Source: Acidimicrobiaceae bacterium (GTDB lineage Bacteria; Actinomycetota; Acidimicrobiia; Acidimicrobiales; Poriferisodalaceae). From it: a stretch of DNA of 64,000 nt. Where the stretch lies: positions 10,974-74,973 of the forward strand of contig PBKA01000010.1 in the NCBI GenBank assembly GCA_002721305.1, written 5' to 3'. How positions within the stretch are numbered: position 1 is the stretch's first letter; each line of letters begins with the position of its first letter. A model generated the notes under the pieces. It searched no databases. It was not told the origin of the DNA and was given only the letters and a program-made list of their open reading frames with translations. Positions 1 to 64,000 of this stretch are shown here, one piece after another. The position numbers and the translations under genes are program-made.

Positions 1-915
1 GATCTCATGGGCAATGACATCCACAATGCGGGTTAACTCGGCCTGAGTTGTTCGTCGTGGATCTGCGAGTAAGAGCGTTTCCCTAAACGTCACGCAGCCA
101 AGATTCTCCATTGCGCCGAAGGCAAAATCAGGAACAGCGACGAGGTCTAACTTTCCAGCAGGGTAGGGAATGTCGTAATAATCGACAAGCCACCTAAGGC
201 TGAACTCGCCGGCCTCTAACGCAAACTGAGTTAAGTCGCCTTTCCCGGGCACATGGACGATCCGAAGAGGAACTCCATCAACATCGACCGCTTCCGTTGC
301 TTCTAGTTCGCCGACGATAAAAGCCACCAAGTAGGTGGACATGATCATCGTGTCAGCGAAACGATCTTCACGACGACCGTCCTCAAGATCAGTCGAACTG
401 ACTAACTCGCCACAACTAATCGCCATCAATGAGCGATCAACCCGTAGGGTCACGGCGAAAGAAGCCTTGAGATCAGGCTCGTCAAAACAAGGAAACGCCC
501 TTCGAGCATTGGTCGACTCGAATTGGGTCGTCGCGATCACCTGTTCGTTACCTTGTTCATCCCTCCAAGTAGATCGGTAGAACCCTCTGAGCTTGTCGTT
601 GAGCGTTCCTTTGAAAGAACAAAACAGTTGAGCGTGCCCGGGTTGAAGCACAACAGGAAAAGCAAATGACGCTCTTTCGAGGTCGTCGTCAAGGCTGATC
701 GAACTCGCCTGAACTAACTCGCCCTGCTCAACTCGAACCTCTCCGATCTCCAGTTCAGCAGCATTCAGAATGATCGTGTCTGTTTCGTCGACGACTTCAA
801 GATCGATAACGACTTGACCTTCGAATGAGCTGCGACCCAGATCGGGCTCGAGCTGAATGGCGTAATGCCTAGGAAGTACCTGCCGAGGAAGTCGATGAGG
901 ATTTTGCTGGGTCAC
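1..915 (-). CDS. pepN: aminopeptidase N (M1 family), N-terminal 305 codons; the rest lies beyond the window edge
   Basis: Not in the ORF track because it runs off the window. My minus-strand translation from GTG at 915 reads VTQQNPHRLPRQVLPRHYAIQLEPDL... with no stop in 305 codons. It contains the M1 exopeptidase motif GAMEN (FGAMENLGCVTF, coded about 103-117). The last codons at the window edge read AHEI, the start of the HEXXH zinc motif. Confidence 0.85.
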   Translation of the reverse strand, partial: MTQQNPHRLPRQVLPRHYAIQLEPDLGRSSFEGQVVIDLEVVDETDTIILNAAELEIGEVRVEQGELVQASSISLDDDLERASFAFPVVLQPGHAQLFCSFKGTLNDKLRGFYRSTWRDEQGNEQVIATTQFESTNARRAFPCFDEPDLKASFAVTLRVDRSLMAISCGELVSSTDLEDGRREDRFADTMIMSTYLVAFIVGELEATEAVDVDGVPLRIVHVPGKGDLTQFALEAGEFSLRWLVDYYDIPYPAGKLDLVAVPDFAFGAMENLGCVTFRETLLLADPRRTTQAELTRIVDVIAHEI

Positions 916-920
916 AGGGC

Positions 921-970
921 GCACCCTAGCGGCCTATTGCGGACTTCATGGGGTTGAGTCGCTAGGGTGC
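921..970. repeat. perfect 11-bp inverted repeat (GCACCCTAGCG / CGCTAGGGTGC) with a 28-nt spacer in a divergent intergenic region
   Basis: Read directly: 921-931 is the exact reverse complement of 960-970. It lies between the pepN start (915, minus) and the kinase start (995, plus). Confidence 0.7.
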
Positions 971-994
971 TTTGCAGTCTGCACCGAAAGAACG

Positions 995-1993
995 ATGACC
1001 ACCTACCCGCCCAACTTAGACATCGACGTTGTCGGATTCGGTAACGCTCTTGTTGATGTCCTGTCTCACCAAGACGATGCATTTATTGATGAAATTGGTG
1101 CCATCAAGGGAGCTATGAACCTCGTAGACGGGGATCGTTCGGCCGAGTTATATGAACTCGTTGGGAAACACACAACTGTGTCGGGCGGTTCCGCAGCGAA
1201 CACCGTCATTGGCATCAATTCTCTCGGTGGCGAATGCGGCTACATAGGGCGAGTTGCCAACGACGATCTGGGCGACGTATTTGTCGCGGATATGCGCCGC
1301 TTAGCCATCGTTCACACAACACCGCGGGCTCCTTCAGAAGACCCGACCGGCCGCTGCATCGTTTTCATCACCCCCGACGGAGAGAGGACACTCAATACCT
1401 TTTTGGGAGCTTCCAACGGGCTCACTTCCTCCGATATAGATCTTGATCTGGTTAAAAGGGCCAAACTTCTCTTTTTGGAGGGTTATCTTTGGGACCCACC
1501 AGAAGCAAAAGCTGCCATGCGCTACGCGGCTTCGGAAGTCAGCGCGGGAACGAAAGTCGCTTTGACCCTCTCGGATCAATTTTGTGTCGAACGTCACCGC
1601 GACTCGTTCTTGGACCTCCTCGACGAACACGTCGACGTCGTTTTTGCTAACCACCACGAGATCATGTCTCTTTTTGAGGTTGATCAGTTCGACGTGGCTA
1701 CGGACATGATTCAGGACCGTGTCGACCTAGCTGCGATCACACTAGGTGCAGATGGATCAATCTTGATCACCCCTGATGAGCGCATCGCTATTGCTGCAGA
1801 TCCCGTGGCCAGCGTCATGGACAAAACCGGAGCCGGCGACCTTTACGCAGCAGGCGTGCTGTACGGGTTGGCACAGGGTTACGAGTTGGAACGTTGCGGA
1901 GCGCTCGGCTCTATAGCTGCTGAGGAGGTCATCGGCCACGTAGGACCGAGGCCAGAGATGTCTCTTAGGGAATTGGCAGGTGAGATCGCATAA
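995..1993 (+). CDS. PfkB-family carbohydrate/nucleoside kinase (adenosine kinase-like)
   Basis: 332-aa ORF. It has the N-terminal GFGNALVD and the C-terminal PfkB signature DKTGAGDLYAAGVLYG. Confidence 0.8.
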   Translation: MTTYPPNLDIDVVGFGNALVDVLSHQDDAFIDEIGAIKGAMNLVDGDRSAELYELVGKHTTVSGGSAANTVIGINSLGGECGYIGRVANDDLGDVFVADMRRLAIVHTTPRAPSEDPTGRCIVFITPDGERTLNTFLGASNGLTSSDIDLDLVKRAKLLFLEGYLWDPPEAKAAMRYAASEVSAGTKVALTLSDQFCVERHRDSFLDLLDEHVDVVFANHHEIMSLFEVDQFDVATDMIQDRVDLAAITLGADGSILITPDERIAIAADPVASVMDKTGAGDLYAAGVLYGLAQGYELERCGALGSIAAEEVIGHVGPRPEMSLRELAGEIA

Positions 1994-3679
1994 TCAGGTA
2001 TCGATCTCAAACCAGGCCAGGGTTGTCCTCCCGAGCGAGTCGAGGTGCTTATGACTATCGGCGCGAAGGTTCCGAAGATTTCCCCGCGGATTCGCGATGA
2101 CTTGCTCCAAATAGATTTTGACCTTCGGTTCAGTCCCGCTAGGCCGGATCGCCATTCGTACACCAGCGTCTGATCGAAATTCGAGGAGGTTGGCAGAAAA
2201 TGGATCTGGCAGCGTCGACCAATCGGTCACAGCGACTATGGGGCTTCCCATCAGATCAGTGGGAGGGTTGATTCGGAGGTTGTTGAGCGTTGCCTCGATA
2301 GCAACGGCTTCGAATTGGCCACTTACTTGTGTCGTCACATATAGACCTATTTCGAGTGCCAACTCGTCTAGGCGGGCCTACGGGTCAGTACCGCGAGAGT
2401 TCAGTTCGTACCACATTTCGAGAAATGTAATTGCCGCTGCAATACCGTCTTTGTCAAGAACTAGGTCATTGACCGAATATCCCAGTGCTTCTTCGTATCC
2501 GAATATCCAGTTGCTGTCAGATAGCGACACTGCAGGTTCCATGATCCATTTAAAGCCAGTGAGTGTGCGGACGTGTTCAACACCATGGGCGGCGCACAAT
2601 GTTCCGACCGCCTCTGAGGAAACAAATGAACTAGCTGTTAAACGGTTCTCACCAGACGTCTTCGAGAGCTGGTGATCGCATAGCAAGAGCCCCAATTCAT
2701 CACCCGTCAGTTGATGCCAACCGAGATCGGTTCTTACCGCCACAGCCAACCGGTCGGCATCTGGATCGTTGGCGACGACCAGGGGAGCGTTTGCTTTATC
2801 CGCGACAGAGTAAGCAGCGTCAAGTACCCCAGGCTCTTCGGGATTTGGAAATGGGAGGCCAGGAAATGAACCATCAGGCTCAAATTGGTTATTGACGCGA
2901 ACGGGAGACGGGATACCCGCTCGAAAGCAAGCGGCTTCCATGGTCGCACCCCCCACCCCACATAGGGGTGAGTAGACCCAATGAGGGAAGTCGCTTCTGG
3001 GGTCTCTTTGGTTACTGCTCGGTATAACGGCTTCGATATAGGCCGCAATTGCTTCGTCTCCGGAGAGAAATTCGACTTCGTCGACTGAAGCCAGATCCTC
3101 ATCGTCAGGAAGATGAGAAAAATTCATCAAGGACTCGATCTTTCGATCCTCCGGTGGTCGTATCTGAGATCCGTCGGGTCCGTAAACCTTGTAGCCACTG
3201 TCTGGGGCCGGGTTATGACTGGCTGTAACCACGATGGCACCCGCTGCGGTCCTCATCTTTTGGTGCCATACGACTACCGGAGTCGGACATGGATCGTCGA
3301 TCAGCAAGCAGGGAATTTTCAAAGCAGTCAACAACAGCGCCGTGTCCAAAGCATAAATATCGGAGTCCGGTCGGGCGTCGTACCCGATAACAACACCACT
3401 CCGCGCTAGGCCAAGATCGAGAAGGTGTAACCCGATAGCGCGTGCCGTCACGCGTACCGTCACCCGATTCATGTGGGACGGTCCGACACCGCGTGGTGCC
3501 CTGAGACCCGCTGTTCCGAATTGAAGCTTTGTGGAAAAATACTGATCTAGGAATACGGAGTCAGAAGCCCTTTCGGCAACGATGGACTTCCCAGATGAAT
3601 CCGGATCCGCGACAATCCAGGCTGCGGGTTGAACCACAAGTCCCGGTACCACATCAGTCACCAACTCATCCTGCCTCAT
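1994..3679 (-). pseudogene. alpha-D-phosphohexomutase (phosphoglucomutase/phosphomannomutase family) interrupted by an in-frame TAG at 2378-2380
   Basis: ORF 2378-3679 carries the catalytic-Ser loop TASHNPAPDSGYKVY. ORF 1994-2362 carries the domain-IV phosphate-binding loop RPSGTEPKVKIY. Both are in the same frame. The reading across the junction is ...LNSRGTDP * ARLDELALEIGLY... Confidence 0.7.
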
Positions 3680-3718
3680 CAGGCACGCTAGCGTTGCTCA
3701 TTCACCGTTGATAAACCG

Positions 3719-5107
3719 ATGCTTTTCCCAACGCTGGCCTTTGGCCTTTTCTTTGTCGCCGTCTACCTACTCAACTGGTTGACGCGCCCGCACCCCTTGG
3801 TTTGGCGCATCACCATCTTTGGATCAAGTCTCTTCTTTTATGCCTGGTGGAACTGGCGCTTCGTTTTCCTCCTCTTGTGGGCTATCACATCAAATTGGTG
3901 CGCAGGAAATCAGATCGACAAGTGCCTCCGGCTCCAAAATACTCAAGGAGCACGAGGCTGGTTACGAACTGCAATCGTGAGTGACTTGGCGATGCTCGGA
4001 GTATTCAAGTACTACGACTTCTTCGCTTTAGAGCTTTCGAACTTGCTCGGTGCCGACACTTCTATTCCGTTGTTGGAGTTGACATTGCCCGTGGGAGTTT
4101 CCTTTTTCACCTTCCAAGCAATGAGTTACGTAATCGACTTGAAGCGGCGTCTAGTGAAACCAATGCCATTCCTTGATTTCGCTGTCTACCTCTCATTCTT
4201 TCCGCAGCTAGTGGCCGGTCCCATAGTTCGAGCCTCGGAGATGGCGCCTCAAATAGCTCAACGTCCTGACCCTCGGACGGTCCCGTCGACTGAAGCCTTT
4301 CACCTGATACTCCGGGGCTTGTTCAAGAAGGTGGTGATTTCTAGTTGGCTGGCAAGCACCTTGGTAGACAACGTTTTTGCCAATCCCGACGGTCATAGCA
4401 GTCACGATGTTCTGCTTGGCGTCTATGGCTACGCGATCCAGATCTATGCTGATTTCTCAGGGTATACAGACATCGCAATTGGTGTTGCACTACTGCTGGG
4501 CTTTCGGTTCCCCACAAACTTCGACTGTCCCTACCGTGCGCTTTCGCTGAGAGACTTCTGGAAAAGGTGGCATATAACGCTTTCCTCGTGGTTGCGTGAC
4601 TACCTCTACATTCCACTAGGAGGCAACCGCGGCCGAAACTCGGAGACCTATCGGAACCTTCTCATCACCATGGTCCTAGGAGGGCTCTGGCACGGCAGCA
4701 CCTGGAACTTCGTGATTTGGGGAATGATCCACGGGGTCGCTCTCATGATCGAACGGTTGCTACCGAATCGGGATATTCACCCGATGTTCAGATGGGTAAT
4801 CACGTTCCATGTCGTGTGCTTCGCGTGGGTCTTTTTCAGAGCTGAGTCATTCGCCGCTGCTCTGGATGTGTTGGCTGCCATATTCTCCTCCCCGGGTAAC
4901 GATCAGATTTCAAGCTTTCCCATCGTGTTGGTTATCGGCTTCGCTCTAGCTGCCCAATTCGCCCCTAAATCGGAAGTAGCGCGGCTCAAAAACCGCCTGA
5001 ATCGGTCTGGGATTGCGACGCAAGGGTTGGCATTCGGGATCGGACTTGTTCTCATCGACTTGCTCGGTCCCGACGGAGTCGCCCCCTTTATTTACTTTCA
5101 ATTCTGA
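3719..5107 (+). CDS. MBOAT-family membrane O-acyltransferase (AlgI/DltB/PatA-like)
   Basis: 462-aa polytopic ORF with MBOAT hallmarks WHITLSSWLRDYLYIPLGGNRG and GGLWHGSTWNFVIWG (conserved His). Confidence 0.85.
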   Translation: MLFPTLAFGLFFVAVYLLNWLTRPHPLVWRITIFGSSLFFYAWWNWRFVFLLLWAITSNWCAGNQIDKCLRLQNTQGARGWLRTAIVSDLAMLGVFKYYDFFALELSNLLGADTSIPLLELTLPVGVSFFTFQAMSYVIDLKRRLVKPMPFLDFAVYLSFFPQLVAGPIVRASEMAPQIAQRPDPRTVPSTEAFHLILRGLFKKVVISSWLASTLVDNVFANPDGHSSHDVLLGVYGYAIQIYADFSGYTDIAIGVALLLGFRFPTNFDCPYRALSLRDFWKRWHITLSSWLRDYLYIPLGGNRGRNSETYRNLLITMVLGGLWHGSTWNFVIWGMIHGVALMIERLLPNRDIHPMFRWVITFHVVCFAWVFFRAESFAAALDVLAAIFSSPGNDQISSFPIVLVIGFALAAQFAPKSEVARLKNRLNRSGIATQGLAFGIGLVLIDLLGPDGVAPFIYFQF

Positions 5108-6189
5108 TGAACAACACATTCGACCACCGAACGGACCATCCGCCAAACCTCAATGGTTTCGCCGCTGGTCGAGTATTTGCGGGTGGTCTGTTGGGTTTGG
5201 GTGTGGCAATTTGTCTCAATTCTTCAATCCTGCTTGCTGAAGCGGAACGCCTTCCAGATAGCACCAGTCGATCAATATCAGTAGCTGTATGGACACCCAT
5301 AGAATCTGTAGCTTCCCCCCTGAAATTGACGTGGCCCAGAGAAATAGGTGATCGCTTACTCGGCCGAGCAAAAGATGAACAGCAGATAACTCTGATCCGT
5401 GAACAAGTCGAAATGACCACCGAGACGAACCTCGAACAGGAAGAACTGGTTGTTGAATCAGTGCAAAAGGAGCGAAGAAGCGAAGCTTCATCTTCAACGT
5501 CAGCAAGCGAACCAGTCGATTCCCCATGGACCGAAGACAATCCACTCGATGTTTGGGTGGCGGGCGACTCAATGGTCCAGTTTTTTGGCGAAACGTTCGT
5601 ATCGATGGTCGAAAAATCCCCCGTAGTGGAAGGAACATCAGAACCACAGCTGTCAAGTGGACTGAGCCGACCCGATTACTTCGACTGGCCCACGCGTATC
5701 GCCGAGATAATGACCGAACATGACCCGGACGTGATCGTCCTTATGTTCGGTGGTAACGACGCACAAAATATTAGAACAGCTGACAGTCGATGGCTTGAGC
5801 GGTTTAGTGCCCCGTGGACTGACGAATATCGACGCCGCGTGGGATTAGTTATGGACATCGCAACGGCGGACGAAGAGCGAATTGTTTTGTGGGTTGGCCA
5901 ACCGCCGATGCGCGCAGCAGGCTTCGATACCCGTATGCAACTACTCAACGAGGTGTATCAAGCGGAAGCTGACGAAAGACTAGGTGTCCACTACGTGGAC
6001 CTCCGATCTATGTTTACGGACGCGTCAGGCAAATATGCTAGGTACCTCCCGGATTCATCTGGAAAACTCGTGGATGTGCGGTTAAGCGATGGAGTGCACC
6101 TAAGCCACTGGGGTGGCGAGTGGCTCTCCAAGTTACTGCTAGCTGAAATCAGTCGTGCGAGTGATGGTGTCGGGGAACTATGGCCCTAG
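5107..6189 (+). CDS. membrane-anchored SGNH/GDSL-type hydrolase or acyltransferase (DUF459-like)
   Basis: N-terminal hydrophobic anchor (GRVFAGGLLGLGVAICL). SGNH blocks VWVAGDSM, MFGGNDAQN and SDGVHLS. TGATG stop/start overlap with the MBOAT gene. Confidence 0.7.
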   Translation: MNNTFDHRTDHPPNLNGFAAGRVFAGGLLGLGVAICLNSSILLAEAERLPDSTSRSISVAVWTPIESVASPLKLTWPREIGDRLLGRAKDEQQITLIREQVEMTTETNLEQEELVVESVQKERRSEASSSTSASEPVDSPWTEDNPLDVWVAGDSMVQFFGETFVSMVEKSPVVEGTSEPQLSSGLSRPDYFDWPTRIAEIMTEHDPDVIVLMFGGNDAQNIRTADSRWLERFSAPWTDEYRRRVGLVMDIATADEERIVLWVGQPPMRAAGFDTRMQLLNEVYQAEADERLGVHYVDLRSMFTDASGKYARYLPDSSGKLVDVRLSDGVHLSHWGGEWLSKLLLAEISRASDGVGELWP

Positions 6190-7058
6190 CCAAGTACCGG
6201 GCTGCGGTGGTCCTCGTGGTGGCGGTATCGGTGAGTTGGTCCGTCAACGGTTCAATCTGGGCCGAAGAAACCGAAAAAGAAGTTCAGTTAGATGATGGAA
6301 ACTCCGCACCGATGTTCGATCCATGGGGTGCCCCCGTTCAACGCTGGCCGGATCTACTCTCATCACAACTCGGCGAAGACAAGACTTACTACTACTGGAC
6401 TCGCGAAGATCGAAAGTCGCTTCTACGCAGCGGAACAAACCAAAGACCACTAAATATCTGGGTCGGCGGTGACTCACTTGCTGGCGGCGCGGCACTCGGA
6501 TTCAGGGAACTAGTGCGGCTCGAGAGTCGATGGCTTTACACCGAGGACGTTCGAAAATCGACCGGCATCGTCAGTGACTGGTACTTCGATTGGGAGGCCT
6601 ATTTGGACGACGAAGTAGCGAATGGACCCTACGAGGTAATCGTTATTTCGATTGGAGGCAACGACTGGCAAGGATTTCGTGGTGGACCGACCGAGAAGGG
6701 GAGTCCGGACTGGGTGGAGAAATATCGCTCCAGAGTTACTCGAATCTTGCAAATTCTCGACCGCCCGGGTCGACTCGTTATATGGGTGGGCATGCCCCAC
6801 TTCCGTATTCCCTTCATGGTGCCGCTACCAGACGCGGTCAACCCCATTACCGAAGAGGTTTTTGGAGATGGGGAACGCTCCTCGTGGATAGATGCAGCCG
6901 CCATTGTTTCGCCAGACGGCTTTTGGACGAAGTCCATAATGGACGATGACGGCAAAGAGATCGAGGTGCGAACCCAAGATGGAACCCACTACCAATCCAA
7001 TGGCGCGCGCCTAATTGCCGGTGCCGTTGTCGCTGCTATAGAAGAACGGACGCGCTAA
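6180..7058 (+). CDS. secreted SGNH/GDSL-type hydrolase or acyltransferase (DUF459-like), paralog of the upstream gene
   Basis: Signal-peptide-like N-terminus (AAVVLVVAVSVSWSVNG). SGNH blocks IWVGGDSLAGG, ISIGGNDWQ and QDGTHYQ. 10-nt overlap with the upstream gene. Confidence 0.7.
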   Translation: MALAKYRAAVVLVVAVSVSWSVNGSIWAEETEKEVQLDDGNSAPMFDPWGAPVQRWPDLLSSQLGEDKTYYYWTREDRKSLLRSGTNQRPLNIWVGGDSLAGGAALGFRELVRLESRWLYTEDVRKSTGIVSDWYFDWEAYLDDEVANGPYEVIVISIGGNDWQGFRGGPTEKGSPDWVEKYRSRVTRILQILDRPGRLVIWVGMPHFRIPFMVPLPDAVNPITEEVFGDGERSSWIDAAAIVSPDGFWTKSIMDDDGKEIEVRTQDGTHYQSNGARLIAGAVVAAIEERTR

Positions 7059-7075
7059 AGCGCGTCACACGATGG

Positions 7076-7162
7076 TCAGCCTCTACCGCAGTTCGGTCTT
7101 TTGCCGTGGTTGGCTTTGCTGCGGCGAGCGCGAAGTTTTCTTTTCTTTGTGCGCTTCGACAT
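7076..7162 (-). CDS. 28-aa highly basic protein resembling actinobacterial ribosomal protein bL37
   Basis: Not in the ORF track (shorter than 60 aa). Manual translation from ATG (7162) to TGA (7076-7078) gives MSKRTKKRKLRARRSKANHGKRPNCGRG. The ANHGKRPN tail and the MSKR..K.R start match my memory of mycobacterial bL37. Confidence 0.55.
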   Translation of the reverse strand: MSKRTKKRKLRARRSKANHGKRPNCGRG

Positions 7163-7229
7163 GTCGACAAGGTTAGCGGGGCTTCTGGTGATTCCCTAAA
7201 GGACCCAAAGCCGTCCAATTTGCCGATGA

Positions 7230-8369
7230 CTAATTGACTGCGCCGACCTCCTTCAATTTTTCGACGTCTTCGCTCGAAAATCCCCAATCAGTCAAAACTT
7301 CAACCGTGTGCTGGCCGGGTGCCGGCGGTGGCATTTGCACCTCACCCGGGGTGCGACTGAACTTAGGCGCTGGTCCGGGTTGAACTACTCCGTCAACTTC
7401 GACGAAGGAACCCCTAGCGACGTTATGAGGGTGCGACGGTGCTTCTGATAAATCGAGAACCGGTGCGTAACAAACATCACTTCCCAACATGATGGCGTCC
7501 CATTCATCACGACTTTTCGACTTGATAATTTCGGCCAACCGCTCCCTTTTGTGACCCCAATCGCTTTGGTCGTTTCGATCCTCTGTAGATGCGTCCGCCA
7601 AACCGGTGAGTTCGAGCAGCTCATCGTGAAACTTCCCTTCGATCGAACCGACGGAAACGAACTTTCCATCCGAAGTTTCATAGACCCCGTAGTAGTAGGA
7701 ACCTCCGTCCAGGACATTGTCCTCTCGTTGATCAGACCAATGTCCCGATGCGTGCATGCCATAAATCGAACCCATCAAGGAGGCCGCCCCTTCGGTCATT
7801 GCAGCATCGACAACCTGTCCCTCACCCGATGTCTTAGCCTCAAGTAAAGCAGCGCATACCCCGAAGGCTAAATAGATCCCGCCGCCGCCGAAGTCACCGA
7901 CCAGGTTTAAAGGAGGAGACGGCTTGTCGGCAGATCCGATCGCGTGGAGTGCGCCGGTAAGCGCGATGTAATTGATGTCATGTCCAGCAGCGTGCGCGAG
8001 GGGGCCTTCTTGACCCCAGCCCGTCATGCGCCCATAAACCAGCTTAGGATTTCGCGCAAGGCATTCTTCGGGTCCTAGACCAAGACGCTCTGTTACACCT
8101 GGACGGAAACCTTCGATCAAAGCATCCGCTTCTTCAACGAGTTTGAGGACAGTTTCGACCCCATCAGGATTCTTGAGGTCAACTGAAACTGATCGGCGAC
8201 TGCGATTCAGAACACTGAATTTTCGACCCCGGTCGATTCCGAGGTCCACCTGGGTCATACGATCAATTCGAACGACGTCCGCTCCCAGGTCGGCCAACAA
8301 CATCGCGCAAAACGGACCCGGCCCAATGCCAGCTAACTCAACAACTTTGACTCCGCTTAATGGTCCCAC
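7230..8369 (-). CDS. family III CoA-transferase (CaiB/BaiF; alpha-methylacyl-CoA racemase-like)
   Basis: 379 aa. The N-terminus [37 protein letters not shown] is typical of the family. Confidence 0.8.
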
Positions 8370-8474
8370 ATCATCCTCCCCGAATGACTTCGTCTCTAGA
8401 TTCTTTCACAGGCTCAAGTACCGTTCACAGCCGTTGGATGACTTCGCTGCGCGCGACGGTAACCTCGCCTGCCA

Positions 8475-9557
8475 ATGGAAAGATTCGGATTCGTTGGGTT
8501 ACCCAATGCGGGTAAGTCGTCACTCTTCAACGCCTTAGCGGGCGGAGGAGCACTTGCTGCTCCCTACGCATTCGCCACCACGGACCCAAATGTGGGAGTC
8601 GTTAAGGTCCCCGACCATCGTCTCGAAGCCCTCGCGGAGATGAGCGGAAGCGAAAAAATTGTCAACTCTACAACTGAGTTCGTCGATATTGGAGGCCTAG
8701 TAGAGGGCGCTAGCCAAGGAGAAGGCCTAGGCAACAAGTTTCTTGCTGGTATCAGAGAGGTGGATGCCCTCGTGTTGGTTCTCCGAACTTTCGGTGATGC
8801 TGATGTACCCGGCCCCACTGATCCCCTAGAACACCTACGCGTCGTGGAGATCGAACTGACTCTTGCAGATCTCGAATCAGTTGAATCCCGCATCGATCGT
8901 CGACGCAAAGCCCTGCGTGCTGACCCTCGAGATCACGGACTCGTAGCTGAAGTTGATGCTCTCGAGTCGGCATTACAACTACTTTCGGACGGCACCCCGC
9001 TCTATAGGGCCGATCTGTCGCAAGATCGTCGAGCCGCTCTTCAAGAACACTTCCTGCTCACAAATAAACCGGTCATGGCAGTCCTGAACATAGGAGAAGA
9101 TCAATTAGCCGGAGCTTCTGAACTCGCGTCGGAACTCGGCGCAGCGCTCCCCGGTTGTGAAGTTCTACCCCTTTCCGTTCAACTTGAAGCTGAAGCTGCA
9201 ATGCTGCCGGAAGAAGAAAGGGCCGAGCTCCTAGAGGGGCTAGGCCTGGGAGAAGGCGCTCTGCCGGTATTCGTGCGCGCTGCACATGACTTGCTTGGCC
9301 TTCGTACCTTCTTGACCACTGGAGAAAAAGAGTCACGGGCGTGGACCTTTAAGCATGGCTGGAAGGCACCACAATGCGCAGGGCGAATTCACACAGACTT
9401 TGAGCGAGGATTTATTCGAGCCGAAGTGATCGCCCACAATGACTTACTTGCTCTGGGGTCATGGGTGGCGGCACGAGAGGCCGGACAGTTACGTCTTGAA
9501 GGTAAGGACTATGAGATGAAAGACGGGGACGTCGTCGAATTCCGCTTCAATGTGTGA
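8475..9557 (+). CDS. ychF: ribosome-binding ATPase YchF
   Basis: P-loop GLPNAGKSSLFNAL. C-terminal YchF/TGS region RAWTFKHGWKAPQCAGRIHTDFERGFIRAEV. Confidence 0.9.
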   Translation: MERFGFVGLPNAGKSSLFNALAGGGALAAPYAFATTDPNVGVVKVPDHRLEALAEMSGSEKIVNSTTEFVDIGGLVEGASQGEGLGNKFLAGIREVDALVLVLRTFGDADVPGPTDPLEHLRVVEIELTLADLESVESRIDRRRKALRADPRDHGLVAEVDALESALQLLSDGTPLYRADLSQDRRAALQEHFLLTNKPVMAVLNIGEDQLAGASELASELGAALPGCEVLPLSVQLEAEAAMLPEEERAELLEGLGLGEGALPVFVRAAHDLLGLRTFLTTGEKESRAWTFKHGWKAPQCAGRIHTDFERGFIRAEVIAHNDLLALGSWVAAREAGQLRLEGKDYEMKDGDVVEFRFNV

Positions 9558-9651
9558 TGAACAGAACGCGTTACCAATCATGATGGTGATCTTTTCGGAG
9601 CTTGGGTTTCGATTCACCGCCCGATGACACAATGGTTTGAGGTTAGGTGCG

Positions 9652-10515
9652 ATGAACGAACCAGAAAAAAACTCAAATCAAGGAACGCTTTATCTAGTGG
9701 CGACACCCATCGGCAACTTGGGTGACATCTCCCAGCGGGCGTGCCAAGTTCTCGAAGAAGTTGAAGTCGTCGCCTGTGAAGATACTCGTCGAACCGGCAA
9801 GCTTTTGGAACTCTTAGGTCTACAAGCCAAAAAGCTTCTCATCGCTAATGAGCACACCGAATCTTCGATCGGCCCAACCGTTGTGGAACTACTCGCCCAA
9901 GGTAAAGACGTGGCGCTTGTCAGCGACGCCGGGACGCCAGCCATTTCTGATCCCGGGGAACGTCTGGTTAAACACGTGGTTGCCAGTGAGCATCATGTAT
10001 CAGTGGTCCCCGGCCCCAGCGCAGTCATTGCGGCGGTAACGCTTTCAGGGTTTGCCACTAAGAGATGGACGATGGAAGGCTTCTTGCCTCGAAAAGGACG
10101 GGAGCGGCGCCTTCAGCTAAAGGCCATCGGTTTAGCAGACCGAACTACCGTCATATTCGAATCACCGAAACGACTGCGCAAAACCCTCGCCGAACTTGCT
10201 GCAGCTTGTGGCCCCGACCGTGACGCGGTTGTGATGCGAGAACTAACCAAATTGCATGAAGAAATTGTGCGCGGAACCCTGGCGGAGTTGTGCGAAAGAT
10301 TTTCGGTAGACGTGAAAGGTGAAACAGTCATAGTTATTAGTGCGGCTGAGGTGCAAGAGGTAAGTGATGAGACGATCATTAACGCTTTGGAAGGAGAACT
10401 AGCGAAAGGAACGAAGACGAGCGGTGCCGTAACCCAAGTGTCCGCAGCCCTGGGAGTGCAACGAAATAGGGTCTATTCGCTCGCCCACCAGAAGCTGGAA
10501 CAAGGACTCAACTGA
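9652..10515 (+). CDS. rsmI: 16S rRNA (cytidine1402-2'-O)-methyltransferase
   Basis: LYLVATPIGNLGDIS and the ACEDTRRTGKLL motif. I prefer ATG 9652, which has an AGG-rich upstream stretch, over the ORF-track TTG at 9637. Confidence 0.85.
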   Translation: MNEPEKNSNQGTLYLVATPIGNLGDISQRACQVLEEVEVVACEDTRRTGKLLELLGLQAKKLLIANEHTESSIGPTVVELLAQGKDVALVSDAGTPAISDPGERLVKHVVASEHHVSVVPGPSAVIAAVTLSGFATKRWTMEGFLPRKGRERRLQLKAIGLADRTTVIFESPKRLRKTLAELAAACGPDRDAVVMRELTKLHEEIVRGTLAELCERFSVDVKGETVIVISAAEVQEVSDETIINALEGELAKGTKTSGAVTQVSAALGVQRNRVYSLAHQKLEQGLN

Positions 10516-10551
10516 GAAACCTCGACGGATGCCCCAACACCGGTCGGTACT

Positions 10552-12063
10552 ATGTCAATCGTGGCCACCCCCTACTACGTCACCACCCCGATCTACTACG
10601 TGAACGATGCACCTCACATTGGCCACGCGTACACGACCATTACCGCCGACGCCGTCGCGAGATGGAATAGGCTTCTAGGCCGCGATGTTCACTTTCTGAC
10701 CGGCACCGATGAACATGGCCTAAAGGTTCAGCGTGCTGCCGAAGAACAGAACTGCTCGCCGATTGAATGGGCAGACCAAACAGTTGTCAGATTTCAAGAC
10801 GCGTGGCGGCAACTGGGAATATCGAACGATGATTTCATTCGGACAAGTGAACAACGTCACTATTCGGCGGTGCAGAAACTCCTCCAAGCTTGCTATGACA
10901 ACGGAGATGTGGATCTTCAAACTTACGAAGGGTTGTATTGCGTTAGTTGTGAGGCCTATTTCGGTGATGGCGATCTCGATGACGGCAACTGCCCAATACA
11001 CGGCCGGCCCGTCGAACATGTCACCGAGGAGAACTATTTTTTCAAGCTGAGTCGCTACGAACGAGCACTCAGAGAGTGGTACGAATCCCACCCTGACTTC
11101 GTTATTCCAGCTACCAAAAGAAATGAAGCCCTTGGTTTCATCAACCAAGGACTTCAGGACTTTTCGATCAGCAGGACTTCCATTGATTGGGGCATCCCAC
11201 TCCCGTGGGATCCTTCCCATGTCACCTATGTCTGGTTCGACGCGTTGACCAACTACATCACCGCGGCTGGCTACGTCGATGATCCACAAGGGTTTGCTAG
11301 GCGTTGGCCCGGAATTCATCTAATTGGCAAGGACATCCTTAGGTTTCACTGCGTGTATTGGCCAGCAATGTTGATGAGTGCTGGTCTCGCCCCTCCCGAA
11401 CGCATCCACGTGCACGGGTTCTTGTTGGTCGGGGGCGAAAAGATGTCGAAAACCCGGTTAAACCAGATCGCTCCAGCAGACCTAGTCGAAGAGTTCGGCG
11501 TCGATGGAGTTCGACATCATTTCTTACATGACCAACCTTTTGGCCCTGACGGAGACTTCAGCCACGAAGGTATGACAGCTCGCTACAACGCGGACCTTGC
11601 GAATAATCTTGGTAATCTGCTCAGCCGGGTAACAACGGTGGTTACATCAAAATGTGATGGGATCGGGACGTCCCCCCAACCAGAGAGCCCGCTGGCTGCC
11701 ATCGTCGCAGATGAGTACGAGCGCATCGTCGACGGGTGGGAACGAATTTCGCCTTCAGAGGCACTCGACTCAACGTGGAGAATTATTCGCGAGACAAACG
11801 CGTATCTGGAACAGGCCGAACCTTGGAAGTCGGACCCGGGACCGGAAGTCAACGTCGTGCTTGGAGATGCTCTGGAAGTCTTGAGAATCGTGTCCGTCCT
11901 AGCGTCGCCAGCAGTCCCCGATGCCTGCGCGGAAATTCGACGCCGAATCGGGCTCGGAGACGACAATGAACCAACGCGACTTCCCGAAAGCATCCAGTGG
12001 GGCGGGTATCCAGCAGGGCTTCCAGTGATCAAAGGGGATCCCCTGTTCCCCCGTCTCAAGTGA
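10552..12063 (+). CDS. metG: methionine--tRNA ligase
   Basis: Class I HIGH motif (DAPHIGHAYT), KMSKS motif (KMSKT) and a Cys knuckle (CVSCEAYF...CPIHG). Confidence 0.95.
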   Translation: MSIVATPYYVTTPIYYVNDAPHIGHAYTTITADAVARWNRLLGRDVHFLTGTDEHGLKVQRAAEEQNCSPIEWADQTVVRFQDAWRQLGISNDDFIRTSEQRHYSAVQKLLQACYDNGDVDLQTYEGLYCVSCEAYFGDGDLDDGNCPIHGRPVEHVTEENYFFKLSRYERALREWYESHPDFVIPATKRNEALGFINQGLQDFSISRTSIDWGIPLPWDPSHVTYVWFDALTNYITAAGYVDDPQGFARRWPGIHLIGKDILRFHCVYWPAMLMSAGLAPPERIHVHGFLLVGGEKMSKTRLNQIAPADLVEEFGVDGVRHHFLHDQPFGPDGDFSHEGMTARYNADLANNLGNLLSRVTTVVTSKCDGIGTSPQPESPLAAIVADEYERIVDGWERISPSEALDSTWRIIRETNAYLEQAEPWKSDPGPEVNVVLGDALEVLRIVSVLASPAVPDACAEIRRRIGLGDDNEPTRLPESIQWGGYPAGLPVIKGDPLFPRLK

Positions 12064-12068
12064 TCACG

Positions 12069-12818
12069 ATGGATTGGACCGACAATCACTGTCATCTACC
12101 CGACGACATGGAGATAGCAGCACAAGTAGTGCTAGATGCCGAACAAATGGGTGTGCGCAGACTCATTGATGTAGGCACCTCGGTTAAACGAAGTCTCGAA
12201 TGCCTAAAGCGCGCCGAGCGGTTCGAAGGAGTATGGGCCACGGCAGGTGTTCACCCCCACGATGCGAAGACTGGAATCGACGGCCTCGAGCAACTGCTCT
12301 CTCACCCTGAGACGGTGGCCGTTGGCGAATGCGGACTTGACTATCACTACGACAATTCGCCTCGCGATGCACAAAGGGACGTCTTCGCTCGACAAATTCA
12401 ACTAGCCCACCAATATGAATTACCGCTTGTAATACACACTAGAGACGCGTGGGAGGACACCTTTGACCTACTTGACTCAGAAGGCGTACCAACCAAGACC
12501 GTGTTTCACTGCTTCACCGGAGGCCCAAGTGAAGCAAACGCGGGTCTAGAACGCGGGGCGTACCTCTCATTTAGCGGCATAGTTACTTTCCCAAATGCAC
12601 CAGAGTTGCGGGAAGCTGCATCTCTGACTCCTCCAGATCGATACATGGTTGAAACCGATGCTCCATACTTGGCACCGGTTCCACAAAGAGGTAAAGCAAA
12701 CCGACCGGCGTGGGTCACGCTGGTCGGAGCGGGAGTCGCAGCGGCGCGAGGAGTAGAAATCGAGGTCGTCGCGGCAGAGACATGGAACAACGCCTCAGAC
12801 TTCTACGGCCTGACATAG
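12069..12818 (+). CDS. tatD: TatD-family metal-dependent hydrolase
   Basis: MDWTDNHCHL (HxH metal site) and the ...VFHCFTG... and ETDAPYL motifs. I prefer ATG 12069, just after the metG stop, over the ORF-track start 11997, which overlaps metG. Confidence 0.85.
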   Translation: MDWTDNHCHLPDDMEIAAQVVLDAEQMGVRRLIDVGTSVKRSLECLKRAERFEGVWATAGVHPHDAKTGIDGLEQLLSHPETVAVGECGLDYHYDNSPRDAQRDVFARQIQLAHQYELPLVIHTRDAWEDTFDLLDSEGVPTKTVFHCFTGGPSEANAGLERGAYLSFSGIVTFPNAPELREAASLTPPDRYMVETDAPYLAPVPQRGKANRPAWVTLVGAGVAAARGVEIEVVAAETWNNASDFYGLT

Positions 12819-12876
12819 CGACCAGATAATCGCCGAGCGTCAGTAGGCTCCCTGAAGCGTCAAGAGAAATTGGTGG

Positions 12877-13773
12877 TTGGTGGTGCAACCTTTGCTCCGA
12901 AAGAGTTGGCAGAGAAACGCCATCCTGCTGTTGCTGGGAACAGCTGTTGTCGGCGTCGCGGCGATGGCAGTAAACGACTCGACCCAGCCAGCAGAGCAGA
13001 CTGCCCCTCCTCCAACTAACAGAACAATTTCAGATCTAGATGTCCCCGACCTCTCGGTTTCAGGGTTCCGCGTCGGCAGTCTCGCGCTGTCATTGGTCGA
13101 GAACCTGTTTTTCAGCACTAGGTCGCTTCTCGGCGATCCTGACGTAGTAATGACCACCACGTCGGTCGAACCCCTTGACAATGATCAAAGCATCAACCCG
13201 ACAACTACAAGCATTGGGGTGTCCACGCAAATAACCACATCGACAAGCCCGCCCACCACAACGAGTCCAGTCACCCCAGCCACAAAAATCAATGAATCTC
13301 AGTCGGTCCCCGGTACCTCGGCGCCGATGGTTCCCACCGCGCCAACAACCACATCGACAAGTCCGCCCACCACAGCCACGACGACAACCACAACCGAACC
13401 CATACCTGCGACTACCACAACCACGCTGCTCATCAGTGATGAACCTTCCCGAGAATCGATAGAGCGAAACAACGACCCCACCATTTTTGGGGAGTCGTAT
13501 CTGGATACGTGGCCATCGCTGGAAATGTGGGAACGGATGGCTTGGTGCGAATCAAGAAACACCTGGGATGTAGACACAGGCAACGGATACTACGGAGGTC
13601 TCCAATTTGCACTGGGCTCGTGGCAATGGATGGGTGGCGAAGGAAGCCCCTCTGATGCAACCCGAGAAGAGCAGATTTACCGCGCGAACCTGCTCTGGCA
13701 AGCCCAAGGATGGAACGGATGGCCCGGATGTAAAGCCTATTTCGGTTGGTCCAGATGGCAGACCTCACAATGA
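12877..13773 (+). CDS. resuscitation-promoting-factor-like secreted muralytic protein (Rpf transglycosylase-like domain)
   Basis: N-terminal TM/signal segment, a Thr/Pro-rich linker and a C-terminal Rpf-type domain WERMAWCESRNTWDVDTGNGYYGGLQFALGSWQWMGG. It lies in the tatD-rpf-ksgA-ispE order known from mycobacteria. Confidence 0.8.
   Translation: MVVQPLLRKSWQRNAILLLLGTAVVGVAAMAVNDSTQPAEQTAPPPTNRTISDLDVPDLSVSGFRVGSLALSLVENLFFSTRSLLGDPDVVMTTTSVEPLDNDQSINPTTTSIGVSTQITTSTSPPTTTSPVTPATKINESQSVPGTSAPMVPTAPTTTSTSPPTTATTTTTTEPIPATTTTTLLISDEPSRESIERNNDPTIFGESYLDTWPSLEMWERMAWCESRNTWDVDTGNGYYGGLQFALGSWQWMGGEGSPSDATREEQIYRANLLWQAQGWNGWPGCKAYFGWSRWQTSQ
13233..13374 (+). repeat. two 28-nt direct repeat copies (one mismatch) inside the rpf linker, coding TTSTSPPTT
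   Basis: aaccacatcgacaagCccgcccaccaca at 13233-13260 and aaccacatcgacaagTccgcccaccaca at 13347-13374. Confidence 0.85.
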
Positions 13774-14588
13774 CTCTGTCCTTTAGCGAAGTCCAGCGCC
13801 TGCTCAAAAGCGCAGCGATAACACCTAAGAAAAGCCTCGGACAAAACTTTGTGGTCGACCCCAACACCGTTCGACGGATGGCACGGCTGGCAGGCGTAGG
13901 GAATGGGAGTCGCGTTCTAGAAATAGGAGCCGGATTGGGTTCTCTTACGCTTGCTCTTGCTGAAACAGGTGCACAAGTAACCGCAATCGAAACAGATCGA
14001 GCGTTGATTCCGTTACTGAAGGACGCAGTGGGCAATGAAGCAAGAATTATCGAAGCCGATGTCCGCGCGCTCTCGTGGAACGATGTCGTACCAACACCCG
14101 GATGGCACCTTGTTGCGAACCTCCCCTACAACATCGCTACGACGCTTGTGTTGACGGTGCTAGACGAAGTCCCGAACATCAATCGGCTGTTGGTAATGGT
14201 CCAACAAGAAGCGGGTGAACGCATAGCAGCATCAGTCGGCAACCCCGCCTATGGGGCGGTATCAGTTCGAGTGGCGCTACGAGGTCAAGCTTCGATAGTC
14301 GGTCAAGTTCCTCCTTCGGTCTTTTATCCGAGACCAAGAGTGAACTCGGTTGTAGTTGCCATAGAGCGGGTGGAGAAAAACATCGAATTGAAGGTAGAGA
14401 ACCAGGTCATTGAACTACTTCGCATCGCCTTCAACCAACGGCGAAAGATGCTTCGAAAGAGCCTGAAAGGCCACCTCAGAGAAGGCACCATTGAAAGGGC
14501 ACACATTTCGCCGACGTCTCGACCAGAAGAGCTAGATCTAGGCCAATGGATAGCGCTTGCCCAACTATCCTCGCTGGGTGAACCATGA
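13755..14588 (+). CDS. rsmA: 16S rRNA (adenine1518/1519-N6)-dimethyltransferase
   Basis: LGQNFVVDPN, SAM motif VLEIGAGLGSLT and NLPYNI. The start is uncertain: candidates are 13746, 13755 and 13770. Confidence 0.9.
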   Translation: MADLTMTLSFSEVQRLLKSAAITPKKSLGQNFVVDPNTVRRMARLAGVGNGSRVLEIGAGLGSLTLALAETGAQVTAIETDRALIPLLKDAVGNEARIIEADVRALSWNDVVPTPGWHLVANLPYNIATTLVLTVLDEVPNINRLLVMVQQEAGERIAASVGNPAYGAVSVRVALRGQASIVGQVPPSVFYPRPRVNSVVVAIERVEKNIELKVENQVIELLRIAFNQRRKMLRKSLKGHLREGTIERAHISPTSRPEELDLGQWIALAQLSSLGEP

Positions 14589-15337
14589 GCGCTGTCGAGA
14601 TTCTTTGCCCAGCCAAGCTAACTCTGTCACTTAACGTGAAAGGCCGACGCGAAGACGGCTATCACCTGATTGACGCTGAGATGGTTTCGATAGATCTCTG
14701 TGATGAACTCTTGATCAATGACGGTGCAGGGATCAAAGTTCGATCCGCAGGCTCTGGATTTGATGTGCCTCTCGACCACAGCAACCTCGTTAATCAGGCA
14801 CTAAGAATGGCAAACCGAGTGGCTGATGTGACGATCATTAAAAGGATCCCCGCAGGAGCAGGATTGGGCGGAGGATCAACGAACGCGGCGGCGATTTTAC
14901 GATGGGCTGGATTTGAAGACCCGATCGCCGCCGCAAAACTAGGGGCCGACGTCGCATTCTGCCTCAAGGGTGGCCGAGCGCAGGTAAGAGGGATCGGAGA
15001 AATATTAGAGCCATTGCCCTACCGCCAACTCGGAATGACTCTTCTGATCCCCCCAATAGGAGTATCCACCCCAGAGGTCTATCAGGCCTGGGACGAGCTA
15101 AATAGTCCGACGGGTGATCATGGCAACGATCTTGAAACAGCAGCTCTCACGGTGGAACCCCGACTCGCCGAATGGCGTGACGTTCTCAGCGAAGCGACGG
15201 GGAAACAAGCCCGACTGGCTGGAAGCGGAGGGACTTGGTTCGTGGAGGGTCACCACGAGGCATTTACCCATCGAGGGATCACATCGATGAATGTCGTAAC
15301 AGTCCCTGCGCAAGACGAAAAAGGAGACGCAGGCTAG
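14585..15337 (+). CDS. ispE: 4-diphosphocytidyl-2-C-methyl-D-erythritol kinase
   Basis: GHMP kinase motif PAGAGLGGGSTNAAA. ATGA overlap with rsmA. Confidence 0.9.
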   Translation: MSAVEILCPAKLTLSLNVKGRREDGYHLIDAEMVSIDLCDELLINDGAGIKVRSAGSGFDVPLDHSNLVNQALRMANRVADVTIIKRIPAGAGLGGGSTNAAAILRWAGFEDPIAAAKLGADVAFCLKGGRAQVRGIGEILEPLPYRQLGMTLLIPPIGVSTPEVYQAWDELNSPTGDHGNDLETAALTVEPRLAEWRDVLSEATGKQARLAGSGGTWFVEGHHEAFTHRGITSMNVVTVPAQDEKGDAG

Positions 15338-15364
15338 CCGAACTAGGTCAGTCCGCCGGAGCGG

Positions 15365-15460
15365 CTACTTATTGCGGCGCTGGTAACGCGTCCGTCGAAG
15401 CATCTTCTTGTGCTTCTTTTTGCGCATACGCTTGCGACGCTTTTTGACAAGGGATCCCAT
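15365..15460 (-). CDS. 31-aa highly basic protein resembling actinobacterial ribosomal protein bS22
   Basis: Not in the ORF track. Manual translation from ATG (15460) to TAG (15365-15367) gives MGSLVKKRRKRMRKKKHKKMLRRTRYQRRNK. This matches my memory of the mycobacterial bS22 pattern MGS.IKKRRKRM.KKKHRKLL..TR.QRR. Confidence 0.65.
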   Translation of the reverse strand: MGSLVKKRRKRMRKKKHKKMLRRTRYQRRNK

Positions 15461-15595
15461 GAGGAATTGCAGGGTAGCCGAACCATCGGCCAGAGCCAAC
15501 GTGGCAATTGCTGACATTGTTGACGCAGGTGCTGATTCACCTAGCTCCCATCGTTAGGCTGGAGGTATCGACCGAGCACTCAGGTGCTCTGATGG

Positions 15596-15667
15596 TCGGG
15601 GATCGTTCAACTGGCAGGACATCGGGTTTTGGTCCCGACAATGGAGGTTCGAGCCCTCCTCCCCGAA
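15596..15667 (+). tRNA. tRNA-Gln (anticodon UUG)
   Basis: Hand-folded cloverleaf. Acceptor TCGGGGA/TCCCCGA (U1-A72). D stem GTTC/GGAC. Anticodon stem TCGGG/CCCGA with loop TTTTGGT (anticodon TTG). T arm GGAGG-TTCGAGC-CCTCC. Discriminator A. CCA is not encoded. Confidence 0.9.
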
Positions 15668-15756
15668 CGGAGTAGCTACGACTAGATTTCATGCAGCGGA
15701 CCTTGCGGCGAAGAACGGAATCCATCGACGTGAACCAACATCTTTCTGGCCGTCGC

Positions 15757-16524
15757 ATGAGCGCAATCGTGTTAGCAGCGGGCAAGGGATCGCGAATGCA
15801 ATCGCCGCTACCCAAACCACTTCAGTTGCTTGACGGGCAGCCCATGACCGGCTACGTCATCAAAGCGCTCGAAGGGCTAGGAGTTGAGCGCCTGATCATC
15901 GTCGTAGGACATCAAGGGTCCCGGGTTCGAGACGCGCTGCTTCAAACAACGAACGACCCATCTGGATTGGAGTTCGCAGAACAGAAGGTGCAAAACGGTA
16001 CGGCGCAAGCAGTTGCCGTAGCGCTTCAACTACTTGACCCAAATGACCTCGAAGCAGACGACAACAACGTGATGGTGCTGCCTGGAGACATGCCCCTCCT
16101 CACGACGTGCACCCTCGCTGAACTAAAGGAACTGCACTTTGCGTCCGGAGCTGCTGCGACGGTACTTACGGCGGAATTCACGGATCCTTCCGGCTACGGA
16201 AGAGTCGTTCGTGACGAACAGGGTCAAATCAAACGAATTGTTGAGCACGCCGATGCCCTACCCGAAGAACTGACCATTGGGGAAGTCAACACTTCGGTTT
16301 ATTGCTTCAAATCCGGGTTGCTTTCCTCGGCTCTTCGCGACGTAGGAAGCGCGAATGCGCAAAGTGAGTACTACTTAACCGACGTCATCGAGCTACTGAC
16401 AACCTCAGGCAATGACGTTTTAGCAGTCACCGTTGATGACTCAGATGAAGTGCGTGGAGTAAATGACAGCCAACAACTAGCTGAATGTGAATTACTGCTC
16501 AGAAACCGATCTGATGTCAAATAG
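15757..16524 (+). CDS. sugar-phosphate nucleotidyltransferase; resembles only the N-terminal (uridyltransferase) half of GlmU
   Basis: MSAIVLAAGKGSRMQSPLPKPL (GxGxR nucleotide-binding loop), ...VLPGDMPLL... It occupies the glmU position (tRNA-Gln, glmU, prs). It is about 255 aa and has no left-handed beta-helix hexapeptide domain. ATG 15757 preferred over the ORF-track start 15691. Confidence 0.7.
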   Translation: MSAIVLAAGKGSRMQSPLPKPLQLLDGQPMTGYVIKALEGLGVERLIIVVGHQGSRVRDALLQTTNDPSGLEFAEQKVQNGTAQAVAVALQLLDPNDLEADDNNVMVLPGDMPLLTTCTLAELKELHFASGAAATVLTAEFTDPSGYGRVVRDEQGQIKRIVEHADALPEELTIGEVNTSVYCFKSGLLSSALRDVGSANAQSEYYLTDVIELLTTSGNDVLAVTVDDSDEVRGVNDSQQLAECELLLRNRSDVK

Positions 16525-16593
16525 CCCACAGAAGATGTTGCGTCGGGTACTGTCACGGGACCGTTCTACAACTCTTCTACGTCCGGAGAAGCG

Positions 16594-17577
16594 ATGGAAC
16601 TCGTAACCAAAAAGCGATTACATCTGTTCTCGGGAAGGGCGAACCCCGCTCTTGCCCGTGAAATTTCTCAACACCTAGGTATTGAGTTAGGTGATCCAGG
16701 ACTTATCGACTTCGCCAACGGTGAGATCAAATGCCGGTTCGAGGAGTCAGTTCGTGGTGGCGACGTATTCATAATCCAAACCCACGCGGCGACCGAAGAC
16801 ATGAGCGTAAATGATGCGATCATGGAGCACTTGATCATGGTCGACGCCGCTCGACGTGCCTCGGCCAAACGAATTACAGCCGTCGCTCCGTTTTATGGTT
16901 ACGCGCGACAGGACCGAAAGGCCCAGGGTCGCGAACCCATCACCGCCCGACTGGTTTCAGACCTGCTGTTACAAGCGGGTGCCGATCGATTGGTGAGTAT
17001 CGATCTACACAGCGGCCAAATACAAGGGTTCTTCGAAGGCCCTGTCGATCATTTAACCGCGGCCCCCGTCCTAATTGACTATTTGCGATCGTTCATCCCG
17101 GAAGGATCCGTGATCGTGTCCCCGGACACGGGGCGAGTAAAAGTCGCAGAGCGATACGCGAAGAGACTCAACTGCGAGGTCGCGACCATTTACAAACGTC
17201 GATCCCTGCAATCCACTAATGAGGTAGAAGCGCTCGGAGTAATGGGCGAAGTGGACGGACGGACCTGCATCATTATCGACGACATGGTTGATACCGCAGG
17301 AACGATTTGCGCGGCGGTAGATACTCTGATTACACAGGGGGCGTCGGAAGTCCTGTGCGCTACAACTCACGCCGTGTTCTCAGGGCCAGCGGTCGATCGC
17401 CTAAAAAATTCTCCTTTAAGCAGGGTGATCGTCACTGACACCGTGCCGCTGCCGGATTCAAAACGTTTCGACAAACTAGAGGTACTCAGTGCTGCAGGCA
17501 TTCTTGCCGACGCGCTCGAATCGGTATTCGAAGATACATCAGTATCTGAAATCTTCGATGGAGAAAATCACTCCTAG
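16594..17577 (+). CDS. prs: ribose-phosphate pyrophosphokinase
   Basis: PRPP-binding loop CIIIDDMVDTAGT plus YGYARQDRK. Confidence 0.95.
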   Translation: MELVTKKRLHLFSGRANPALAREISQHLGIELGDPGLIDFANGEIKCRFEESVRGGDVFIIQTHAATEDMSVNDAIMEHLIMVDAARRASAKRITAVAPFYGYARQDRKAQGREPITARLVSDLLLQAGADRLVSIDLHSGQIQGFFEGPVDHLTAAPVLIDYLRSFIPEGSVIVSPDTGRVKVAERYAKRLNCEVATIYKRRSLQSTNEVEALGVMGEVDGRTCIIIDDMVDTAGTICAAVDTLITQGASEVLCATTHAVFSGPAVDRLKNSPLSRVIVTDTVPLPDSKRFDKLEVLSAAGILADALESVFEDTSVSEIFDGENHS

Positions 17578-17695
17578 TCGATTGGGTCCCTGTTGGGGTG
17601 AGTGATGAGAAGACCCGCACCCTACACTGGGCAATTCCTTGAGCCCTTCTGAGAGGATTGGGCAAACATCACTTATTCCGTAGGAGTCATTGGCG

Positions 17696-18385
17696 ATGTC
17701 GTCAGAACTGAAGCTTGAGGCCGCAACAGGCCGCGATCACGGCAGTCGCTCTGCACGACGTTTGCGACGTAGCGACAAAATTCCTGCTGTGCTCTACGGG
17801 CAAGGCTCGGAACCACTTTCGGTGACGCTAGATCGACCAAAGTTCAGGGCGACACTCAACGCTGCCGGCCCCAACGCCGTCATCACACTTAACATTGACG
17901 GAACTGACTACCTAACCATCGTCAAGACCATGCAGCGTGACCCAATAGCTAATCGCGTGACCCATGTCGACTTCATGTTGATTGACATTGATCAGCGCCT
18001 GGTAGTGGACGTGCCAATCTCGTTGGTAGGAGACGCTGCAATCGTTCGACAAGAGGGAGCTGTTGTACAGCAGCAGATGATGACACTTACTGTCGAAGCG
18101 CCCGCTGGCAACATCCCTCAACTCTTCGAAGTAGATGTTTCCGAAATGTCGATAGATAACCCCGTTCGTGTGTCGGACATCGAAACCGGCAGCGGGGTTG
18201 TTCCCCAAGCTGAAGACGACGCGCTAATTGCGATCGGACAACGCAGCAGGGCATCTATCGCGGCAGAAGAAGAAGCCGAAGCTGAAGATGAAGAGTCAGA
18301 CGAGTTCGCAGAAGGCGAAGAACTCGGAGATGATTCAGCAGATGATTCTGGCGAAGCCGGCGATGATGCTGGCGAAGATAGCTAA
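17696..18385 (+). CDS. rplY: 50S ribosomal protein L25/general stress protein Ctc, with an acidic C-terminal tail
   Basis: RRSDKIPAVLYGQG and the L25 beta-barrel region. Tail EEEAEAEDEESDEFAEGEELGDDSADDSGEAGDDAGEDS. I prefer ATG 17696, about 9 nt after an AGGAG, over TTG 17690. Confidence 0.9.
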   Translation: MSSELKLEAATGRDHGSRSARRLRRSDKIPAVLYGQGSEPLSVTLDRPKFRATLNAAGPNAVITLNIDGTDYLTIVKTMQRDPIANRVTHVDFMLIDIDQRLVVDVPISLVGDAAIVRQEGAVVQQQMMTLTVEAPAGNIPQLFEVDVSEMSIDNPVRVSDIETGSGVVPQAEDDALIAIGQRSRASIAAEEEAEAEDEESDEFAEGEELGDDSADDSGEAGDDAGEDS

Positions 18386-18396
18386 GTTGACTCGAA

Positions 18397-19017
18397 GTGT
18401 CGGTATTTCGCCGGGCCGCCCTGCGGCGGGGCACACCGGCTGACTACCTGGTTGTGGGCTTGGGAAACCCGGGCGCTAAGTATCTGGGTACCCGACACAA
18501 CATGGGATATGAGGTCGTCGAGCAAATAGCGCAACGCGAGATGACTTCGTTTGACACCTCCAAACGTGACCGAGCCAGAACTGCTGCCATCACTTATCAG
18601 GGATACCGAGTGATCCTCGCTTGTCCCATCACGCTCATGAATCTGAGCGGAGAGTCCGTCTCCTCGCTAGTTCGTCGCAACGGAATCGACCAAGTGGATC
18701 GCGTCGTGGTCGTTCACGATGAACTTGATCTGGAACCAGGTCGTGTCAAGGTCAAACGGGGTGGCTCAAACGCCGGACACAACGGACTTAATTCCATACG
18801 TCAACACCTTGGTACAGATGACTTTGTTCGTATCCGGATAGGGGTGGGAAAGCCCCCCGACCCTCAAAGCGGAAGAGATTGGGTTCTGAGAAGGCCATCA
18901 CCCGACGATCGTTCGACACTCGACCCCGCCGTAGATGTTGGAGTTGAAGCAGTTAAGGCAGTTGTTGTGGGCGGCGTGGAACAAGCAATGAATGAAATAA
19001 ATGGTCGCCAACCGTGA
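18397..19017 (+). CDS. pth: peptidyl-tRNA hydrolase
   Basis: YLVVGLGNPGAKYLGTRHNMGY; GTG start. Confidence 0.9.
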   Translation: MSVFRRAALRRGTPADYLVVGLGNPGAKYLGTRHNMGYEVVEQIAQREMTSFDTSKRDRARTAAITYQGYRVILACPITLMNLSGESVSSLVRRNGIDQVDRVVVVHDELDLEPGRVKVKRGGSNAGHNGLNSIRQHLGTDDFVRIRIGVGKPPDPQSGRDWVLRRPSPDDRSTLDPAVDVGVEAVKAVVVGGVEQAMNEINGRQP

Positions 19018-22000
19018 ACCAGAGAGGTGTCCTATCGGAATTGCCGCGACGACTCGCAGTTGACCAAGGGCTCCGACAGGTACTGGGGCGCGGCAACGCC
19101 CAAATAGCGGTAGCGCAGGCAGGCAGGGCCTTTTTTGTCGCCGGTGTCGCGAACTTAACCGACCGGAGTCCGATAGTGGTGGTGACCTCCACCATGAACG
19201 AAGCTGAGATCCTGGCGAACGACCTCCGCATATGGTTGAGCAAAGAAGACGTTGAGATCTTTCCGGCGTGGGAGACGCTGCCCTTTGAGAGAGTTAGCCC
19301 TGCCACCGAGACCATGGGAAGACGGCTCGAAGTTATCAACAAGCTTCACAACGGAGTTGCGCCGAGGATCATTGTCAGTCCTGTTCGAGCGATCCTTCAG
19401 CGCATCAATCCCGAGATCCGAGACATCCAACTCCTTGAATTCGAGCGTGGCGAAAAGGCAGATATTTCCGAACTATCGGCATCCCTCATTGCCCAAGGAT
19501 ATAGACGCGAACTTCAAGTTGAAGGCCGAGGTGAATTCGCGGTTAGAGGCGGAATCGTCGACATCTTCCCGCCAACGAGCACGTCTCCGATCAGAATGGA
19601 TTTATGGGGTGACCAAATTGAACGGTTAAGTGAATTTGCCGTCTCAGATCAACGATCCACTGCTGACATCGAGTCGATCACTGTAACTCCGGCTCGGGAG
19701 CTAGCGCTCACTATCCGGGTGCGAGAACGCGCGCAGGAACTAAAGACCACAGAGCCATGGGGTGAGGAACAATGGGAACGTCTCGCGTCGGGCCAGTTCT
19801 TCGATGGAATGGAATCTTGGCTTCCATGGTTAGTCAACGAAGAGCTAATACTTGCCGATCTGTTACCTCCCAATTCGTTGCTCTTTCTACTCGATCCCAA
19901 GAGGCTGAAAGATCGGTCTTCTGAGCTGGTAGCGGAAGAAGATGATCTGGCGCAGACATTGGCAACGACGTGGAAAGCGTTGGACTCCGGGGGAGAAATT
20001 CGAACCTTCCCCGGGCTTCATGTTCGATTTGAGCGAGCGTTGAGCAAATGTCGGTCCGATGTGTGGACGATCACCCACACATCTCCGAACCCGGGGGACC
20101 CTAGATTCGAAACTCAGCCCTGGAAAACAGCAGCGGGAAACCCGGAGCCGCTGCTTGACCAGATAAGAGATCTGTCCTCTCGGTCAAGCCAACAGTTACT
20201 TGTAGCAGCGGACGGTAAAGGCTCAGCTGAAAGAGTCGCAAAAGCGTTGCGTGCTGAAAACATTGATCTAAGTGTCCAAGAAGGTGGACCATATAAGGAG
20301 AGCCCAGGCGGACACGTGGTTACGGCGCCGCTTGAGAACGGGTTTATCGCCCCAACTCTGTCGCTAGCGGTCCTGACGGAACGGGACATAACTGGCCGTC
20401 GAAGAACACATCGAGTTGGTCGGCCGACAAAAGGATCTCAACGTACGTTTGAAGATCTACAAGCCGGAGACTATGTGGTGCATCACCATCACGGGGTCGC
20501 CCGGTATGCGGGAATGGAACATCGGACGCTTATGGGTTCTGAGAGGGACTACCTAGTGCTCGATTTCAAAGGTACGGACAGGTTGTACCTGCCCAGCGAC
20601 CAAATAGAGTTCATCCGTCCCTACGTTGGCGGGGAGACACCTTCGCTCAGTCGAATGGGCGGTGCTGACTTCGCGAAACAAAAACAACGAGTTCGGAGCG
20701 CTGTCTCGGAAATAGCACAAGAATTGGTAGTCCTTTACCAGTCACGTTTGCAATCAACAGGACACTCCTTTCCTGCCCAAACACAGTGGATGAAAGAACT
20801 TTCCGAGTCATTTCGTTTCGAAGAGACCCCTGACCAAATGACTGCCATAGAAGAGGTCCTTTCGGATATGGAGTCACCGCATCCCATGGATCGCCTGATA
20901 TGTGGCGACGTCGGTTTCGGCAAAACCGAAGTCGCGATGCGAGCCGCCTTTAGCGCCATCGCTGAGGGAAAACAGGTCGCGGTGTTAGTCCCGACAACTC
21001 TCTTGGCACAGCAACACCATCAAACTTTTGAAGATAGATACGCAGGTCACCCAGTACGAGTGGAAGCGCTAAGCCGCTTTCTCACTCCAACGCAGCAGCG
21101 TCGAGTGATCACAGAAACCATTGATGGCGCCGTCGACGTACTGATCGGAACTCACCGTCTGTTGTCTGAAGACGTTCGGTTCAAGAATCTGGGGCTTTTG
21201 ATCATCGATGAAGAACAGCGATTCGGAGTCGCTCACAAGGAAACCATAAAGAGATTCAAAACTGATGTAGATGTCCTCACCCTGAGTGCGACCCCTATTC
21301 CCCGAACCCTTGAAATGAGTCTCACGGGAATCAGAGATCTATCATTGTTGCACACTGCACCAGCAGCACGGCAACCCATCCTCACGCATGTGGGCGAATA
21401 CGATGAGCGAGCTGCTACCGAAGCTATAAGACGAGAGTTGTTGCGCGAGGGACAAGTATTTTTCGTCCATAACAAAGTGGAGGACATCGCTGCTGTCGCT
21501 GAACGACTTCACGAGATGGTCCCGGAGGCGCGTATCGGGGTGGCGCACGGCCAAATGGATGAAGGTTCCTTAGAACAGGTGGTTATAGATTTCTGGGAAC
21601 GTGCCTACGACGTTCTAGTTTGCACCACGATTATTGAGTCGGGTATCGATATGCCGAGCGTCAACACCCTTGTCGTTGATCGGGCTGATCTCATGGGGCT
21701 TGGTCAACTTCACCAGTTGCGTGGAAGAGTCGGGCGCTCAGGACAACGGGCCTACGCCTATCTCTTCTACCCACCCAACAAGGCGTTGACTGAGAAGGCG
21801 TTCGAAAGGCTGAGAACTATAGGCGAGGCAACTCAACTCGGGTCGGGCTTTCGGATAGCTATGCGCGACCTCGAAATTCGAGGAGCGGGAAATTTACTTG
21901 GAGGAGCCCAATCCGGTCACATAGCTGCGGTTGGCTACGACCTCTACTGCGAAATGGTGACCGAAGCGGTCGCCGAGTTAAAGGGTGAGCCGATCGACCG

Positions 22001-22454
22001 AGTGCCTGACATCAACATTGATTTACCCATCGAGGCGTACCTTCCAAATAACTACGTCGAAGCTGAAGAACAACGTTTGGAGGCGTATCGGAGATTAGCT
22101 GCGGTCACTGAACTCATAGAGGTTGCAGACATCGAAGCCGAATGGATCGATAGATATGGACCTGTTCCCGAAGCGGCTCAGACACTCCTGCACGCGGCCC
22201 TACTTCGATCTGAATGCGTCAGGTTGGCAATAGCCGACATCAGTGTCACTCACAGGAACCGTGTACGAGTGTCCCCAATCGAATTAACCCAAAGTGAACA
22301 GATCCGATACCAACGCCTAATCGGTGAAGATAATTTCAACGGTGGGGCCTACAAAGAAGATTTTCTTGAGTTAACGATCCACCTTCAAGACGTTGGACCC
22401 AAGCTGCCTGGTGACATCTTTAACTTTCTTCGTGAACTTCGGCCCACCAAATAG
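19014..22454 (+). CDS. mfd: transcription-repair coupling factor
   Basis: 1146 aa. SF2 helicase motifs GDVGFGKTEVAMRAAF and LIIDEEQRFGV. GTGA overlap with pth. Confidence 0.95.
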   Translation: MNQRGVLSELPRRLAVDQGLRQVLGRGNAQIAVAQAGRAFFVAGVANLTDRSPIVVVTSTMNEAEILANDLRIWLSKEDVEIFPAWETLPFERVSPATETMGRRLEVINKLHNGVAPRIIVSPVRAILQRINPEIRDIQLLEFERGEKADISELSASLIAQGYRRELQVEGRGEFAVRGGIVDIFPPTSTSPIRMDLWGDQIERLSEFAVSDQRSTADIESITVTPARELALTIRVRERAQELKTTEPWGEEQWERLASGQFFDGMESWLPWLVNEELILADLLPPNSLLFLLDPKRLKDRSSELVAEEDDLAQTLATTWKALDSGGEIRTFPGLHVRFERALSKCRSDVWTITHTSPNPGDPRFETQPWKTAAGNPEPLLDQIRDLSSRSSQQLLVAADGKGSAERVAKALRAENIDLSVQEGGPYKESPGGHVVTAPLENGFIAPTLSLAVLTERDITGRRRTHRVGRPTKGSQRTFEDLQAGDYVVHHHHGVARYAGMEHRTLMGSERDYLVLDFKGTDRLYLPSDQIEFIRPYVGGETPSLSRMGGADFAKQKQRVRSAVSEIAQELVVLYQSRLQSTGHSFPAQTQWMKELSESFRFEETPDQMTAIEEVLSDMESPHPMDRLICGDVGFGKTEVAMRAAFSAIAEGKQVAVLVPTTLLAQQHHQTFEDRYAGHPVRVEALSRFLTPTQQRRVITETIDGAVDVLIGTHRLLSEDVRFKNLGLLIIDEEQRFGVAHKETIKRFKTDVDVLTLSATPIPRTLEMSLTGIRDLSLLHTAPAARQPILTHVGEYDERAATEAIRRELLREGQVFFVHNKVEDIAAVAERLHEMVPEARIGVAHGQMDEGSLEQVVIDFWERAYDVLVCTTIIESGIDMPSVNTLVVDRADLMGLGQLHQLRGRVGRSGQRAYAYLFYPPNKALTEKAFERLRTIGEATQLGSGFRIAMRDLEIRGAGNLLGGAQSGHIAAVGYDLYCEMVTEAVAELKGEPIDRVPDINIDLPIEAYLPNNYVEAEEQRLEAYRRLAAVTELIEVADIEAEWIDRYGPVPEAAQTLLHAALLRSECVRLAIADISVTHRNRVRVSPIELTQSEQIRYQRLIGEDNFNGGAYKEDFLELTIHLQDVGPKLPGDIFNFLRELRPTK

Positions 22455-22480
22455 GGCATTGAACCCGTACCATTTCCGTC

Positions 22481-23443
22481 GTGGTACTTAATTGGATCAA
22501 GAAGCGACAGGTCCCAACTGCGACGTTGATATCCATGTTGGTGGTACTAGCTGCCGGATGCAGCGCTAGCCCTGAACAGACCAGCCTTCTTAACCGTGAC
22601 GAAATCTTTGACCGCATCGATCAAGATGATGACGGAATCGCATTGCGCGCTGACTACGAGACAGTGGTCGCCCTCAGCAACCGAACAATGGTGGTCGCGT
22701 CCTACCCCGGGGGTGATATCACCATAGAAGCTGTCTTGGACAGCCTGACTGAATCTCCCCCCAGTGGTCTGATCGATGCAGAGAACCCCTCTGTGGAGCA
22801 GTTTCGAGCGCGCTTAACTTCTATGGTGCGACTCCGTCTCGCAGCCGTTGCGATCGACGAGGCAGGGTTTGAAATTGAGTTCGAAGTCGATGATGAGATC
22901 TTGAACTCTCAGGTTCAAACCCACCTATCAGGTGGGTTCGAAGAGTGGGCTCAAAGAGAAGCTGTGAAAGCCGACCCGCGGCTAGACAAATTCGCGACAC
23001 CGCATTGCATAACTGTTATTGCAACTGGAACCGAGATCGAAGCGGTAGCTGCTAGAGAGCGACTCGACGCCGGAGAGTTAGCTCCAGTTGTTGCCTCAGA
23101 AGTCAACATCGCAGGCTCCACACCGTCGCCCAATGGTGACGTTGGATGCGCGGATCTTCTTACGTGGGCGAATGCATTTGGTGAAAGCGCGGCGCCCTTA
23201 GGAGCAATGAACGCTGGTGATATGTCAGAGGTTGTCTCAATGGCTTCGGATTACAGTCCAACGGGGCGTTTGTGGTTGGTGTTCTTTGTTCGAGAACTAC
23301 GACATGAGGAAAAAAATCTTTCAGTGCTGGGCCCCTTCGCCCAGCGAGTTCTAGCCGATTTAGTGGTGGGTTACGAAGTGGTGGTCGACGACGGAATTGG
23401 AAGTTGGGACCCAGCTGGGCTTTCTGTAACTCCTGCGAGGTAG
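22481..23443 (+). CDS. lipoprotein, possibly SurA-N/parvulin-like chaperone (weak)
   Basis: Lipobox LVVLAAGCS near the N-terminus. The rest only loosely resembles SurA-N plus a degenerate PpiC domain. It occupies the slot between mfd and mazG. Confidence 0.4.
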   Translation: MVLNWIKKRQVPTATLISMLVVLAAGCSASPEQTSLLNRDEIFDRIDQDDDGIALRADYETVVALSNRTMVVASYPGGDITIEAVLDSLTESPPSGLIDAENPSVEQFRARLTSMVRLRLAAVAIDEAGFEIEFEVDDEILNSQVQTHLSGGFEEWAQREAVKADPRLDKFATPHCITVIATGTEIEAVAARERLDAGELAPVVASEVNIAGSTPSPNGDVGCADLLTWANAFGESAAPLGAMNAGDMSEVVSMASDYSPTGRLWLVFFVRELRHEEKNLSVLGPFAQRVLADLVVGYEVVVDDGIGSWDPAGLSVTPAR

Positions 23444-23450
23444 GTCAACG

Positions 23451-24503
23451 TTGCCAAAGATCATCATCGGCGGGATTGGTCCCGGGGCCGAAAATTTGGT
23501 GCCGGAGACTTCGCGCACACTTGCAAGGGACCACCCAACCTTCTTGCGAACTCGACGTCATCCCTGCGCTCAACTCTTTACCGACGCGAAGTCGTTCGAC
23601 GACTTGTATGAATCGGAATCCTCCGTCGAGAAGGTATATACATCCATAGTTGAGCGGCTGCTCTCCGAAGCCGAGGGTCACGGAACCATCGCGTATCTGT
23701 TGCCAGGTTCTCCCCTCGTCGCCGAACGCACAGTTGCCCTCTTGCGGGAACAAGAGGACGTTGCAATAGAGGTGATACCAAGCGTCTCGTTCCTCGATTT
23801 AGCGTGGGAGAGACTTCGAGTCGACCCCGTCGCCGGGCGAGTCACCATCGTTGATGGTCAAAATTTCGAAAATGAAATTATCGGATTAACCGGGCCTGTG
23901 TTGGTAGCGCAATGTGAAGATCGGTTTGTCTTGTCGGACATCAAGGTTTCCATAGACGTGGACAAGCCGCCGGTCGTCACCGTCCTTCAGCGTCTGGGTC
24001 TCGAGAGTGAAAACATTTTCCAAGTCGGCTGGGAACAACTAGATCGTGATGTCGATCCGGATCACCTGACCTGCCTATGGGTTGCAGAGCTACCTGCCAC
24101 GACAACTAGTGACGCGATGACGCATCTTCACGCCGTAGTGGGTCGACTTAGAGCAGAGTGTCCGTGGGATAGGGAACAAACCCACGCCAGCCTTGTCGCA
24201 GGCCTTATCGAAGAAGCTAACGAAGTGGTTGAAGCAATCGGCCTAGTGGAAAGCGACTTAGGATCGTTCGACGGGTTGATTGAAGAACTGGGGGATCTGC
24301 TTTTCCATATCGCCCTCCAAAGCGCGATTGGCGAAGAAAAAGGGATCTTTGACTTGGGTGACGTTGCTCGGGGAATTCACGACAAGATGGTTCGCCGACA
24401 TCCCCATATTTTCGACCGGGACCCTGAGACCCCGATGCCGAGTCCAGAACAGCTCGCCGAGCAGTGGAAAGCAATAAAAGCTGCTGAGGAACATAAAGCT
24501 TGA
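23451..24503 (+). CDS. mazG: MazG-family nucleoside triphosphate pyrophosphohydrolase with an N-terminal TP-methylase-like domain (YabN-like)
   Basis: The C-terminal MazG EE..E..D region reads LIEEANEVVEAI...ELGDLLFHI. The N-terminal IIGGIGPG... is methylase-like. Confidence 0.8.
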   Translation: MPKIIIGGIGPGAENLVPETSRTLARDHPTFLRTRRHPCAQLFTDAKSFDDLYESESSVEKVYTSIVERLLSEAEGHGTIAYLLPGSPLVAERTVALLREQEDVAIEVIPSVSFLDLAWERLRVDPVAGRVTIVDGQNFENEIIGLTGPVLVAQCEDRFVLSDIKVSIDVDKPPVVTVLQRLGLESENIFQVGWEQLDRDVDPDHLTCLWVAELPATTTSDAMTHLHAVVGRLRAECPWDREQTHASLVAGLIEEANEVVEAIGLVESDLGSFDGLIEELGDLLFHIALQSAIGEEKGIFDLGDVARGIHDKMVRRHPHIFDRDPETPMPSPEQLAEQWKAIKAAEEHKA

Positions 24504-24550
24504 ATTAGGCCTTCGATATTGTGCCCGGCCACAGCTACCATCGAACTTGA

Positions 24551-25873
<1,323 letters not shown>

Positions 25874-25889
25874 TTCACCCAATACTCAG

Positions 25890-26324
25890 TTGGGCGAGGA
25901 CTCCCGCCGAGGGTTGACGGGTCGCGCCCAAGCGTCGTTGCGAACATTTGTGGCTCGCTTCGCGAGATTTCGACTCGGTTTATTTGGGCGACGGACTCTG
26001 ATTGCTGTTGTAGTTATTGCGGCACTGGTTCTTGTCGGAGCGTCGTTCCTTCCATTACGACAGTACCGAGAGCAAGGGGAATCCATAGCGCAAAAGGAAC
26101 TGGAACTGAGTGAACTCGAACAGTTGCGCACTGAACTTCAAACGAAACTAGATCGAGCAAAAAATCAGATAGAGAAGGAACGTATCGCACGAAAGCAAAT
26201 GTCCTATGTGCAAGAAGGAGATGAACTCTTTCGAGTTGTAGTGGTTCCTGCCGACATAGTGGATTTGCCGCGCGCTTGGCATCTGCCAGGAGTCAAGTAT
26301 CTGATCACAGGAAAGTTGGACTAA
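25890..26324 (+). CDS. FtsB/DivIC-like septum formation initiator (single TM plus coiled coil)
   Basis: TM segment LIAVVVIAALVLVGASF followed by the coiled coil ELELSELEQLRTELQTKLDRAKNQIEKE. It holds the position after eno, as in mycobacteria. The start is uncertain (TTG 25890/25914 or GTG 25950); the ORF-track start 25827 overlaps eno. Confidence 0.6.
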   Translation: MGEDSRRGLTGRAQASLRTFVARFARFRLGLFGRRTLIAVVVIAALVLVGASFLPLRQYREQGESIAQKELELSELEQLRTELQTKLDRAKNQIEKERIARKQMSYVQEGDELFRVVVVPADIVDLPRAWHLPGVKYLITGKLD

Positions 26325-26346
26325 GCCCAGGCGGTGTCCGGGGTTT

Positions 26347-26904
26347 TCAGATGTCGGTCATTACGCGAACGGCTCGTTCCACTACGACGTCGCGATACTT
26401 CGCGGGATCGACTCCACGTTGTTCTAATGAAAGTCTGATGATCCCAACCGCACCTGCGGCCCGCATCCGGTCTTCAACGGAAGGCTCAGGACCAACAAGA
26501 TATGCGTAAAAATCTCTGGCCTGTCCCCGCAACCGTTGACCGATTGGACTGTGCTGGATGGCTGCGTCGTTGTATACCAAGCGAAACACGTGGATGTCAT
26601 CAGCAAGCAAGTCGTAATACTGACACAGCGCCTCGCGCATCGATTCAGCGCTCTGATCAAACTCACGAATGCGTTGCAATAACGCGTCGCTGCCGTCGTG
26701 GAGTTTCTTCGCCAACCCTTCCAACACATCATTCTTGGAAGCAAAGTGATAGTAGAGAGCTGCCGGAGTTATGTTGAGACTTGCCGTTAACTGACGAATT
26801 GAAGTGCCGTCGTAGCCGTGAGTCGCAAAAAGTTCCCGTGCGTTATCCAAAATCTGAGCTTTGGTGTTCACTGCTCGCTTGTTCTCTGCTTCAACGGCTG
26901 ACAT
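26347..26904 (-). CDS. TetR/AcrR-family transcriptional regulator
   Basis: HTH region AQILDNARELFATHGYDGTSIRQLTASLNITPAALYYHFASK. I prefer the second ATG (26904), because the first 14 codons of the ORF-track version are AT-rich and look non-coding. Confidence 0.85.
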   Translation of the reverse strand: MSAVEAENKRAVNTKAQILDNARELFATHGYDGTSIRQLTASLNITPAALYYHFASKNDVLEGLAKKLHDGSDALLQRIREFDQSAESMREALCQYYDLLADDIHVFRLVYNDAAIQHSPIGQRLRGQARDFYAYLVGPEPSVEDRMRAAGAVGIIRLSLEQRGVDPAKYRDVVVERAVRVMTDI

Positions 26905-27155
26905 TACTGAAAACTTATCTAACTCTGATTTGAAATAGATGTTCATAGCCCCCGAAATCGGTAAAAATTCGGTACGGCGATATCGAGATTTGCTGAGAGG
27001 ATTCTGTAGACGCAGGTCTTGCCGGCAGCGCTAGATGTGAGTTTCGAATTGAGTCCATAAAAGAAGTCCGCCATTCAGTGAGGCAATCGGCCCGTTCATG
27101 GGGCATGATTGGGGCCGGCTAATGGCCGCCCTACTGTTGGAGGAAGGGGACAACT

Positions 27156-27623
27156 GTGGAAATCAGCGTGACCATAAACGGTGCCAACCGTACGAGCGAA
27201 GTCGAACCTCGAACTTTGCTGGTCTATTACTTGCGCGATGAGCTTGGGCTTACCGGTACGAATGTGGGATGTGACACCTCTTCTTGCGGGGCGTGCACTG
27301 TTCACGTCAACGGCGAATCAGTTAAGTCCTGCACGATGCTGGCTGTCCAAGCCGACGGGCAGGACGTGACAACGATAGAGGGTCTTGCTCCTTCGGCAGA
27401 TCAGCTCCACCCGATGCAGGAAAGCTTCCAAGACAACCATGGCCTTCAATGCGGCTACTGCACCCCGGGTATGGTCATGGCTGCCTGCTCGCTACTCGAA
27501 GAAAATCCTGCGCCAACAGAAGCCGAGGTGCGTGAAGGCCTTGAAGGAAACCTTTGCAGGTGTACCGGCTACCACAACATCGTCAAAGCGGTCCTGGCCT
27601 GTAGTGGCCAGGACGTGAGCTGA
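27156..27623 (+). CDS. [2Fe-2S] small subunit of a molybdenum hydroxylase (CoxS/CutS/XdhC-iron-sulfur type)
   Basis: Two Cys clusters: [12 protein letters not shown], and CGYCTPG...CRCTGY. GTG start preceded by GGAGGAAGGGG. Confidence 0.9.
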
Positions 27624-27635
27624 AAGGGCGAACAA

Positions 27636-28463
27636 ATGATTCCAGCAGCCTTTGACTACAAGAAAGCTGATTCAGCAGAGGAAGCGATTGCTCTCGTCGC
27701 CGAGCATGGCGACGAAGCGAAGTTCCTTGCGGGAGGGCATTCCCTTATCCCCATGATGAAGCTACGGCTTGCGGTTCCGAGCGTCTTGGTCGACATCGGA
27801 GGCGTCGAAGATTTGAGCTACATCGACGACCGCGACGACCACATAGCCGTAGGTGCCCTTGCCAAGCATCGCAGTCTTGAAACGAGCGATCTACTTATTT
27901 CAGAATGCCCCTTGCTTGCCCACGTAGCGAGCAAAGTTGGTGATCCCCAAGTCAGACACCGAGGCACACTCGGTGGCTCACTTGCTCACTCCGATCCGGC
28001 ATCAGATCTTCCGGCGGCCGTTTTGGCGTTGGGAGGTTCGCTGGTGGCTCAAGGACCGAACGGTGTGCGAGAGATCACGGCAGCGGATTTCTTCACCGGA
28101 TACTTTGAATCAGCCCTTTCAGAGGACGAAATGCTTACCGAAGTAAGAATTCCCAAAGCTCCGGGAGCAACTTGGAACTATCAAAAGTTCAATCGCCGAG
28201 CACAGGATTGGGCGATTGTTGGAGTCGCGGCGGTCGAAGTTCAAGGCATAACACAGGTTTCGCTTGTGAATATGGGTTCGACGCCACTTCGCGCTTCAGG
28301 CGTTGAGGCGGCACTAGCAGGCGGCGCCTCGGCCGCGGAAGCCGCGGAAGCCGCTGCTGAGGGAACCGAACCCCCGACTGATCTCAATGCTTCACCCGAG
28401 TATCGAAGTCATTTAGCTCAGGTACTCACCCGAAGAGCTCTGGAAGCCAGCGGAGTTTCGTAA
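27636..28463 (+). CDS. FAD-binding medium subunit of a molybdenum hydroxylase (CoxM/CutM type)
   Basis: FLAGGHSLIPMMKLR (FAD-binding PCMH domain) plus a CO-dehydrogenase flavoprotein C-terminal domain. Confidence 0.85.
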   Translation: MIPAAFDYKKADSAEEAIALVAEHGDEAKFLAGGHSLIPMMKLRLAVPSVLVDIGGVEDLSYIDDRDDHIAVGALAKHRSLETSDLLISECPLLAHVASKVGDPQVRHRGTLGGSLAHSDPASDLPAAVLALGGSLVAQGPNGVREITAADFFTGYFESALSEDEMLTEVRIPKAPGATWNYQKFNRRAQDWAIVGVAAVEVQGITQVSLVNMGSTPLRASGVEAALAGGASAAEAAEAAAEGTEPPTDLNASPEYRSHLAQVLTRRALEASGVS

Positions 28464-28484
28464 CCGGGCGAAGTACCGAAGTCA

Positions 28485-28498
28485 CGGAACCGGTTCCG
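28485..28498. repeat. perfect 14-bp palindrome CGGAACCGGTTCCG between convergent genes
   Basis: Read directly from the sequence. Confidence 0.8.
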
Positions 28499-28530
28499 GC
28501 CTTTAGTCATCGATTGGGAAATCGACAACG

Positions 28531-29277
28531 CTAATCAAGAAGTCCCGACGCCTGACCACCATCAATTAGTAGCCCCGTGCCTGTTATGAACTTGGCTTGT
28601 TCCGAACAAAGGAAAGCGACCGCGGCCCCAAAGTCGTCGGGATCGCCGGTGATACGAGCTGGAACCGTAGACGCAGCTGTCTCTTTATCTGGAACAATCT
28701 TTGCAACCCTGTCAGTCCAATGAGTTCCTGGTTGCGCTGAGTTAATAGTGACTCCATCAGCGGCAACTTCGCGCGCCGTAATTTTTAAGAAGCTGGTGAG
28801 ACCTGCCCGAGCAACGGAACTCGCCATCAAGTATTCGATCGGTTGTTTCACTCCGACGCTGGTTATGGCACAGACCCTGCCCCAACCGCGATCGCGCATC
28901 GCGGGAATTGCTGACCGACACATCTCGATCATGGCTCTGCAGTTCATGTCAAAGGCTTCTTGATAAGAGTCCAGATCGGTGTTTTCGAAGGTTCCTGGCG
29001 GTGGGCCGCCTGCGTTCGTCACCAAAATGTCCAGTTGCCCCAGTTCAGCAGTTGCCTGTTCGACAAATTCGCGCCCTGAACTCGGAGTTGATAGATCCGC
29101 CTCAAGAGTTATGACCTCTCCACCAATCGCGGTTGCAGCTTCGCTGAGTTTGGCGGCGTCTCGCCCGCAAATAGCGACTCGAACCCCTTCGGCTGCGAGA
29201 GCCTTGGCAGCCCCAAGCCCAAGGCCCGCTGAGCCTGCTGCGACTGCCGCAGTTCGTCCACTGATGCCAAGATCCAT
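28531..29277 (-). CDS. SDR-family oxidoreductase
   Basis: Rossmann motif AAVAAGSAGLGLGAAKALAAEG and NAGG. I prefer ATG 29277 (MDLGISGRTA...) over the ORF-track start 29307. Confidence 0.8.
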   Translation of the reverse strand: MDLGISGRTAAVAAGSAGLGLGAAKALAAEGVRVAICGRDAAKLSEAATAIGGEVITLEADLSTPSSGREFVEQATAELGQLDILVTNAGGPPPGTFENTDLDSYQEAFDMNCRAMIEMCRSAIPAMRDRGWGRVCAITSVGVKQPIEYLMASSVARAGLTSFLKITAREVAADGVTINSAQPGTHWTDRVAKIVPDKETAASTVPARITGDPDDFGAAVAFLCSEQAKFITGTGLLIDGGQASGLLD

Positions 29278-29388
29278 TTTCAAATCCCTTCTAATCCCTG
29301 GCGGCAAGATATCCCCAAACCCCAGGGTTGTGCTGAATGAAGTGTCATTAGGGGCTAAATCCCTCCTAGCCCGTATTCTGTTTGACGC

Positions 29389-30294
29389 ATGTTTAACTTT
29401 CCTGACTCCCCGGCTGCAGTCTCGGCAGCATTAAGCGACCACCACTACCTGACCGATGACGGGCTCTCCACCGTCGTCTATTTGGCCATCACGATGCAAC
29501 GACCTTTGTTCCTTGAAGGCGATGCAGGAGTCGGAAAGACAGAACTCGCCAAAGTTTTAGCTGCTTGGACTGGGGGAGAGTTAATCCGACTCCAATGCTA
29601 TGAAGGGATAGACGCGTCCCAAGCCCTCTACGAATGGGACTACACGCGCCAGCTGCTCCATCTCAGAACAGCGGAGGCTTCTGGTAGGGCCGAAAGCGAT
29701 TCCCAGGCTGTGGAAGATGAGTTGTACTCAGAACGATTTCTTATTCGTAGGCCGTTGCTTCAAGCGATCGACTACGCCGGAGAGCACAGACCGGTTCTTC
29801 TCATTGACGAAGTAGATAGGGCAGACGATGAGTTCGAGGCGTTTTTGCTGGAGATCCTCTCAGATCACACGGTAACAATCCCAGAACTGGGAACCTTCGG
29901 CGGCGACAAACCGCCACTCGTTGTTGTGACGTCCAACCGAACACGAGATGTACATGATGCTCTCAAGAGACGTTGTCTGTACCACTGGGTCGATCATCCG
30001 GACCTTGAACGGGAAGTCAAGATAATCCGGCTCAAGGCCCCGGAAGTCGATGCCGACTTAGCGCGTCAGGTGGCTTTGGCGGTCAAGGCTATGAGAGGAA
30101 TGGGTTTGTACAAGCCTCCCGGAGTAGCTGAGACGATTGATTGGTCAACCGCTTTGGGAAAATTGGGAGAGTCTGCACTCACCGAAGAGACAATCAGCGC
30201 AACACTTGGGACGGTACTGAAGTACCGAGAAGACCAAGAACGGGTTTCAAGCCAGGGAATCGAAGTGATCATGGCCGCCGCAGCAAATGGATGA
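29389..30294 (+). CDS. MoxR-type AAA+ ATPase (CoxD-like)
   Basis: Walker A GDAGVGKT and Walker B LLIDEVDRA. Confidence 0.85.
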   Translation: MFNFPDSPAAVSAALSDHHYLTDDGLSTVVYLAITMQRPLFLEGDAGVGKTELAKVLAAWTGGELIRLQCYEGIDASQALYEWDYTRQLLHLRTAEASGRAESDSQAVEDELYSERFLIRRPLLQAIDYAGEHRPVLLIDEVDRADDEFEAFLLEILSDHTVTIPELGTFGGDKPPLVVVTSNRTRDVHDALKRRCLYHWVDHPDLEREVKIIRLKAPEVDADLARQVALAVKAMRGMGLYKPPGVAETIDWSTALGKLGESALTEETISATLGTVLKYREDQERVSSQGIEVIMAAAANG

Positions 30295-31423
30295 AACGCT
30301 GACCAACGGCCTCAGGTCCAGTCCCGCACGAATAGCGGTGTCTTTTGGTCGAATACTTCGCGGGCTTGGGCTAGAAGTTCCCGTGAGTAGAGTGACTTCG
30401 TTCATCGAAGCACTCGGGTTGCTCGGACTACATGAACGTGACTCTGTCTACTGGGCTGGTAGAGCAACGTTGATTTCTGATCCTGAAGAAGTCGGTGCGT
30501 ACAACCGCGCCTTTGAGGTTTTTTGGGAACAGAAACGCCCATCTGGCATCGAAGTCGAGCTGCCGCCGATTTCGGTATCGCTGGCAGTGGACACCGAAGA
30601 CGGTACAGGTGACATTCCCGATGCTTCCGATGACCACGCAGGACCCACGCTTCAACTTCGGTACAGCCCGACAGAAACTCTGAGAGAAAAGGACTTCGCG
30701 GAATGCAGCGACCGTGAGTTAGACGAGCTCCGACGATTGATGAGCGGCCTTCGATTTGCATCGAGCCTGCGTCCTTCGCGTAGACGATTGCCGTCGAAGT
30801 ATCAGACCCGGACACCCGATATGCGAAGAACACTCCGGAGCGCGCTCGCGATGGGCGGGGAGCCAATAGTCCGAAAGTTTCTTCAAAAAGACCGCCGACC
30901 CCGTCGCCTAGTTCTGTTAATTGATGTTTCGGGCTCAATGGAGCCATACGCCCGCGCGCTAATTAGGTTCGCTCACGCGACTGTGGTCGGCAGAACGCGG
31001 GTAGAAGCTTTCGCAATTGGCACCCGTTTGACGCGAATCACTAGGGAACTATCTTCACGAGACCCCGACGCCGCCCTCAGGGCCGCTTCACAAGCGGTGA
31101 ATGACTGGTCAGGGGGAACTCGGTTGGGCGCGACTCTTAGAGAGTTCAACGATCTTTGGGGTCTGAGAGGCATGGCCCGGGGCGCGATAGTGGTGTTTCT
31201 TTCCGATGGTTGGGATCGAGGAGAACCAGAGATGTTAGGTGAACAGATGCAGCGCCTACATAGGGTCAGCCACCGGCAGGTCTGGGTCAACCCACTGAAA
31301 CACACACCAGGTTATGCACCTCTGGCCCGTGGAATGGCTGCCGCTTTGCCACATACAGATGATTTCATTGAGGGACACTCTTTCGAATCGCTTGAACGAC
31401 TTGCCGAAGCTGTCTCGGCCTAA
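30287..31423 (+). CDS. VWA-domain protein (CoxE-like)
   Basis: MIDAS-type LVLLIDVSGSM. 8-nt overlap with the MoxR gene. Confidence 0.8.
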   Translation: MDETLTNGLRSSPARIAVSFGRILRGLGLEVPVSRVTSFIEALGLLGLHERDSVYWAGRATLISDPEEVGAYNRAFEVFWEQKRPSGIEVELPPISVSLAVDTEDGTGDIPDASDDHAGPTLQLRYSPTETLREKDFAECSDRELDELRRLMSGLRFASSLRPSRRRLPSKYQTRTPDMRRTLRSALAMGGEPIVRKFLQKDRRPRRLVLLIDVSGSMEPYARALIRFAHATVVGRTRVEAFAIGTRLTRITRELSSRDPDAALRAASQAVNDWSGGTRLGATLREFNDLWGLRGMARGAIVVFLSDGWDRGEPEMLGEQMQRLHRVSHRQVWVNPLKHTPGYAPLARGMAAALPHTDDFIEGHSFESLERLAEAVSA

Positions 31424-31441
31424 ACATGGGAGCATTGCAAC

Positions 31442-31759
31442 ATGGATGAGATCTTTGACGACATTGAAAGGTGGCTCGCCTCCGGGCAAAAAGTGGCAGT
31501 GGCACGTGTTGTAGATATTGAAGGCAGTGGTCCTCGCGACCCGGGTGCCGCAATGGCCGTGAATGATTGTGGCGAAGTGGCTGGTTCGGTATCGGGGGGC
31601 TGTGTCGAAGGTGCAGTGGTCGGTGAAGCGATAGAACTTCTTGAAGGGCGGCGCCCCGCTGGAATCACCTCGTTCGGATATAGCGACGACGAGGCCTTTG
31701 CGGTCGGCTTGACTTGTGGCGGAACTATCCACCTGTTCATTGAGGAACTCAATTGGTAA
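31442..31759 (+). CDS. XdhC/CoxI-family N-terminal domain protein (first part of a split XdhC)
   Basis: VAVARVVDIEGSGPRDPGAAMAV...GSVSGGCVEGAVV...DEAFAVGLTCGGTIHLFIE. Confidence 0.7.
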   Translation: MDEIFDDIERWLASGQKVAVARVVDIEGSGPRDPGAAMAVNDCGEVAGSVSGGCVEGAVVGEAIELLEGRRPAGITSFGYSDDEAFAVGLTCGGTIHLFIEELNW

Positions 31760-32538
31760 CGCCGATCTATGAACGGTTTCGAGATTCGATTCGCTCAGAG
31801 GTGCCCGTAGCGCTCGCCACGCTGGTTGAGGGACCAAACGTCGGTGCCAAGCTTCTCGTTGAGGAATCGGGCTTCTCGCTCGGCAGTCTCGGGGGAGAAG
31901 AGTTGGATAGAGTTGTAAGCCGAGACGCAGTAGCGATGCTCGAAGCGGGCACGAGTGAAGTTCGACACTATGGACCGCAGGGTGAGGCTCGACAACACGA
32001 CATCAGTGTCTTTATCGAATGTCACGCCCGGCGACCTCACCTTGTGATCTTTGGAGCTGTTGACTTCACCCGCGCATTGGCTAGTCAAGGCAAGCTTTTG
32101 GGATTCCGAGTGACTGTCTGCGATGCGCGAGAGGTATTTGCGACTCACCGCCGCTTCCCTATGGCAGATGAGGTAGTCGTGGACTGGCCCGACCGCCTTC
32201 TGGCTCGCATAGGTGACGATTTGGGCCCCAGAGACGCCGTGTGTGTGTTGACTCACGACGCCAAATTTGATGTTCCAGCAATTATGGGAGCTCTGCCCAC
32301 ACGCGTCGGTTACCTCGGTGCAATGGGATCGCGTCAGACCCACGAAAAACGAGTTCAAAGGTTATTAGAAGAAGGGGTCACCACCCGAGAACTGGAACGA
32401 GTTAAATCTCCAATTGGTCTGGACATCGGAGGCAGAACCCCGGAGGAAACAGCGGTATCTATCGTCGCAGAGATCATCGCCTTACGAACCGGCCATGCGG
32501 CACCTAGCCTAAGTGATGCCAAAGGGTCGATTCACTGA
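31753..32538 (+). CDS. XdhC-family molybdenum-cofactor insertion chaperone (second XdhC_CoxI domain plus Rossmann domain)
   Basis: PVALATLVEGPNVGAKLLV, then HLVIFGAVDFTRALASQGKLLGFRVTVCDAR...YLGAMGSR. It starts at a TTG that overlaps the upstream stop (aat tgg taa / ttg gta acg). Confidence 0.75.
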   Translation: MVTPIYERFRDSIRSEVPVALATLVEGPNVGAKLLVEESGFSLGSLGGEELDRVVSRDAVAMLEAGTSEVRHYGPQGEARQHDISVFIECHARRPHLVIFGAVDFTRALASQGKLLGFRVTVCDAREVFATHRRFPMADEVVVDWPDRLLARIGDDLGPRDAVCVLTHDAKFDVPAIMGALPTRVGYLGAMGSRQTHEKRVQRLLEEGVTTRELERVKSPIGLDIGGRTPEETAVSIVAEIIALRTGHAAPSLSDAKGSIH

Positions 32539-32572
32539 GCCAATTTGCTCGGCGCCCACTACCGTTCCTGAT

Positions 32573-33739
32573 ATGGATTTCTCCTCATCTGAAGACCACG
32601 AAGCCATTCGAGACGGCGTCAGGCGGGTGTGCGCGCAGTTTCCCGACTTGTACTGGCGAGAAAAGGATGAAAAGCACGAGTTTCCCTGGGACTTTTACCA
32701 AGCGATGGCAGATGGAGGATGGATAGGTATCGCCATCCCAGAAGAGTTTGGTGGTGGTGGTCAGGGCATCACAGAAGCGTCAATTGTTCTGGAAGAAGTA
32801 GCCGCTAGCGGAGCGGCCATGAACGGGTGTTCGGCAATCCACCTGTCTATCTTCGGAATGGAACCAGTGCGCAAGTATGGTTCCCCGGAACTAGCTGATG
32901 AGATCCTCCCCAAAGTCGCCGATGGCTCACTCCACGCGGCGTTTGGGGTCACCGAACCCGATGCAGGGACTGATACCACCTCGATTAGAACTCGAGCTGA
33001 ACGAGATGGCGATGAATATGTCATAACAGGCGCGAAGGTTTGGACAACCAAAGCGCCTTACTGCGACGTTTGTTTGCTGCTGGTGAGGACTACCCCCAAG
33101 GAGCTTTGCGACGGGCCGACCCAGGGCATGACGCTGTTGTTGGTGGACCTCCAGGACCCACGCGTCGATATAACACCGATTCCCAAAGTCGGTCGTAACG
33201 CTGTTGTCTCATGTGAAGTTCGGTATGACGGTCTACGGGTACCAGTTAGCCGGCGTGTCGGAGAAGAAGGTGAAGGTTTCCGTTACATCTTGGACGGGCT
33301 GAACCCAGAACGCATTCTAATTTCAGGGGAGGCTCTTGGAATCGGGAGAGCAGCATTGGCCAAGGCCGTCGACTACGCCAACGAACGAGTCATTTTCGGT
33401 CGTCCGATAGGTCAGAATCAAGGTTTGGCGTTTCCTCTTGCTGATAGCCATGCGCGCCTTCATGCAGCAGAATTGGTTATTAGGGACGCGTCATGGCGTT
33501 ATGACAACGGACTTGATTGCGGAGCGCAGGCCAATCTAGCGAAATATTTGGCCTCTGAAGCCGCATTTGAATGCGCGGATCGAGCAATGCAGACCCATGG
33601 AGGTTTTGGCTACGCCAAAGAATACGACGTCGAACGTTACTGGCGCGAAAGCCGTCTAATGAAAATCGCGCCCGTCAGCCAAGAGATGGTTCTGAACTAT
33701 GTCTCGAACAAAGTTCTCGGCTTACCTCGGTCCTACTGA
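32573..33739 (+). CDS. acyl-CoA dehydrogenase
   Basis: AFGVTEPDAGTDTTS and a C-terminal ...THGGFGYAKEYDVERYWRESRL. I prefer ATG 32573 over the ORF-track start 32513, which overlaps xdhC. Confidence 0.9.
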   Translation: MDFSSSEDHEAIRDGVRRVCAQFPDLYWREKDEKHEFPWDFYQAMADGGWIGIAIPEEFGGGGQGITEASIVLEEVAASGAAMNGCSAIHLSIFGMEPVRKYGSPELADEILPKVADGSLHAAFGVTEPDAGTDTTSIRTRAERDGDEYVITGAKVWTTKAPYCDVCLLLVRTTPKELCDGPTQGMTLLLVDLQDPRVDITPIPKVGRNAVVSCEVRYDGLRVPVSRRVGEEGEGFRYILDGLNPERILISGEALGIGRAALAKAVDYANERVIFGRPIGQNQGLAFPLADSHARLHAAELVIRDASWRYDNGLDCGAQANLAKYLASEAAFECADRAMQTHGGFGYAKEYDVERYWRESRLMKIAPVSQEMVLNYVSNKVLGLPRSY

Positions 33740-33743
33740 GTCC

Positions 33744-34307
33744 GTGAGAGTAGCTGGAGCCCTACTTGCTGCTGGAAGCGGATCTCGCTTTCACGGAACC
33801 GGCCACAAACTCCTCGCTGATCTTCATGGCGAGCCGGTCGTAGCCCATGCAGCGCGGTCAATGGTGGGTTCCGGTCTGGCTGGTTGCATTGTTGTCACGG
33901 GCGCGGCCCAATTAGACGCGGCGCTGTCCGGGTTTCCTGAATTGCAGATCGTCAACAATTCGAAATTCGAAGATGGCATAGCCACATCCCTCGCAGTAGC
34001 TGTGGCGTGGGCCATAGACGGTGGTTTTGAGGCGCTGATAGTGGGATTAGGAGATCAACCCGGAGTACTCAGTTCGGCTTGGCGTCTCTTGGCTCGGAGC
34101 AGTTCACCAATAGCTGTCGCCAGCTACGACGGACGTCCCGGAAATCCGGTGCGTCTGGGGAAGTCTGTGTGGCCCTTCCTCCCGTCCTCGGGAGACGAAG
34201 GGGCGCGGGTTTTGCTTCGTACGAGGCCGGAACTAGTTGAGCAGGTAGCCTGCGAAGGCTCTCCCAATGACATAGATACCGTGGAGGATCTGGGGCAATG
34301 GAGTTGA
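33744..34307 (+). CDS. MobA/MocA-like nucleotidyltransferase (molybdenum cofactor cytidylyl/guanylyl-transferase family)
   Basis: GALLAAGSGSRF nucleotide loop and ...GLGDQP... I chose GTG 33744 because it lies just after the ACAD stop. Confidence 0.7.
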   Translation: MRVAGALLAAGSGSRFHGTGHKLLADLHGEPVVAHAARSMVGSGLAGCIVVTGAAQLDAALSGFPELQIVNNSKFEDGIATSLAVAVAWAIDGGFEALIVGLGDQPGVLSSAWRLLARSSSPIAVASYDGRPGNPVRLGKSVWPFLPSSGDEGARVLLRTRPELVEQVACEGSPNDIDTVEDLGQWS

Positions 34308-34960
34308 AAAACGAATTCCGAGTGGGTGTTCCTATCGAGCAGGCTTGGGCGACATTGACGGATGTTGAATACATAGCGCCCTGTATGCCTGGTGCTCAAC
34401 TCACGGAGATTGATGGCGAGGAATTCAAAGGCCAAGTAAAGGTCAAGGTAGGGCCAATCACCGCGCAATATAAAGGCGTCGCCAAGTTCAAAGAAAAGAA
34501 CGAGAGTGAACACCGAGTCGTTCTTGACGCCAGCGGTCGTGACACCCGCGGAGCGGGCAACGCCGCAGCAGAGGTCACTGCGGAAATGACTGCCGATGGC
34601 GACGGAACCAAGATCGTTATAACGACTGAGTTGAAAGTGACGGGGAAAGTCGCTCAGTTTGGGCGGGGTGTAATGGCTGATGTTTCTGAAAAGCTCATCG
34701 GACAATTTGTAGAAAGCCTCGAACAAAAACTGCTTGAACCGAGTTCGCACGTCGGGGAGTCGGGAACTTCGGCTGCTTCAGCGGACTCATCGTCCGAGGA
34801 TGGCGCGTCGACAGATGAGTCGGGACCGCGCAAGATAGATATGCCGGAACCAGAACCAGTTGATCTGCTTGACACCGCTGGGGCACCGCTGTTCAAACGA
34901 TTCGGTCCCTTCGCGCTCGTCGCGCTAGTGCTGGTTCTCTTACGTCGCCGTAGGCGGTAG
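34298..34960 (+). CDS. CoxG-like SRPBCC protein with a C-terminal acidic linker and TM anchor
   Basis: MELKNEFRVGVPIEQAWATLTDVEYIAPCMPGAQL... is typical of CoxG. C-terminus ...FGPFALVALVLVLLRRRRR. Confidence 0.75.
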   Translation: MELKNEFRVGVPIEQAWATLTDVEYIAPCMPGAQLTEIDGEEFKGQVKVKVGPITAQYKGVAKFKEKNESEHRVVLDASGRDTRGAGNAAAEVTAEMTADGDGTKIVITTELKVTGKVAQFGRGVMADVSEKLIGQFVESLEQKLLEPSSHVGESGTSAASADSSSEDGASTDESGPRKIDMPEPEPVDLLDTAGAPLFKRFGPFALVALVLVLLRRRRR

Positions 34961-34977
34961 GAACCCCAGACTCTGCC

Positions 34978-35469
34978 ATGGTTGTCGATGCCGCGAAAGT
35001 GTCCTCGATTGACAGTCCCACCCCAGAAGAGGTTGACAAAATAACAACCCTGCTGGGTCGCCCACCCGAGGGGGATTTTGAAGTCGTGGTTGTTGATAGC
35101 AACGGAGAGCCTGTGGTCATTCGTAACGGACCCATCATGAACAACGGTCGACCGATGCCCACCCGGTACTGGTTAGTCGGCCGCGAGTTGTGCCAACTGG
35201 TTGCCCGTTTGGAAGGTGATGGGGGAGTCCGAGCTGCAGAAAATGCGGTTGATGCTACTGAACTCCAGAACACTCATGAACGTTACGCAAAGGAACGAGA
35301 TGCGCAAATTCCCCTCGGTCATGTAGGACCTCGACCCTCGGGGGGAGTAGGGGGCACCCGAGAAGGTGTCAAATGTTTGCACACTCACCTCGCACATCAC
35401 TTGGTCACGAATGATGATCCCGTTGGGGCGTGGGTAGTCGAACAACTCGAAGTGATTCGCCTTGCTTAA
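34978..35469 (+). CDS. DUF501-family protein
   Basis: ...RNGPIMNNGRPMPTRYWLVG...GVKCLHTHLAHHL... matches my memory of the DUF501 protein that sits between ftsB-like and ppx in mycobacteria. Confidence 0.7.
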   Translation: MVVDAAKVSSIDSPTPEEVDKITTLLGRPPEGDFEVVVVDSNGEPVVIRNGPIMNNGRPMPTRYWLVGRELCQLVARLEGDGGVRAAENAVDATELQNTHERYAKERDAQIPLGHVGPRPSGGVGGTREGVKCLHTHLAHHLVTNDDPVGAWVVEQLEVIRLA

Positions 35470-36382
35470 ACGTGACCCAGTTGCGGTCCTAGATTTCGGA
35501 ACGAACACCAGCCGTTTGCTGATCACCGATGGCGACTCGATTGATATTCGGGTCCACCGAATCACCGGGCTGGGGAGAGGGCTAGTGAGCTCCGGTCGTC
35601 TCAGCAAAGACGGAATTGAACGTGTGCTGGTGGCTGTCGACGAATTCAATTCGATCATTTCGGACAACGATGTCCGAAAACTCAGAGCGGTAGCGACTAG
35701 CGCAGCTCGAGATGCGACCAATCGAGATGAATTCATCAGGCCCGTGTCAGCGTCTCTGAATCATCAAGTGGAACTCTTATCTGGAGAAGAAGAAGCGCGG
35801 TATGGATTCCTTGGAGCCACCACAGACCTGGACCATTTACAGGGGCCTTTCTTGGTTGTCGACATCGGTGGTGGCTCCACCGAGTTTTCGTACGGCACTC
35901 GCTCCGCAGACATGTATCGGTCAGTGGACATGGGATCTGTTCGATTTTTTGAAAAATTTTTTGTGCATGATCCCCCAAAACCTGAAGAACTAAGTGGGGC
36001 GATTCAGGTAGCACGGGCGCACCTAGACGACATAGATAGAGAACTACCCGTGCTCGGAACGGCGAGGTCACTGGTAGGTGTTGCTGGAACGATCACAACT
36101 ATCGCTGCAGTGGAGATAGGGCTTGAACCGTATGATTCGAAAATCATTGACGGGTTCCGACTTAGTCGGCAAGCTGCCGAAGATGTGTTCAGAACCTTGG
36201 CGACCGAGTCACTCAACGACCGCAAACACAACCCTGGCCTTGAAGTGGAGCGAGCGGATGTGATCGTTGCCGGCTGTTGTATTTTGGTTGCCATCATGCG
36301 CCACTGGGGGGTTGATGAGTGCCTTGTTCGCGAGCGCGATTTGCTCGATGGACTAGCAGCCGAAATGCTTGAGCTTGAATAG
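35462..36382 (+). CDS. ppx: Ppx/GppA-family phosphatase (exopolyphosphatase)
   Basis: ASKHA motifs VAVLDFGTNTSRLLI and VVDIGGGSTEF. Confidence 0.85.
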   Translation: MLKRDPVAVLDFGTNTSRLLITDGDSIDIRVHRITGLGRGLVSSGRLSKDGIERVLVAVDEFNSIISDNDVRKLRAVATSAARDATNRDEFIRPVSASLNHQVELLSGEEEARYGFLGATTDLDHLQGPFLVVDIGGGSTEFSYGTRSADMYRSVDMGSVRFFEKFFVHDPPKPEELSGAIQVARAHLDDIDRELPVLGTARSLVGVAGTITTIAAVEIGLEPYDSKIIDGFRLSRQAAEDVFRTLATESLNDRKHNPGLEVERADVIVAGCCILVAIMRHWGVDECLVRERDLLDGLAAEMLELE

Positions 36383-36412
36383 CTGCTGTTCTGGCACGCT
36401 AGTGTTCCGACG

Positions 36413-37018
36413 GTGACTGATCTGCACACCCCACGCTTGCTGTTACGAGGATTACAGCCGCACGACTTCGCTCAGTGGAGCGAAGTGCGACAACGTTGTG
36501 CAAGCTGGTTAACCAAATGGGAGCCTGAGGCAGCGGTTGGTGCCCCAGATCCATCAAAGGACCCGGCAGCTTTTGCCGCCCGATGCAATTCACGAGACAG
36601 AGAGCGCCAGCTAGGAACGGGGTTCGCCTGGTCCATGTGGCACCGTGGTCACTTTTGCGGTGAGATCAACGTCAATAACGTTGCCCGGGGAGCATTTCAG
36701 AGCGGGCATGTTGGTTACTGGGTGGATGAGCGTTGGGCGGGCCAAGGTTTTATACCTGAGGCTTTAGTGGCTGTTTTCGCCCACGCATTTGACCGAGCTG
36801 GCTTGCACCGGCTTGAAATATCCATCATTCCCAGGAATCAATCGAGTCGCCGAGTTGTCGAAAAACTCGGCATCCGTTACGAAGGTCTCGCAGAGGGCTA
36901 TCTGAGAATTGCTGGAGCATGGGAAGATCACATGCGCTTTGGAATCACGTCCGAGGAGTGGGAGCAAAGAAGAGAAGAGCTTTGGCAGCTTGTGTCTGAT
37001 ATGGCGGTCAGGGTCTAG
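36413..37018 (+). CDS. GNAT-family N-acetyltransferase (RimJ/RimL-like)
   Basis: TPRLLLRGLQPHDF... and ...GYWVDERWAGQGFIPEAL..., as in Acetyltransf_3 members. Confidence 0.75.
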   Translation: MTDLHTPRLLLRGLQPHDFAQWSEVRQRCASWLTKWEPEAAVGAPDPSKDPAAFAARCNSRDRERQLGTGFAWSMWHRGHFCGEINVNNVARGAFQSGHVGYWVDERWAGQGFIPEALVAVFAHAFDRAGLHRLEISIIPRNQSSRRVVEKLGIRYEGLAEGYLRIAGAWEDHMRFGITSEEWEQRREELWQLVSDMAVRV

Positions 37019-37039
37019 GACACCCAGTTCGAGTTGGTG

Positions 37040-38014
37040 TCACCACGCGCCCTCACCGTTGGCATCCTCAAGCCAAGCTCGACCAGGTGCACACTCGGCG
37101 GATATAGGGCACCATCTGCATGACGCGCTAGGACGGACTTCAGGACGACTCTTCTTGAGTCGTAAATGCAGTAGCCGTTCAATCCCGTGGGCAGTTCGTT
37201 TTACAGCTGATTGCAACAGGGATTCATCAACGTGTTCGACCTGGACTCGGCCTGCATCAACATAGAAACTCGCTAGCAGAGCTGGTGGCACTCCAACCAC
37301 GAGGGTCTCCAATAAGGCATAAAAGCGTAAATCATCCAAATGATGGGGAACGGCGCGCCCGGTTTTGAGCTCTACGAGCACGCGACCGGCGGTGGACTCG
37401 TCCGGCTGACCGATCGTCAGGTCAAACCGTCCTTGAAGAACGATTTTCCCTTTGTGGAGGATTGCTTTTCGAGGAAGTTCAGTTGTGGGCCTCCAAGCTT
37501 TCTTCAAGGGCGGGAACGTATCAAAAAACGTTTGCAACAGAGATGACACATCGCTTCGTATTTCGGCGCGTTCGATATCGCTCAAGCTAGACAAAAAGTC
37601 CGCTAGGCCGTCGCCGCGGTTGATGATGCTTGACAGTGCTTCGTCCACCAGCTCAGGAGCAGTTCTCGCCGGGAACAAATGAATAGATAGTTCGACGCAT
37701 TTGTGGAAGATCTGGCCACGTGTCATTGGGATGCGCCATTCGAAAGGTTCGAGTTGCTGGGCTTCGTAGAGGGCTTCGCAACTGTTCACAGCTTGCAGTT
37801 GGCGTTTCGATATCCATAAGGGCTTGTCGATTAGATCTACGAGATCTTCGGTTGCCGCTTCTAATTCAAGGTGTAATTGCGGCCGTAAAGCTGGGTCATG
37901 GGTAATGCGTTGATCGCTTGGCAAGCGAATTAATTCGAGTGTTTCTCGCTGAGCGGGAGTTAGAGAGACACTCTCGGATGATGCTTCCCTAGAGACTTCG
38001 TTGTCAGTTCCCAC
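37040..38014 (-). CDS. PD-(D/E)XK nuclease-family protein with a Cas4/AddB-like Cys cluster
   Basis: GRFDLTIG...RVLVELKTG (D...ExK). C-terminal CRWCPISAEC plus an upstream Cys (AVNSCEALY). Confidence 0.65.
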   Translation of the reverse strand: MGTDNEVSREASSESVSLTPAQRETLELIRLPSDQRITHDPALRPQLHLELEAATEDLVDLIDKPLWISKRQLQAVNSCEALYEAQQLEPFEWRIPMTRGQIFHKCVELSIHLFPARTAPELVDEALSSIINRGDGLADFLSSLSDIERAEIRSDVSSLLQTFFDTFPPLKKAWRPTTELPRKAILHKGKIVLQGRFDLTIGQPDESTAGRVLVELKTGRAVPHHLDDLRFYALLETLVVGVPPALLASFYVDAGRVQVEHVDESLLQSAVKRTAHGIERLLHLRLKKSRPEVRPSASCRWCPISAECAPGRAWLEDANGEGAW

Positions 38015-38103
38015 GGATCCAAGCTAGCCCCAAGTGAAAGCGTCTTACTTCACGTAAAGAACTTCCGCGCTGATTGTCCCACCCCTAGTAGAACCTGTAT
38101 CTG

Positions 38104-38565
38104 ATGGAAAACAGTGATCGAAATTCGTCCGATTCAATTATTGACGACGGTTTGCCTTTAGCGACCACAGCGGGATCGGTAGCAACTATTGATAGTGCTC
38201 CGTCTGTGCGCTTCTCGATGGTGGCCAAGGTCATCGGTCGACTGGGATCTCAAATCGGTTTCACCGTTCCGGGTTTTCGGAGCCCACCGCGTTCAGGGGA
38301 AATAGACCGAACTCTGCGAAAGGACAGATCTGGAAGTATCGTCGCCGTCCGCATTAAGGACAGGCAGTTCGAAGCCGTCATCGCGGACATGATCGAAGGG
38401 GTAGTGGTCTGTAACGGGCTATCGACTGAACGCTCGGGTGAAATACGCAATCTTTTGTGGCGAGCGGCAATGCAGGTCGGGAAAGATGTCGCGCCTGAGT
38501 TCAGGCACAGGTCCACTGTGGTGGTCCACCGTCTACCCGTGGGAGATAGTGCCGAAGCAGCCTAA
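38104..38565 (+). CDS. hypothetical protein (153 aa)
   Basis: Intact ORF divergent from the nuclease gene. I recognise no motif. Confidence 0.4.
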   Translation: MENSDRNSSDSIIDDGLPLATTAGSVATIDSAPSVRFSMVAKVIGRLGSQIGFTVPGFRSPPRSGEIDRTLRKDRSGSIVAVRIKDRQFEAVIADMIEGVVVCNGLSTERSGEIRNLLWRAAMQVGKDVAPEFRHRSTVVVHRLPVGDSAEAA

Positions 38566-38617
38566 GAGGGCGTCGTGGCCAATCTCGGGGCCTAGGCTTA
38601 GAGCGCCGCACTAATCG

Positions 38618-38702
38618 GCCCGGGTGGCGGAATGGCAGACGCAGAGGGCTTAAACCCCTCGGCTCTTAACGGGGCGTGTGGGTTCGAATCCCACTCCGGG
38701 CA
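38618..38702 (+). tRNA. tRNA-Leu (anticodon UAA)
   Basis: Hand fold. Acceptor GCCCGGG/TCCGGGC (one G-U). Anticodon stem GAGGG/CCCTC with loop CTTAAAC. Long variable arm. T arm GTGGG-TTCGAAT-CCCAC. Discriminator A. Confidence 0.9.
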
Positions 38703-38704
38703 CG

Positions 38705-39709
38705 TTACGAGGTCGCTGACCGAAGCGACGCGGTTGTTTCCGATCCAGGAAGTAAACGATTCTTGGCAGCTGAGATACAGCGATCCCTGAGCACTCGGTT
38801 GAGCGGTGTGGCCACTTGGTGTTGTTCACCGAGTCGGACGATAGCGCCGTTGAAGTGATCGACTTCGACATTTCCTCGCTGAGACTGGAGGTCTTGCCAG
38901 GTACTTGGATAAGACCTGCTTTCCTCGGTCAATGAAGTTTGGGGTGGCCAGCGGCCGGGTTCGCGAAGTCGAGCAATTTGTTCCCGCAGAGTCCGTTTCC
39001 CGACCATTCGGGCTGAAATGGCCGCTGCCTCCAGTACGTCCGCTGCCTCCTCGTTTACGTCGGCTATGAATCGACGGTCAACAGGGTCGCAGGAGGCTTC
39101 TTGAACTGAGAGGTTCGTCAAAGCCAGATAAGCGTTGGCCAAGTTTCTGACCAACTTGCCCCACTTACCATCGATGATTTGCTCGTCAATCGACGCATCC
39201 ATTCCGCTGGCAACCAAATCGGATACGAGAGCCTCACAGGTAGCGTTGCTTCCCGTAGGCCAAGTCCCGATGTTTAGTATCTTCCCCCCGGAATGCCTGA
39301 CAATCCCCGGTTCAGTGATTTCGGCGCCCACCATCACTGTGCACCCGTAAGTCTCATAACCCCGACTCGAAAGCCATTCTTCATTAGTGACTCCGTTTTG
39401 ACAGCACACCAGTGGCAGTTCCCTGTATAGCGACGCGTGTTGTTCGATGGCGTCGAAGGTGTCGTCGGTTTTCATTGCAAGAAGGACGAGTGTCTGATCA
39501 TCGATGTCCAGCTGGCGAGCGCTCTCTTCAGCCGGGAGGTCCCATGTGCCGGTGGTGTTTTGCGTAACCGTAAGCCCTTGTGTCTGAAGGGCTTGAAGAT
39601 GAGGCCCTCTTGCGACTAATTGCACGCGCCGACCGACGCTAGCTAAGCGGGCCGCGATGACGCTGCCGATACCTCCGGCTCCGTGGACGACGTAGTTCCG
39701 AGGTGTCAT
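38705..39709 (-). CDS. 2-dehydropantoate 2-reductase family (PanE/ApbA-like) oxidoreductase
   Basis: Rossmann motif YVVHGAGGIGSVIAARL. I prefer ATG 39709, which has an ATGA overlap with the upstream SnoaL-like gene, over the ORF-track start 39790. Confidence 0.75.
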   Translation of the reverse strand: MTPRNYVVHGAGGIGSVIAARLASVGRRVQLVARGPHLQALQTQGLTVTQNTTGTWDLPAEESARQLDIDDQTLVLLAMKTDDTFDAIEQHASLYRELPLVCCQNGVTNEEWLSSRGYETYGCTVMVGAEITEPGIVRHSGGKILNIGTWPTGSNATCEALVSDLVASGMDASIDEQIIDGKWGKLVRNLANAYLALTNLSVQEASCDPVDRRFIADVNEEAADVLEAAAISARMVGKRTLREQIARLREPGRWPPQTSLTEESRSYPSTWQDLQSQRGNVEVDHFNGAIVRLGEQHQVATPLNRVLRDRCISAAKNRLLPGSETTASLRSATS

Positions 39710-40086
39710 CCCCAAGACCCACTGCCGGCAGGGGCGTTCCAGACTTCGGTGATTTGTCCCTCTCGAATGGTGAAGATTTCTATCCCGCATATGGTTGACA
39801 CTTCTCCGTTCTGGTCGACCAGATCGGCTTCGTACGCGGTCGCGACTGATTCATGATCTTCAATTAATTTTCGATTAGTGAATCTCATTGACCTGAATTG
39901 TTGATGCAATGAAGCAATGCGGTGGGTCGCTTCCTCAATGGTCAGAGCTACTCGACTTCCATCAGGCTCATGTCGGATCATCGGGTCCGCTACTAAAGTC
40001 TCGAGGGCGTTCAGATTGCGTTGATGGTAGATCTGCTCCGTGTATTGGTCGACAATTTCTGCGGGGCTTGAGTTAGATAAGGTCAC
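39706..40086 (-). CDS. SnoaL-like / NTF2-fold protein
   Basis: 126 aa. ...LVADPMIRHEP...ICGIEIFTIREGQITEVW... is typical of SnoaL-like ester cyclases. Confidence 0.6.
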   Translation of the reverse strand: MTLSNSSPAEIVDQYTEQIYHQRNLNALETLVADPMIRHEPDGSRVALTIEEATHRIASLHQQFRSMRFTNRKLIEDHESVATAYEADLVDQNGEVSTICGIEIFTIREGQITEVWNAPAGSGSWG

Positions 40087-40126
40087 GGTTTCATGCTTTC
40101 AGAATTACGGGTGTTAGCGTCGCGGC

Positions 40127-41392
40127 ATGCGTAGTTGGAATACAACCCATCCCAATCTCATGGAACCGTTGTTCTGGTTGCAATCCGCGGACGACTGTGA
40201 TGCGAGTATTGCTCAGTTGCATGCTGAAGCACCTCTAGATTGGTTCGAAGAGCCTCTGCCTGACAATCCTTACCTCCAAGCAGGGCCAGGCTATTGGTGT
40301 GTTACGCGCCACGAGGATATATCCGTGATCTCTCGGAATCCTGAGATTTACAGTTCGGCACAAGGAATAACCATTACCGACACGCCTCCAGAGTTCCTTG
40401 AATTCTTCAGCTCAATGATTGCTATGGACGACCCTCGGCATGCCAGGCTCCGGCGCATAGTTTCCAAAGGCTTCACTCCCAAGATGTTGGGTGCGCTAGA
40501 AGACTCCGTGCAGACCGTAGCCGCGGGCATCGTCGATGACATCGGCGAAAAAGGTGAGTGTGACTTCGTCACCGACGTGGCCGCAGCCTTGCCGCTCAAG
40601 ATTGTGTGCGATCTCATGGGCGTACCTGGTTCAGAGTACGAAATGGTATTCAAGAACACGAACATCATCTTGGGGGTAGGTGACCCGGAGTTCACTCCTG
40701 AAGGGGTCGACTTTGTAACAGCCTTGCTCAATGCCGGAGGTGAACTCGCAGAACTAATGGGCGAAGTAGCAGAAGCAAAAAAAGGAGGAGACGGCACTGA
40801 TCTGACCAGCGTGTTGGTTAACGCCGAACTTGAAGGTGATCATTTGGATCAGGCTGATCTCGCGAGTTTTTTTGTTCTTCTCGTTGTCGCGGGAAATGAG
40901 ACAACAAGGAACGCCATTTCTTGGGGTTTGAAATACCTGACCGACAATCCGGATCAAAGAGCGATGTGGGCGACCGATTTCGAAAATCTGGCTCCAGGCG
41001 CAGTAGAAGAAATAGTCAGGCTTGCAAGTCCGGTCACCTACATGCGTCGAACCGTAACCGAGGACACGGTTCTGGGAGACAGGGAACTTTCTGAAGGGGA
41101 CAAGGTCGCGATGTTCTACCTTGCGGCCAATCGCGATCCAGCTGTTTTCGGAGATCCTTACCGTTTCGACATCACGCGCACCCCGAATCCCCAATGTGGA
41201 TTTGGTGGACCGGGCCCCCATTTTTGTTTGGGAGCTCATCTGGCACGGCGTGAAATTACCGTGATGTTTCGAGAACTTCTCCAGAGACTGCCCGATATCT
41301 ATGCGGCCGGTGCACCCGATCCCCTGCAGTCCTCATTTATCCATGGGGTAAAGCACCTTGATGCTCGGTTTACCCCTGTAAGGCCCGGATAA
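40127..41392 (+). CDS. cytochrome P450
   Basis: Heme-thiolate loop FGGPGPHFCLGAHLAR, I-helix VVAGNETT and ExxR (EIVRLASP). Confidence 0.9.
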   Translation: MRSWNTTHPNLMEPLFWLQSADDCDASIAQLHAEAPLDWFEEPLPDNPYLQAGPGYWCVTRHEDISVISRNPEIYSSAQGITITDTPPEFLEFFSSMIAMDDPRHARLRRIVSKGFTPKMLGALEDSVQTVAAGIVDDIGEKGECDFVTDVAAALPLKIVCDLMGVPGSEYEMVFKNTNIILGVGDPEFTPEGVDFVTALLNAGGELAELMGEVAEAKKGGDGTDLTSVLVNAELEGDHLDQADLASFFVLLVVAGNETTRNAISWGLKYLTDNPDQRAMWATDFENLAPGAVEEIVRLASPVTYMRRTVTEDTVLGDRELSEGDKVAMFYLAANRDPAVFGDPYRFDITRTPNPQCGFGGPGPHFCLGAHLARREITVMFRELLQRLPDIYAAGAPDPLQSSFIHGVKHLDARFTPVRPG

Positions 41393-42282
41393 TGCCTCGC
41401 GCGAGGGTCGGGGAACTGGAACTGGAATACGACACGATCGGATCATCGGATGATCCCGCAGTCTTGTTGGTGATGGGGTTAGGGGCGCAGCTGATCCACT
41501 GGCACAAGGACTTTTGTCAGCGCCTTGCCGACGGAGGATTCCAAGTGATCAGGTTCGATAATCGGGATGCGGGACTATCAACAAAATTAGATGGCGTGCA
41601 AGTCGACTTCCTTTCCCTCGTAGCTGCCGCGCTTGACGGACAAGAAGTTTTCAATACGCCCTATGAGCTATCTGACATGGCTAATGATGCTTTTGGCATT
41701 CTTGACGAGCTCGACATTAATCAGGCCCACATTGTGGGGGCATCCCTTGGTGGGATGATCGCGCAGACCATGGCCATAGAACAGCCCGATCGGGTGCTCT
41801 CGCTGACATCAATAATGTCCGCTACCGGCACCCGAGAAGTGATGGACATCCCCGAAGATTCGCTTGCTCTCTTGTTGGCGCCGACTCCCACCGAAAGATC
41901 TGCATACATTGCTTACTCCGCCGAGTACGCGATCTGGTCCAGCAAGAGGTACTTTGACCTTCAACTGGCGCAAGAGCACGCCGCTGTTTCGTTTGACCGC
42001 TGCAACTACCCCGATGGAGCTGGGAGGCAAATTGCCGCCATGTTGGCTAGTGGTGACCGGGAACCTCACTTAGCGAAGCTGAAGGTGCCTACCTTGGTGA
42101 TCCACGGACGTGACGATCGTCTTGTTCTGCCGGCTTTGGGCGCGCGCACAGCGGATGTCATTCCTGGATCAAACTACCTGTTAGTTAGTGACATGGGGCA
42201 CGATCTACCCGAACCGTTGTGGCCGGTTGTCATTGATGCGATACACAGCCATATGCGGAGTTCGAGTGTGATTGCTGGGTGA
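41392..42282 (+). CDS. alpha/beta hydrolase
   Basis: Nucleophile elbow HIVGASLGG. TAATG overlap with the P450 gene. Confidence 0.8.
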   Translation: MPRARVGELELEYDTIGSSDDPAVLLVMGLGAQLIHWHKDFCQRLADGGFQVIRFDNRDAGLSTKLDGVQVDFLSLVAAALDGQEVFNTPYELSDMANDAFGILDELDINQAHIVGASLGGMIAQTMAIEQPDRVLSLTSIMSATGTREVMDIPEDSLALLLAPTPTERSAYIAYSAEYAIWSSKRYFDLQLAQEHAAVSFDRCNYPDGAGRQIAAMLASGDREPHLAKLKVPTLVIHGRDDRLVLPALGARTADVIPGSNYLLVSDMGHDLPEPLWPVVIDAIHSHMRSSSVIAG

Positions 42283-42330
42283 TTCTGCCAACCCACAAGG
42301 ATGGAATTACGTTTCCATGGCCTATTTGTT

Positions 42331-43221
42331 CTAAGTCGCTTTCGCCGATTCTTGTTGAAGATTTGATATCAGCGTTGAAGCAGCTGGGATGGCTAAGCCG
42401 CTATCGCGAGTGGTTGCAGCGAGAACCCGTTTTAACAGCGGCGCCTTCCGGATCGAGATGAGAGAGGCGGGAGGACGTTCAGCTTGCATGCGGGGAAGCA
42501 CCGTCCATCCCATACCTATGTGGACCAATTCGCTGAGCACTTCGGGTTGGTTTGACTCGGCGACAACATCAAATGGAGCGCCTGCCGAGCGAAGCGCATT
42601 CTCGATGAGATCTCTGGTTACCGAGCCTCTAGGAAATGTAACCCAAGGACCCCAATTCTGGGGTGTAGAAGCGTTGGTTCCAGGGGGAGCATAGATGTAG
42701 AGAGCTTCTTCCAGAAGCGGTACTCGGACGAAGGTGGTGGCGTCGGTTGCCACACACACTGCGAGATCAAGATCTCCGCTAAGGAGGTCTTCGAGTAGTT
42801 GTCCCGAAGGTCCAACCGTTATGTGCAGGTCTAGACGGGGGCTGTTTTCTCGGAATTCCTTCAATGTTTCACCGAAGTGGTCTACAGCCGCTGCATCAAT
42901 CATGCCGACGCGTAGTTTGCCGGCGGAACCTGCGCGAACTTGATCAGCCCACCCAGAAAGGTCGCTTGTGAGTGCCAGGATGCGTCGGGCGTGTTCGGTG
43001 ACTTGCTGTGCAGCGGATGTCGGTATGCGCTTGCGGCCGTTCCAAGCGAACAATTCGATACCCAGCCGACGTTGGAGCTCAGCAAGCCCTTGAGACAAGG
43101 CTGATTGGCTGACTCCAAGAGTGTTAGCGGCCTTAGCCCAAGTCGTTGCCTCTTGAGCTGCAACCAAATACTCCATTTGCGTGATGGATATATCGGGGAG
43201 CCGCGGGCGTGTTGCCGCCAT
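42331..43221 (-). CDS. LysR-family transcriptional regulator
   Basis: wHTH region TWAKAANTLGVSQSALSQGLAELQRRLGIELF. Confidence 0.9.
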   Translation of the reverse strand: MAATRPRLPDISITQMEYLVAAQEATTWAKAANTLGVSQSALSQGLAELQRRLGIELFAWNGRKRIPTSAAQQVTEHARRILALTSDLSGWADQVRAGSAGKLRVGMIDAAAVDHFGETLKEFRENSPRLDLHITVGPSGQLLEDLLSGDLDLAVCVATDATTFVRVPLLEEALYIYAPPGTNASTPQNWGPWVTFPRGSVTRDLIENALRSAGAPFDVVAESNQPEVLSELVHIGMGWTVLPRMQAERPPASLISIRKAPLLKRVLAATTRDSGLAIPAASTLISNLQQESAKAT

Positions 43222-43245
43222 TAGATCACCATCGTAAATCGAAAC

Positions 43246-43260
43246 TTAAGTATTACTTAA
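43246..43260. promoter_or_regulatory. candidate LysR operator: 7-1-7 palindrome TTAAGTA-T-TACTTAA in an AT-rich divergent promoter region
   Basis: The arms are perfect reverse complements and contain a T-N11-A arrangement. The site lies between the LysR gene (minus) and the inositol-phosphate synthase gene (plus). Confidence 0.4.
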
Positions 43261-43300
43261 TATATAAACATAAAACCACTTAAACACTTATGATTTAACT

Positions 43301-44602
43301 ATGACCACAATCAACATTGCACCAGCGACCGGAAAGCTCGGAGTGCTCACGCCTGGAATGGGAGCTGTTGCAACGACCTTCATCGCCGGAGTCTTAGCTG
43401 CACGACAAGGATTGGCGGCGCCGATTGGTTCAGTGTCACAAATGGCTCACATCCGACTCGGCAAAAAGGACGACGATCGTAACCCCTTGATTAAAGATTT
43501 CGTTCCCCTCGCCGGACTGGATGACCTGGTATTCGGCGGTTGGGACCCCATTACCCCCAATGCCTTAGAAGGAGCACAGGCCGCAGGAGTTCTGGAGGAT
43601 CGCGACCTGGCTGCGATTTCGGCTGAGCTAGAAGGCATCGTCGCGATGGACGCGGTCTTCGACCAGCGATGGGTCAAGAAGCTGGATGGCAATCGCGTCA
43701 AAGCGTTGGATTCGAAATTAGATCAAGCCGAAGCGTTGATGGCGGACATCGAACACTTTCGAGCCGAAAACGATTGTGACCGTCTCATCATGGTGTGGTG
43801 CGGCTCTACAGAGGCATATCAAGAACCCAGTTCCGTCCACGAAAGCCTTGAAGTTTTCGAAGAGGCGCTCGCTACCAACGATGAGAACATTTCCCCAAGT
43901 CAAATTTACGCATATGCGGCTCTCATGAGCGATGTCCCGTTCGCGAACGGAGCGCCCAACCTGAGTGTCGACCTGCCTTGCATGATCGAACTAGCGGAGC
44001 GTCGAGGTGTTCCGATCGCTGGGAAGGATTTCAAGACAGGCCAAACGCTGATGAAGACGCTTGTAGCCCCAGGGCTAAAGGCCAGGATGCTAGGACTCAG
44101 AGGATGGTATAGCACCAACATTCTCGGTAATCGAGATGGGGAAGTGTTGGACGACCCAGAAAATTTCAAAACCAAGGAAGTGTCAAAACTAGGAGTGTTG
44201 GACACCATTTTGCAGCCGTCTGTCTATCCCGATTTGTACGGTGACATTGATCATGTGGTCAGAATTAACTACTACCCGCCTCGGGGAGACAACAAAGAAG
44301 GCTGGGATAACATCGATATTTTTGGATGGCTCGGTTACCCGATGCAGATCAAAATTGACTTCTTGTGTCGAGACTCCATATTGGCGGCACCCATCGTTTT
44401 GGATCTAGCTCTCTTTCTGGACCTCGCGCAGCGCGCAGGTGAATCTGGAGTGCAGGAGTGGTTGTCGTTCTACCTGAAGGCACCGCAATCTGGCAGTCCA
44501 TCGGGCCCTGAGCACGACATCTTCATCCAGCAGACCAAGCTAAAGAACACGCTACGGGAATGGATGGGTGAAGAACCTGTAACCCACTCCGAAGCGGGCT
44601 AA
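43301..44602 (+). CDS. ino1: inositol-3-phosphate synthase (Archaeoglobus/eukaryote-like type)
   Basis: GAVATTFIAGV..., IYAYAALMSDVPFANGAPN, AGKDFKTGQTLMKTLVAP and STNILGNRDGEVL align by eye with my memory of the A. fulgidus MIPS sequence. Confidence 0.75.
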   Translation: MTTINIAPATGKLGVLTPGMGAVATTFIAGVLAARQGLAAPIGSVSQMAHIRLGKKDDDRNPLIKDFVPLAGLDDLVFGGWDPITPNALEGAQAAGVLEDRDLAAISAELEGIVAMDAVFDQRWVKKLDGNRVKALDSKLDQAEALMADIEHFRAENDCDRLIMVWCGSTEAYQEPSSVHESLEVFEEALATNDENISPSQIYAYAALMSDVPFANGAPNLSVDLPCMIELAERRGVPIAGKDFKTGQTLMKTLVAPGLKARMLGLRGWYSTNILGNRDGEVLDDPENFKTKEVSKLGVLDTILQPSVYPDLYGDIDHVVRINYYPPRGDNKEGWDNIDIFGWLGYPMQIKIDFLCRDSILAAPIVLDLALFLDLAQRAGESGVQEWLSFYLKAPQSGSPSGPEHDIFIQQTKLKNTLREWMGEEPVTHSEAG

Positions 44603-44642
44603 CTCAACTCGGACTTGAACAATCCCGATCATCAACGGTTAG

Positions 44643-45716
44643 TCAGGGCCGCAAACTGTCGCTTTCTCGCAGTGTGCTCAACATTGACGCCAATAAGTTG
44701 CTGTCCTCCGTGTTGTTGACCGGAATACTGAATTCGATGCGGTCGATCAGGCGGCCAAAACGCTCATTTAACAGCGAAGCGATCTTGTCATATGTTCCAA
44801 CGGTGGCGATCGTGTGAAACATTTCGTCGTTCACTAGGACGGGAATCTCGTCCCAACGTTGCTCTCGGGAAAGGGAGGCGGCCTGATCCACCTGATCACC
44901 CCAACCATGAACTTCAAACGCCGCTTTGTAGGCAGGGGTGGCGAGATAGAAACCCACTCGTGCCCGAACGCTTTCAGCAACTTGGTCAAGGCTTTCGTCA
45001 TCAGGCGCCGTGGCAATCAACGGCTTCATGCACCAGTCAATGTTCTTGGGGTCCCGCCTAGTTCTAGCGGCGCCCAATTCCACAGCAGGAATCATTACGT
45101 CTTCAATGTATTTCGGCGAACAAACGGGGTGCAGCCGTATACCGTCGGCTACTTCTCCGACTACCCCGCACATGTTGGTGTTGATAGCGGAGACGTGAAC
45201 TGGAATTTCGGGATGATCGATGGGTCCCGGATCAAAGAGCGGAACCATCAGATCTAGTTTGTAGTGGTCTCCGTCATGTTTGAGCGGTTCCCGCTGTTGC
45301 CAACAGCGCCACACCGCCTTCATTGCCAAGATGTAGTCACGCATGCGAGGTGCCGGTGGAGTCCATTCCATTCCGTAGCGACGTCGTATGTGTCCTCGTA
45401 CTTGCGAACCTAGGCCCAAAATTAGTCGACCCTCCGACACTTTCTGCAAGGTCCAAGCAGACATAGCCGTGATCGTGGGTGATCGAGGAAATGCCATTGC
45501 GATAGAGGTCGCGAGTTGAAGCTCGGTGGTGTTTACCGATGCGAGAGTCAACTGCTGATACGGGTCGTCCTTGCATTCTTCAACAGCGATGCCGTCGTAA
45601 CCCAAGTTTTCGATTTGTGCCGCCCCTTGAGCGATAGTCCGAACATCAAGCGGGGTATCAGGTTCTCTCAAACCCGGGTCAACTTTGCCGAGCGGCAGCA
45701 TGGTTTCAGATTTCAT
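44643..45716 (-). CDS. luciferase-like (LLM class) oxidoreductase, possibly F420-dependent
   Basis: 357 aa with TIM-barrel LLM features (...RLILGLGSQVRGHIRRRYG...). Confidence 0.7.
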   Translation of the reverse strand: MKSETMLPLGKVDPGLREPDTPLDVRTIAQGAAQIENLGYDGIAVEECKDDPYQQLTLASVNTTELQLATSIAMAFPRSPTITAMSAWTLQKVSEGRLILGLGSQVRGHIRRRYGMEWTPPAPRMRDYILAMKAVWRCWQQREPLKHDGDHYKLDLMVPLFDPGPIDHPEIPVHVSAINTNMCGVVGEVADGIRLHPVCSPKYIEDVMIPAVELGAARTRRDPKNIDWCMKPLIATAPDDESLDQVAESVRARVGFYLATPAYKAAFEVHGWGDQVDQAASLSREQRWDEIPVLVNDEMFHTIATVGTYDKIASLLNERFGRLIDRIEFSIPVNNTEDSNLLASMLSTLRESDSLRP

Positions 45717-45718
45717 AG

Positions 45719-46717
45719 TTAAAGCTCCAATCGCAATTCTCGGCCAGCGAGGTATGCGTCTAACTGTTCGATGAAAACATCATCGCCCCGTTTTGTGATG
45801 CCGGAACCAGCTCCAGCTATATGAGAAGTCAGCATGACTGCACTGTGATTCCAAAGCGGACTGGAGGGGTCTAGTGGCTCGATATCAAATACATCCAAGA
45901 TTGCTTTCAGTGACCTCCCGGCATCTAGGGCCTCAAGAAGATCACCCGTGTTGACTACGGGTCCTCTTGAGACGTTGACCAGAATCGAGTCGTCCTTCAT
46001 TTGGTTTAAGAAACGCTCGTCCACCAACCCGCGTGTCTCATCAGTCAAAGGGCACGCAACGATCACCACATCAGCGTCTGGCAAAGTGTCGCCGAGTTCA
46101 TCCACCGTGATCATGCGATCTGCACGAGGGTCGTCCGCTTCGGTCCTCCGTACGCCAACAACCTCAACTCCAAACGGTCTCGCTCGTTTGGCGATTTCCC
46201 CTCCGATGGATCCGAAGCCAATAATTATCCAGGTCCCACCGTTGATCTCAACCCAGCTCTTTTGGCTCCACTTACTGTTCCTCTGGTCGTCGTTGCGCTG
46301 CCGCCAGCCATGGACAACATTCATGATGGCCGCCATTGTGTACTCCGCTACCCCAGCGTTGGGAGAGTCACTATTGCTGAGGCGAATTCCAGCAGAAAGG
46401 ATTCTTTGTAGTGGCGGAGCATCTGCGCCCGCGAGGCAAGACTGGACCCATTTGACCGTTCCACATTCAACAACAGCCTCGGTGAACAAAAGAAAGTCCG
46501 ATGTGGTCATGCCTGGTGATGTCCCGGCAAACAACAAGTCGATTGGTATCCAGGCGATCTCAGGTCGGTAGTCCGGCTCCGTTACCGCCGACCCATCTGG
46601 ATGCGTGAGACCCGAAGAGGACCAACAGAGGACATCAAAGTCGTGCGGAGAATCCTCAAGGCGAGAACGAATTCGTTCGTAAACGGAGAGGGGTACAAGA
46701 ACTTGACGCTTGGACAT
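45719..46717 (-). CDS. D-isomer-specific 2-hydroxyacid dehydrogenase family protein
   Basis: NAD motif IIIGFGSIGGEIAKRA and the C-terminal ...MLTSHIAG... Confidence 0.8.
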   Translation of the reverse strand: MSKRQVLVPLSVYERIRSRLEDSPHDFDVLCWSSSGLTHPDGSAVTEPDYRPEIAWIPIDLLFAGTSPGMTTSDFLLFTEAVVECGTVKWVQSCLAGADAPPLQRILSAGIRLSNSDSPNAGVAEYTMAAIMNVVHGWRQRNDDQRNSKWSQKSWVEINGGTWIIIGFGSIGGEIAKRARPFGVEVVGVRRTEADDPRADRMITVDELGDTLPDADVVIVACPLTDETRGLVDERFLNQMKDDSILVNVSRGPVVNTGDLLEALDAGRSLKAILDVFDIEPLDPSSPLWNHSAVMLTSHIAGAGSGITKRGDDVFIEQLDAYLAGRELRLEL

Positions 46718-46733
46718 AGTCGATCAGCGTAGG

Positions 46734-47963
46734 GTGCTAGCCGTGCCGGCGTCTGATGATCCAACTAATTCGTCGACACCATGGGACACAGTGCTATTGG
46801 TCACCGTTCTGGTACTAACGATGGCTTTAGGTGCCTTTCCGATTGTTGGAACCGCGGTCGTTGCGAACGCTCTGGCAGACGACTTAAAGATGTCACTCAC
46901 ATTGTTTGGTGCAGGTGTAGCGGTCAACACGCTGTTCGGTGCAGTGTTTGCACCTCTTTCCGGTCGGTTCAGTGACCGCCACGGGGGTAAGTGGTCATGT
47001 GTTCTTGTTCTAATTTCATCGGGAATCGGCACATTGATTTTGGCTTGCGCGACATCAGCCTCTGTCTTGATTCTTGGCCTCTTTGTCTCGAGTTACGGAC
47101 AAGGAGCTTGTAATCCCGCAACCAACAAACTGGTTGCCGAACGGGCTCCACCTGGTCGTCGAGGAACCATGACCGGCATTAAACAATCCGGAGTGCAACT
47201 GGGAATCCTGTTAGGAGGATTCACGCTCCCTGCGTTGAGTATTTGGCTCAATTGGCGAATTGCCATAGGGCTGTACGCGGTAACAGCGCTGTTGGTGGCT
47301 GGCCTTACTGTCATAGCTCTGCCTGACAGCCGGGACCGAACTCCGCCAAACACCGGATCCCATCAAACGTCATCAAAGACAAAGCTTCCTCGTTCTGTCT
47401 CGTTGTTAGCGTTTTACGCCCTATGTATGGGGTGTGTCGTAGGTGGCGTCGGAAGGTACACGGTTCTTTTCGCAGAGAACGCGTTGGCCATGTCAAACGT
47501 TAAGGCGGGCCTTGTAGCCGGTCTTCCCGGAGGAATAGCTATAGGTACCCGAATCATTTGGGCCCACCTCGCCGAACACAGAATAAGACCTCCAATCGCA
47601 CTAGCGATCCAATCCTCGTTGACAGCTCTCGTCATGCTGATGCTTTGGATTGCGGTGGCTGTCGGTTCTTGGATCATGTGGCCGGTTGCGGTGATATCGG
47701 CAGTCGGATTGAACGCTTGGAATGCGGTAGCGATGCTCTACGTGATTATCGGTGTACCACAACAAAACTCTGGTCGAGCCAGTGGTCGAGTCGTGATGGG
47801 GTTCATGTCCGGTCTGACCATCGGCGGGTTCTTTACAGGCCTCGCGGTTGACGTGACGGGAGCCTACGAAACAGCTTGGGCCTCGCTGTTTGTTCTGTCA
47901 GTCATAGCCACTCTTCTGGCTTGGCGGAGTGGTAAGGATCAGCACGGCTCGTCTTTGAACTAA
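46734..47963 (+). CDS. MFS transporter
   Basis: About 12 predicted hydrophobic segments and the loop 2-3 motif GRFSDRHGGK. Start uncertain: the ORF-track ATG 46710 would overlap the divergent dehydrogenase start by 8 nt, and GTG 46734 is an alternative. Confidence 0.8.
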   Translation: MLAVPASDDPTNSSTPWDTVLLVTVLVLTMALGAFPIVGTAVVANALADDLKMSLTLFGAGVAVNTLFGAVFAPLSGRFSDRHGGKWSCVLVLISSGIGTLILACATSASVLILGLFVSSYGQGACNPATNKLVAERAPPGRRGTMTGIKQSGVQLGILLGGFTLPALSIWLNWRIAIGLYAVTALLVAGLTVIALPDSRDRTPPNTGSHQTSSKTKLPRSVSLLAFYALCMGCVVGGVGRYTVLFAENALAMSNVKAGLVAGLPGGIAIGTRIIWAHLAEHRIRPPIALAIQSSLTALVMLMLWIAVAVGSWIMWPVAVISAVGLNAWNAVAMLYVIIGVPQQNSGRASGRVVMGFMSGLTIGGFFTGLAVDVTGAYETAWASLFVLSVIATLLAWRSGKDQHGSSLN

Positions 47964-49318
47964 AATCGGAAAGCTGCCGCAGGATGAGTGGATGGAAGCC
48001 GATCTCGTCCGAACAGCTTTTTTCGAAGACTTCCTGCAACGTATTCGCGTTGAGCAATACCGCGCTCTTGAAGGATAGGGACGACCCCGTCAACGAAATC
48101 AACGAAAGTTCCCGGCGTCACTGTGTAGGTCAAATTAAACCCGTCCAGCCCCGAGTTGAAGCGTCTTTCCAGTTCGTCCGCGACCTGCTCAACTGAACCA
48201 GTCAACCAAGCACCGGCCAAATTCGACTTGATCAAGTCACCCATAGTTCTGGTACCTGGGGGGGCTGAATCCAAGAGATTTTTGATGAATCCTTGAACCC
48301 GCTCTGTGGCAAAGGTCTCCAAGGGTTGATCCGGGTCAACGTCGCCGAGATCCACTCCAAGGTTTCCGCTGATGTGAGCTAACCCAGCCTCGACCGAGAG
48401 ATTTTCTTTGTACTCTGCGCGTTTAGCCAAAGCCTCGGTCTCCGTTCCTCCAACGATAGGAGCTACCCCGCCAATCAACTTGATGTCGGTGGTTGACCTT
48501 CCGTACGAGAGAGCTCGTTGATGTAGATCCTCGGCTATCGCTTCGCCACTACGAGAAGATCCAACAACAAAAATGCATTCAGCGTGTTGAGCGGCGAACA
48601 TTCGGCCCCGTTCTGACATGCCAGCTTGAAATAACATGGGTGTCCGTTGCGGGGATGGAGAGGACAGATGGGGGCCAGCCACGTCAAAATATTGACCATG
48701 ATGATTGATCTCGCGCACACGACCGGGTTCCACATAAACCCGTCGTTCCGAGTCATTGACCACGGCATCATCCGCCCAACTTCCCTCTAAAAGCTTGTAA
48801 ATAACTTCCAGATACTCCTCCGCCCTGGAATATCGCTCCTCGTGCGGTGGTAAACCGTCGAAACCGAGGTTGCTCCCGGCGTTGGGTAGATATGAGGTAA
48901 CAACATTCCAAGCCACTCGACCTGTTGTCAGATGATCCAGAGTCGAAAGTTGACGGGCGAAAGTGAAGGGATGAGCCTGCAGGACCGAACTTGTAAAAGC
49001 GAAACCAAGATGTTGGGTAACAGAAGCCATTGCTGGGATAAGAAGCATTGGGTCATTGACTGGGACCTGCATTGCCTCTTGGAAAGAGGTACTCGCCCCT
49101 CCTTTGTAGTTGTCGTAAAGACCGATTACGTCAGCGAGAAAGATGGTGTCAAGGCAACCTTTCTCGGCGACCTGAGCTAGTTCCAACCACGGTTCCAAAG
49201 AATTGAATTCGGTTTGGCGAGTATCACCTCTAGTCCACATGCCCTGCTGGATGTGGCTTACACAGTTCATGGTGAATGCGTTCAGAATCATGCGCCTGGG
49301 CGGTGAAACCACAGTCAT
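47960..49318 (-). CDS. FMN-dependent LLM monooxygenase of the NtaA/SnaA/DszA family
   Basis: N-terminus ILNAFTMNCVSHIQQGMWTRGDTRQTEF... is typical of that family; 452 aa. Confidence 0.8.
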   Translation of the reverse strand: MTVVSPPRRMILNAFTMNCVSHIQQGMWTRGDTRQTEFNSLEPWLELAQVAEKGCLDTIFLADVIGLYDNYKGGASTSFQEAMQVPVNDPMLLIPAMASVTQHLGFAFTSSVLQAHPFTFARQLSTLDHLTTGRVAWNVVTSYLPNAGSNLGFDGLPPHEERYSRAEEYLEVIYKLLEGSWADDAVVNDSERRVYVEPGRVREINHHGQYFDVAGPHLSSPSPQRTPMLFQAGMSERGRMFAAQHAECIFVVGSSRSGEAIAEDLHQRALSYGRSTTDIKLIGGVAPIVGGTETEALAKRAEYKENLSVEAGLAHISGNLGVDLGDVDPDQPLETFATERVQGFIKNLLDSAPPGTRTMGDLIKSNLAGAWLTGSVEQVADELERRFNSGLDGFNLTYTVTPGTFVDFVDGVVPILQERGIAQREYVAGSLRKKLFGRDRLPSTHPAAAFRF

Positions 49319-49375
49319 AACGGCCAGTCTCGCAGCAAACCGCCGACGGTGTCCTTAAGCTGCAAGAATCGTCTT

Positions 49376-50212
49376 ATGAATGCAGCAACTTTGTCCGGCT
49401 ATATCGAGCTCATCGAAGAACAGGGTTATTGCATTGTAGAAAACGCCTTTGATCAGGAGCTGCTTACATCGGTCAGAGACGCAGTGGCGCGACTTGAACA
49501 AAAGCTTGATGTGCAGCCACGAGGAAATCGAGCTGAGGGTTTTGCGACGAAGCGTATGTACAACTTGTTGGCCAAGGATCGAGTCTTCTGGGATCTCCCT
49601 GTCCATCCGAGCGTGCTTCCCTTCGCCGAACACCTCTTGGATGAAGAGTGCCTCTTATCTGGAACTACCTGCATGAACATAGGCCCGGGAGAAGTTCACC
49701 AGGGGCTACATAGCGACGATGGACTGGTAAGTGTCAGCAGGCCTCGAATTCCGTTCATGGTGACGACCATTTGGGCGTTCACTGACTTTACCGCTGAGAA
49801 CGGAGCGACCCGAGTAGTCCCGGGCTCTCACAAGTTCGACCACGAACCCCGCAAGGGCGAACATGTAGAGCACATACCCGCCGAAATGGAAGCGGGCTCA
49901 ATTCTTATAGTCAACGGTGGTACATGGCACTGTGGTGGGTCTAACACCACAGAGGACGATTGGCGGTTAGGAATCAGCGTCCAATACTGCCAAGGGTATC
50001 TCCGCCAGCAACAGAACCAGTACTACAGCCTCTTACCCGAAGATGTTAGAGAGATGCCCGAGAGGTTGGCTTCTTTGTGCGGTTTCACCCTTTACAAGGG
50101 CATCATGGGTCATGTGGATGGAGCGAGTCCCGGAAGGTTTCTGGGTGCCGCCCGAGCGGACGAAATTGCCTACGCAGCAATGAGAACCGAAAACGGAGTT
50201 GCCGAAAGTTGA
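49376..50212 (+). CDS. phytanoyl-CoA dioxygenase (PhyH) family Fe(II)/2-oxoglutarate oxygenase
   Basis: HxD triad element HQGLHSDD, distal His in GTWHCGG and ENGATRVVPGSH. Confidence 0.8.
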   Translation: MNAATLSGYIELIEEQGYCIVENAFDQELLTSVRDAVARLEQKLDVQPRGNRAEGFATKRMYNLLAKDRVFWDLPVHPSVLPFAEHLLDEECLLSGTTCMNIGPGEVHQGLHSDDGLVSVSRPRIPFMVTTIWAFTDFTAENGATRVVPGSHKFDHEPRKGEHVEHIPAEMEAGSILIVNGGTWHCGGSNTTEDDWRLGISVQYCQGYLRQQQNQYYSLLPEDVREMPERLASLCGFTLYKGIMGHVDGASPGRFLGAARADEIAYAAMRTENGVAES

Positions 50213-50246
50213 GCAGCCCATAGCTTCTGCGATCTAGGTTCGAGTC

Positions 50247-51023
50247 ATGGAGATTAAAGATCGCATAGCAATTATCACAGGAGGTGGCGGCGGCATTGGG
50301 TCGGCCACAGCCCGCAAATGGGTTTCGGAAGGCGCTAGACAAGTAGTGGTAGCTGACTACAACGAGGAAGCAGCCCTCTTAGTTGCCGAACAACTGGGTT
50401 GTACGGGTGTCGGGCTGGACGTGACCGATGAACAAGCTGTAAGTCAGCTGGTTGAAGACACTGAAACCACAAGCGGGCCAGTCGACATCTTCTTTTCGAA
50501 CGCTGGTGCGGGCGCAGAGGGTGGTGTCGAAGCTCCCAATGAGGCCTGGCAGTCGCAATGGGAACTACATGTGATGTCTCACGTGTACGCAGCCCGAGCC
50601 GTACTGCCTTCTATGACAGCGCGAGGGGAGGGCTACCTAGTGCACACGGCCAGCGCAGCCGGCCTTCTCGCAGCAGTCGGTTCGGCTCCGTATTCAGTTA
50701 CGAAGGCAGCGTGCATCAAACTTGCCGAAACACTTGCGATAACCCACGGCGACGACGGAATACGGGTTTCAGTGTTGTGTCCACAGGGAGTAAACACCGC
50801 CATGGCCCCTCGACAACTTGGCGACGGCGGCACAGATGGGATTGTCGAGCCTGATTTCGTCGCCGACAAGATCACACAGGCGATACAAGATGAAGAGTTC
50901 TTGATCTTGTCTCATCCAGAAGTACAAACCTACACGGAACGTAAGGCATCAGATCCTGACAGATGGCTTAACGGCATGCGTCGTCTTCGTAGAAGATCGC
51001 TTGATCTTCTCGAGGGCGCGTGA
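50247..51023 (+). CDS. SDR-family oxidoreductase
   Basis: TGGGGGIGSATA and the catalytic YSVTKAA. Confidence 0.85.
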   Translation: MEIKDRIAIITGGGGGIGSATARKWVSEGARQVVVADYNEEAALLVAEQLGCTGVGLDVTDEQAVSQLVEDTETTSGPVDIFFSNAGAGAEGGVEAPNEAWQSQWELHVMSHVYAARAVLPSMTARGEGYLVHTASAAGLLAAVGSAPYSVTKAACIKLAETLAITHGDDGIRVSVLCPQGVNTAMAPRQLGDGGTDGIVEPDFVADKITQAIQDEEFLILSHPEVQTYTERKASDPDRWLNGMRRLRRRSLDLLEGA

Positions 51024-51958
51024 ACAAGTCCGGCGGACTCCGTCCCAAACCCAGTCAGTCTTCCAACGTCACAACAGTCGGCTTAGTAGTTCTTACAGCA
51101 CTACTGATCGGACTCAATTACACGGTCATGAAGTGGGCCCTAGATCACACCACTCCGCTGGCGCTAGCCGCCCTTCGGACATCCGTCGGCGCCCCATTTT
51201 TGCTAGCGATAGCATTCCTACGCGGAGAAAAGTTGCCCCAAAACCGCCAACAATGGTTGGCCGTCTGGTGGATCTCGCTCTCTATCACAACCGTGTCAAG
51301 CGGATTCCTCGTCCTTGGAATTTCGCGCCTCTCGCCGGGCTTAGCAGCGATGCTGTCGGCAACTATGCCCCTCTTCACGGCCATCATCGCCGTGCTGGTG
51401 CTCGTTGAACTACCGGGGCATCGCGGATATTTTGGACTGCTCATTGGTCTGCTCGGGGCCGTATTTTTGGCCATTCCGGCACTCGGATCAGGCAACACGA
51501 TTCTTGGTATAGCGTTTTCGCTCATTTCCAGCGTCAGTTGGGCAATAGGAGCAGTCCTCAACAAGCGGTTACGGGGGGCACTAGAAATCAGCCCTTTGAT
51601 GCTTGTTGCCCTACAGATCACATTTTCCGCGGTGTGTCTGCACTTAACGGTTCTATTTATTGAAGATTGGTCGGACACCTCAATTAGTTGGGGACTCATA
51701 GTGCCGTTGTTATATGCGGGCATTCCGTCGCTTGCGGTCACGTTCTACCTCTTTGCAAGTGTTCTTCGACGTGCGCCTGCGATACAGGGAGCTGCCGTCG
51801 CGTACCTGACACCCTTCTTTGGTGTGTTGTTTAGTTGGCTCCTCGTCGGTGATCGGCTTGGAGGTGTCGAAATAGTCGGCGGCTTGCTCGTCATCGCAGG
51901 TGTCGCACTTTTGTCTGTTGATCGTCGATCATCAGACCTGCAATCGATTGACGAGTGA
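51020..51958 (+). CDS. DMT-superfamily (EamA-like) transporter
   Basis: About ten hydrophobic segments with two EamA-like halves. GTGA overlap with the SDR gene. Confidence 0.8.
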   Translation: MNKSGGLRPKPSQSSNVTTVGLVVLTALLIGLNYTVMKWALDHTTPLALAALRTSVGAPFLLAIAFLRGEKLPQNRQQWLAVWWISLSITTVSSGFLVLGISRLSPGLAAMLSATMPLFTAIIAVLVLVELPGHRGYFGLLIGLLGAVFLAIPALGSGNTILGIAFSLISSVSWAIGAVLNKRLRGALEISPLMLVALQITFSAVCLHLTVLFIEDWSDTSISWGLIVPLLYAGIPSLAVTFYLFASVLRRAPAIQGAAVAYLTPFFGVLFSWLLVGDRLGGVEIVGGLLVIAGVALLSVDRRSSDLQSIDE

Positions 51959-51973
51959 CGTAGCCTCGGGGCT

Positions 51974-53119
51974 ATGGCAGATAGCGACATTAAGGCAATG
52001 ACGGAAAATCTTGATGCCGTCGAGTTTGATGAAACAGCATTCACTGTCCCCGTTCCTCTAACTGAGGCAAAGGTGGCGATCGTGACTTCTGCATCTCTAC
52101 ATCACCCCGACGACGAAGACTTCTCGCCCATGGACACGGGCTATCGAGTGTTGAAATCCGAGCCTCGCGATTATGTGATGGGGCATTGGAGTCCAAACTT
52201 TGATGTGACAGGCTTCGCGCTGGATATCAACACCGTGTTTCCCATTGACCGTCTCGACGAGTTAGCAGCGCAAGGAGTCATCGGCTCCGTAGCCGAAGAA
52301 CACCTTGCGTATGCGGGTAACCAGTTCGAGTTGTCTGCGATACGGATGGACAGTGGGCCAGCAGGGGCCAAGTTCCTCAAAGAACAAGATGTCGATGTCG
52401 TCTTACTCACCCCTGTCTGACCGTTGTGCACGCGTACCGTGAGTACGCTCGCTCACATATTCGAATCGGAAGGTCTTGCCACCATTGCCTTCGGCTCCAT
52501 CAAATCCCAGATAGAAGCCACAGCGCCTCCGCGAGGACTTTGGTGTGATTTTCCGTTGGGAAGGCCTCTCGGCGTTCCGTCCGACCCAGAGTTCCAACAT
52601 CGGGTGCTGGGGAAGGCCTTTGAGTTGCTCGATAGCCCAGAACCAGTTTTTGCAGAGTATGACATCAGTATCACTGATGACGAGACCGAGGTTTTGGCAT
52701 GTCCAATGCCCCCCCGACATGACCCAGATGCCCACCCGGCGGTCGACGAAGCCAACGGCCTGCGTCCGGCATATGAACGCGCTATTGCTGAATATGGCAA
52801 CCGAGTCGGAGCCGGGAGGGTTGTTCAGGTCGACGATATAACGACCGCGATAGAAGCCTTTGTGAAGATTGCCGAAGGGACTCCGTGGAAAGAAGCTGGA
52901 GTACCCGGAATTCCATCACGAGTGAGTCAAGACATTCGGGGATATTACGAAACAGCGGCGTTAGCACTGTCAGACTATGCACCCCCGGCGTGGGCTGGGA
53001 CGCGTTGGTTCCTAGACCAAACCGAGGCTGGCAAAGTGATCATGGCTGCGAGGCAGGCCATGGCTGACGCGGGTGAACAAAATCCCATTTGGTTCTACAT
53101 GGCTCCGGGGGATCGCTAG
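51974..53119 (+). CDS. glycine/sarcosine/betaine/D-proline reductase selenoprotein B (GrdB/PrdB) family protein; candidate selenoprotein with in-frame UGA at 52418-52420
   Basis: ORFs 51974-52420 and 52424-53119 share one frame and are separated only by TGA CCG. The read-through gives ...DVDVVLLTPV-U-PLCTRTVSTLAHIFESEGLATIAFGS...PPRGLWCDFPLGRPLG..., which matches my memory of single-polypeptide GrdB-like proteins. There is no SD or ATG/GTG start for the second half. Confidence 0.7.
52432..52448 (+). promoter_or_regulatory. SECIS-like hairpin 11 nt downstream of the in-frame UGA
   Basis: Stem GCGTAC (52432-52437), loop CGTGA, stem GTACGC (52443-52448). A possible lower helix pairs TGTGC (52425-52429) with GCTCA (52451-52455), with one mismatch. 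Confidence 0.5.
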
Positions 53120-53127
53120 TCAAGGTT

Positions 53128-54363
53128 GTGATCTTTTCGGTTCAGCCAGTTGAGCACAGATTCTTCGGTTGGCGCGTCGTGGCGGCCGCGTTTACGGTCC
53201 TTTTTGTCGTTTACGGGATCCAGTTCAGTTTTGGCACCTTTGTCGGGGACGTAGTTGATGACACCGGGTGGTCCGAAAATCGGCTCCAATTGATTTTCGC
53301 TATCTACATCGGGTTATACAGCGCTTTATCGGCGATAAGCGGATGGGTCACTGACCGGATGGGACCACGACCCGTGGTGGCAGTAGGGGCGATCTTGTTA
53401 ACTTGCGGCTACCTGCTATGGGCCACCGCTGACAACATTGTTGTTGTTGCTATCGGGATGGCCGTAATCGCTCCCCTTGGAATGAGTTGTTCTTGGGTGC
53501 CTTGCAATGCAACGGTTGTGCGGTGGTTTGTTGTCCGACGAGGTTATGCGACGGCAATCGCAACTGCAGGCGGCAGCCTCGCCAACATTTTGGTCCCACC
53601 GATTGCAGCGGTACTTGTTTCAGCATACGGATGGCGGATAGCGATTCTTGCGATGTCGCTGATGGGCGGTGTCTGCATGTTGCTCAGTTCGATCGTGCTG
53701 GAGCGAGACCCCGAAGGAATAGGACAACACCCTGATGGACGGCCCGCGTCCAGACCCAATCCGGGCGAAGACCTCCTAGAAGGAATGACTCCCGCCGAAG
53801 CATGGAGAAGTCCGACGTATTGGAAGATCTTCGGGATGTACGCACTCACATTTGTTGCGGTGTTCGTGCCATTTGTTCACTGTGTGCAATTCGCCCAGAG
53901 CTTGGGTGCCTCACTTCAAACTGCCTCAACTGTTATCTCGACAATCGGAATCGGTGGTCTGCTTGGCCGCCTTGTGATGGGACCAGTATCTGATCGGATC
54001 GGCAGAAAAAATGCGGTCATGTTGGCCTTGCTCTTAGAGACGGCATCATTTCTGGGAATGGCCGCTACCAACACCTTGTGGCTGTTGTACTTGTCGGCGG
54101 CAACATTTGGGTTTGCTTATGGGGGAGGAGTTGTGGTCTTCCCGCCCCTCGTTGCAGACCTGTTTGGCCGCGCCCATGCTGGGTCAATCGTGGGCAGAAT
54201 CTTCGCGACCGCCGGAGCAATGGCGGCGATTGGCCCCTACACAGCACAGGTGTTGCGCGATGCATTAGGTGACTACAGATGGGCTTTCTTGCTCTCAGGT
54301 ATAGCGAATGGGCTCGCTTTCATGCTCGCAACACGGCTTCCTCGGCATGCCGAACAACCCTAA
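53128..54363 (+). CDS. MFS transporter (oxalate/formate antiporter-like)
   Basis: 12-TM-like profile and the motif GWVTDRMGPRP. I chose GTG 53128, just after the upstream stop; the ORF-track start 53089 overlaps the upstream gene. Confidence 0.8.
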   Translation: MIFSVQPVEHRFFGWRVVAAAFTVLFVVYGIQFSFGTFVGDVVDDTGWSENRLQLIFAIYIGLYSALSAISGWVTDRMGPRPVVAVGAILLTCGYLLWATADNIVVVAIGMAVIAPLGMSCSWVPCNATVVRWFVVRRGYATAIATAGGSLANILVPPIAAVLVSAYGWRIAILAMSLMGGVCMLLSSIVLERDPEGIGQHPDGRPASRPNPGEDLLEGMTPAEAWRSPTYWKIFGMYALTFVAVFVPFVHCVQFAQSLGASLQTASTVISTIGIGGLLGRLVMGPVSDRIGRKNAVMLALLLETASFLGMAATNTLWLLYLSAATFGFAYGGGVVVFPPLVADLFGRAHAGSIVGRIFATAGAMAAIGPYTAQVLRDALGDYRWAFLLSGIANGLAFMLATRLPRHAEQP

Positions 54364-54441
54364 TTGTTTGATCTGACGGCTATGGAGAGGCGCTGACACC
54401 TCTGTCGCTACTAATCTGGAGTTGAAGCAGGAGGGGACACG

Positions 54442-57400
54442 ATGGCGCTAGCTGACTTCAAACTGGAGGACCGATTCACACGTAGCGAGGGAGACGTCGC
54501 TATGTCAGGAGTCCAGGCTCTACTCAGAGTCCTTTTGGATCAGTTGCGCGCCGATAGACGCGACGGACTTAACAACGCGGCCATGGTGTCCGGCTACCGG
54601 GGCTCCCCGTTGGGAGGCATTGACACGCTGATGCTCAGCAACGCTGAGGAACTGGTTGACAACAACATCCAGTTCGTACCCGGCCTCAACGAAGATCTTG
54701 GGGCTACAACTGTTTGGGGTTCGCAGCTAGCCAACCGCAACTTCGACGGCAAATTCGATGGCGTGTTGGGTATGTGGTACGGCAAAGCTCCCGGTGTGGA
54801 TCGATCGGGCGACGCCATTCGGCACGCAAACGTTTGCGGTGTCGATCCCAAAGGTGGCGTACTGCTCGTAGCTGGTGATGACCCGGCCTCTAAGTCGTCG
54901 ACGCTGGCATCTGAATCTGAGTTCGCGTTGCTTCACTTTCAAACCCCAATTCTTTATCCAGGAACGGTTCAAGAGGTAGCTGATTACGGTCGAATTGGCT
55001 ACGAACTTTCCCGGTACAGCGGACTGTGGGTGGCGCTGAAAATTGTGACAAATGTCGCGGACGGATACTCGACCATCAAGGTAGGCCCCGGCCGAGTGCA
55101 AATGGAACGTCCCGACTTTGAATGGGATGGCGTTCCTTGGCAACACACCCAACAGGACGCGCTCTTTGGTCCGTTTGCAGTCCGCCAAGAACTCGAAATC
55201 CATGAAGGTCGGATGGAAGCCACTGACGCCTTCACTCGCCTCAATAGCCTCGACACCGTCAGCGGAGCTACCTCTGATGCCCGAATAGGATTTGTAGCGG
55301 CAGGCAAGACCTATTACGACCTTCGAGAGGCACTGGACCGAATGGGCCTTGACGAAGCCGCACTCAAGCACCGCGGCGTACGGCTCTATAAACCGGCGGT
55401 CGTGTGGCCACTTGAAGCAAACGGAGTCAAAGAATTTGCCAGCGGTCTCGAAACGATCGTGGTCGTTGAAGAAAAGCGGGCCTTCATTGAGACCTTCATG
55501 CGTGAGATTCTTTACGGATCAACCGACGCCCCAATGATTATCGGAAAACGTGACGCAGAAAACGCATTCTGGTTCCCCGGTCACGGAGAGATGGACGCGG
55601 ATCTCATCGCCCGAAAAATTCGCCCGTTCCTCGTTAACCGGCTAGGAGAAGACGCAGTAGGTCCAGCCGTACGTGAACGCCTGACGATTCCCGTTGCACT
55701 CGGGGAACCCGACACCAAAAAACAATCGAATCGCACACCCAGTTTCTGTTCCGGCTGTCCCCACAATCGTTCCACCTGGGTTCCGGAAGGTTCCGAAGCC
55801 GGCGGCGGCATCGGGTGCCACGGCATGGCGTCCATGACACCAACGCGCAACGTCAAAGGGACCACCCAAATGGGGGGAGAAGGAGTTCAATGGGTCGGAG
55901 CCGCACCATTTGTCACCATGGGACACAGATTCCAGAACATAGGTGACGGCACCTTCCACCACTCCGGTTCCCTGGCGGTCCGACAGGCTATTGCTGCGGG
56001 TACCAACGTCACGTACAAAATCCTTTACAACGCGGCAGTCGCAATGACAGGCGGACAGGATGTCGACGGCGGAATGACAGTCCCAGAGTTAACTCGCTCA
56101 CTTGAAGCCGAGGGTGTTACGAAGGTCATGGTATTAACCCATGACACGGAAAAATATGGGGAAGGCGCAAACTTCGCTGATGGTACGGAAGTCTGGTATC
56201 GAGACCGGCTTGATGAAGCGCAACGGATCCTGCGCGACACGCCAGGGTGCACGGTTCTCATTTATGACCAACCCTGTGCAGCCGAACTACGTCGCGACCG
56301 GAAACGAGGCAAGGTTGCCGAGCCGACGATGGCGGTCTTCATCAACGAGGCTGTCTGCGAAGGTTGTGGAGACTGTGGCGAGAAATCGAGTTGCCTCTCG
56401 GTGCAGCCCGTGGAAACAGAGTTCGGCAGGAAAACAGCTATCCACCAATCTTCATGCAACAAGGACTACACCTGTCTCGACGGAGACTGCCCAGCGTTCA
56501 TAGAAGTCGTACCCGCAGGCGCTGTGCCTGAAAAGTCGACCCTCGCTGTGGCCGAAATCGGCGACGACCAATCCGAACCTGACCGCCTTGACGAAGGCAA
56601 CGTCCTGATGATCGGAATCGGAGGCACCGGCGTTGTTACAGTCAACCAGCTGCTGGCGACAGCTGCCCTCCTAGACGGCAAAGAAGCCCACGGACTCGAT
56701 CAAACCGGACTCGCTCAAAAAGGCGGCCCAGTGGTATCCAACCTCAAGATTCGACGCCCCGATAGCGAACTTGAACTCGGGGAAGCCAACAAGATCGCGA
56801 CTGGAGAAGCCGATGCCTACATCGTCTTCGATTTATTGAGCGGGACAAACCCAGCCAACCTGGAAAAGGCGATGCCAGGACGCACCGTGGCCCTCGTGTC
56901 GTCCAGCAAAGTACCTACAGGCGCGATGGTTCGAGACACCTCGGCTGAATATCCAGAATGGTCGGCCCAACAGGAGTCGATCGACAGCGCCACCGTCCCA
57001 GAAAAAAACGTCTACTACGACGCAGGAAATCTGTCGGACAATCTATTTCGATCGCACATGCCAGCGAACATCATCGTCCTGGGCTCTGCCTATCAAAGCG
57101 GCGTAGTGCCGATCAGCGCAGCAGCAATAGAACGCGCCATCGAACTCAACGGTGTAGCCGTGGAAATGAACACACAGGCGTTCAGAATCGGTCGACAGAT
57201 AGTTATTGAACCTGAGTTCATTGAAAAACTGGGAATAGAGCGCCTAGGGAAAGTCAACCGCAAAAACACTGTCTCGGAAGGATTCGAGGCTCTTATTCAA
57301 TCAGTGCCAGACCCATCAGAAGAACTCGAACGGCTTCTAAGAATCCGAGTGCCCGACCTCGTTGACTACCAGAACACCAAATATGCGAAGGCCTATGTAG

Positions 57401-57927
57401 AGAAAGTCAGCGCAGTTAGGGCGGCAGAAGCAAGTGTGGGTCAAGACACGCGCTTGTCGGAGACCTACGCCCGGTACCTCTACAAACTGATGGCGTACAA
57501 GGACGAATACGAAGTCGCCCGCCTCCACAGGTCTAAAGCATTCCAACAAGCAGTGCGTGATCAATTCGGAGACCGAAGCAAAGTCACATATAAGTTGCAG
57601 CCGCCCTCAATGAGACGACTGGGTCTTGACCAAAAAATTGGGTTGGGTCGCTCAGGCGACGTAGCGTTTGCGGTCTTACGCAGGATGAAGTTCTTACGCG
57701 GAACCCCACTTGACATCTTCGGCAACACAACACACCGCAAGATGGAACGCGGACTGATCAACGAATACCAAACAATGATCGATTCGGTGATAGCCGATCT
57801 TCGCCCCGAAAGTTACGACAAAGCGCTCCGAATAGCGGAACTCCCCGACATGATCCGCGGATACGAAGGCGTTAAGGAAGCAAACGTAGAGAGATTCCGA
57901 CAGGCTGCCGACGAAATATTGGGTTAA
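54442..57927 (+). CDS. indolepyruvate:ferredoxin oxidoreductase family protein (fused alpha/beta, 2-oxoacid:ferredoxin oxidoreductase)
   Basis: 1161 aa. TPP-binding region GCPHNRS...GIGCHGM...GDGTFHHSG. Ferredoxin-like Cys clusters CEGCGDCGEKSSC...CNKDYTCLDGDCPAF. Confidence 0.9.
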   Translation: MALADFKLEDRFTRSEGDVAMSGVQALLRVLLDQLRADRRDGLNNAAMVSGYRGSPLGGIDTLMLSNAEELVDNNIQFVPGLNEDLGATTVWGSQLANRNFDGKFDGVLGMWYGKAPGVDRSGDAIRHANVCGVDPKGGVLLVAGDDPASKSSTLASESEFALLHFQTPILYPGTVQEVADYGRIGYELSRYSGLWVALKIVTNVADGYSTIKVGPGRVQMERPDFEWDGVPWQHTQQDALFGPFAVRQELEIHEGRMEATDAFTRLNSLDTVSGATSDARIGFVAAGKTYYDLREALDRMGLDEAALKHRGVRLYKPAVVWPLEANGVKEFASGLETIVVVEEKRAFIETFMREILYGSTDAPMIIGKRDAENAFWFPGHGEMDADLIARKIRPFLVNRLGEDAVGPAVRERLTIPVALGEPDTKKQSNRTPSFCSGCPHNRSTWVPEGSEAGGGIGCHGMASMTPTRNVKGTTQMGGEGVQWVGAAPFVTMGHRFQNIGDGTFHHSGSLAVRQAIAAGTNVTYKILYNAAVAMTGGQDVDGGMTVPELTRSLEAEGVTKVMVLTHDTEKYGEGANFADGTEVWYRDRLDEAQRILRDTPGCTVLIYDQPCAAELRRDRKRGKVAEPTMAVFINEAVCEGCGDCGEKSSCLSVQPVETEFGRKTAIHQSSCNKDYTCLDGDCPAFIEVVPAGAVPEKSTLAVAEIGDDQSEPDRLDEGNVLMIGIGGTGVVTVNQLLATAALLDGKEAHGLDQTGLAQKGGPVVSNLKIRRPDSELELGEANKIATGEADAYIVFDLLSGTNPANLEKAMPGRTVALVSSSKVPTGAMVRDTSAEYPEWSAQQESIDSATVPEKNVYYDAGNLSDNLFRSHMPANIIVLGSAYQSGVVPISAAAIERAIELNGVAVEMNTQAFRIGRQIVIEPEFIEKLGIERLGKVNRKNTVSEGFEALIQSVPDPSEELERLLRIRVPDLVDYQNTKYAKAYVEKVSAVRAAEASVGQDTRLSETYARYLYKLMAYKDEYEVARLHRSKAFQQAVRDQFGDRSKVTYKLQPPSMRRLGLDQKIGLGRSGDVAFAVLRRMKFLRGTPLDIFGNTTHRKMERGLINEYQTMIDSVIADLRPESYDKALRIAELPDMIRGYEGVKEANVERFRQAADEILG

Positions 57928-58061
57928 GGGTGGGCAAGTCGCCCCTTTCACATCTCTAGTTATTGAACCTCCGGGACGGATCACGGCGGCCGAACGGCCG
58001 AGGACCATGTGATCTCCTAGTTAACTGTGCGAATGTGTCTGCGAGCCAGCAGACTGGACGT

Positions 58062-59456
58062 ATGGATAACCAGGACCTGGATATCGCTAACTCTGTACTT
58101 GATCTCATCGGCAAGACGCCGATGGTCAAGTTGCCGAGAGTCGGCAGAACAGTTGCCTGTTCGATTGTCGCCAAACTTGAGACCACTAACCCTGGCGGAA
58201 GTTCCAAAGATAGACCAGCCCTCACAATGATCGACGACGCCGAAAAGGCTGGCCTTCTAAAGCCCGGAGGAACCATCATCGAACCCACCTCTGGGAACAC
58301 TGGCGTCGGTCTGGCCATAGTCGCCGCACAACGTGGTTATGACTGCATTTTCGTCATGACCGACAAAGTCAGCAACGAAAAGGTTGCCCTCCTAGAGGCG
58401 TACGGAGCGGAGGTCGTTGTTTGTCCCGTGGCCGTTCCACCGGAAGACCCTCGTTCTTACTACTCCACAGCGGAACGACTGGTTAAAGAAATCCCGAACG
58501 CGTATCGCCCCAACCAGTATCACAACCAAGCGAACCCTAGATCTCATTACGAAACCACGGGACCCGAAATCTGGGAACAAACTAAAGGCCGTGTTACCCA
58601 CTTTGTTGCTGGCGCAGGCACAGGAGGCACAATCACAGGGGTCGGCAGATATTTAAAGGAACAAAATCCCAAGATAACAATAGTTGCCGCTGATCCAACT
58701 AATTCCGTGTACTCAGGTGGCAGCGGCCGACCATACCTAGTTGAAGGTGTGGGCGAAGACTTTTGGCCTGACACCTACGATCCGGGAATAGTTGATTCCA
58801 CCATCGCGATCACCGATGCCGAGTCGTTTGCTATGGCGCACCGAGTCACTGTCGAAGAGGGAATCCTTATCGGTGGTTCAGGAGGAACAGCGGTTGCGGC
58901 TGCGTTGCGAGTTGCTGAAAATCTGACTGATCAAGACCTGGTCGTCGTCCTCATTCCTGACAGCGGCCGCGGATATTTGAGCAAAGTTTTTGACAAGTCG
59001 TGGATGATCAACATGGGCTTCTCGAGATACGAAGGGTCGACGGTCTCAGATGTTCTTGATCGCATAAGCGGAGGCGAACCCAACTTGATTTATGTTCGCC
59101 CCGAAACCAAGGTCGGAGACGCTCTTGAGATCATGCGTCAGCATGACCTACCTGTAATTCCGGTGGCAAGTGGTGAAATGCCGATAGCGGCCGCGGAAGT
59201 CATGGGTTCGGTGTCCGAAGACTCCTTGACGGAGCAATCTTTTGACGCTGATGGCTCGCTCAACCAGAGAGTCGATGAAGTGATGGGTCCGCACCTACCA
59301 ATGGTTGGAATAGGAGAATCCTTGGAGATCGCGGTCAATGAGCTTCAGAACTCGCCGGTGCTTCTAGTGCTTGACAACGGCCAGCCACGTAGTTTGTTGA
59401 CTGAATCAGACCTAAAAGGCTCTGACATTGGAGAACACGACCGGGAGGTGAGTTGA
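58062..59456 (+). CDS. cbs: cystathionine beta-synthase (CysK-fold PLP domain plus tandem CBS domains)
   Basis: PLP-Lys region TNPGGSSKDRPAL, SGNTGVGLA and GAGTGGTITG, with a C-terminal CBS pair. ATG 58062 preferred over the ORF-track start 57963. Confidence 0.9.
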   Translation: MDNQDLDIANSVLDLIGKTPMVKLPRVGRTVACSIVAKLETTNPGGSSKDRPALTMIDDAEKAGLLKPGGTIIEPTSGNTGVGLAIVAAQRGYDCIFVMTDKVSNEKVALLEAYGAEVVVCPVAVPPEDPRSYYSTAERLVKEIPNAYRPNQYHNQANPRSHYETTGPEIWEQTKGRVTHFVAGAGTGGTITGVGRYLKEQNPKITIVAADPTNSVYSGGSGRPYLVEGVGEDFWPDTYDPGIVDSTIAITDAESFAMAHRVTVEEGILIGGSGGTAVAAALRVAENLTDQDLVVVLIPDSGRGYLSKVFDKSWMINMGFSRYEGSTVSDVLDRISGGEPNLIYVRPETKVGDALEIMRQHDLPVIPVASGEMPIAAAEVMGSVSEDSLTEQSFDADGSLNQRVDEVMGPHLPMVGIGESLEIAVNELQNSPVLLVLDNGQPRSLLTESDLKGSDIGEHDREVS

Positions 59457-59457
59457 A

Positions 59458-60648
59458 ATGATGGGCGGTGACCCCCTTCTTTCAGGATTCGAAGATCCAG
59501 AGGACTTCGGATTCGAGACACGCGCGATTCGAGCAGGCCAACCCCACGACCAGCGAACCGGCGGGGTTGTGACGCCGATATCGTTGTCGACTACCTTCGC
59601 TCAGGATGCACCCGGATCTCCAAGGAACGGATATGAATATTCGAGAACGGGAAACCCGACCCGTCACGCTTATGAAGCGTGCGTTGCTTCCCTAGAAGGT
59701 GCCAAATATGGTTTCGCCTTTGCAAGTGGCCTCTCAGCCGAAGATGCCTTATTTCGCCAGCTATCACCCGGGTCTCAAATTTTGTTGGGTAACGACGCCT
59801 ACGGAGGGACCTTTCGACTGATCGACAGTGTCCACGGTAAGAAATCTGGCTTGGCCAACGCGGCTGTCGATCTGACGAAACCTGAACAAATCAAAGAGGT
59901 CTGGACCCCAGACACAAAGATGGTGTGGCTGGAGACACCCACCAACCCACTGCTTTCGGTATTCGATATTCAGGCCATTGCTGATCTAGTGCATGACTTG
60001 GGAGGCACCGTCGTAGTGGACAACACTTTCGCGACTCCCTATTTGCAGCAACCCCTGTCGCTCGGAGCCGACGTAGTAGTGCATTCCGCAACAAAGTACA
60101 TCGGTGGTCATAGCGATGTTGTCGGAGGTTTCGTGGCTACCAACCATGAATCACTCGCCGACGACCTGGTCTATGTACAAAACGCGGTCGGAGCAGTTCC
60201 AAGTCCGTTTGACTGTTATCTGGCGTTGAGAGGGGTCAAGACACTGCCGGTGCGCATGGATCGCCACTGTGAAAACGCCCAACTCATCGTCTCACTACTC
60301 AAAGCACATGATGCGGTGAGCCAAGTGCTGTATCCCGGGCTGGCGGAACACCCCGGTCATGAGATTGCTTCTAGACAGATGAAGAACTTCGGAGGGATGG
60401 TCAGTTTCCGATTGGCGGCGGGACAAGCGGCAGCTGAGCAGCTCGTTACCGCGACAGAAATTTTCACGCTCGCAGAATCTTTAGGGGCGGTTGAATCGCT
60501 CATCGAGCACCCAGGGGTGATGACGCATCTGTCCGTTGCGGGTTCCGCTCTCGAAGTACCTGACGACTTGGTACGAGTGTCGGTAGGGATTGAATCAGCT
60601 GACGATCTCGTGGCGGATCTCACCCAAGCTCTAGATCAACTCGGATAG
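59458..60648 (+). CDS. cystathionine gamma-lyase/gamma-synthase family PLP enzyme
   Basis: YSRTGNPT and the PLP-Lys motif HSATKYIGGHSDVVGG. Confidence 0.9.
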   Translation: MMGGDPLLSGFEDPEDFGFETRAIRAGQPHDQRTGGVVTPISLSTTFAQDAPGSPRNGYEYSRTGNPTRHAYEACVASLEGAKYGFAFASGLSAEDALFRQLSPGSQILLGNDAYGGTFRLIDSVHGKKSGLANAAVDLTKPEQIKEVWTPDTKMVWLETPTNPLLSVFDIQAIADLVHDLGGTVVVDNTFATPYLQQPLSLGADVVVHSATKYIGGHSDVVGGFVATNHESLADDLVYVQNAVGAVPSPFDCYLALRGVKTLPVRMDRHCENAQLIVSLLKAHDAVSQVLYPGLAEHPGHEIASRQMKNFGGMVSFRLAAGQAAAEQLVTATEIFTLAESLGAVESLIEHPGVMTHLSVAGSALEVPDDLVRVSVGIESADDLVADLTQALDQLG

Positions 60649-60674
60649 ACAACCCCGCGGGAATTCACACGGCC

Positions 60675-60690
60675 GTAACACAAAAGAAAC
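60675..60690 (+). promoter_or_regulatory. candidate GlnR box GTAAC-N6-GAAAC upstream of amt
   Basis: GTAACacaaaaGAAAC matches the actinobacterial GlnR half-site pattern gTnAc-n6-GaAAc. It lies about 70 nt upstream of the amt ATG. Confidence 0.35.
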
Positions 60691-60757
60691 TGGCCCATGA
60701 TTTTGGTTGTCTACTTTCTGTTGAAGCGGATGCCCGTCCGCGCGGAAGGAAGATCGA

Positions 60758-61960
60758 ATGGAAGGCAACATTGCCTGGATCCTGACCTCTGCTGCCTTGG
60801 TCCTATTTATGGTGCCAGGGTTAGCTCTCTTTTACGGAGGCATGGTCAGGGCCAAGAACGCGCTCAACATGTTGAACATGAACATGTGGTGCCTCGGAAT
60901 CGTGCCCGTGGTTTGGGTACTCGTTGGATTCAGCCTGGCGGCAGGCGATAGCGGCCGAAGCTGGCTCGGAGATCTGAGCATCGTTGGCATGAAAGGCATT
61001 CACGATGCTGAAGGAATAGCAACTTTCGCATTCCTCATGACCTTCGCATGCATTACACCGGCATTGATCTCGGGTGCTGTGGCAGACCGTATGAAATTCT
61101 CAGCCTGGATGATCTTTGTTCCTGTGTGGTCGTTGGTGGTGTACGCCCCTGTCGTTTATTGGATATATGGCGCAGACGGCTGGATCTTCAATTTGCCTGC
61201 TCATGACTTTGCTGGCGGTACAGCGATCCATGTCAACGCGGGTGCTGCTGCCTTGGCGCTGGCGATTGTTCTCGGAAAGAGAACCGGATGGCCACAAAAT
61301 CGACCTGCGCCGCACAACGTCCCGTTCGTGATGTTGGGGGCAGGAATCTTGTGGTTCGGATGGTTCGGATTTAACGCCGGATCGGCGCTTGCAGCAGATG
61401 GGGCGGCTACACAAGCGTTCGTGAACACGTTTATAGCGGGGGCTGCGGGCATGGTTGCGTGGATGGTTATCGAAATGGCGAAAACAGGAAAAGTCAGCAC
61501 AATCGGCATGGCATCGGGCATCGTCGCAGCGTTAGTTGCCATAACTCCGGCAGCCGGTTTCGTCGGCTCCATGCATTCGTTCGTGTTTGGTGCATTAGCA
61601 GGTGCCATTTGTTTCTTTGCTATCGAAGCCAAATTCCGATTCGGCTTCGACGACAGCCTTGACGTTGTGGGTATCCACTTTGTTGGAGGCGCCGTAGGAG
61701 GCATCTTGCTCGGATTTATGGCTGATGCGTCGGCGGTCCCAGGCGGAGACTTCGAAAACGGTGTCTTTTTCGGGGGAGGAATTCTCCTTTGGAACCAAAT
61801 CCTCTCGATAGCAGTGGTTACAGCCTTTTCGTTTGTCGCCACCTACATCATTGCCAAGGCGATCGACAAGACAATGGGGCTCAGAGTCACCGAGAGCACT
61901 GAAATGACGGGACTTGATGTCAGCGACCATGGCGAAGCGGCCTATGTGATCGAATCCTAA
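60758..61960 (+). CDS. amt: ammonium transporter
   Basis: AHDFAGGTAIHVNAGAAALA, FGWFGFNAGSA and LDVVGIHFVGGAVGGIL, which carry the twin-His and Phe-gate motifs. Confidence 0.95.
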   Translation: MEGNIAWILTSAALVLFMVPGLALFYGGMVRAKNALNMLNMNMWCLGIVPVVWVLVGFSLAAGDSGRSWLGDLSIVGMKGIHDAEGIATFAFLMTFACITPALISGAVADRMKFSAWMIFVPVWSLVVYAPVVYWIYGADGWIFNLPAHDFAGGTAIHVNAGAAALALAIVLGKRTGWPQNRPAPHNVPFVMLGAGILWFGWFGFNAGSALAADGAATQAFVNTFIAGAAGMVAWMVIEMAKTGKVSTIGMASGIVAALVAITPAAGFVGSMHSFVFGALAGAICFFAIEAKFRFGFDDSLDVVGIHFVGGAVGGILLGFMADASAVPGGDFENGVFFGGGILLWNQILSIAVVTAFSFVATYIIAKAIDKTMGLRVTESTEMTGLDVSDHGEAAYVIES

Positions 61961-62049
61961 AGCCTTCCTAACGTCTGCAGGCATCACCGGCTTTCTCAAA
62001 CCGTGGTAATTATCAAGCGGGTTGCGACCCCCTTGAGACCTGCAAAGTG

Positions 62050-62080
62050 AGCCCGCATCGGTCAAGGATCGATGCGGGCT
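62050..62080 (+). terminator. stem-loop downstream of amt (11-bp stem, 9-nt loop), possible intrinsic terminator
   Basis: AGCCCGCATCG (62050-62060) pairs with CGATGCGGGCT (62070-62080). It is followed by TTGCT, so the U-tract is weak. Confidence 0.45.
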
Positions 62081-62096
62081 TGCTACGTTGCTCTTT

Positions 62097-62789
62097 GTGA
62101 AAACCGAAGATGAAGTCCCTCAACAATTCGCCCAACAACGCTGGCAACGACACCCGGGGGCAACCGAAGTCATTTTGCTACGACACGGCGCTTCCCAGCC
62201 GTTTGTTCCAGGTGAGCCCTTTCCACTAGTCGACGGTCAAGGAGATCCACCGCTATCAGCGGTGGGTCTCGACCAAGCGCAAAGATCAGCTGACCGGCTC
62301 CGACACGAACCAATAGCTGCTCTTTATGCGACGAATATGCAACGAACTCAGCAAACACTCGGTCCTCTCGCGGCGTTACTTGAAATAAACATCGTCATTG
62401 AAAAAGACTTGAGAGAGATCGGCCTCGGAGAATGGGAGGGCGGCCTACTGCGGCAGAAAGCTGCTGAGAACCATCCCATTTATCAGCAGATGTTGCTGGA
62501 ACAGCGATGGGATGTCATCCCCGGCGCCGAAACCAACGAAGAGTTCGGTTCTCGATGCATGGACGCACTCAACCGAATAGTTGACAGGCATCCCGGCGAA
62601 CTAATTTTGTGCGGTGTACACGGCGGTGTAATCGGATCCCTTCTAGCGCAGGTGGCCTCATCAAGAGCATTTGCATTCGGAGGGGCCGACAACTGCTCGA
62701 TTAGTCAGATTGTCCGGACGGAAGGTGACTGGTCGATTCGCCGATTCAATGACAGCAGTCACCTGTTCGGACAGCTTCACCACGGTTAA
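62097..62789 (+). CDS. histidine phosphatase (phosphoglycerate mutase-like) family protein
   Basis: RHG motif VILLRHGAS and ...CGVHGGVI... Start is GTG 62097 or TTG 62088. Confidence 0.75.
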   Translation: MKTEDEVPQQFAQQRWQRHPGATEVILLRHGASQPFVPGEPFPLVDGQGDPPLSAVGLDQAQRSADRLRHEPIAALYATNMQRTQQTLGPLAALLEINIVIEKDLREIGLGEWEGGLLRQKAAENHPIYQQMLLEQRWDVIPGAETNEEFGSRCMDALNRIVDRHPGELILCGVHGGVIGSLLAQVASSRAFAFGGADNCSISQIVRTEGDWSIRRFNDSSHLFGQLHHG

Positions 62790-62813
62790 TTCCTGCTCAT
62801 AGTGCTCGTCGCC

Positions 62814-64000
62814 TCAAGCACTGTTAAAAAATTCAGTGAGCGCTGAAGTGAGATAAGCCGGATCTCGGGAACCGCCCAGTTCTCTCGCTGAATGCATCGA
62901 CAATTGAGCACTTCCGACATCAACCACCGACATCCCGAGCTGGGCTGCTGTAATTGGACCAATTGTGCTGCCGCACAACAAGTTGGTCCGATGCGCGTAC
63001 TGCTGGAAAGGCACCCCAGCTGAGCGACAGACTGACTGAAAAAGTGCGTTGCTCTCTGCATCGGTCGCGTATCGAACATTTGCATTGGTCTTGATCACTG
63101 GCCCACCGTTGAGGACGACGCGATGTTGGGGTTCGTGTCGGTCTACGTAATTTGGGTGCACCGCGTGTGCTCCGTCCGCCGACACGCAAATCGAACGGTT
63201 CAGCGCTCGTAGGAACTGTTCACGAGTTGCTGAACGTGTTCCAGCGAGCCTTTCCAACGCGTTGGCGAGCATCGGCCCCCTAGCTCCAGTAGAGGATTCA
63301 CTACCGATTTCTTCATGATCAAACAGAACAATTACAGCAATGGTGTTGTTTTCAACAGTGTCGATTTCTCGGAGGGCCTCTAAGGCCGCGTGACAGGACG
63401 CGAGATTATCTATCCGAGGCGCCGCATACAGTTCGCCGCTCCGACCTAGAACTGTCGCCGGTGTGAGATCGTGACACATGACATCCCATGCCACAACGTC
63501 CGATTCATTGACTCCGAGCTCACCAGCCAGAAAAGAACGGAAATCTCCATCTTCACCGGTGCCTACACCCCAAATAGGTGCGAGATGAGATTGGCGATCT
63601 AGCTTCAGTCCTTCGTTTACTTCCCGGTCCAAATGAATTGCTAATTGGGCTACGCGAAGGAGAGGCCGATTTGCCTCAAACAACAAGGGTTGGTTCGTCA
63701 TTCCATCCCGCACCACTACGCGACCTGAAAGGCCCAAATCTCGGTCCAACCATGAGTTCAATAGAACTCCGCCATAAACCTCTACTCCCAACTGCCTGTA
63801 TCCCACGTTGTCGAAATCGGGATTCGGTTTGATCCTGAGATTTGGGCTGTCGGTGTGTGCTCCCACCAACCGGAAACGTAACTGGTCGGGATTCATCTGG
63901 GGACCGAAGGCGGCTGCAATTACAACACCTCCCCAACTCATGACAACTCGATCGCTGTCACCCCATTCCTCGTCTGGTGTAAACGCCTCGAAGCCGGCGT
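62814..64000 (-). CDS. M18-family (aspartyl) aminopeptidase; N-terminus lies beyond the window edge
   Basis: LVGAHTDSPNLRIKPN and ...FDHEEIGSES...SADGAHAVHPNY... The frame stays open upstream of the ORF-track Met (63941) to position 64000 (...AGFEAFTPDEEWGDSDRVVMSWGG...). M18 enzymes are about 50 aa longer than the 375-aa ORF. Confidence 0.85.
   Translation of the reverse strand, partial: AGFEAFTPDEEWGDSDRVVMSWGGVVIAAAFGPQMNPDQLRFRLVGAHTDSPNLRIKPNPDFDNVGYRQLGVEVYGGVLLNSWLDRDLGLSGRVVVRDGMTNQPLLFEANRPLLRVAQLAIHLDREVNEGLKLDRQSHLAPIWGVGTGEDGDFRSFLAGELGVNESDVVAWDVMCHDLTPATVLGRSGELYAAPRIDNLASCHAALEALREIDTVENNTIAVIVLFDHEEIGSESSTGARGPMLANALERLAGTRSATREQFLRALNRSICVSADGAHAVHPNYVDRHEPQHRVVLNGGPVIKTNANVRYATDAESNALFQSVCRSAGVPFQQYAHRTNLLCGSTIGPITAAQLGMSVVDVGSAQLSMHSARELGGSRDPAYLTSALTEFFNSA

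Follow-up and report, generated by a model that had tools for sequence, protein, structure and literature searches.

The locus and its reading frame

The window analysed here, a stretch of 64,000 nt from an Acidimicrobiaceae bacterium, carries on its forward strand a gene of 381 codons plus a TAG stop (51974..53119), preceded by a gene for an EamA-family transporter (51020..51958; Pfam EamA; drug/metabolite or carboxylate/amino-acid/amine type) and followed by one for an MFS transporter of the oxalate/formate or monocarboxylate type (53089..54363; Pfam MFS_1). The central gene, which public annotation has split in two, very probably is a genuine selenocysteine-encoding gene from a marine actinobacterium. 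From the ATG at 51974 to the TAG at 53117-53119 it forms a single frame of 381 sense codons, the sole interruption being an in-frame TGA at 52418-52420 (residue 149), which in the translated frame lies in the context VVLLTPV*PLCTRTV. A recheck of the frame agreed with an earlier note on this DNA, which had placed the open reading frames 51974-52420 and 52424-53119 in one frame with only TGA CCG between them, and the nominal start of the second at a TTG two codons past the TGA. The 381-codon read-through protein with a UxxC arrangement at the junction, as predicted in the same note, could also be recovered: a U-P-L-C motif (52418..52429), comprising the putative redox residues Sec149 and Cys152, is found at this position, and its P, L and C do not vary across 81 sequences. 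Residues 1-219 are PrdB/GRDB-like, and residues 220-381 represent a family-specific C-terminal domain.

The split recurs everywhere in the databases, where hundreds of entries consist of either a 148-aa N-terminal piece, labelled “GrdB family”, or a 226-aa C-terminal piece, labelled “hypothetical proteins”. These entries are really misannotated halves of one gene. The public gene callers start the second ORF at a GTG (52439-52441) inside the loop of the SECIS-like hairpin described below. The gene is a textbook-quality case of a misannotated bacterial selenoprotein.

The most conserved neighbour of the selenoprotein gene is the MFS transporter. In 42 loci a homolog of it is encoded no more than 3.5 kb from the TGA; downstream sequence of 4 kb or more was available for 63 loci. 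Gene calls put the MFS start at 11155 or 11116 (locus coordinates), and an alternative start at 53128 is located 8 nt past the selenoprotein stop. In NCBIfam the MFS protein matched SfMCT (230.9 bits) and the oxalate/formate antiporter (146 bits), both below cutoff. The MFS gene is probably co-transcribed with the selenoprotein gene. The EamA gene ends 15 nt before the selenoprotein gene begins and is adjacent in 24 loci; its NCBIfam matches, YedA and 2A78, were likewise below cutoff. Across ±5 kb in 80 genomes the recurrent annotated neighbours were MFS, EamA, SDR, PhyH, an IOR-family oxidoreductase and a flavin monooxygenase, of which the O2-dependent ones (PhyH dioxygenase, NtaA/DmoA monooxygenase) suggest that the host is aerobic. 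A promoter and terminator scan of 49000-54600 gave signals at or below background. In GC-rich relatives an ORF of 427 aa runs antisense to the gene; this ORF and two long ORFs in the neighbour clusters that have no Pfam match were judged to be antisense artefacts.

Relation to the PrdB and GrdB families

The assignment to the selenoprotein B family, made in the earlier note, is supported with one qualification: PrdB and GrdB models do match across the junction, but with scores below the curated PrdB and GrdB cutoffs. The best-scoring curated model was TIGR04483 (PrdB), which aligned with residues 25-219, across the UGA, at 107.6 bits (E = 6.5e-31) compared to an equivalog cutoff of 300 bits. 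Pfam GRDB (PF07355) scored 22.1 bits with the read-through protein and 26.0 bits with the N-terminal half, above the gathering cutoff of 22, but this match is marginal and partial (profile positions 210-345 of 347). The TIGR01918 subfamily model reached 31.4 bits against a cutoff of 65.45, and the GrdB, GrdF and GrdH models 28.7-35 bits against cutoffs of 602-800. As judged from its sequence by these curated cutoffs, the window protein is a distant relative of PrdB and GrdB and a member of neither enzyme family.

Several features are shared with these enzymes. The alignment to TIGR04483, the profile that represents PrdB of Clostridium sticklandii and C. difficile, covers nearly the whole profile (positions 23-218 of 238), and the Sec in U-x-x-C corresponds to the motif type given for clostridial PrdB in a review table. 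With GrdB, GrdF and GrdH (PF07355; TIGR01917, TIGR01918) the protein has in common the C-terminal GRDB part ending at the Sec motif, again with Sec in a U-x-x-C context, although the N-terminal 200 residues of GrdB are missing. Compared to PrdB, on the other hand, the window protein is about 140 residues longer (381 versus ~240) and carries a conserved extra domain of ~160 residues (220-381; 52631..53116), which is absent from clostridial PrdB and predicted to be mostly helical. The TIGR04483 alignment stops right before this extension, at residue 219 (profile position 218), and the C-terminal piece gave no Pfam match.

For a structural view we used the AlphaFold model of P0096, a Cys homolog with 49% identity to the window protein (mean pLDDT 79). 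In this model Cys152, the equivalent of the Sec, is located between a strand (145-149) and a helix (153-168), Cys155 lies in the first helical turn, and helices prevail from about residue 259 onward. A PDB sequence search returned nothing (best E = 0.2), and neither did a PDB fold search return anything significant (best E = 0.027, TM about 0.2), so that the fold comparison provided no structural lead to function.

The rank of TIGR04483 among the curated models, the UxxC motif and JGI/NCBI fragment names that include “D-proline reductase (dithiol) PrdB” could be taken to mean that the protein is a functional B subunit of a clostridial-type D-proline (or glycine/betaine) reductase. We consider this very unlikely, given how far the scores remain below the PrdB and GrdB/F/H cutoffs, the conserved extra domain and the O2-dependent neighbours; PrdB hosts are amino-acid-fermenting anaerobes, whereas the present gene belongs to a marine actinobacterium with an aerobic-type neighbourhood. 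The expected partner genes were not encountered either: prdA (pyruvoyl subunit) and prdC-F are not near the window gene, nor are grdA, grdE, grdC and grdD; genes of the PrdA/GrdE/GrdA/PrdC type were not present among the recurrent annotated neighbours (±5 kb, 80 loci), and prdA and accessory prd genes were not among the neighbours annotated within ±10 kb of the locus in the window population. Because a pyruvoyl partner (PrdA/GrdE) is not found nearby and a C-terminal domain has been added, the protein would not act as a B subunit of the clostridial type. The family is still named after the anaerobic Stickland enzyme, which it almost certainly is not.

The UGA codon and the SECIS-like hairpin

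The codon at the junction is TGA in all 80 species-representative Acidimicrobiia genomes investigated (pairwise protein identity of the orthologs 62-100%), and never TAA, TAG or a sense codon. In tblastn searches residues 1-381 were matched contiguously in the 80 genomes, and purifying selection was found to be alike on both sides of the TGA (pN/pS: N half, 0.257; C half, 0.262), so that the UGA is kept among orthologs with coding constraint upstream and downstream of it. Relatives of the gene occur in 564 species-level genomes, and its carriers include the complete chromosomes OZ220472.1, OZ220497.1, NZ_OZ242363.1, NZ_OZ244781.1, NZ_OZ242342.1 and NZ_OZ242038.1; for the window population there is the MAG GCA_036165875.1. 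Elsewhere in the window TGA is an ordinary stop, as had been stated earlier: among 47 stop-to-stop frames with 250 codons or more, 19 end in TGA, 15 in TAG and 13 in TAA, which rules out a reassigned genetic code. A crude scan for other TGA-interrupted ORFs in the window, which masked the true gene via an antisense open frame, gave nothing convincing, a weak negative.

The position taken by U aligns with Cys in full-length homologs, as anticipated in the earlier note. This was the case for the three closer homologs (P0065, P0093 and P0096) and for 12 of the 14 fused distant homologs (50%-cluster representatives), and at the nucleotide level the TGA site is occupied by TGT in L081 and by TGC in L082. 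These Cys forms are fused, and homologs were thus not two separate polypeptides; a consistent division of that kind would have spoken against the selenoprotein call. Among database relatives the split (Sec) forms predominate.

A 17-nt hairpin (52432..52448) begins 11 nt after the UGA. It is made up of a 5′ stem GCGUAC (52432-52437), a loop CGUGA (52438-52442) and a 3′ stem GUACGC (52443-52448), with two possible outer pairs (52428-52429 with 52451-52452). Codon entropy over codons 153-159 is 0.24 bits, the lowest of any 7-codon window, compared to a gene mean of 1.40, and this trough of synonymous-site variation sits exactly over the hairpin. Once divergent family members are included, 95.6% of cells are paired in the stem register, compared to 12-55% in slid registers, compensatory changes occur at five of the six stem pairs, and the covariation score of 0.78 (0.27 for shuffles) was reached by none of 500 shuffles; this strong covariation depends on 12 divergent sequences added from a published supplement, while within the 80 close orthologs alone a single stem pair covaries. 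The loop follows the pattern N-G-U-N-N, with G and U nearly invariant, and its positions 1 and 4 covary as a closing pair (CG in 15, GC in 3). The hairpin is missing from the Cys homologs L081 and L082. These data show that the hairpin is maintained by selection at the RNA level. Single-sequence folding energy was no better than that of shuffles (z = 0.93), although the hairpin is comprised in the MFE structure, and it was not counted as evidence. In Rfam no family was found at gathering or at E ≤ 10, noise aside, which is to be expected as bacterial SECIS elements are poorly covered in this database.

The minimal E. coli SECIS is a 17-nt upper stem-loop located 11 nt from the UGA, whose GGUC loop exposes a G and a U. 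The window hairpin resembles this fdhF element in size, spacing and loop, but differs from it in stem sequence, and its role in SelB binding is putative. For bacterial SECIS elements in general, a small G-containing apical loop has been described (Zhang, Fomenko & Gladyshev 2005, PMC1088965). Lying directly 3′ of the UGA, under selection, and topped by a small loop in which a G is present, the window hairpin is in keeping with a SECIS element of the bacterial type.

A pattern scan of ~1.43 Mb on both strands (TGA, 9-14 nt, a 6-bp stem and an NGUNN loop) yielded 95 matches: 81 represent this site, and two come from paralogs within the same superfamily. The other 12 are background, and a single one of these is inside a long open frame. 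As the same TGA recurs in 80 of 80 orthologous loci, the site is far beyond chance.

The split made by all gene callers would be correct if the TGA were a true stop, in which case the locus would encode two polypeptides, a 148-aa GRDB-like one and another of 226-231 aa re-initiated at the GTG or TTG; the fact that the ~20 kb sampled per genome contained no Sec-decoding gene also agrees with this. We regard such an arrangement as very unlikely. At this degree of divergence a plain stop would be exchanged with TAA or TAG, whereas TGA is present in all 80 orthologs and in all 12 Sargasso relatives; the Cys-containing homologs are fused; the supposed GTG start lies inside the loop of a conserved hairpin, the position and shape of which fit a SECIS element; and the U-x-x-C redox motif would be divided between two proteins.

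The genes for selenocysteine decoding were searched for in the DNA around the locus. ARAGORN identified no tRNA-Sec among 14 tRNAs in the 64-kb window and the 80 loci (~20 kb per genome). SelA and SelD motif regexes returned only noise in the window and the ~1.37 Mb of flanks of 80 relatives, a small sample per genome, and tblastn with E. coli SelD and SelA sequences gave no matches in the sampled DNA; at ~20 kb per genome these searches are uninformative and do not count as negatives. On the other hand, SelD, SelA and SelB have been reported in the cultured Acidimicrobiales Ilumatobacter and Ca. Microthrix, and for Actinomarina the reports give selA/B/C/D in each of 84 complete genomes. These results bear on the idea that a near-cognate or suppressor tRNA inserts Cys, Trp or Gly at the UGA, the hairpin being a stimulator of read-through in general. 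The sampled DNA, with no Sec genes, is compatible with it, but homologs have Cys opposite this site, the usual picture in Sec/Cys families, the apical loop is of the small, G-containing kind known from the Sargasso study for SECIS elements of bacteria, related Acidimicrobiia carry the full Sec machinery, and TGA terminates the 19 long open frames mentioned above. Recoding to an amino acid other than selenocysteine thus has a very low probability.

A sequencing or assembly error, in which TGA stands for TGC or TGT in one assembly only, or a pseudogene, is an a priori possibility of practically negligible weight and is refuted by the codon being shared by 80 independent species-level genomes, by the exact N-terminal product being present in 76 blocks of public assemblies and by purifying selection downstream of the TGA.

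Published marine relatives and a possible role

A family listed as “proline reductase PrdB, UxxC” appears in the Sargasso Sea survey of 2005 (PMC1088965), with 42 genes, and of the GOS survey (Zhang & Gladyshev 2008, PMC2398784), with 235 Sec versus 110 Cys forms. The Sargasso entry AACY01584242 shows 52% identity to the window protein over 172 residues (E = 9e-60), has the same motif (VVLLTPVuPLCTRTVGTL) and a hairpin in the same register (GCGUAC-CGUGG-GUACGC), and the match takes in the start of the C-terminal extension, which is conserved in this entry. Twelve genes of the Sargasso catalogue carry a hairpin in the same register, and TGA is present in all 12. In similarity, motif and SECIS position the window gene agrees with these sequences, and it is a member of the marine PrdB-like UxxC family that the Sargasso Sea and GOS surveys had catalogued before. 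The predominance of Sec forms in the GOS data matches that of the split forms seen here. The novelty implied in the earlier note was consequently overstated, as the two surveys already contain this family. The surveys dealt with anonymous short reads, the family being named by best homolog, and the portions consulted give no host taxon, full-length gene model or genomic context, whereas the present locus provides a full-length gene that is flanked by transporters and assigned to Acidimicrobiia. The family has counted among the most abundant surface-ocean selenoproteins since 2005.

Overall, the earlier selenoprotein call is supported, each of its sequence-level predictions that was open to a test having proved correct, and we hold it highly probable that the full explanation is correct, namely a Sec-decoded gene of 381 residues with a SECIS element, a redox pair and a transporter operon, which is not a PrdB and belongs to a catalogued family. 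During translation the hairpin would recruit SelB-GTP-Sec-tRNA(Sec), the UGA being read as selenocysteine and not as a stop. Sec149 and Cys152 of the U-P-L-C motif are predicted by the structural model to cap a helix at its N-terminal end, where they may form a selenol/thiol pair that cycles via a selenenylsulfide, in analogy to the B subunits of PrdB/GrdB reductases. The gene order suggests that the selenoprotein gene is probably co-transcribed with the EamA and carboxylate-type MFS transporter genes, and the substrate would for this reason most likely be a small carboxylate or an amino-acid-like metabolite. This functional part draws on homology, gene order and the model of a Cys homolog that shares 49% identity.

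The window gene leaves the knowledge of selenocysteine decoding itself unchanged. The function of the family, by contrast, has become experimentally approachable through four results: an assignment to Acidimicrobiia from the sea and from sponges, a defined SECIS element, a neighbourhood from which PrdA is absent and a recurrent linkage of the gene to a carboxylate-type transporter. Tentatively, and with more doubt than confidence, the marine PrdB-like proteins could be stand-alone, PrdA-independent selenoenzymes in which the C-terminal domain replaces the pyruvoyl partner. Their substrate in aerobic Acidimicrobiia would then be a small metabolite of the carboxylate or amino-acid type, moved by the MFS and EamA transporters. 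If so, they would put the GRDB fold to a new catalytic use, in a selenoprotein family that ranks among the most abundant of the surface ocean.

Reading frame and conservation of the in-frame TGA

The gene at 51974-53119 (+) translates as a single frame of 381 sense codons closed by TAG, with a lone interruption, a TGA at 52418-52420, in the residue context VVLLTPV*PLCTRTV. The ORF-list entries 51974-52420 and 52424-53119 each cover one half of that frame, as an earlier note on this DNA had claimed. The note had also taken TGA for an ordinary stop here, and the code is indeed not reassigned: the window contains 47 stop-to-stop open frames of 250 codons or more, closed by TGA in 19 cases, by TAG in 15 and by TAA in 13.

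A protein search with the window protein returned hundreds of 226-aa entries, 70-90% identical to it, covering only the C-terminal 59%, and three full-length proteins at ~50% identity. When the N-terminal half was the query, the search gave hundreds of proteins with a length of exactly 148 aa, many of them titled [quoted passage not shown] or “PrdB”. As the entries are 226-aa and 148-aa pieces, gene callers evidently cut the gene at one identical point everywhere. A genome scan with one genome per species identified a relative in 564 genomes, of which the best 80 were used as loci. These were almost all MAGs labelled Acidimicrobiia/Actinomycetota (two were labelled Acidobacteria or Planctomycetaceae), from sources including seawater and sponges. 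In these best 80 loci residues 1-379 or more matched contiguously.

The aligned codon was TGA in 80/80 loci at pairwise protein identities as low as 62%, which excludes a freely evolving stop codon. A pseudogene is excluded by the equal purifying selection on the two halves (pN/pS 0.257 and 0.262). A sequencing read error, which might have hidden a TGC or TGT, is excluded both by the invariant TGA and by the presence of the window's exact 148-aa product in 76 blocks of public assemblies (e.g., GCA_036165875.1).

The expectation that the UGA-encoded residue aligns with Cys in full-length homologs was borne out by P0065, P0093 and P0096, three such proteins with TPVCPxCTRT or TPICPVCTRT at the motif. 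When 1.84 billion cluster representatives were searched, the family comprised 844 members (E <= 1e-3). Among the matches listed there were split forms of ~225-250 aa, whose match began at their own residue 2-3, and fused forms of ~380-420 aa, with Cys at the U position in 12 of 14 fused representatives; the homologs are thus not always two separate polypeptides.

A covariation-backed SECIS-like hairpin

A 17-nt hairpin at 52432-52448, GCGUAC-CGUGA-GUACGC, begins eleven nt past the UGA and matches the minimal E. coli fdhF element in its length of 17 nt and its spacing of 11 nt. Across 81 orthologs the overlapping codons 153-159 are the lowest-entropy 7-codon window of the gene (mean 0.24 bits vs 1.40 +/- 0.53 gene-wide), with Ser157 encoded by AGT in 81/81 sequences and Thr158 by ACG in 77/77. 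The hairpin is absent from two Cys homologs. Its single-sequence folding energy is unexceptional (z = 0.93), and an Rfam search found no matching model.

Close orthologs offer a single covarying stem pair (U-A to C-G, four genomes), where the amino acid changes too. The supplement of the Sargasso Sea survey (Zhang, Fomenko & Gladyshev 2005, PMC1088965) contains 12 far more divergent “PrdB” genes, in which the hairpin keeps its register with different stems, including CCAGAC/GUCUGG, CCAAAC/GUUUGG, GCGCGC/GCGUGC and CUCCGU/GCGGAG. In the combined alignment of orthologs and Sargasso genes, five of the six stem pairs show two-sided changes, 95.6% of cells are paired vs 12-55% with the partner slid, and the covariation score is 0.78 vs 0.27 for shuffles, none of 500 reaching 0.78. 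Covariation extends to the loop, where positions 1 and 4 change together (C-G in 15, G-C in 3), which leaves a conserved G-U exposed. This covariation supports an explicit SECIS model for the gene.

Two Poriferisodalis genomes (L056:10439-10495 and L070:10439-10495, locus coordinates) have the loop GGUCA in place of CGUGA through two synonymous changes (ACC to ACG, GTG to GTC), the closing pair passing from C-G to G-C; the same swap occurs in two of the Sargasso genes. The GTG at 52439-52441 (Val156), used by public callers as start of the 226-aa “hypothetical protein”, sits within the hairpin loop and is therefore an annotation artefact, one that recurs in hundreds of database entries. At L040:3198-5291 (-), and likewise at 33 further loci rich in GC, the selenoprotein gene is spanned by a long antisense ORF (median length 427 aa) that beats both true half-ORFs under length-based gene picking, a further route by which the gene can be lost from annotation.

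Family assignment and known relatives

For profile searches, Cys was put in place of the in-frame stop. The D-proline reductase PrdB model TIGR04483 (NCBIfam) matched residues 25 to 219, crossing the UGA, with 107.6 bits (E = 6.5e-31), far short of its equivalog cutoff of 300 bits. The GrdB, GrdF and GrdH models and the subfamily model TIGR01918 gave only 29-35 bits, also below cutoff, and Pfam GRDB was barely reached (22-26 bits vs 22) in the N-terminal half only. The GrdB/PrdB-family membership proposed in the earlier note therefore stands as a PrdB match across the junction and a marginal GRDB match, and fails at the level of the named subunits. The protein exceeds PrdB by ~140 residues and has an additional conserved C-terminal domain predicted to be mostly helical; no Pfam family matched residues 220-381. 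PrdA/GrdE, GrdA and PrdC genes were absent from the recurrent annotated neighbours. A D-proline reductase B subunit by curated criteria was rejected given the sub-cutoff score, the extra domain and the lack of a recurrent PrdA/GrdE-type neighbour, and this sequence evidence suggests that the name PrdB misleads about function.

The selenoprotein family itself is already known. “Proline reductase PrdB, UxxC” is the third most abundant selenoprotein family in the Sargasso Sea data (42 genes; PMC1088965), and the GOS survey counts 235 Sec and 110 Cys forms (Zhang & Gladyshev 2008, PMC2398784). The Sargasso entry AACY01584242 has the motif TPVuPLCTRTV exactly as here, and over 172 residues, reaching into the C-terminal domain, it shares 52% identity with the window protein. 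What is added here is the full-length gene model, the host lineage, the scale of mis-annotation, the explicit SECIS model, and evidence against PrdB as a functional label.

Two further in-frame TGAs, each inside a long open frame and with the same hairpin grammar, were observed in relatives' loci at L071:11652 (+), directly 3' of the main gene (CLVPV*PNCTRAVG), and at L023:1715 (+), ~8.7 kb upstream of it (LLVPV*PVCHQTVS). Their contexts mark them as paralogs that belong to other branches of this marine superfamily of PrdB-like proteins, so some Acidimicrobiales carry several such selenoprotein genes, sometimes in tandem.

Neighbourhood, proposed role and Sec-decoding genes

An EamA transporter gene ends 15 nt before the selenoprotein start (24 loci), and upstream of it lie an SDR (35 loci) and a PhyH-type dioxygenase (32 loci). 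Together with an NtaA/DmoA-family FMN monooxygenase (-; 472 bits vs cutoff 280), they occupy 47960-51023, preceding the EamA-selenoprotein-MFS genes in what resembles an aerobic catabolic cluster. The MFS carrier, of oxalate/formate or monocarboxylate type, is directly downstream; 42 loci have a homolog at a distance of up to 3.5 kb, and 63 loci extend at least 4 kb downstream. A fused 1161-aa indolepyruvate-ferredoxin-oxidoreductase-family gene follows at 54442-57927 (+; NF009589, 1408 bits vs cutoff 816), and in 35 loci its spacing from the selenoprotein-MFS pair is constant; it is odd company for O2-dependent enzymes. More distant relatives have other neighbours (amidase, molybdopterin oxidoreductase).

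In the AlphaFold model of P0096 (mean pLDDT 79), the Sec-equivalent residue lies between beta-strand 145-149 and the N-terminus of helix 153-168, with the second Cys in the helix's first turn. This modelled arrangement is the geometry usual for a redox-active dyad, from which we infer that Sec and Cys may form a selenol/thiol pair cycling via a selenenylsulfide. The substrate could be a small carboxylate or amino-acid-type compound handled by the adjacent carriers. Among solved structures, none resembles the protein by sequence or fold.

No tRNA-Sec, selA or selD was found in the window or in ~1.37 Mb of relatives' flanks, which represent only ~20 kb per genome. The literature supports the Sec trait in this lineage: Ilumatobacter coccineus, I. 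nonamiensis and Ca. Microthrix parvicella are each SelD+, SelA+ and SelB+, with 15, 10 and 7 selenoproteins respectively (Peng et al. 2016), and a 2026 preprint reports selA, selB, selC and selD in 84/84 complete Actinomarina genomes. Four of the TGA-bearing loci are from Ilumatobacteraceae MAGs.

Beyond the cluster, 57963-61960 (+) holds genes for a cystathionine beta-synthase-type protein (PALP and CBS domains), for a PLP enzyme of Cys/Met metabolism and for an ammonium transporter, in the same orientation and with relative positions kept in 23-35 related loci. A crude scan also picked up a TGA-interrupted open frame at 62833-63189 (-) (...DVGG*CRKC...), which is probably spurious; it overlaps, in a different frame, a 375-aa ORF at 62814-63941 (-).

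Follow-up and report, generated by a model that had tools for sequence, protein, structure and literature searches.

The 17-nt stem-loop at positions 52432-52448 of the window, the 64-kb stretch of DNA analysed here, is with high confidence a bacterial SECIS element, located in a gene for a PrdB-like UxxC selenoprotein of a marine Acidimicrobiales bacterium. Conservation among orthologs, covariation of the stem, loss of the structure in Cys forms, the local fold, and a spacing and size like those of the E. coli element all support this assignment, which was put forward in an earlier, sequence-only reading of the same DNA.

Gene callers report the PrdB-like gene as two ORFs (51974-52420 and 52424-53119). 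The TGA at 52418-52420 is in frame with both, and the reading frame is continuous across it, with the putative Sec residue embedded in the motif TPV-U-PLC-TR (UxxC). The protein scores 107.6 bits against the TIGR04483 PrdB profile and 22 bits, just over the cut-off, against PF07355. Among solved structures, no relative was found at E <= 0.01. The gene architecture is identical in 158 orthologs, and 29 clusters of full-length homologs carry Cys at the position aligned with the UGA codon, suggesting that UGA 52418-52420 is decoded as selenocysteine. When every pair of ORFs in the same frame and linked by a single TGA was scanned, the PrdB-like gene emerged as the sole convincing selenoprotein gene of the window. 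In the public records of close relatives the gene is split, and its C-terminal pieces of 214-226 aa are named 'hypothetical protein'; recognition of the UGA and the hairpin would join the pieces into a single 381-aa selenoenzyme of a widespread lineage of marine Acidimicrobiales. The components of the gene and of the hairpin are listed in Table 1.

Table 1. Predicted selenoprotein gene and elements of the candidate SECIS (window coordinates).
Feature	Positions	Strand	Description
PrdB/GrdB-like selenoprotein gene (predicted)	51974..53119	+	381 codons, Sec U149; read-through translation open
In-frame UGA, putative selenocysteine codon	52418..52420	+	TGA at the aligned codon in orthologs; Cys in homologs
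Spacer, 11 nt (ccgttgtgcac)	52421..52431	+	codons Pro150, Leu151, Cys152 and 2 nt of Thr153
Possible 2-bp extension under the stem	52428..52452	+	G52428-C52452 and C52429-G52451, across a 2x2 internal loop; in RNAalifold consensus
SECIS upper stem, 5' arm GCGUAC	52432..52437	+	pairing 98.4%, compensatory changes, suppressed synonymous variation
Apical pentaloop CGUGA	52438..52442	+	G52439 and U52440 (alignment G22 and U23) invariant in 139 distinct sequences
SECIS upper stem, 3' arm GUACGC	52443..52448	+	pair counts; 8/8 contrasts covary at pair 18-28

The sequence-only reading had placed the TGA, the 11-nt spacer, the 6-bp stem and the loop CGTGA, with G at its second position, at coordinates that all proved correct, and the two arms form a perfect 6-bp helix. 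The bSECIS model (bSECISearch; PMC13188914, Fig. 2) describes a loop of 3-9 nt, an upper stem of 4-16 bp, a UGA-to-loop distance of 16-37 nt and an MFE <= -7.5 kcal/mol, its hallmark being a G as the first or second loop nucleotide, with G or U as the usual next base (PMC13188914). The hairpin follows these rules of geometry, loop and spacing: it combines a 6-bp stem and a 5-nt loop carrying G2 and U3 with a UGA-to-loop distance of 17 nt that shows no length variation across 139 sequences. It also lies within the ORF directly 3' of a UGA that aligns with Cys in homologs, is conserved together with this UGA and is lost in Cys homologs. The MFE of the 17-nt hairpin alone is -6.8 kcal/mol and, with the 2-bp lower extension, reaches -10.2 (31 nt) and -10.9 kcal/mol (48 nt), the threshold of the model being -7.5 kcal/mol.

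The minimal SECIS of E. coli fdhF is a 17-nt upper stem-loop spanning nt 15-31 from the U of the UGA, 11 nt from the codon (Liu et al. 1998, per PMC8659212). The close match to this element claimed in the earlier reading holds for spacing and size, which are the same here (nt 15-31, 11 nt), but the likeness is geometric only. The bulged U17 of fdhF is missing, the 6-bp helix being free of bulges in all 139 sequences; the invariant G-U occupies positions 22-23, in a pentaloop, compared to 23-24 in fdhF; and nothing conserved corresponds to the 40-nt lower helix of fdhF. G52439 and U52440 are presumed to contact SelB, and loop positions 1, 4 and 5 are variable (CGUGA, GGUCA, UGUCA, CGUGU and others). 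A lower helix had been proposed for the window hairpin as well, and the pairing of 52425-52429 with 52451-52455 does comprise one U-U mismatch and a 2x2 internal loop, as described. However, only the two inner pairs are constant, and these are uninformative because they are fixed by Cys (TGY) and Ala (GCN) codons, whereas the remainder is not conserved, with pairs 9-37 and 10-36 unpaired in 48% and 70% of sequences, respectively. Being either uninformative or not conserved, the lower helix as proposed was rejected.

When 52418-52470 is folded with ViennaRNA, the 6-bp stem is present in both the MFE and the centroid structure, and the proposed hairpin is the dominant local fold; the centroid of 52380-52500 also holds the stem, and its base pairs form with probabilities of 0.68-0.91 across four sequence contexts. 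The folding energy is no better than that of shuffled sequences (z = +0.93 and +0.80). An equivalent hairpin, that is, a perfect one of at least 6 bp obeying the same loop and spacing rules, accompanies 55 of the 2300 TGA triplets in the window (2.4%), and one at the identical spacing 0.35% of them; the window has a single copy of the exact motif, compared to 0 in shuffles. From the single sequence alone, the hairpin is only weakly above chance, and it is the comparison with orthologs and homologs that places it far above. Bacterial SECIS elements are thinly covered in Rfam, which returned no SECIS or tRNA-Sec match for 51900-53200 at E <= 10 or for the whole window at gathering thresholds.

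The ortholog set comprised 158 loci, including 78 from genomes, mostly of Acidimicrobiia and also of Gammaproteobacteria, Chloroflexia and Myxococcota, and 80 from metagenomes, which were scanned with a Cys form as query. TGA occupies the aligned codon in 79 of 79 cases among the window and the genome loci and in 80 of 80 metagenome loci. Pairing in the upper stem reaches 98.4% across the 139 distinct sequences of 55 nt, and the spacer is fixed in length, with zero indels. The stem pairs change from U-A to C-G in 22 cases, from A-U to G-C in 4 and from G-C to G-U in 14. The compensatory changes on which the sequence-only reading had made its case depend are thus present, at alignment columns 18-28 and 19-27, and the hairpin is kept in essentially all 158 UGA orthologs. 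The observed covariation score was not reached by any shuffle, and slid registers are only 3-70% paired. In tree-based independent contrasts, both sides of pair 18-28 change together in 8 of 8 cases (sign test p = 0.008), and joint change was likewise found in both contrasts (2/2) for pair 19-27.

The coding context of these changes is informative. On one side of the stem the compensating partners are synonymous (Arg154 CGT to CGC; codon 157 NGT to NGC), whereas on the other they change the amino acid (Thr158 to Ala or Val; Thr155 to Ala), and given that a synonymous change compensates for an amino-acid replacement, protein constraint cannot be the source of the covariation. Furthermore, codons 153-159 have the seven lowest third-position entropies among the 114 conserved codons with four- or six-fold degeneracy. 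Their mean is 0.42 bits compared to 1.67 bits for the others, and a value this low never arose when seven codons were drawn at random 100,000 times. For instance, codon 158 is ACG in all 70 Thr-bearing sequences. Unlike in the stem, the wobble positions of the spacer are free, with a third-position entropy of ~1.5 bits at the four/six-fold codons Pro150 and Leu151. Overall, the hairpin is co-inherited with the UGA, and the stem is under RNA-level selection on the sense strand. Elsewhere in the fetched DNA, the hairpin motif was found only in paralogous PrdB-like copies (L158 and L061), in a truncated copy (L071) and in a TCA variant (L173).

The hairpin disappears where the codon is Cys. Of roughly 40 non-Sec clusters, which carry Cys, Gly, Ala or Ser, 12 homologs were compared, and eleven of the 12 lack the stem. 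In the nine Cys homologs with C-T/S-R-T, only 2-5 of the 6 stem pairs can form and the codons are varied, whereas 30 of 34 Sec forms of like divergence (<=56% identity) retain 6/6 pairs; the Gly form has four pairs and the Ala form three. The loss in Cys homologs, anticipated in the earlier reading, is seen although the T-R-T-x-x-T-L peptide is kept. The one exception, L173, retains 6/6 pairs with TCA (Ser), a codon one base from TGA, and most simply reflects either a single-base mutation of TGA in the very recent past or a sequencing error. Separately, one residue is invariant in Sec forms only.

Three other explanations of the hairpin were considered. The UGA might be read through without Sec-tRNA(Sec), by a near-cognate Trp or Cys tRNA or a suppressor, with the hairpin as a generic stimulator of read-through. 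Downstream structures can promote read-through in other systems, and Sec machinery genes were not found within the 64-kb window, where ARAGORN and Pfam searches (the latter on 20 window ORFs) recovered no tRNA-Sec, selA, selB or selD; ARAGORN also detected no tRNA-Sec on any of the fetched loci. However, Actinomarina, belonging to the related marine Acidimicrobiia, is reported to possess selA, selB, selC and selD (preprint 10.64898/2026.04.03.716425). Moreover, the UGA falls within UxxC where homologs have their catalytic Cys, in a PrdB/GrdB superfamily that is built around selenoproteins, and this family is already among the listed marine selenoproteins. Given also that the hairpin obeys the specific bSECIS rules, loop G-U included, and that TGA serves as a regular stop codon in the rest of the window, terminating 19 of 47 long ORFs, we consider such read-through very unlikely.

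Even less probable is a function unrelated to Sec, with the inverted repeat serving as a regulator-bound DNA palindrome, a restriction-modification target, or an RNA element that affects stability or pausing. GCGTAC/GTACGC is indeed a perfect DNA palindrome arm pair, and covariation alone does not separate a DNA palindrome from an RNA stem. By contrast, the G-U (G-T) wobbles, seen at one pair in 14 of the 139 sequences and at another in a single sequence (15 in total), are compatible with pairing in the sense-strand reading only, which argues for RNA rather than a symmetric DNA site. Practically all of the 158 TGA forms carry the element, which is missing from 11 of 12 non-TGA forms, lies at a constant 11 nt from the UGA and has an invariant loop G-U; it is not a terminator, because no U-run follows it. 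Finally, the notion that the hairpin is a chance inverted repeat or a by-product of amino-acid conservation (C-T-R-T-V-S-T-L), lacking any RNA function, is hardly credible: although Sec and Cys forms share a conserved active-site peptide, the folding z-score is unremarkable and equivalent hairpins attend 2.4% of TGA triplets, this view is already contradicted by the third-codon positions of the hairpin, the seven most frozen in the gene, by the Cys forms, which encode the same peptide with other codons and have lost the stem, and by the synonymous offsetting of non-synonymous change across the stem in 8/8 independent contrasts.

Under the SECIS assignment, the mode of action would be that established in E. 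coli and Moorella. SelB, the Sec-specific elongation factor carrying GTP and Sec-tRNA(Sec), would bind the apical G-U and the upper stem on the mRNA through its C-terminal winged-helix domain. The fixed 11-nt spacer would position the hairpin at the mRNA entrance of the ribosome while UGA 52418-52420 is in the A site, and the tethered SelB would deliver Sec, outcompeting release factor 2, whereupon translation would run on through the remaining 232 codons. For the window gene, both SelB binding and actual Sec insertion are inferred by analogy with these systems.

At the nucleotide level, Actinomycetota, Pseudomonadota, Chloroflexota and Myxococcota have nearly the same stem, GCGUAC/GUACGC, and only the loop is retuned across phyla, through synonymous changes. 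The CGUGA loop dominates in Actinomycetota, whereas GGUCA, GGUCU or UGUCA is found in seven of nine Gammaproteobacteria. The fdhF loop sequence starts with GGUC, and the same start is found in five of the nine gammaproteobacterial orthologs. Loop positions 1 and 4 covary (C..G, G..C, A..U), and the corresponding cross-loop pair 21-24 is pairable in 93.5% of sequences, with 13 double changes and just three supporting independent contrasts (p = 0.25). This pattern is suggestive of a cross-loop pair that might present the invariant G-U to SelB, which we do not claim. At residue 156 only Val occurs, and codon 157 is NGU or NGC throughout. A tentative reading of these patterns, which we consider possible but rather doubtful, is that the gene and its SECIS travel as a cassette working with the SelB of at least four phyla, and that the RNA in turn dictates the protein sequence at Val156 and residue 157. 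If this were true, the natural series would provide a ready-made map of lineage-specific rules of SelB-SECIS recognition. With its seven frozen codons and synonymously compensated substitutions, the family is an unusually clean natural case of an RNA signal shaping a protein.

The gene belongs to the marine 'Proline reductase PrdB' selenoprotein family described by Zhang, Fomenko and Gladyshev in 2005 (PMC1088965) and by Zhang and Gladyshev in 2008 (PMC2398784), which was the third most abundant in the Sargasso Sea, with 42 sequences, and comprised 235 sequences in Global Ocean Sampling (GOS) (PMC1088965, PMC2398784). The supplement lists the Sargasso sequence AACY01584242, 'Proline reductase PrdB', with TGA CCGCTTTGCAC GCGTAC CGTGG GTACGC, and AACY01802489 with GCGTAC CGTGT GTACGC (PMC1088965). 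The stem and the 11-nt spacing of AACY01584242 are identical to those of the window hairpin and a single loop base differs. A full-text search of the literature for the peptide and hairpin strings gave no match in body text, the match being that in the supplement. The window protein shares the UxxC motif (U-P-L-C) and pfam07355 with the family and is 52% identical to the AACY01584242 product over 172 aa (E = 2e-58), including the family-specific C-terminal part. Nothing essential is different, and the window gene is one more ortholog, in Acidimicrobiales. The find is sound but ordinary, given that the gene family and the hairpin have been catalogued since 2005. The covariation, the codon freezing and the Cys-form control exceed the structure prediction of that year, and the conclusion is the same. 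There is no new biology in the SECIS mechanism or the selenoprotein family, both in the literature since 2005, and the hairpin is silent on the function of the enzyme.

Clostridial D-proline reductase PrdB and glycine reductase GrdB share with the window protein a homologous N-terminal domain and Sec in UxxC at the aligned position. They differ in that the window protein carries an extra C-terminal domain of ~160 aa and scores far below the TIGR04483 equivalog cut-off for PrdB proper (107.6 versus 300 bits), and that the hosts here are aerobic marine heterotrophs. No prdA/grdA-type partner (the pyruvoyl subunit PrdA of the prd operon) was detected by Pfam among the ten neighbours, and the PrdB-like protein is probably not a proline reductase. 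These neighbours encode a luciferase-like monooxygenase, PhyH, SDR, EamA, MFS, POR/DUF6537, PALP-CBS, a Cys/Met PLP enzyme, Amt and a histidine phosphatase. DMT and MFS transporters are included in the neighbourhood of the gene.

The hairpin that follows the in-frame UGA of the PrdB-like UxxC gene is, apart from a proposed lower helix and the detail of its E. coli subtype, very probably a bacterial SECIS (bSECIS), as the sequence-only reading had held: UGA is kept in the window and in 78 genome and 80 metagenome loci, the stem covaries, codons 153-159 are frozen, and the stem has decayed in Cys-containing homologues. On re-reading of the sequence, the coordinates claimed for the TGA, the 11-nt spacer, the 6-bp stem and the CGTGA loop all proved exact. 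Read-through of the TGA yields a product of 381 residues (motif LLTPV-U-PLC-TRTVSTLAH in translation), which is distantly related to D-proline reductase PrdB and to protein B of glycine/sarcosine/betaine reductase, matching TIGR04483 at 107.6 bits, far under the cut-off of 300, and PF07355 at 22.1 bits, at the cut-off. Given that no PrdA-like partner was found among the neighbours of the gene, the label 'proline reductase' is doubtful. TGA is an ordinary stop in the window, where it terminates 19 of the 47 long ORFs, that of the EamA transporter immediately upstream among them.

Features of the probable selenoprotein gene, its hairpin and its neighbours (window coordinates)
Feature	Position	Strand	Remark
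In-frame TGA	52418-52420	+	joins two ORFs
Spacer, 11 nt, ccgttgtgcac	52421-52431	+	between TGA and stem
Stem 5' arm GCGTAC	52432-52437	+	perfect 6 bp with GTACGC
Loop CGTGA	52438-52442	+	5 nt
Stem 3' arm GTACGC	52443-52448	+	perfect 6 bp with GCGTAC
ORF upstream of TGA; ORF downstream	51974-52420; 52424-53119	+	single frame
EamA/DMT transporter gene	51020-51958		upstream neighbour of selenoprotein gene
MFS transporter gene	53089-54363		adjoins selenoprotein gene on other side
POR/DUF6537 2-oxoacid:ferredoxin oxidoreductase-like protein, 1161 aa	54442-57927		after MFS gene
PALP-CBS enzyme, then Cys/Met-metabolism PLP enzyme	57963-60648		after POR/DUF6537 gene

Taken singly, the sequence offers weak evidence for a SECIS. 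ViennaRNA places the 6-bp stem in both the MFE and the centroid folds of 52418-52470, the region that had been singled out for folding, and in the centroid of 52380-52500, with stem pair probabilities of 0.68-0.91 across four sequence contexts. The bare hairpin reaches only -6.8 kcal/mol, folding of the region shows no advantage over dinucleotide shuffles (z = +0.93 and +0.80), and Rfam returned no match to it. Perfect hairpins of at least 6 bp under the same loop and spacing rules follow 2.4% of all 2300 TGA triplets in the window, and an equivalent hairpin at the identical spacing follows 0.35%. The match in spacing and size, previously described as striking, alone amounts to a coincidence of about 1 in 40 to 1 in 300.

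Unlike the single sequence, we consider the comparison of homologues decisive. A genome scan limited to one genome per species recovered 80 loci, mostly from marine Acidimicrobiia but including nine from Pseudomonadota, of which several lie on complete chromosomes and seven are labelled Gammaproteobacteria, together with single loci from Chloroflexia and Myxococcota; TGA stands at the aligned position in the window and in every one of the 78 loci that span it. Starting from three aligned Cys-containing homologues, a scan of metagenomes added 80 loci with 45-90% protein identity to the window protein, and TGA is found in 80/80. Across 139 distinct 55-nt sequences from the TGA onward, aligned without indels and numbered from the U of UGA (upper stem-loop, columns 15-31), 98.4% of upper-stem cells are paired. 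Pair 18-28 is U-A in 116 sequences, C-G in 22 and U-G in one; pair 19-27 is A-U in 135 and G-C in four; pair 17-29 is G-C in 125 and G-U in 14. The observed covariation score was reached by none of 500 column shuffles, pairing drops to 3-70% when the 3' arm is slid to other registers, and the RNAalifold consensus gives the same stem. The compensatory changes anticipated among UGA-containing orthologues are present: along supported branches of the protein tree, both sides of pair 18-28 change together in 8/8 phylogenetically independent contrasts (sign test p = 0.008), and those of pair 19-27 in 2/2. UGA and hairpin are co-inherited. Second, tandem PrdB-like copies lie downstream of the first in two loci (L158, about 3170-3230; L061, about 4640-4700), each with its own TGA, 11 nt and GCGTACCGTG(G/A)GTACGC hairpin.

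The constraint falls on RNA rather than protein. Column 18 falls at the wobble position of Arg154 (CGT to CGC, silent) and pairs with column 28, the first position of codon 158, where ACG Thr gives way to GCG Ala or GTG Val; likewise, column 27, at the wobble position of codon 157, pairs with column 19, which opens codon 155 (Thr to Ala). Because wobble bases are thus paired with first codon bases, a silent change goes together with an amino-acid replacement at a distance of four codons. In a codon alignment of 74 full-length genome orthologues, 114 conserved codons are four- or six-fold degenerate, and the seven lowest third-position entropies among them belong to exactly the hairpin codons, 153-159 (mean 0.42 bits versus 1.67 +/- 0.21 elsewhere; as low in 0/100,000 random draws of seven codons). 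In these orthologues, the Thr158 codon is ACG in 70/70, Ser157 is never TCN and Arg154 is only CGT or CGC, while four- and six-fold codons in the spacer and flanks are free to vary (about 1.5 bits at Pro150 and Leu151). A symmetric DNA site is not compatible with the G-U pairs, which fit sense-strand RNA only. What selection preserves is an RNA stem on the sense strand, together with a loop G-U whose distance from UGA is constant. Residue 157 of Sec forms may be Ser, Cys or Gly, yet its codon is always NGT (NGC if the partner base changes), and Val156, the source of the loop G-U, is invariant in Sec forms, and Cys forms carry V, S, I, A, C or L there (L161-L170 compared); the SECIS dictates the protein sequence at codons 156-157 (52439-52444).

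Full-length homologue clusters without Sec carry Cys (29), Gly (8), Ser (1) or Ala (1) at the aligned position. In the DNA of nine Cys forms, the motif C-T/S-R-T/I-x-x-x-L is kept throughout with varied codons (ACA, ACT, ACC, ACG; CGC, CGT, CGG, CGA, AGG; others), and the expected loss of the hairpin is seen, only 2, 2, 2, 2, 3, 3, 3, 5 and 5 of the 6 pairs being retained. By comparison, of 34 divergence-matched Sec forms (<=56% identity to the window protein), 30 have 6/6 pairs, three 5/6 and one 4/6. A Gly form has four stem pairs and an Ala form three (one sequence each). The structure decays once the codon is no longer UGA. The single Ser form (L173:301-1455; ENA ERZ25039541 contig_52303) combines a TCA codon with an intact 6/6 stem, GCGTAC cgtgt GTGCGC; TCA lies one base from TGA, and the Sec codon seems to have been lost very recently, unless the sequence or its assembly is in error. 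The eight Gly clusters (P0133, P0154, P0156, P0162, P0199, P0201-P0203) read TPL-G-PMCTRTVCVLAH and carry a new Cys in place of residue 157, which may mean that the active site was rearranged or that function was lost.

The bSECIS model (PMC13188914) specifies a 3-9-nt apical loop, a 4-16-bp stem, G at loop position 1 or 2 (normally with G or U next), 16-37 nt from UGA to loop and an MFE of -7.5 kcal/mol or lower. With a 5-nt loop, 6 bp, G2-U3 and 17 nt from UGA to loop, the hairpin lies within these rules, although the bare stem misses the energy limit, which is reached only with a small extension. The lower helix drawn in the sequence-only reading (52425-29 with 52451-55) lacks support: outer pairs 9-37 and 10-36 are unpaired in 67/139 and 97/139 sequences, the inner two are constant but set by the Cys152 (TGY) and Ala160 (GCN) codons, and in a 300-nt context the pair probability of the helix is down to 0.01. 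What is left is at most an extension of 2 bp, set off from the stem by a 2x2 internal loop, which brings the element to -10.2 kcal/mol. In the minimal E. coli fdhF element, a 17-nt stem-loop spans nt 15-31, lies 11 nt beyond the UGA and has a bulged U17 and loop G23/U24 (PMC8659212). The asserted likeness to fdhF holds for position and spacing, which are identical; the stem here has no bulged U, and the invariant loop G-U is present at 22-23. By the general definition, the element is thus a bacterial SECIS, E. coli-like in geometry but not of the fdhF subtype.

The loop variant (columns 21-25, window 52438-52442) tracks phylum, being mostly CGUGA in Actinomycetota and GGUCA, GGUCU or UGUCA in 7/9 Pseudomonadota loci (L055, L058, L060, L064, L070, L073, L077). 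The GGUC start of five of these resembles the E. coli fdhF loop. Neither difference alters the protein (Thr ACC to ACG, Val GTG to GTC), and the variants may stem from SelB preferences particular to each lineage. Loop positions 1 and 4 (columns 21/24, window 52438/52441), both wobble bases, covary (C..G 116, G..C 11, A..U 2, non-pairs 9), which hints at a cross-loop pair extruding the invariant G-U, with only three independent contrasts (p = 0.25).

By analogy with the established bacterial model, SelB-GTP-Sec-tRNA(Sec) would bind the loop G-U and upper stem via its C-terminal winged-helix domain, the 11-nt spacer would set the hairpin at the mRNA entrance while UGA occupies the A site, and Sec would then be delivered in competition with RF2. 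A functional SECIS requires tRNA-Sec, SelA, SelB and SelD, none of which was found within the 64-kb window. Full Sec machinery is reported in all 84 complete genomes of Actinomarina, another marine Acidimicrobiia order (2026 preprint 10.64898/2026.04.03.716425), making the trait plausible in this organism. We found no published experimental demonstration of Sec insertion for the PrdB-like family.

Both family and hairpin are already catalogued: 'Proline reductase PrdB' (UxxC) was the third most abundant selenoprotein family in the Sargasso Sea (42 genes; PMC1088965), and the GOS analysis listed 235 genes (PMC2398784). AACY01584242 from the 2005 supplement (PMC1088965) encodes a protein beginning VVLLTPVuPLCTRTVGTLAS, which over 172 aa has 52% identity to the window protein (E = 2e-58), a match that takes in the C-terminal region specific to the family. 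Its DNA reads TGA CCGCTTTGCAC GCGTAC CGTGG GTACGC, and it shares hairpin and spacing with the window gene, as does AACY01802489 from the same supplement. An unrelated peroxiredoxin selenoprotein gene listed there, AACY01587908 (TGA, 15 nt, GCGTAC CGTGATCA GTACGC), has the same stem hexamers and loop start CGUG, which suggests a SelB-preferred sequence common to different selenoprotein genes of one lineage. What is added to the known family is modest, namely, a very clean case of RNA-over-protein constraint, lineage-linked loop variants and systematic gene mis-annotation. The PrdB-like family is systematically split in MAG records; in public annotation of close relatives (P0002, P0032, P0055), only the 214-226-aa post-TGA piece appears, as a 'hypothetical protein'.
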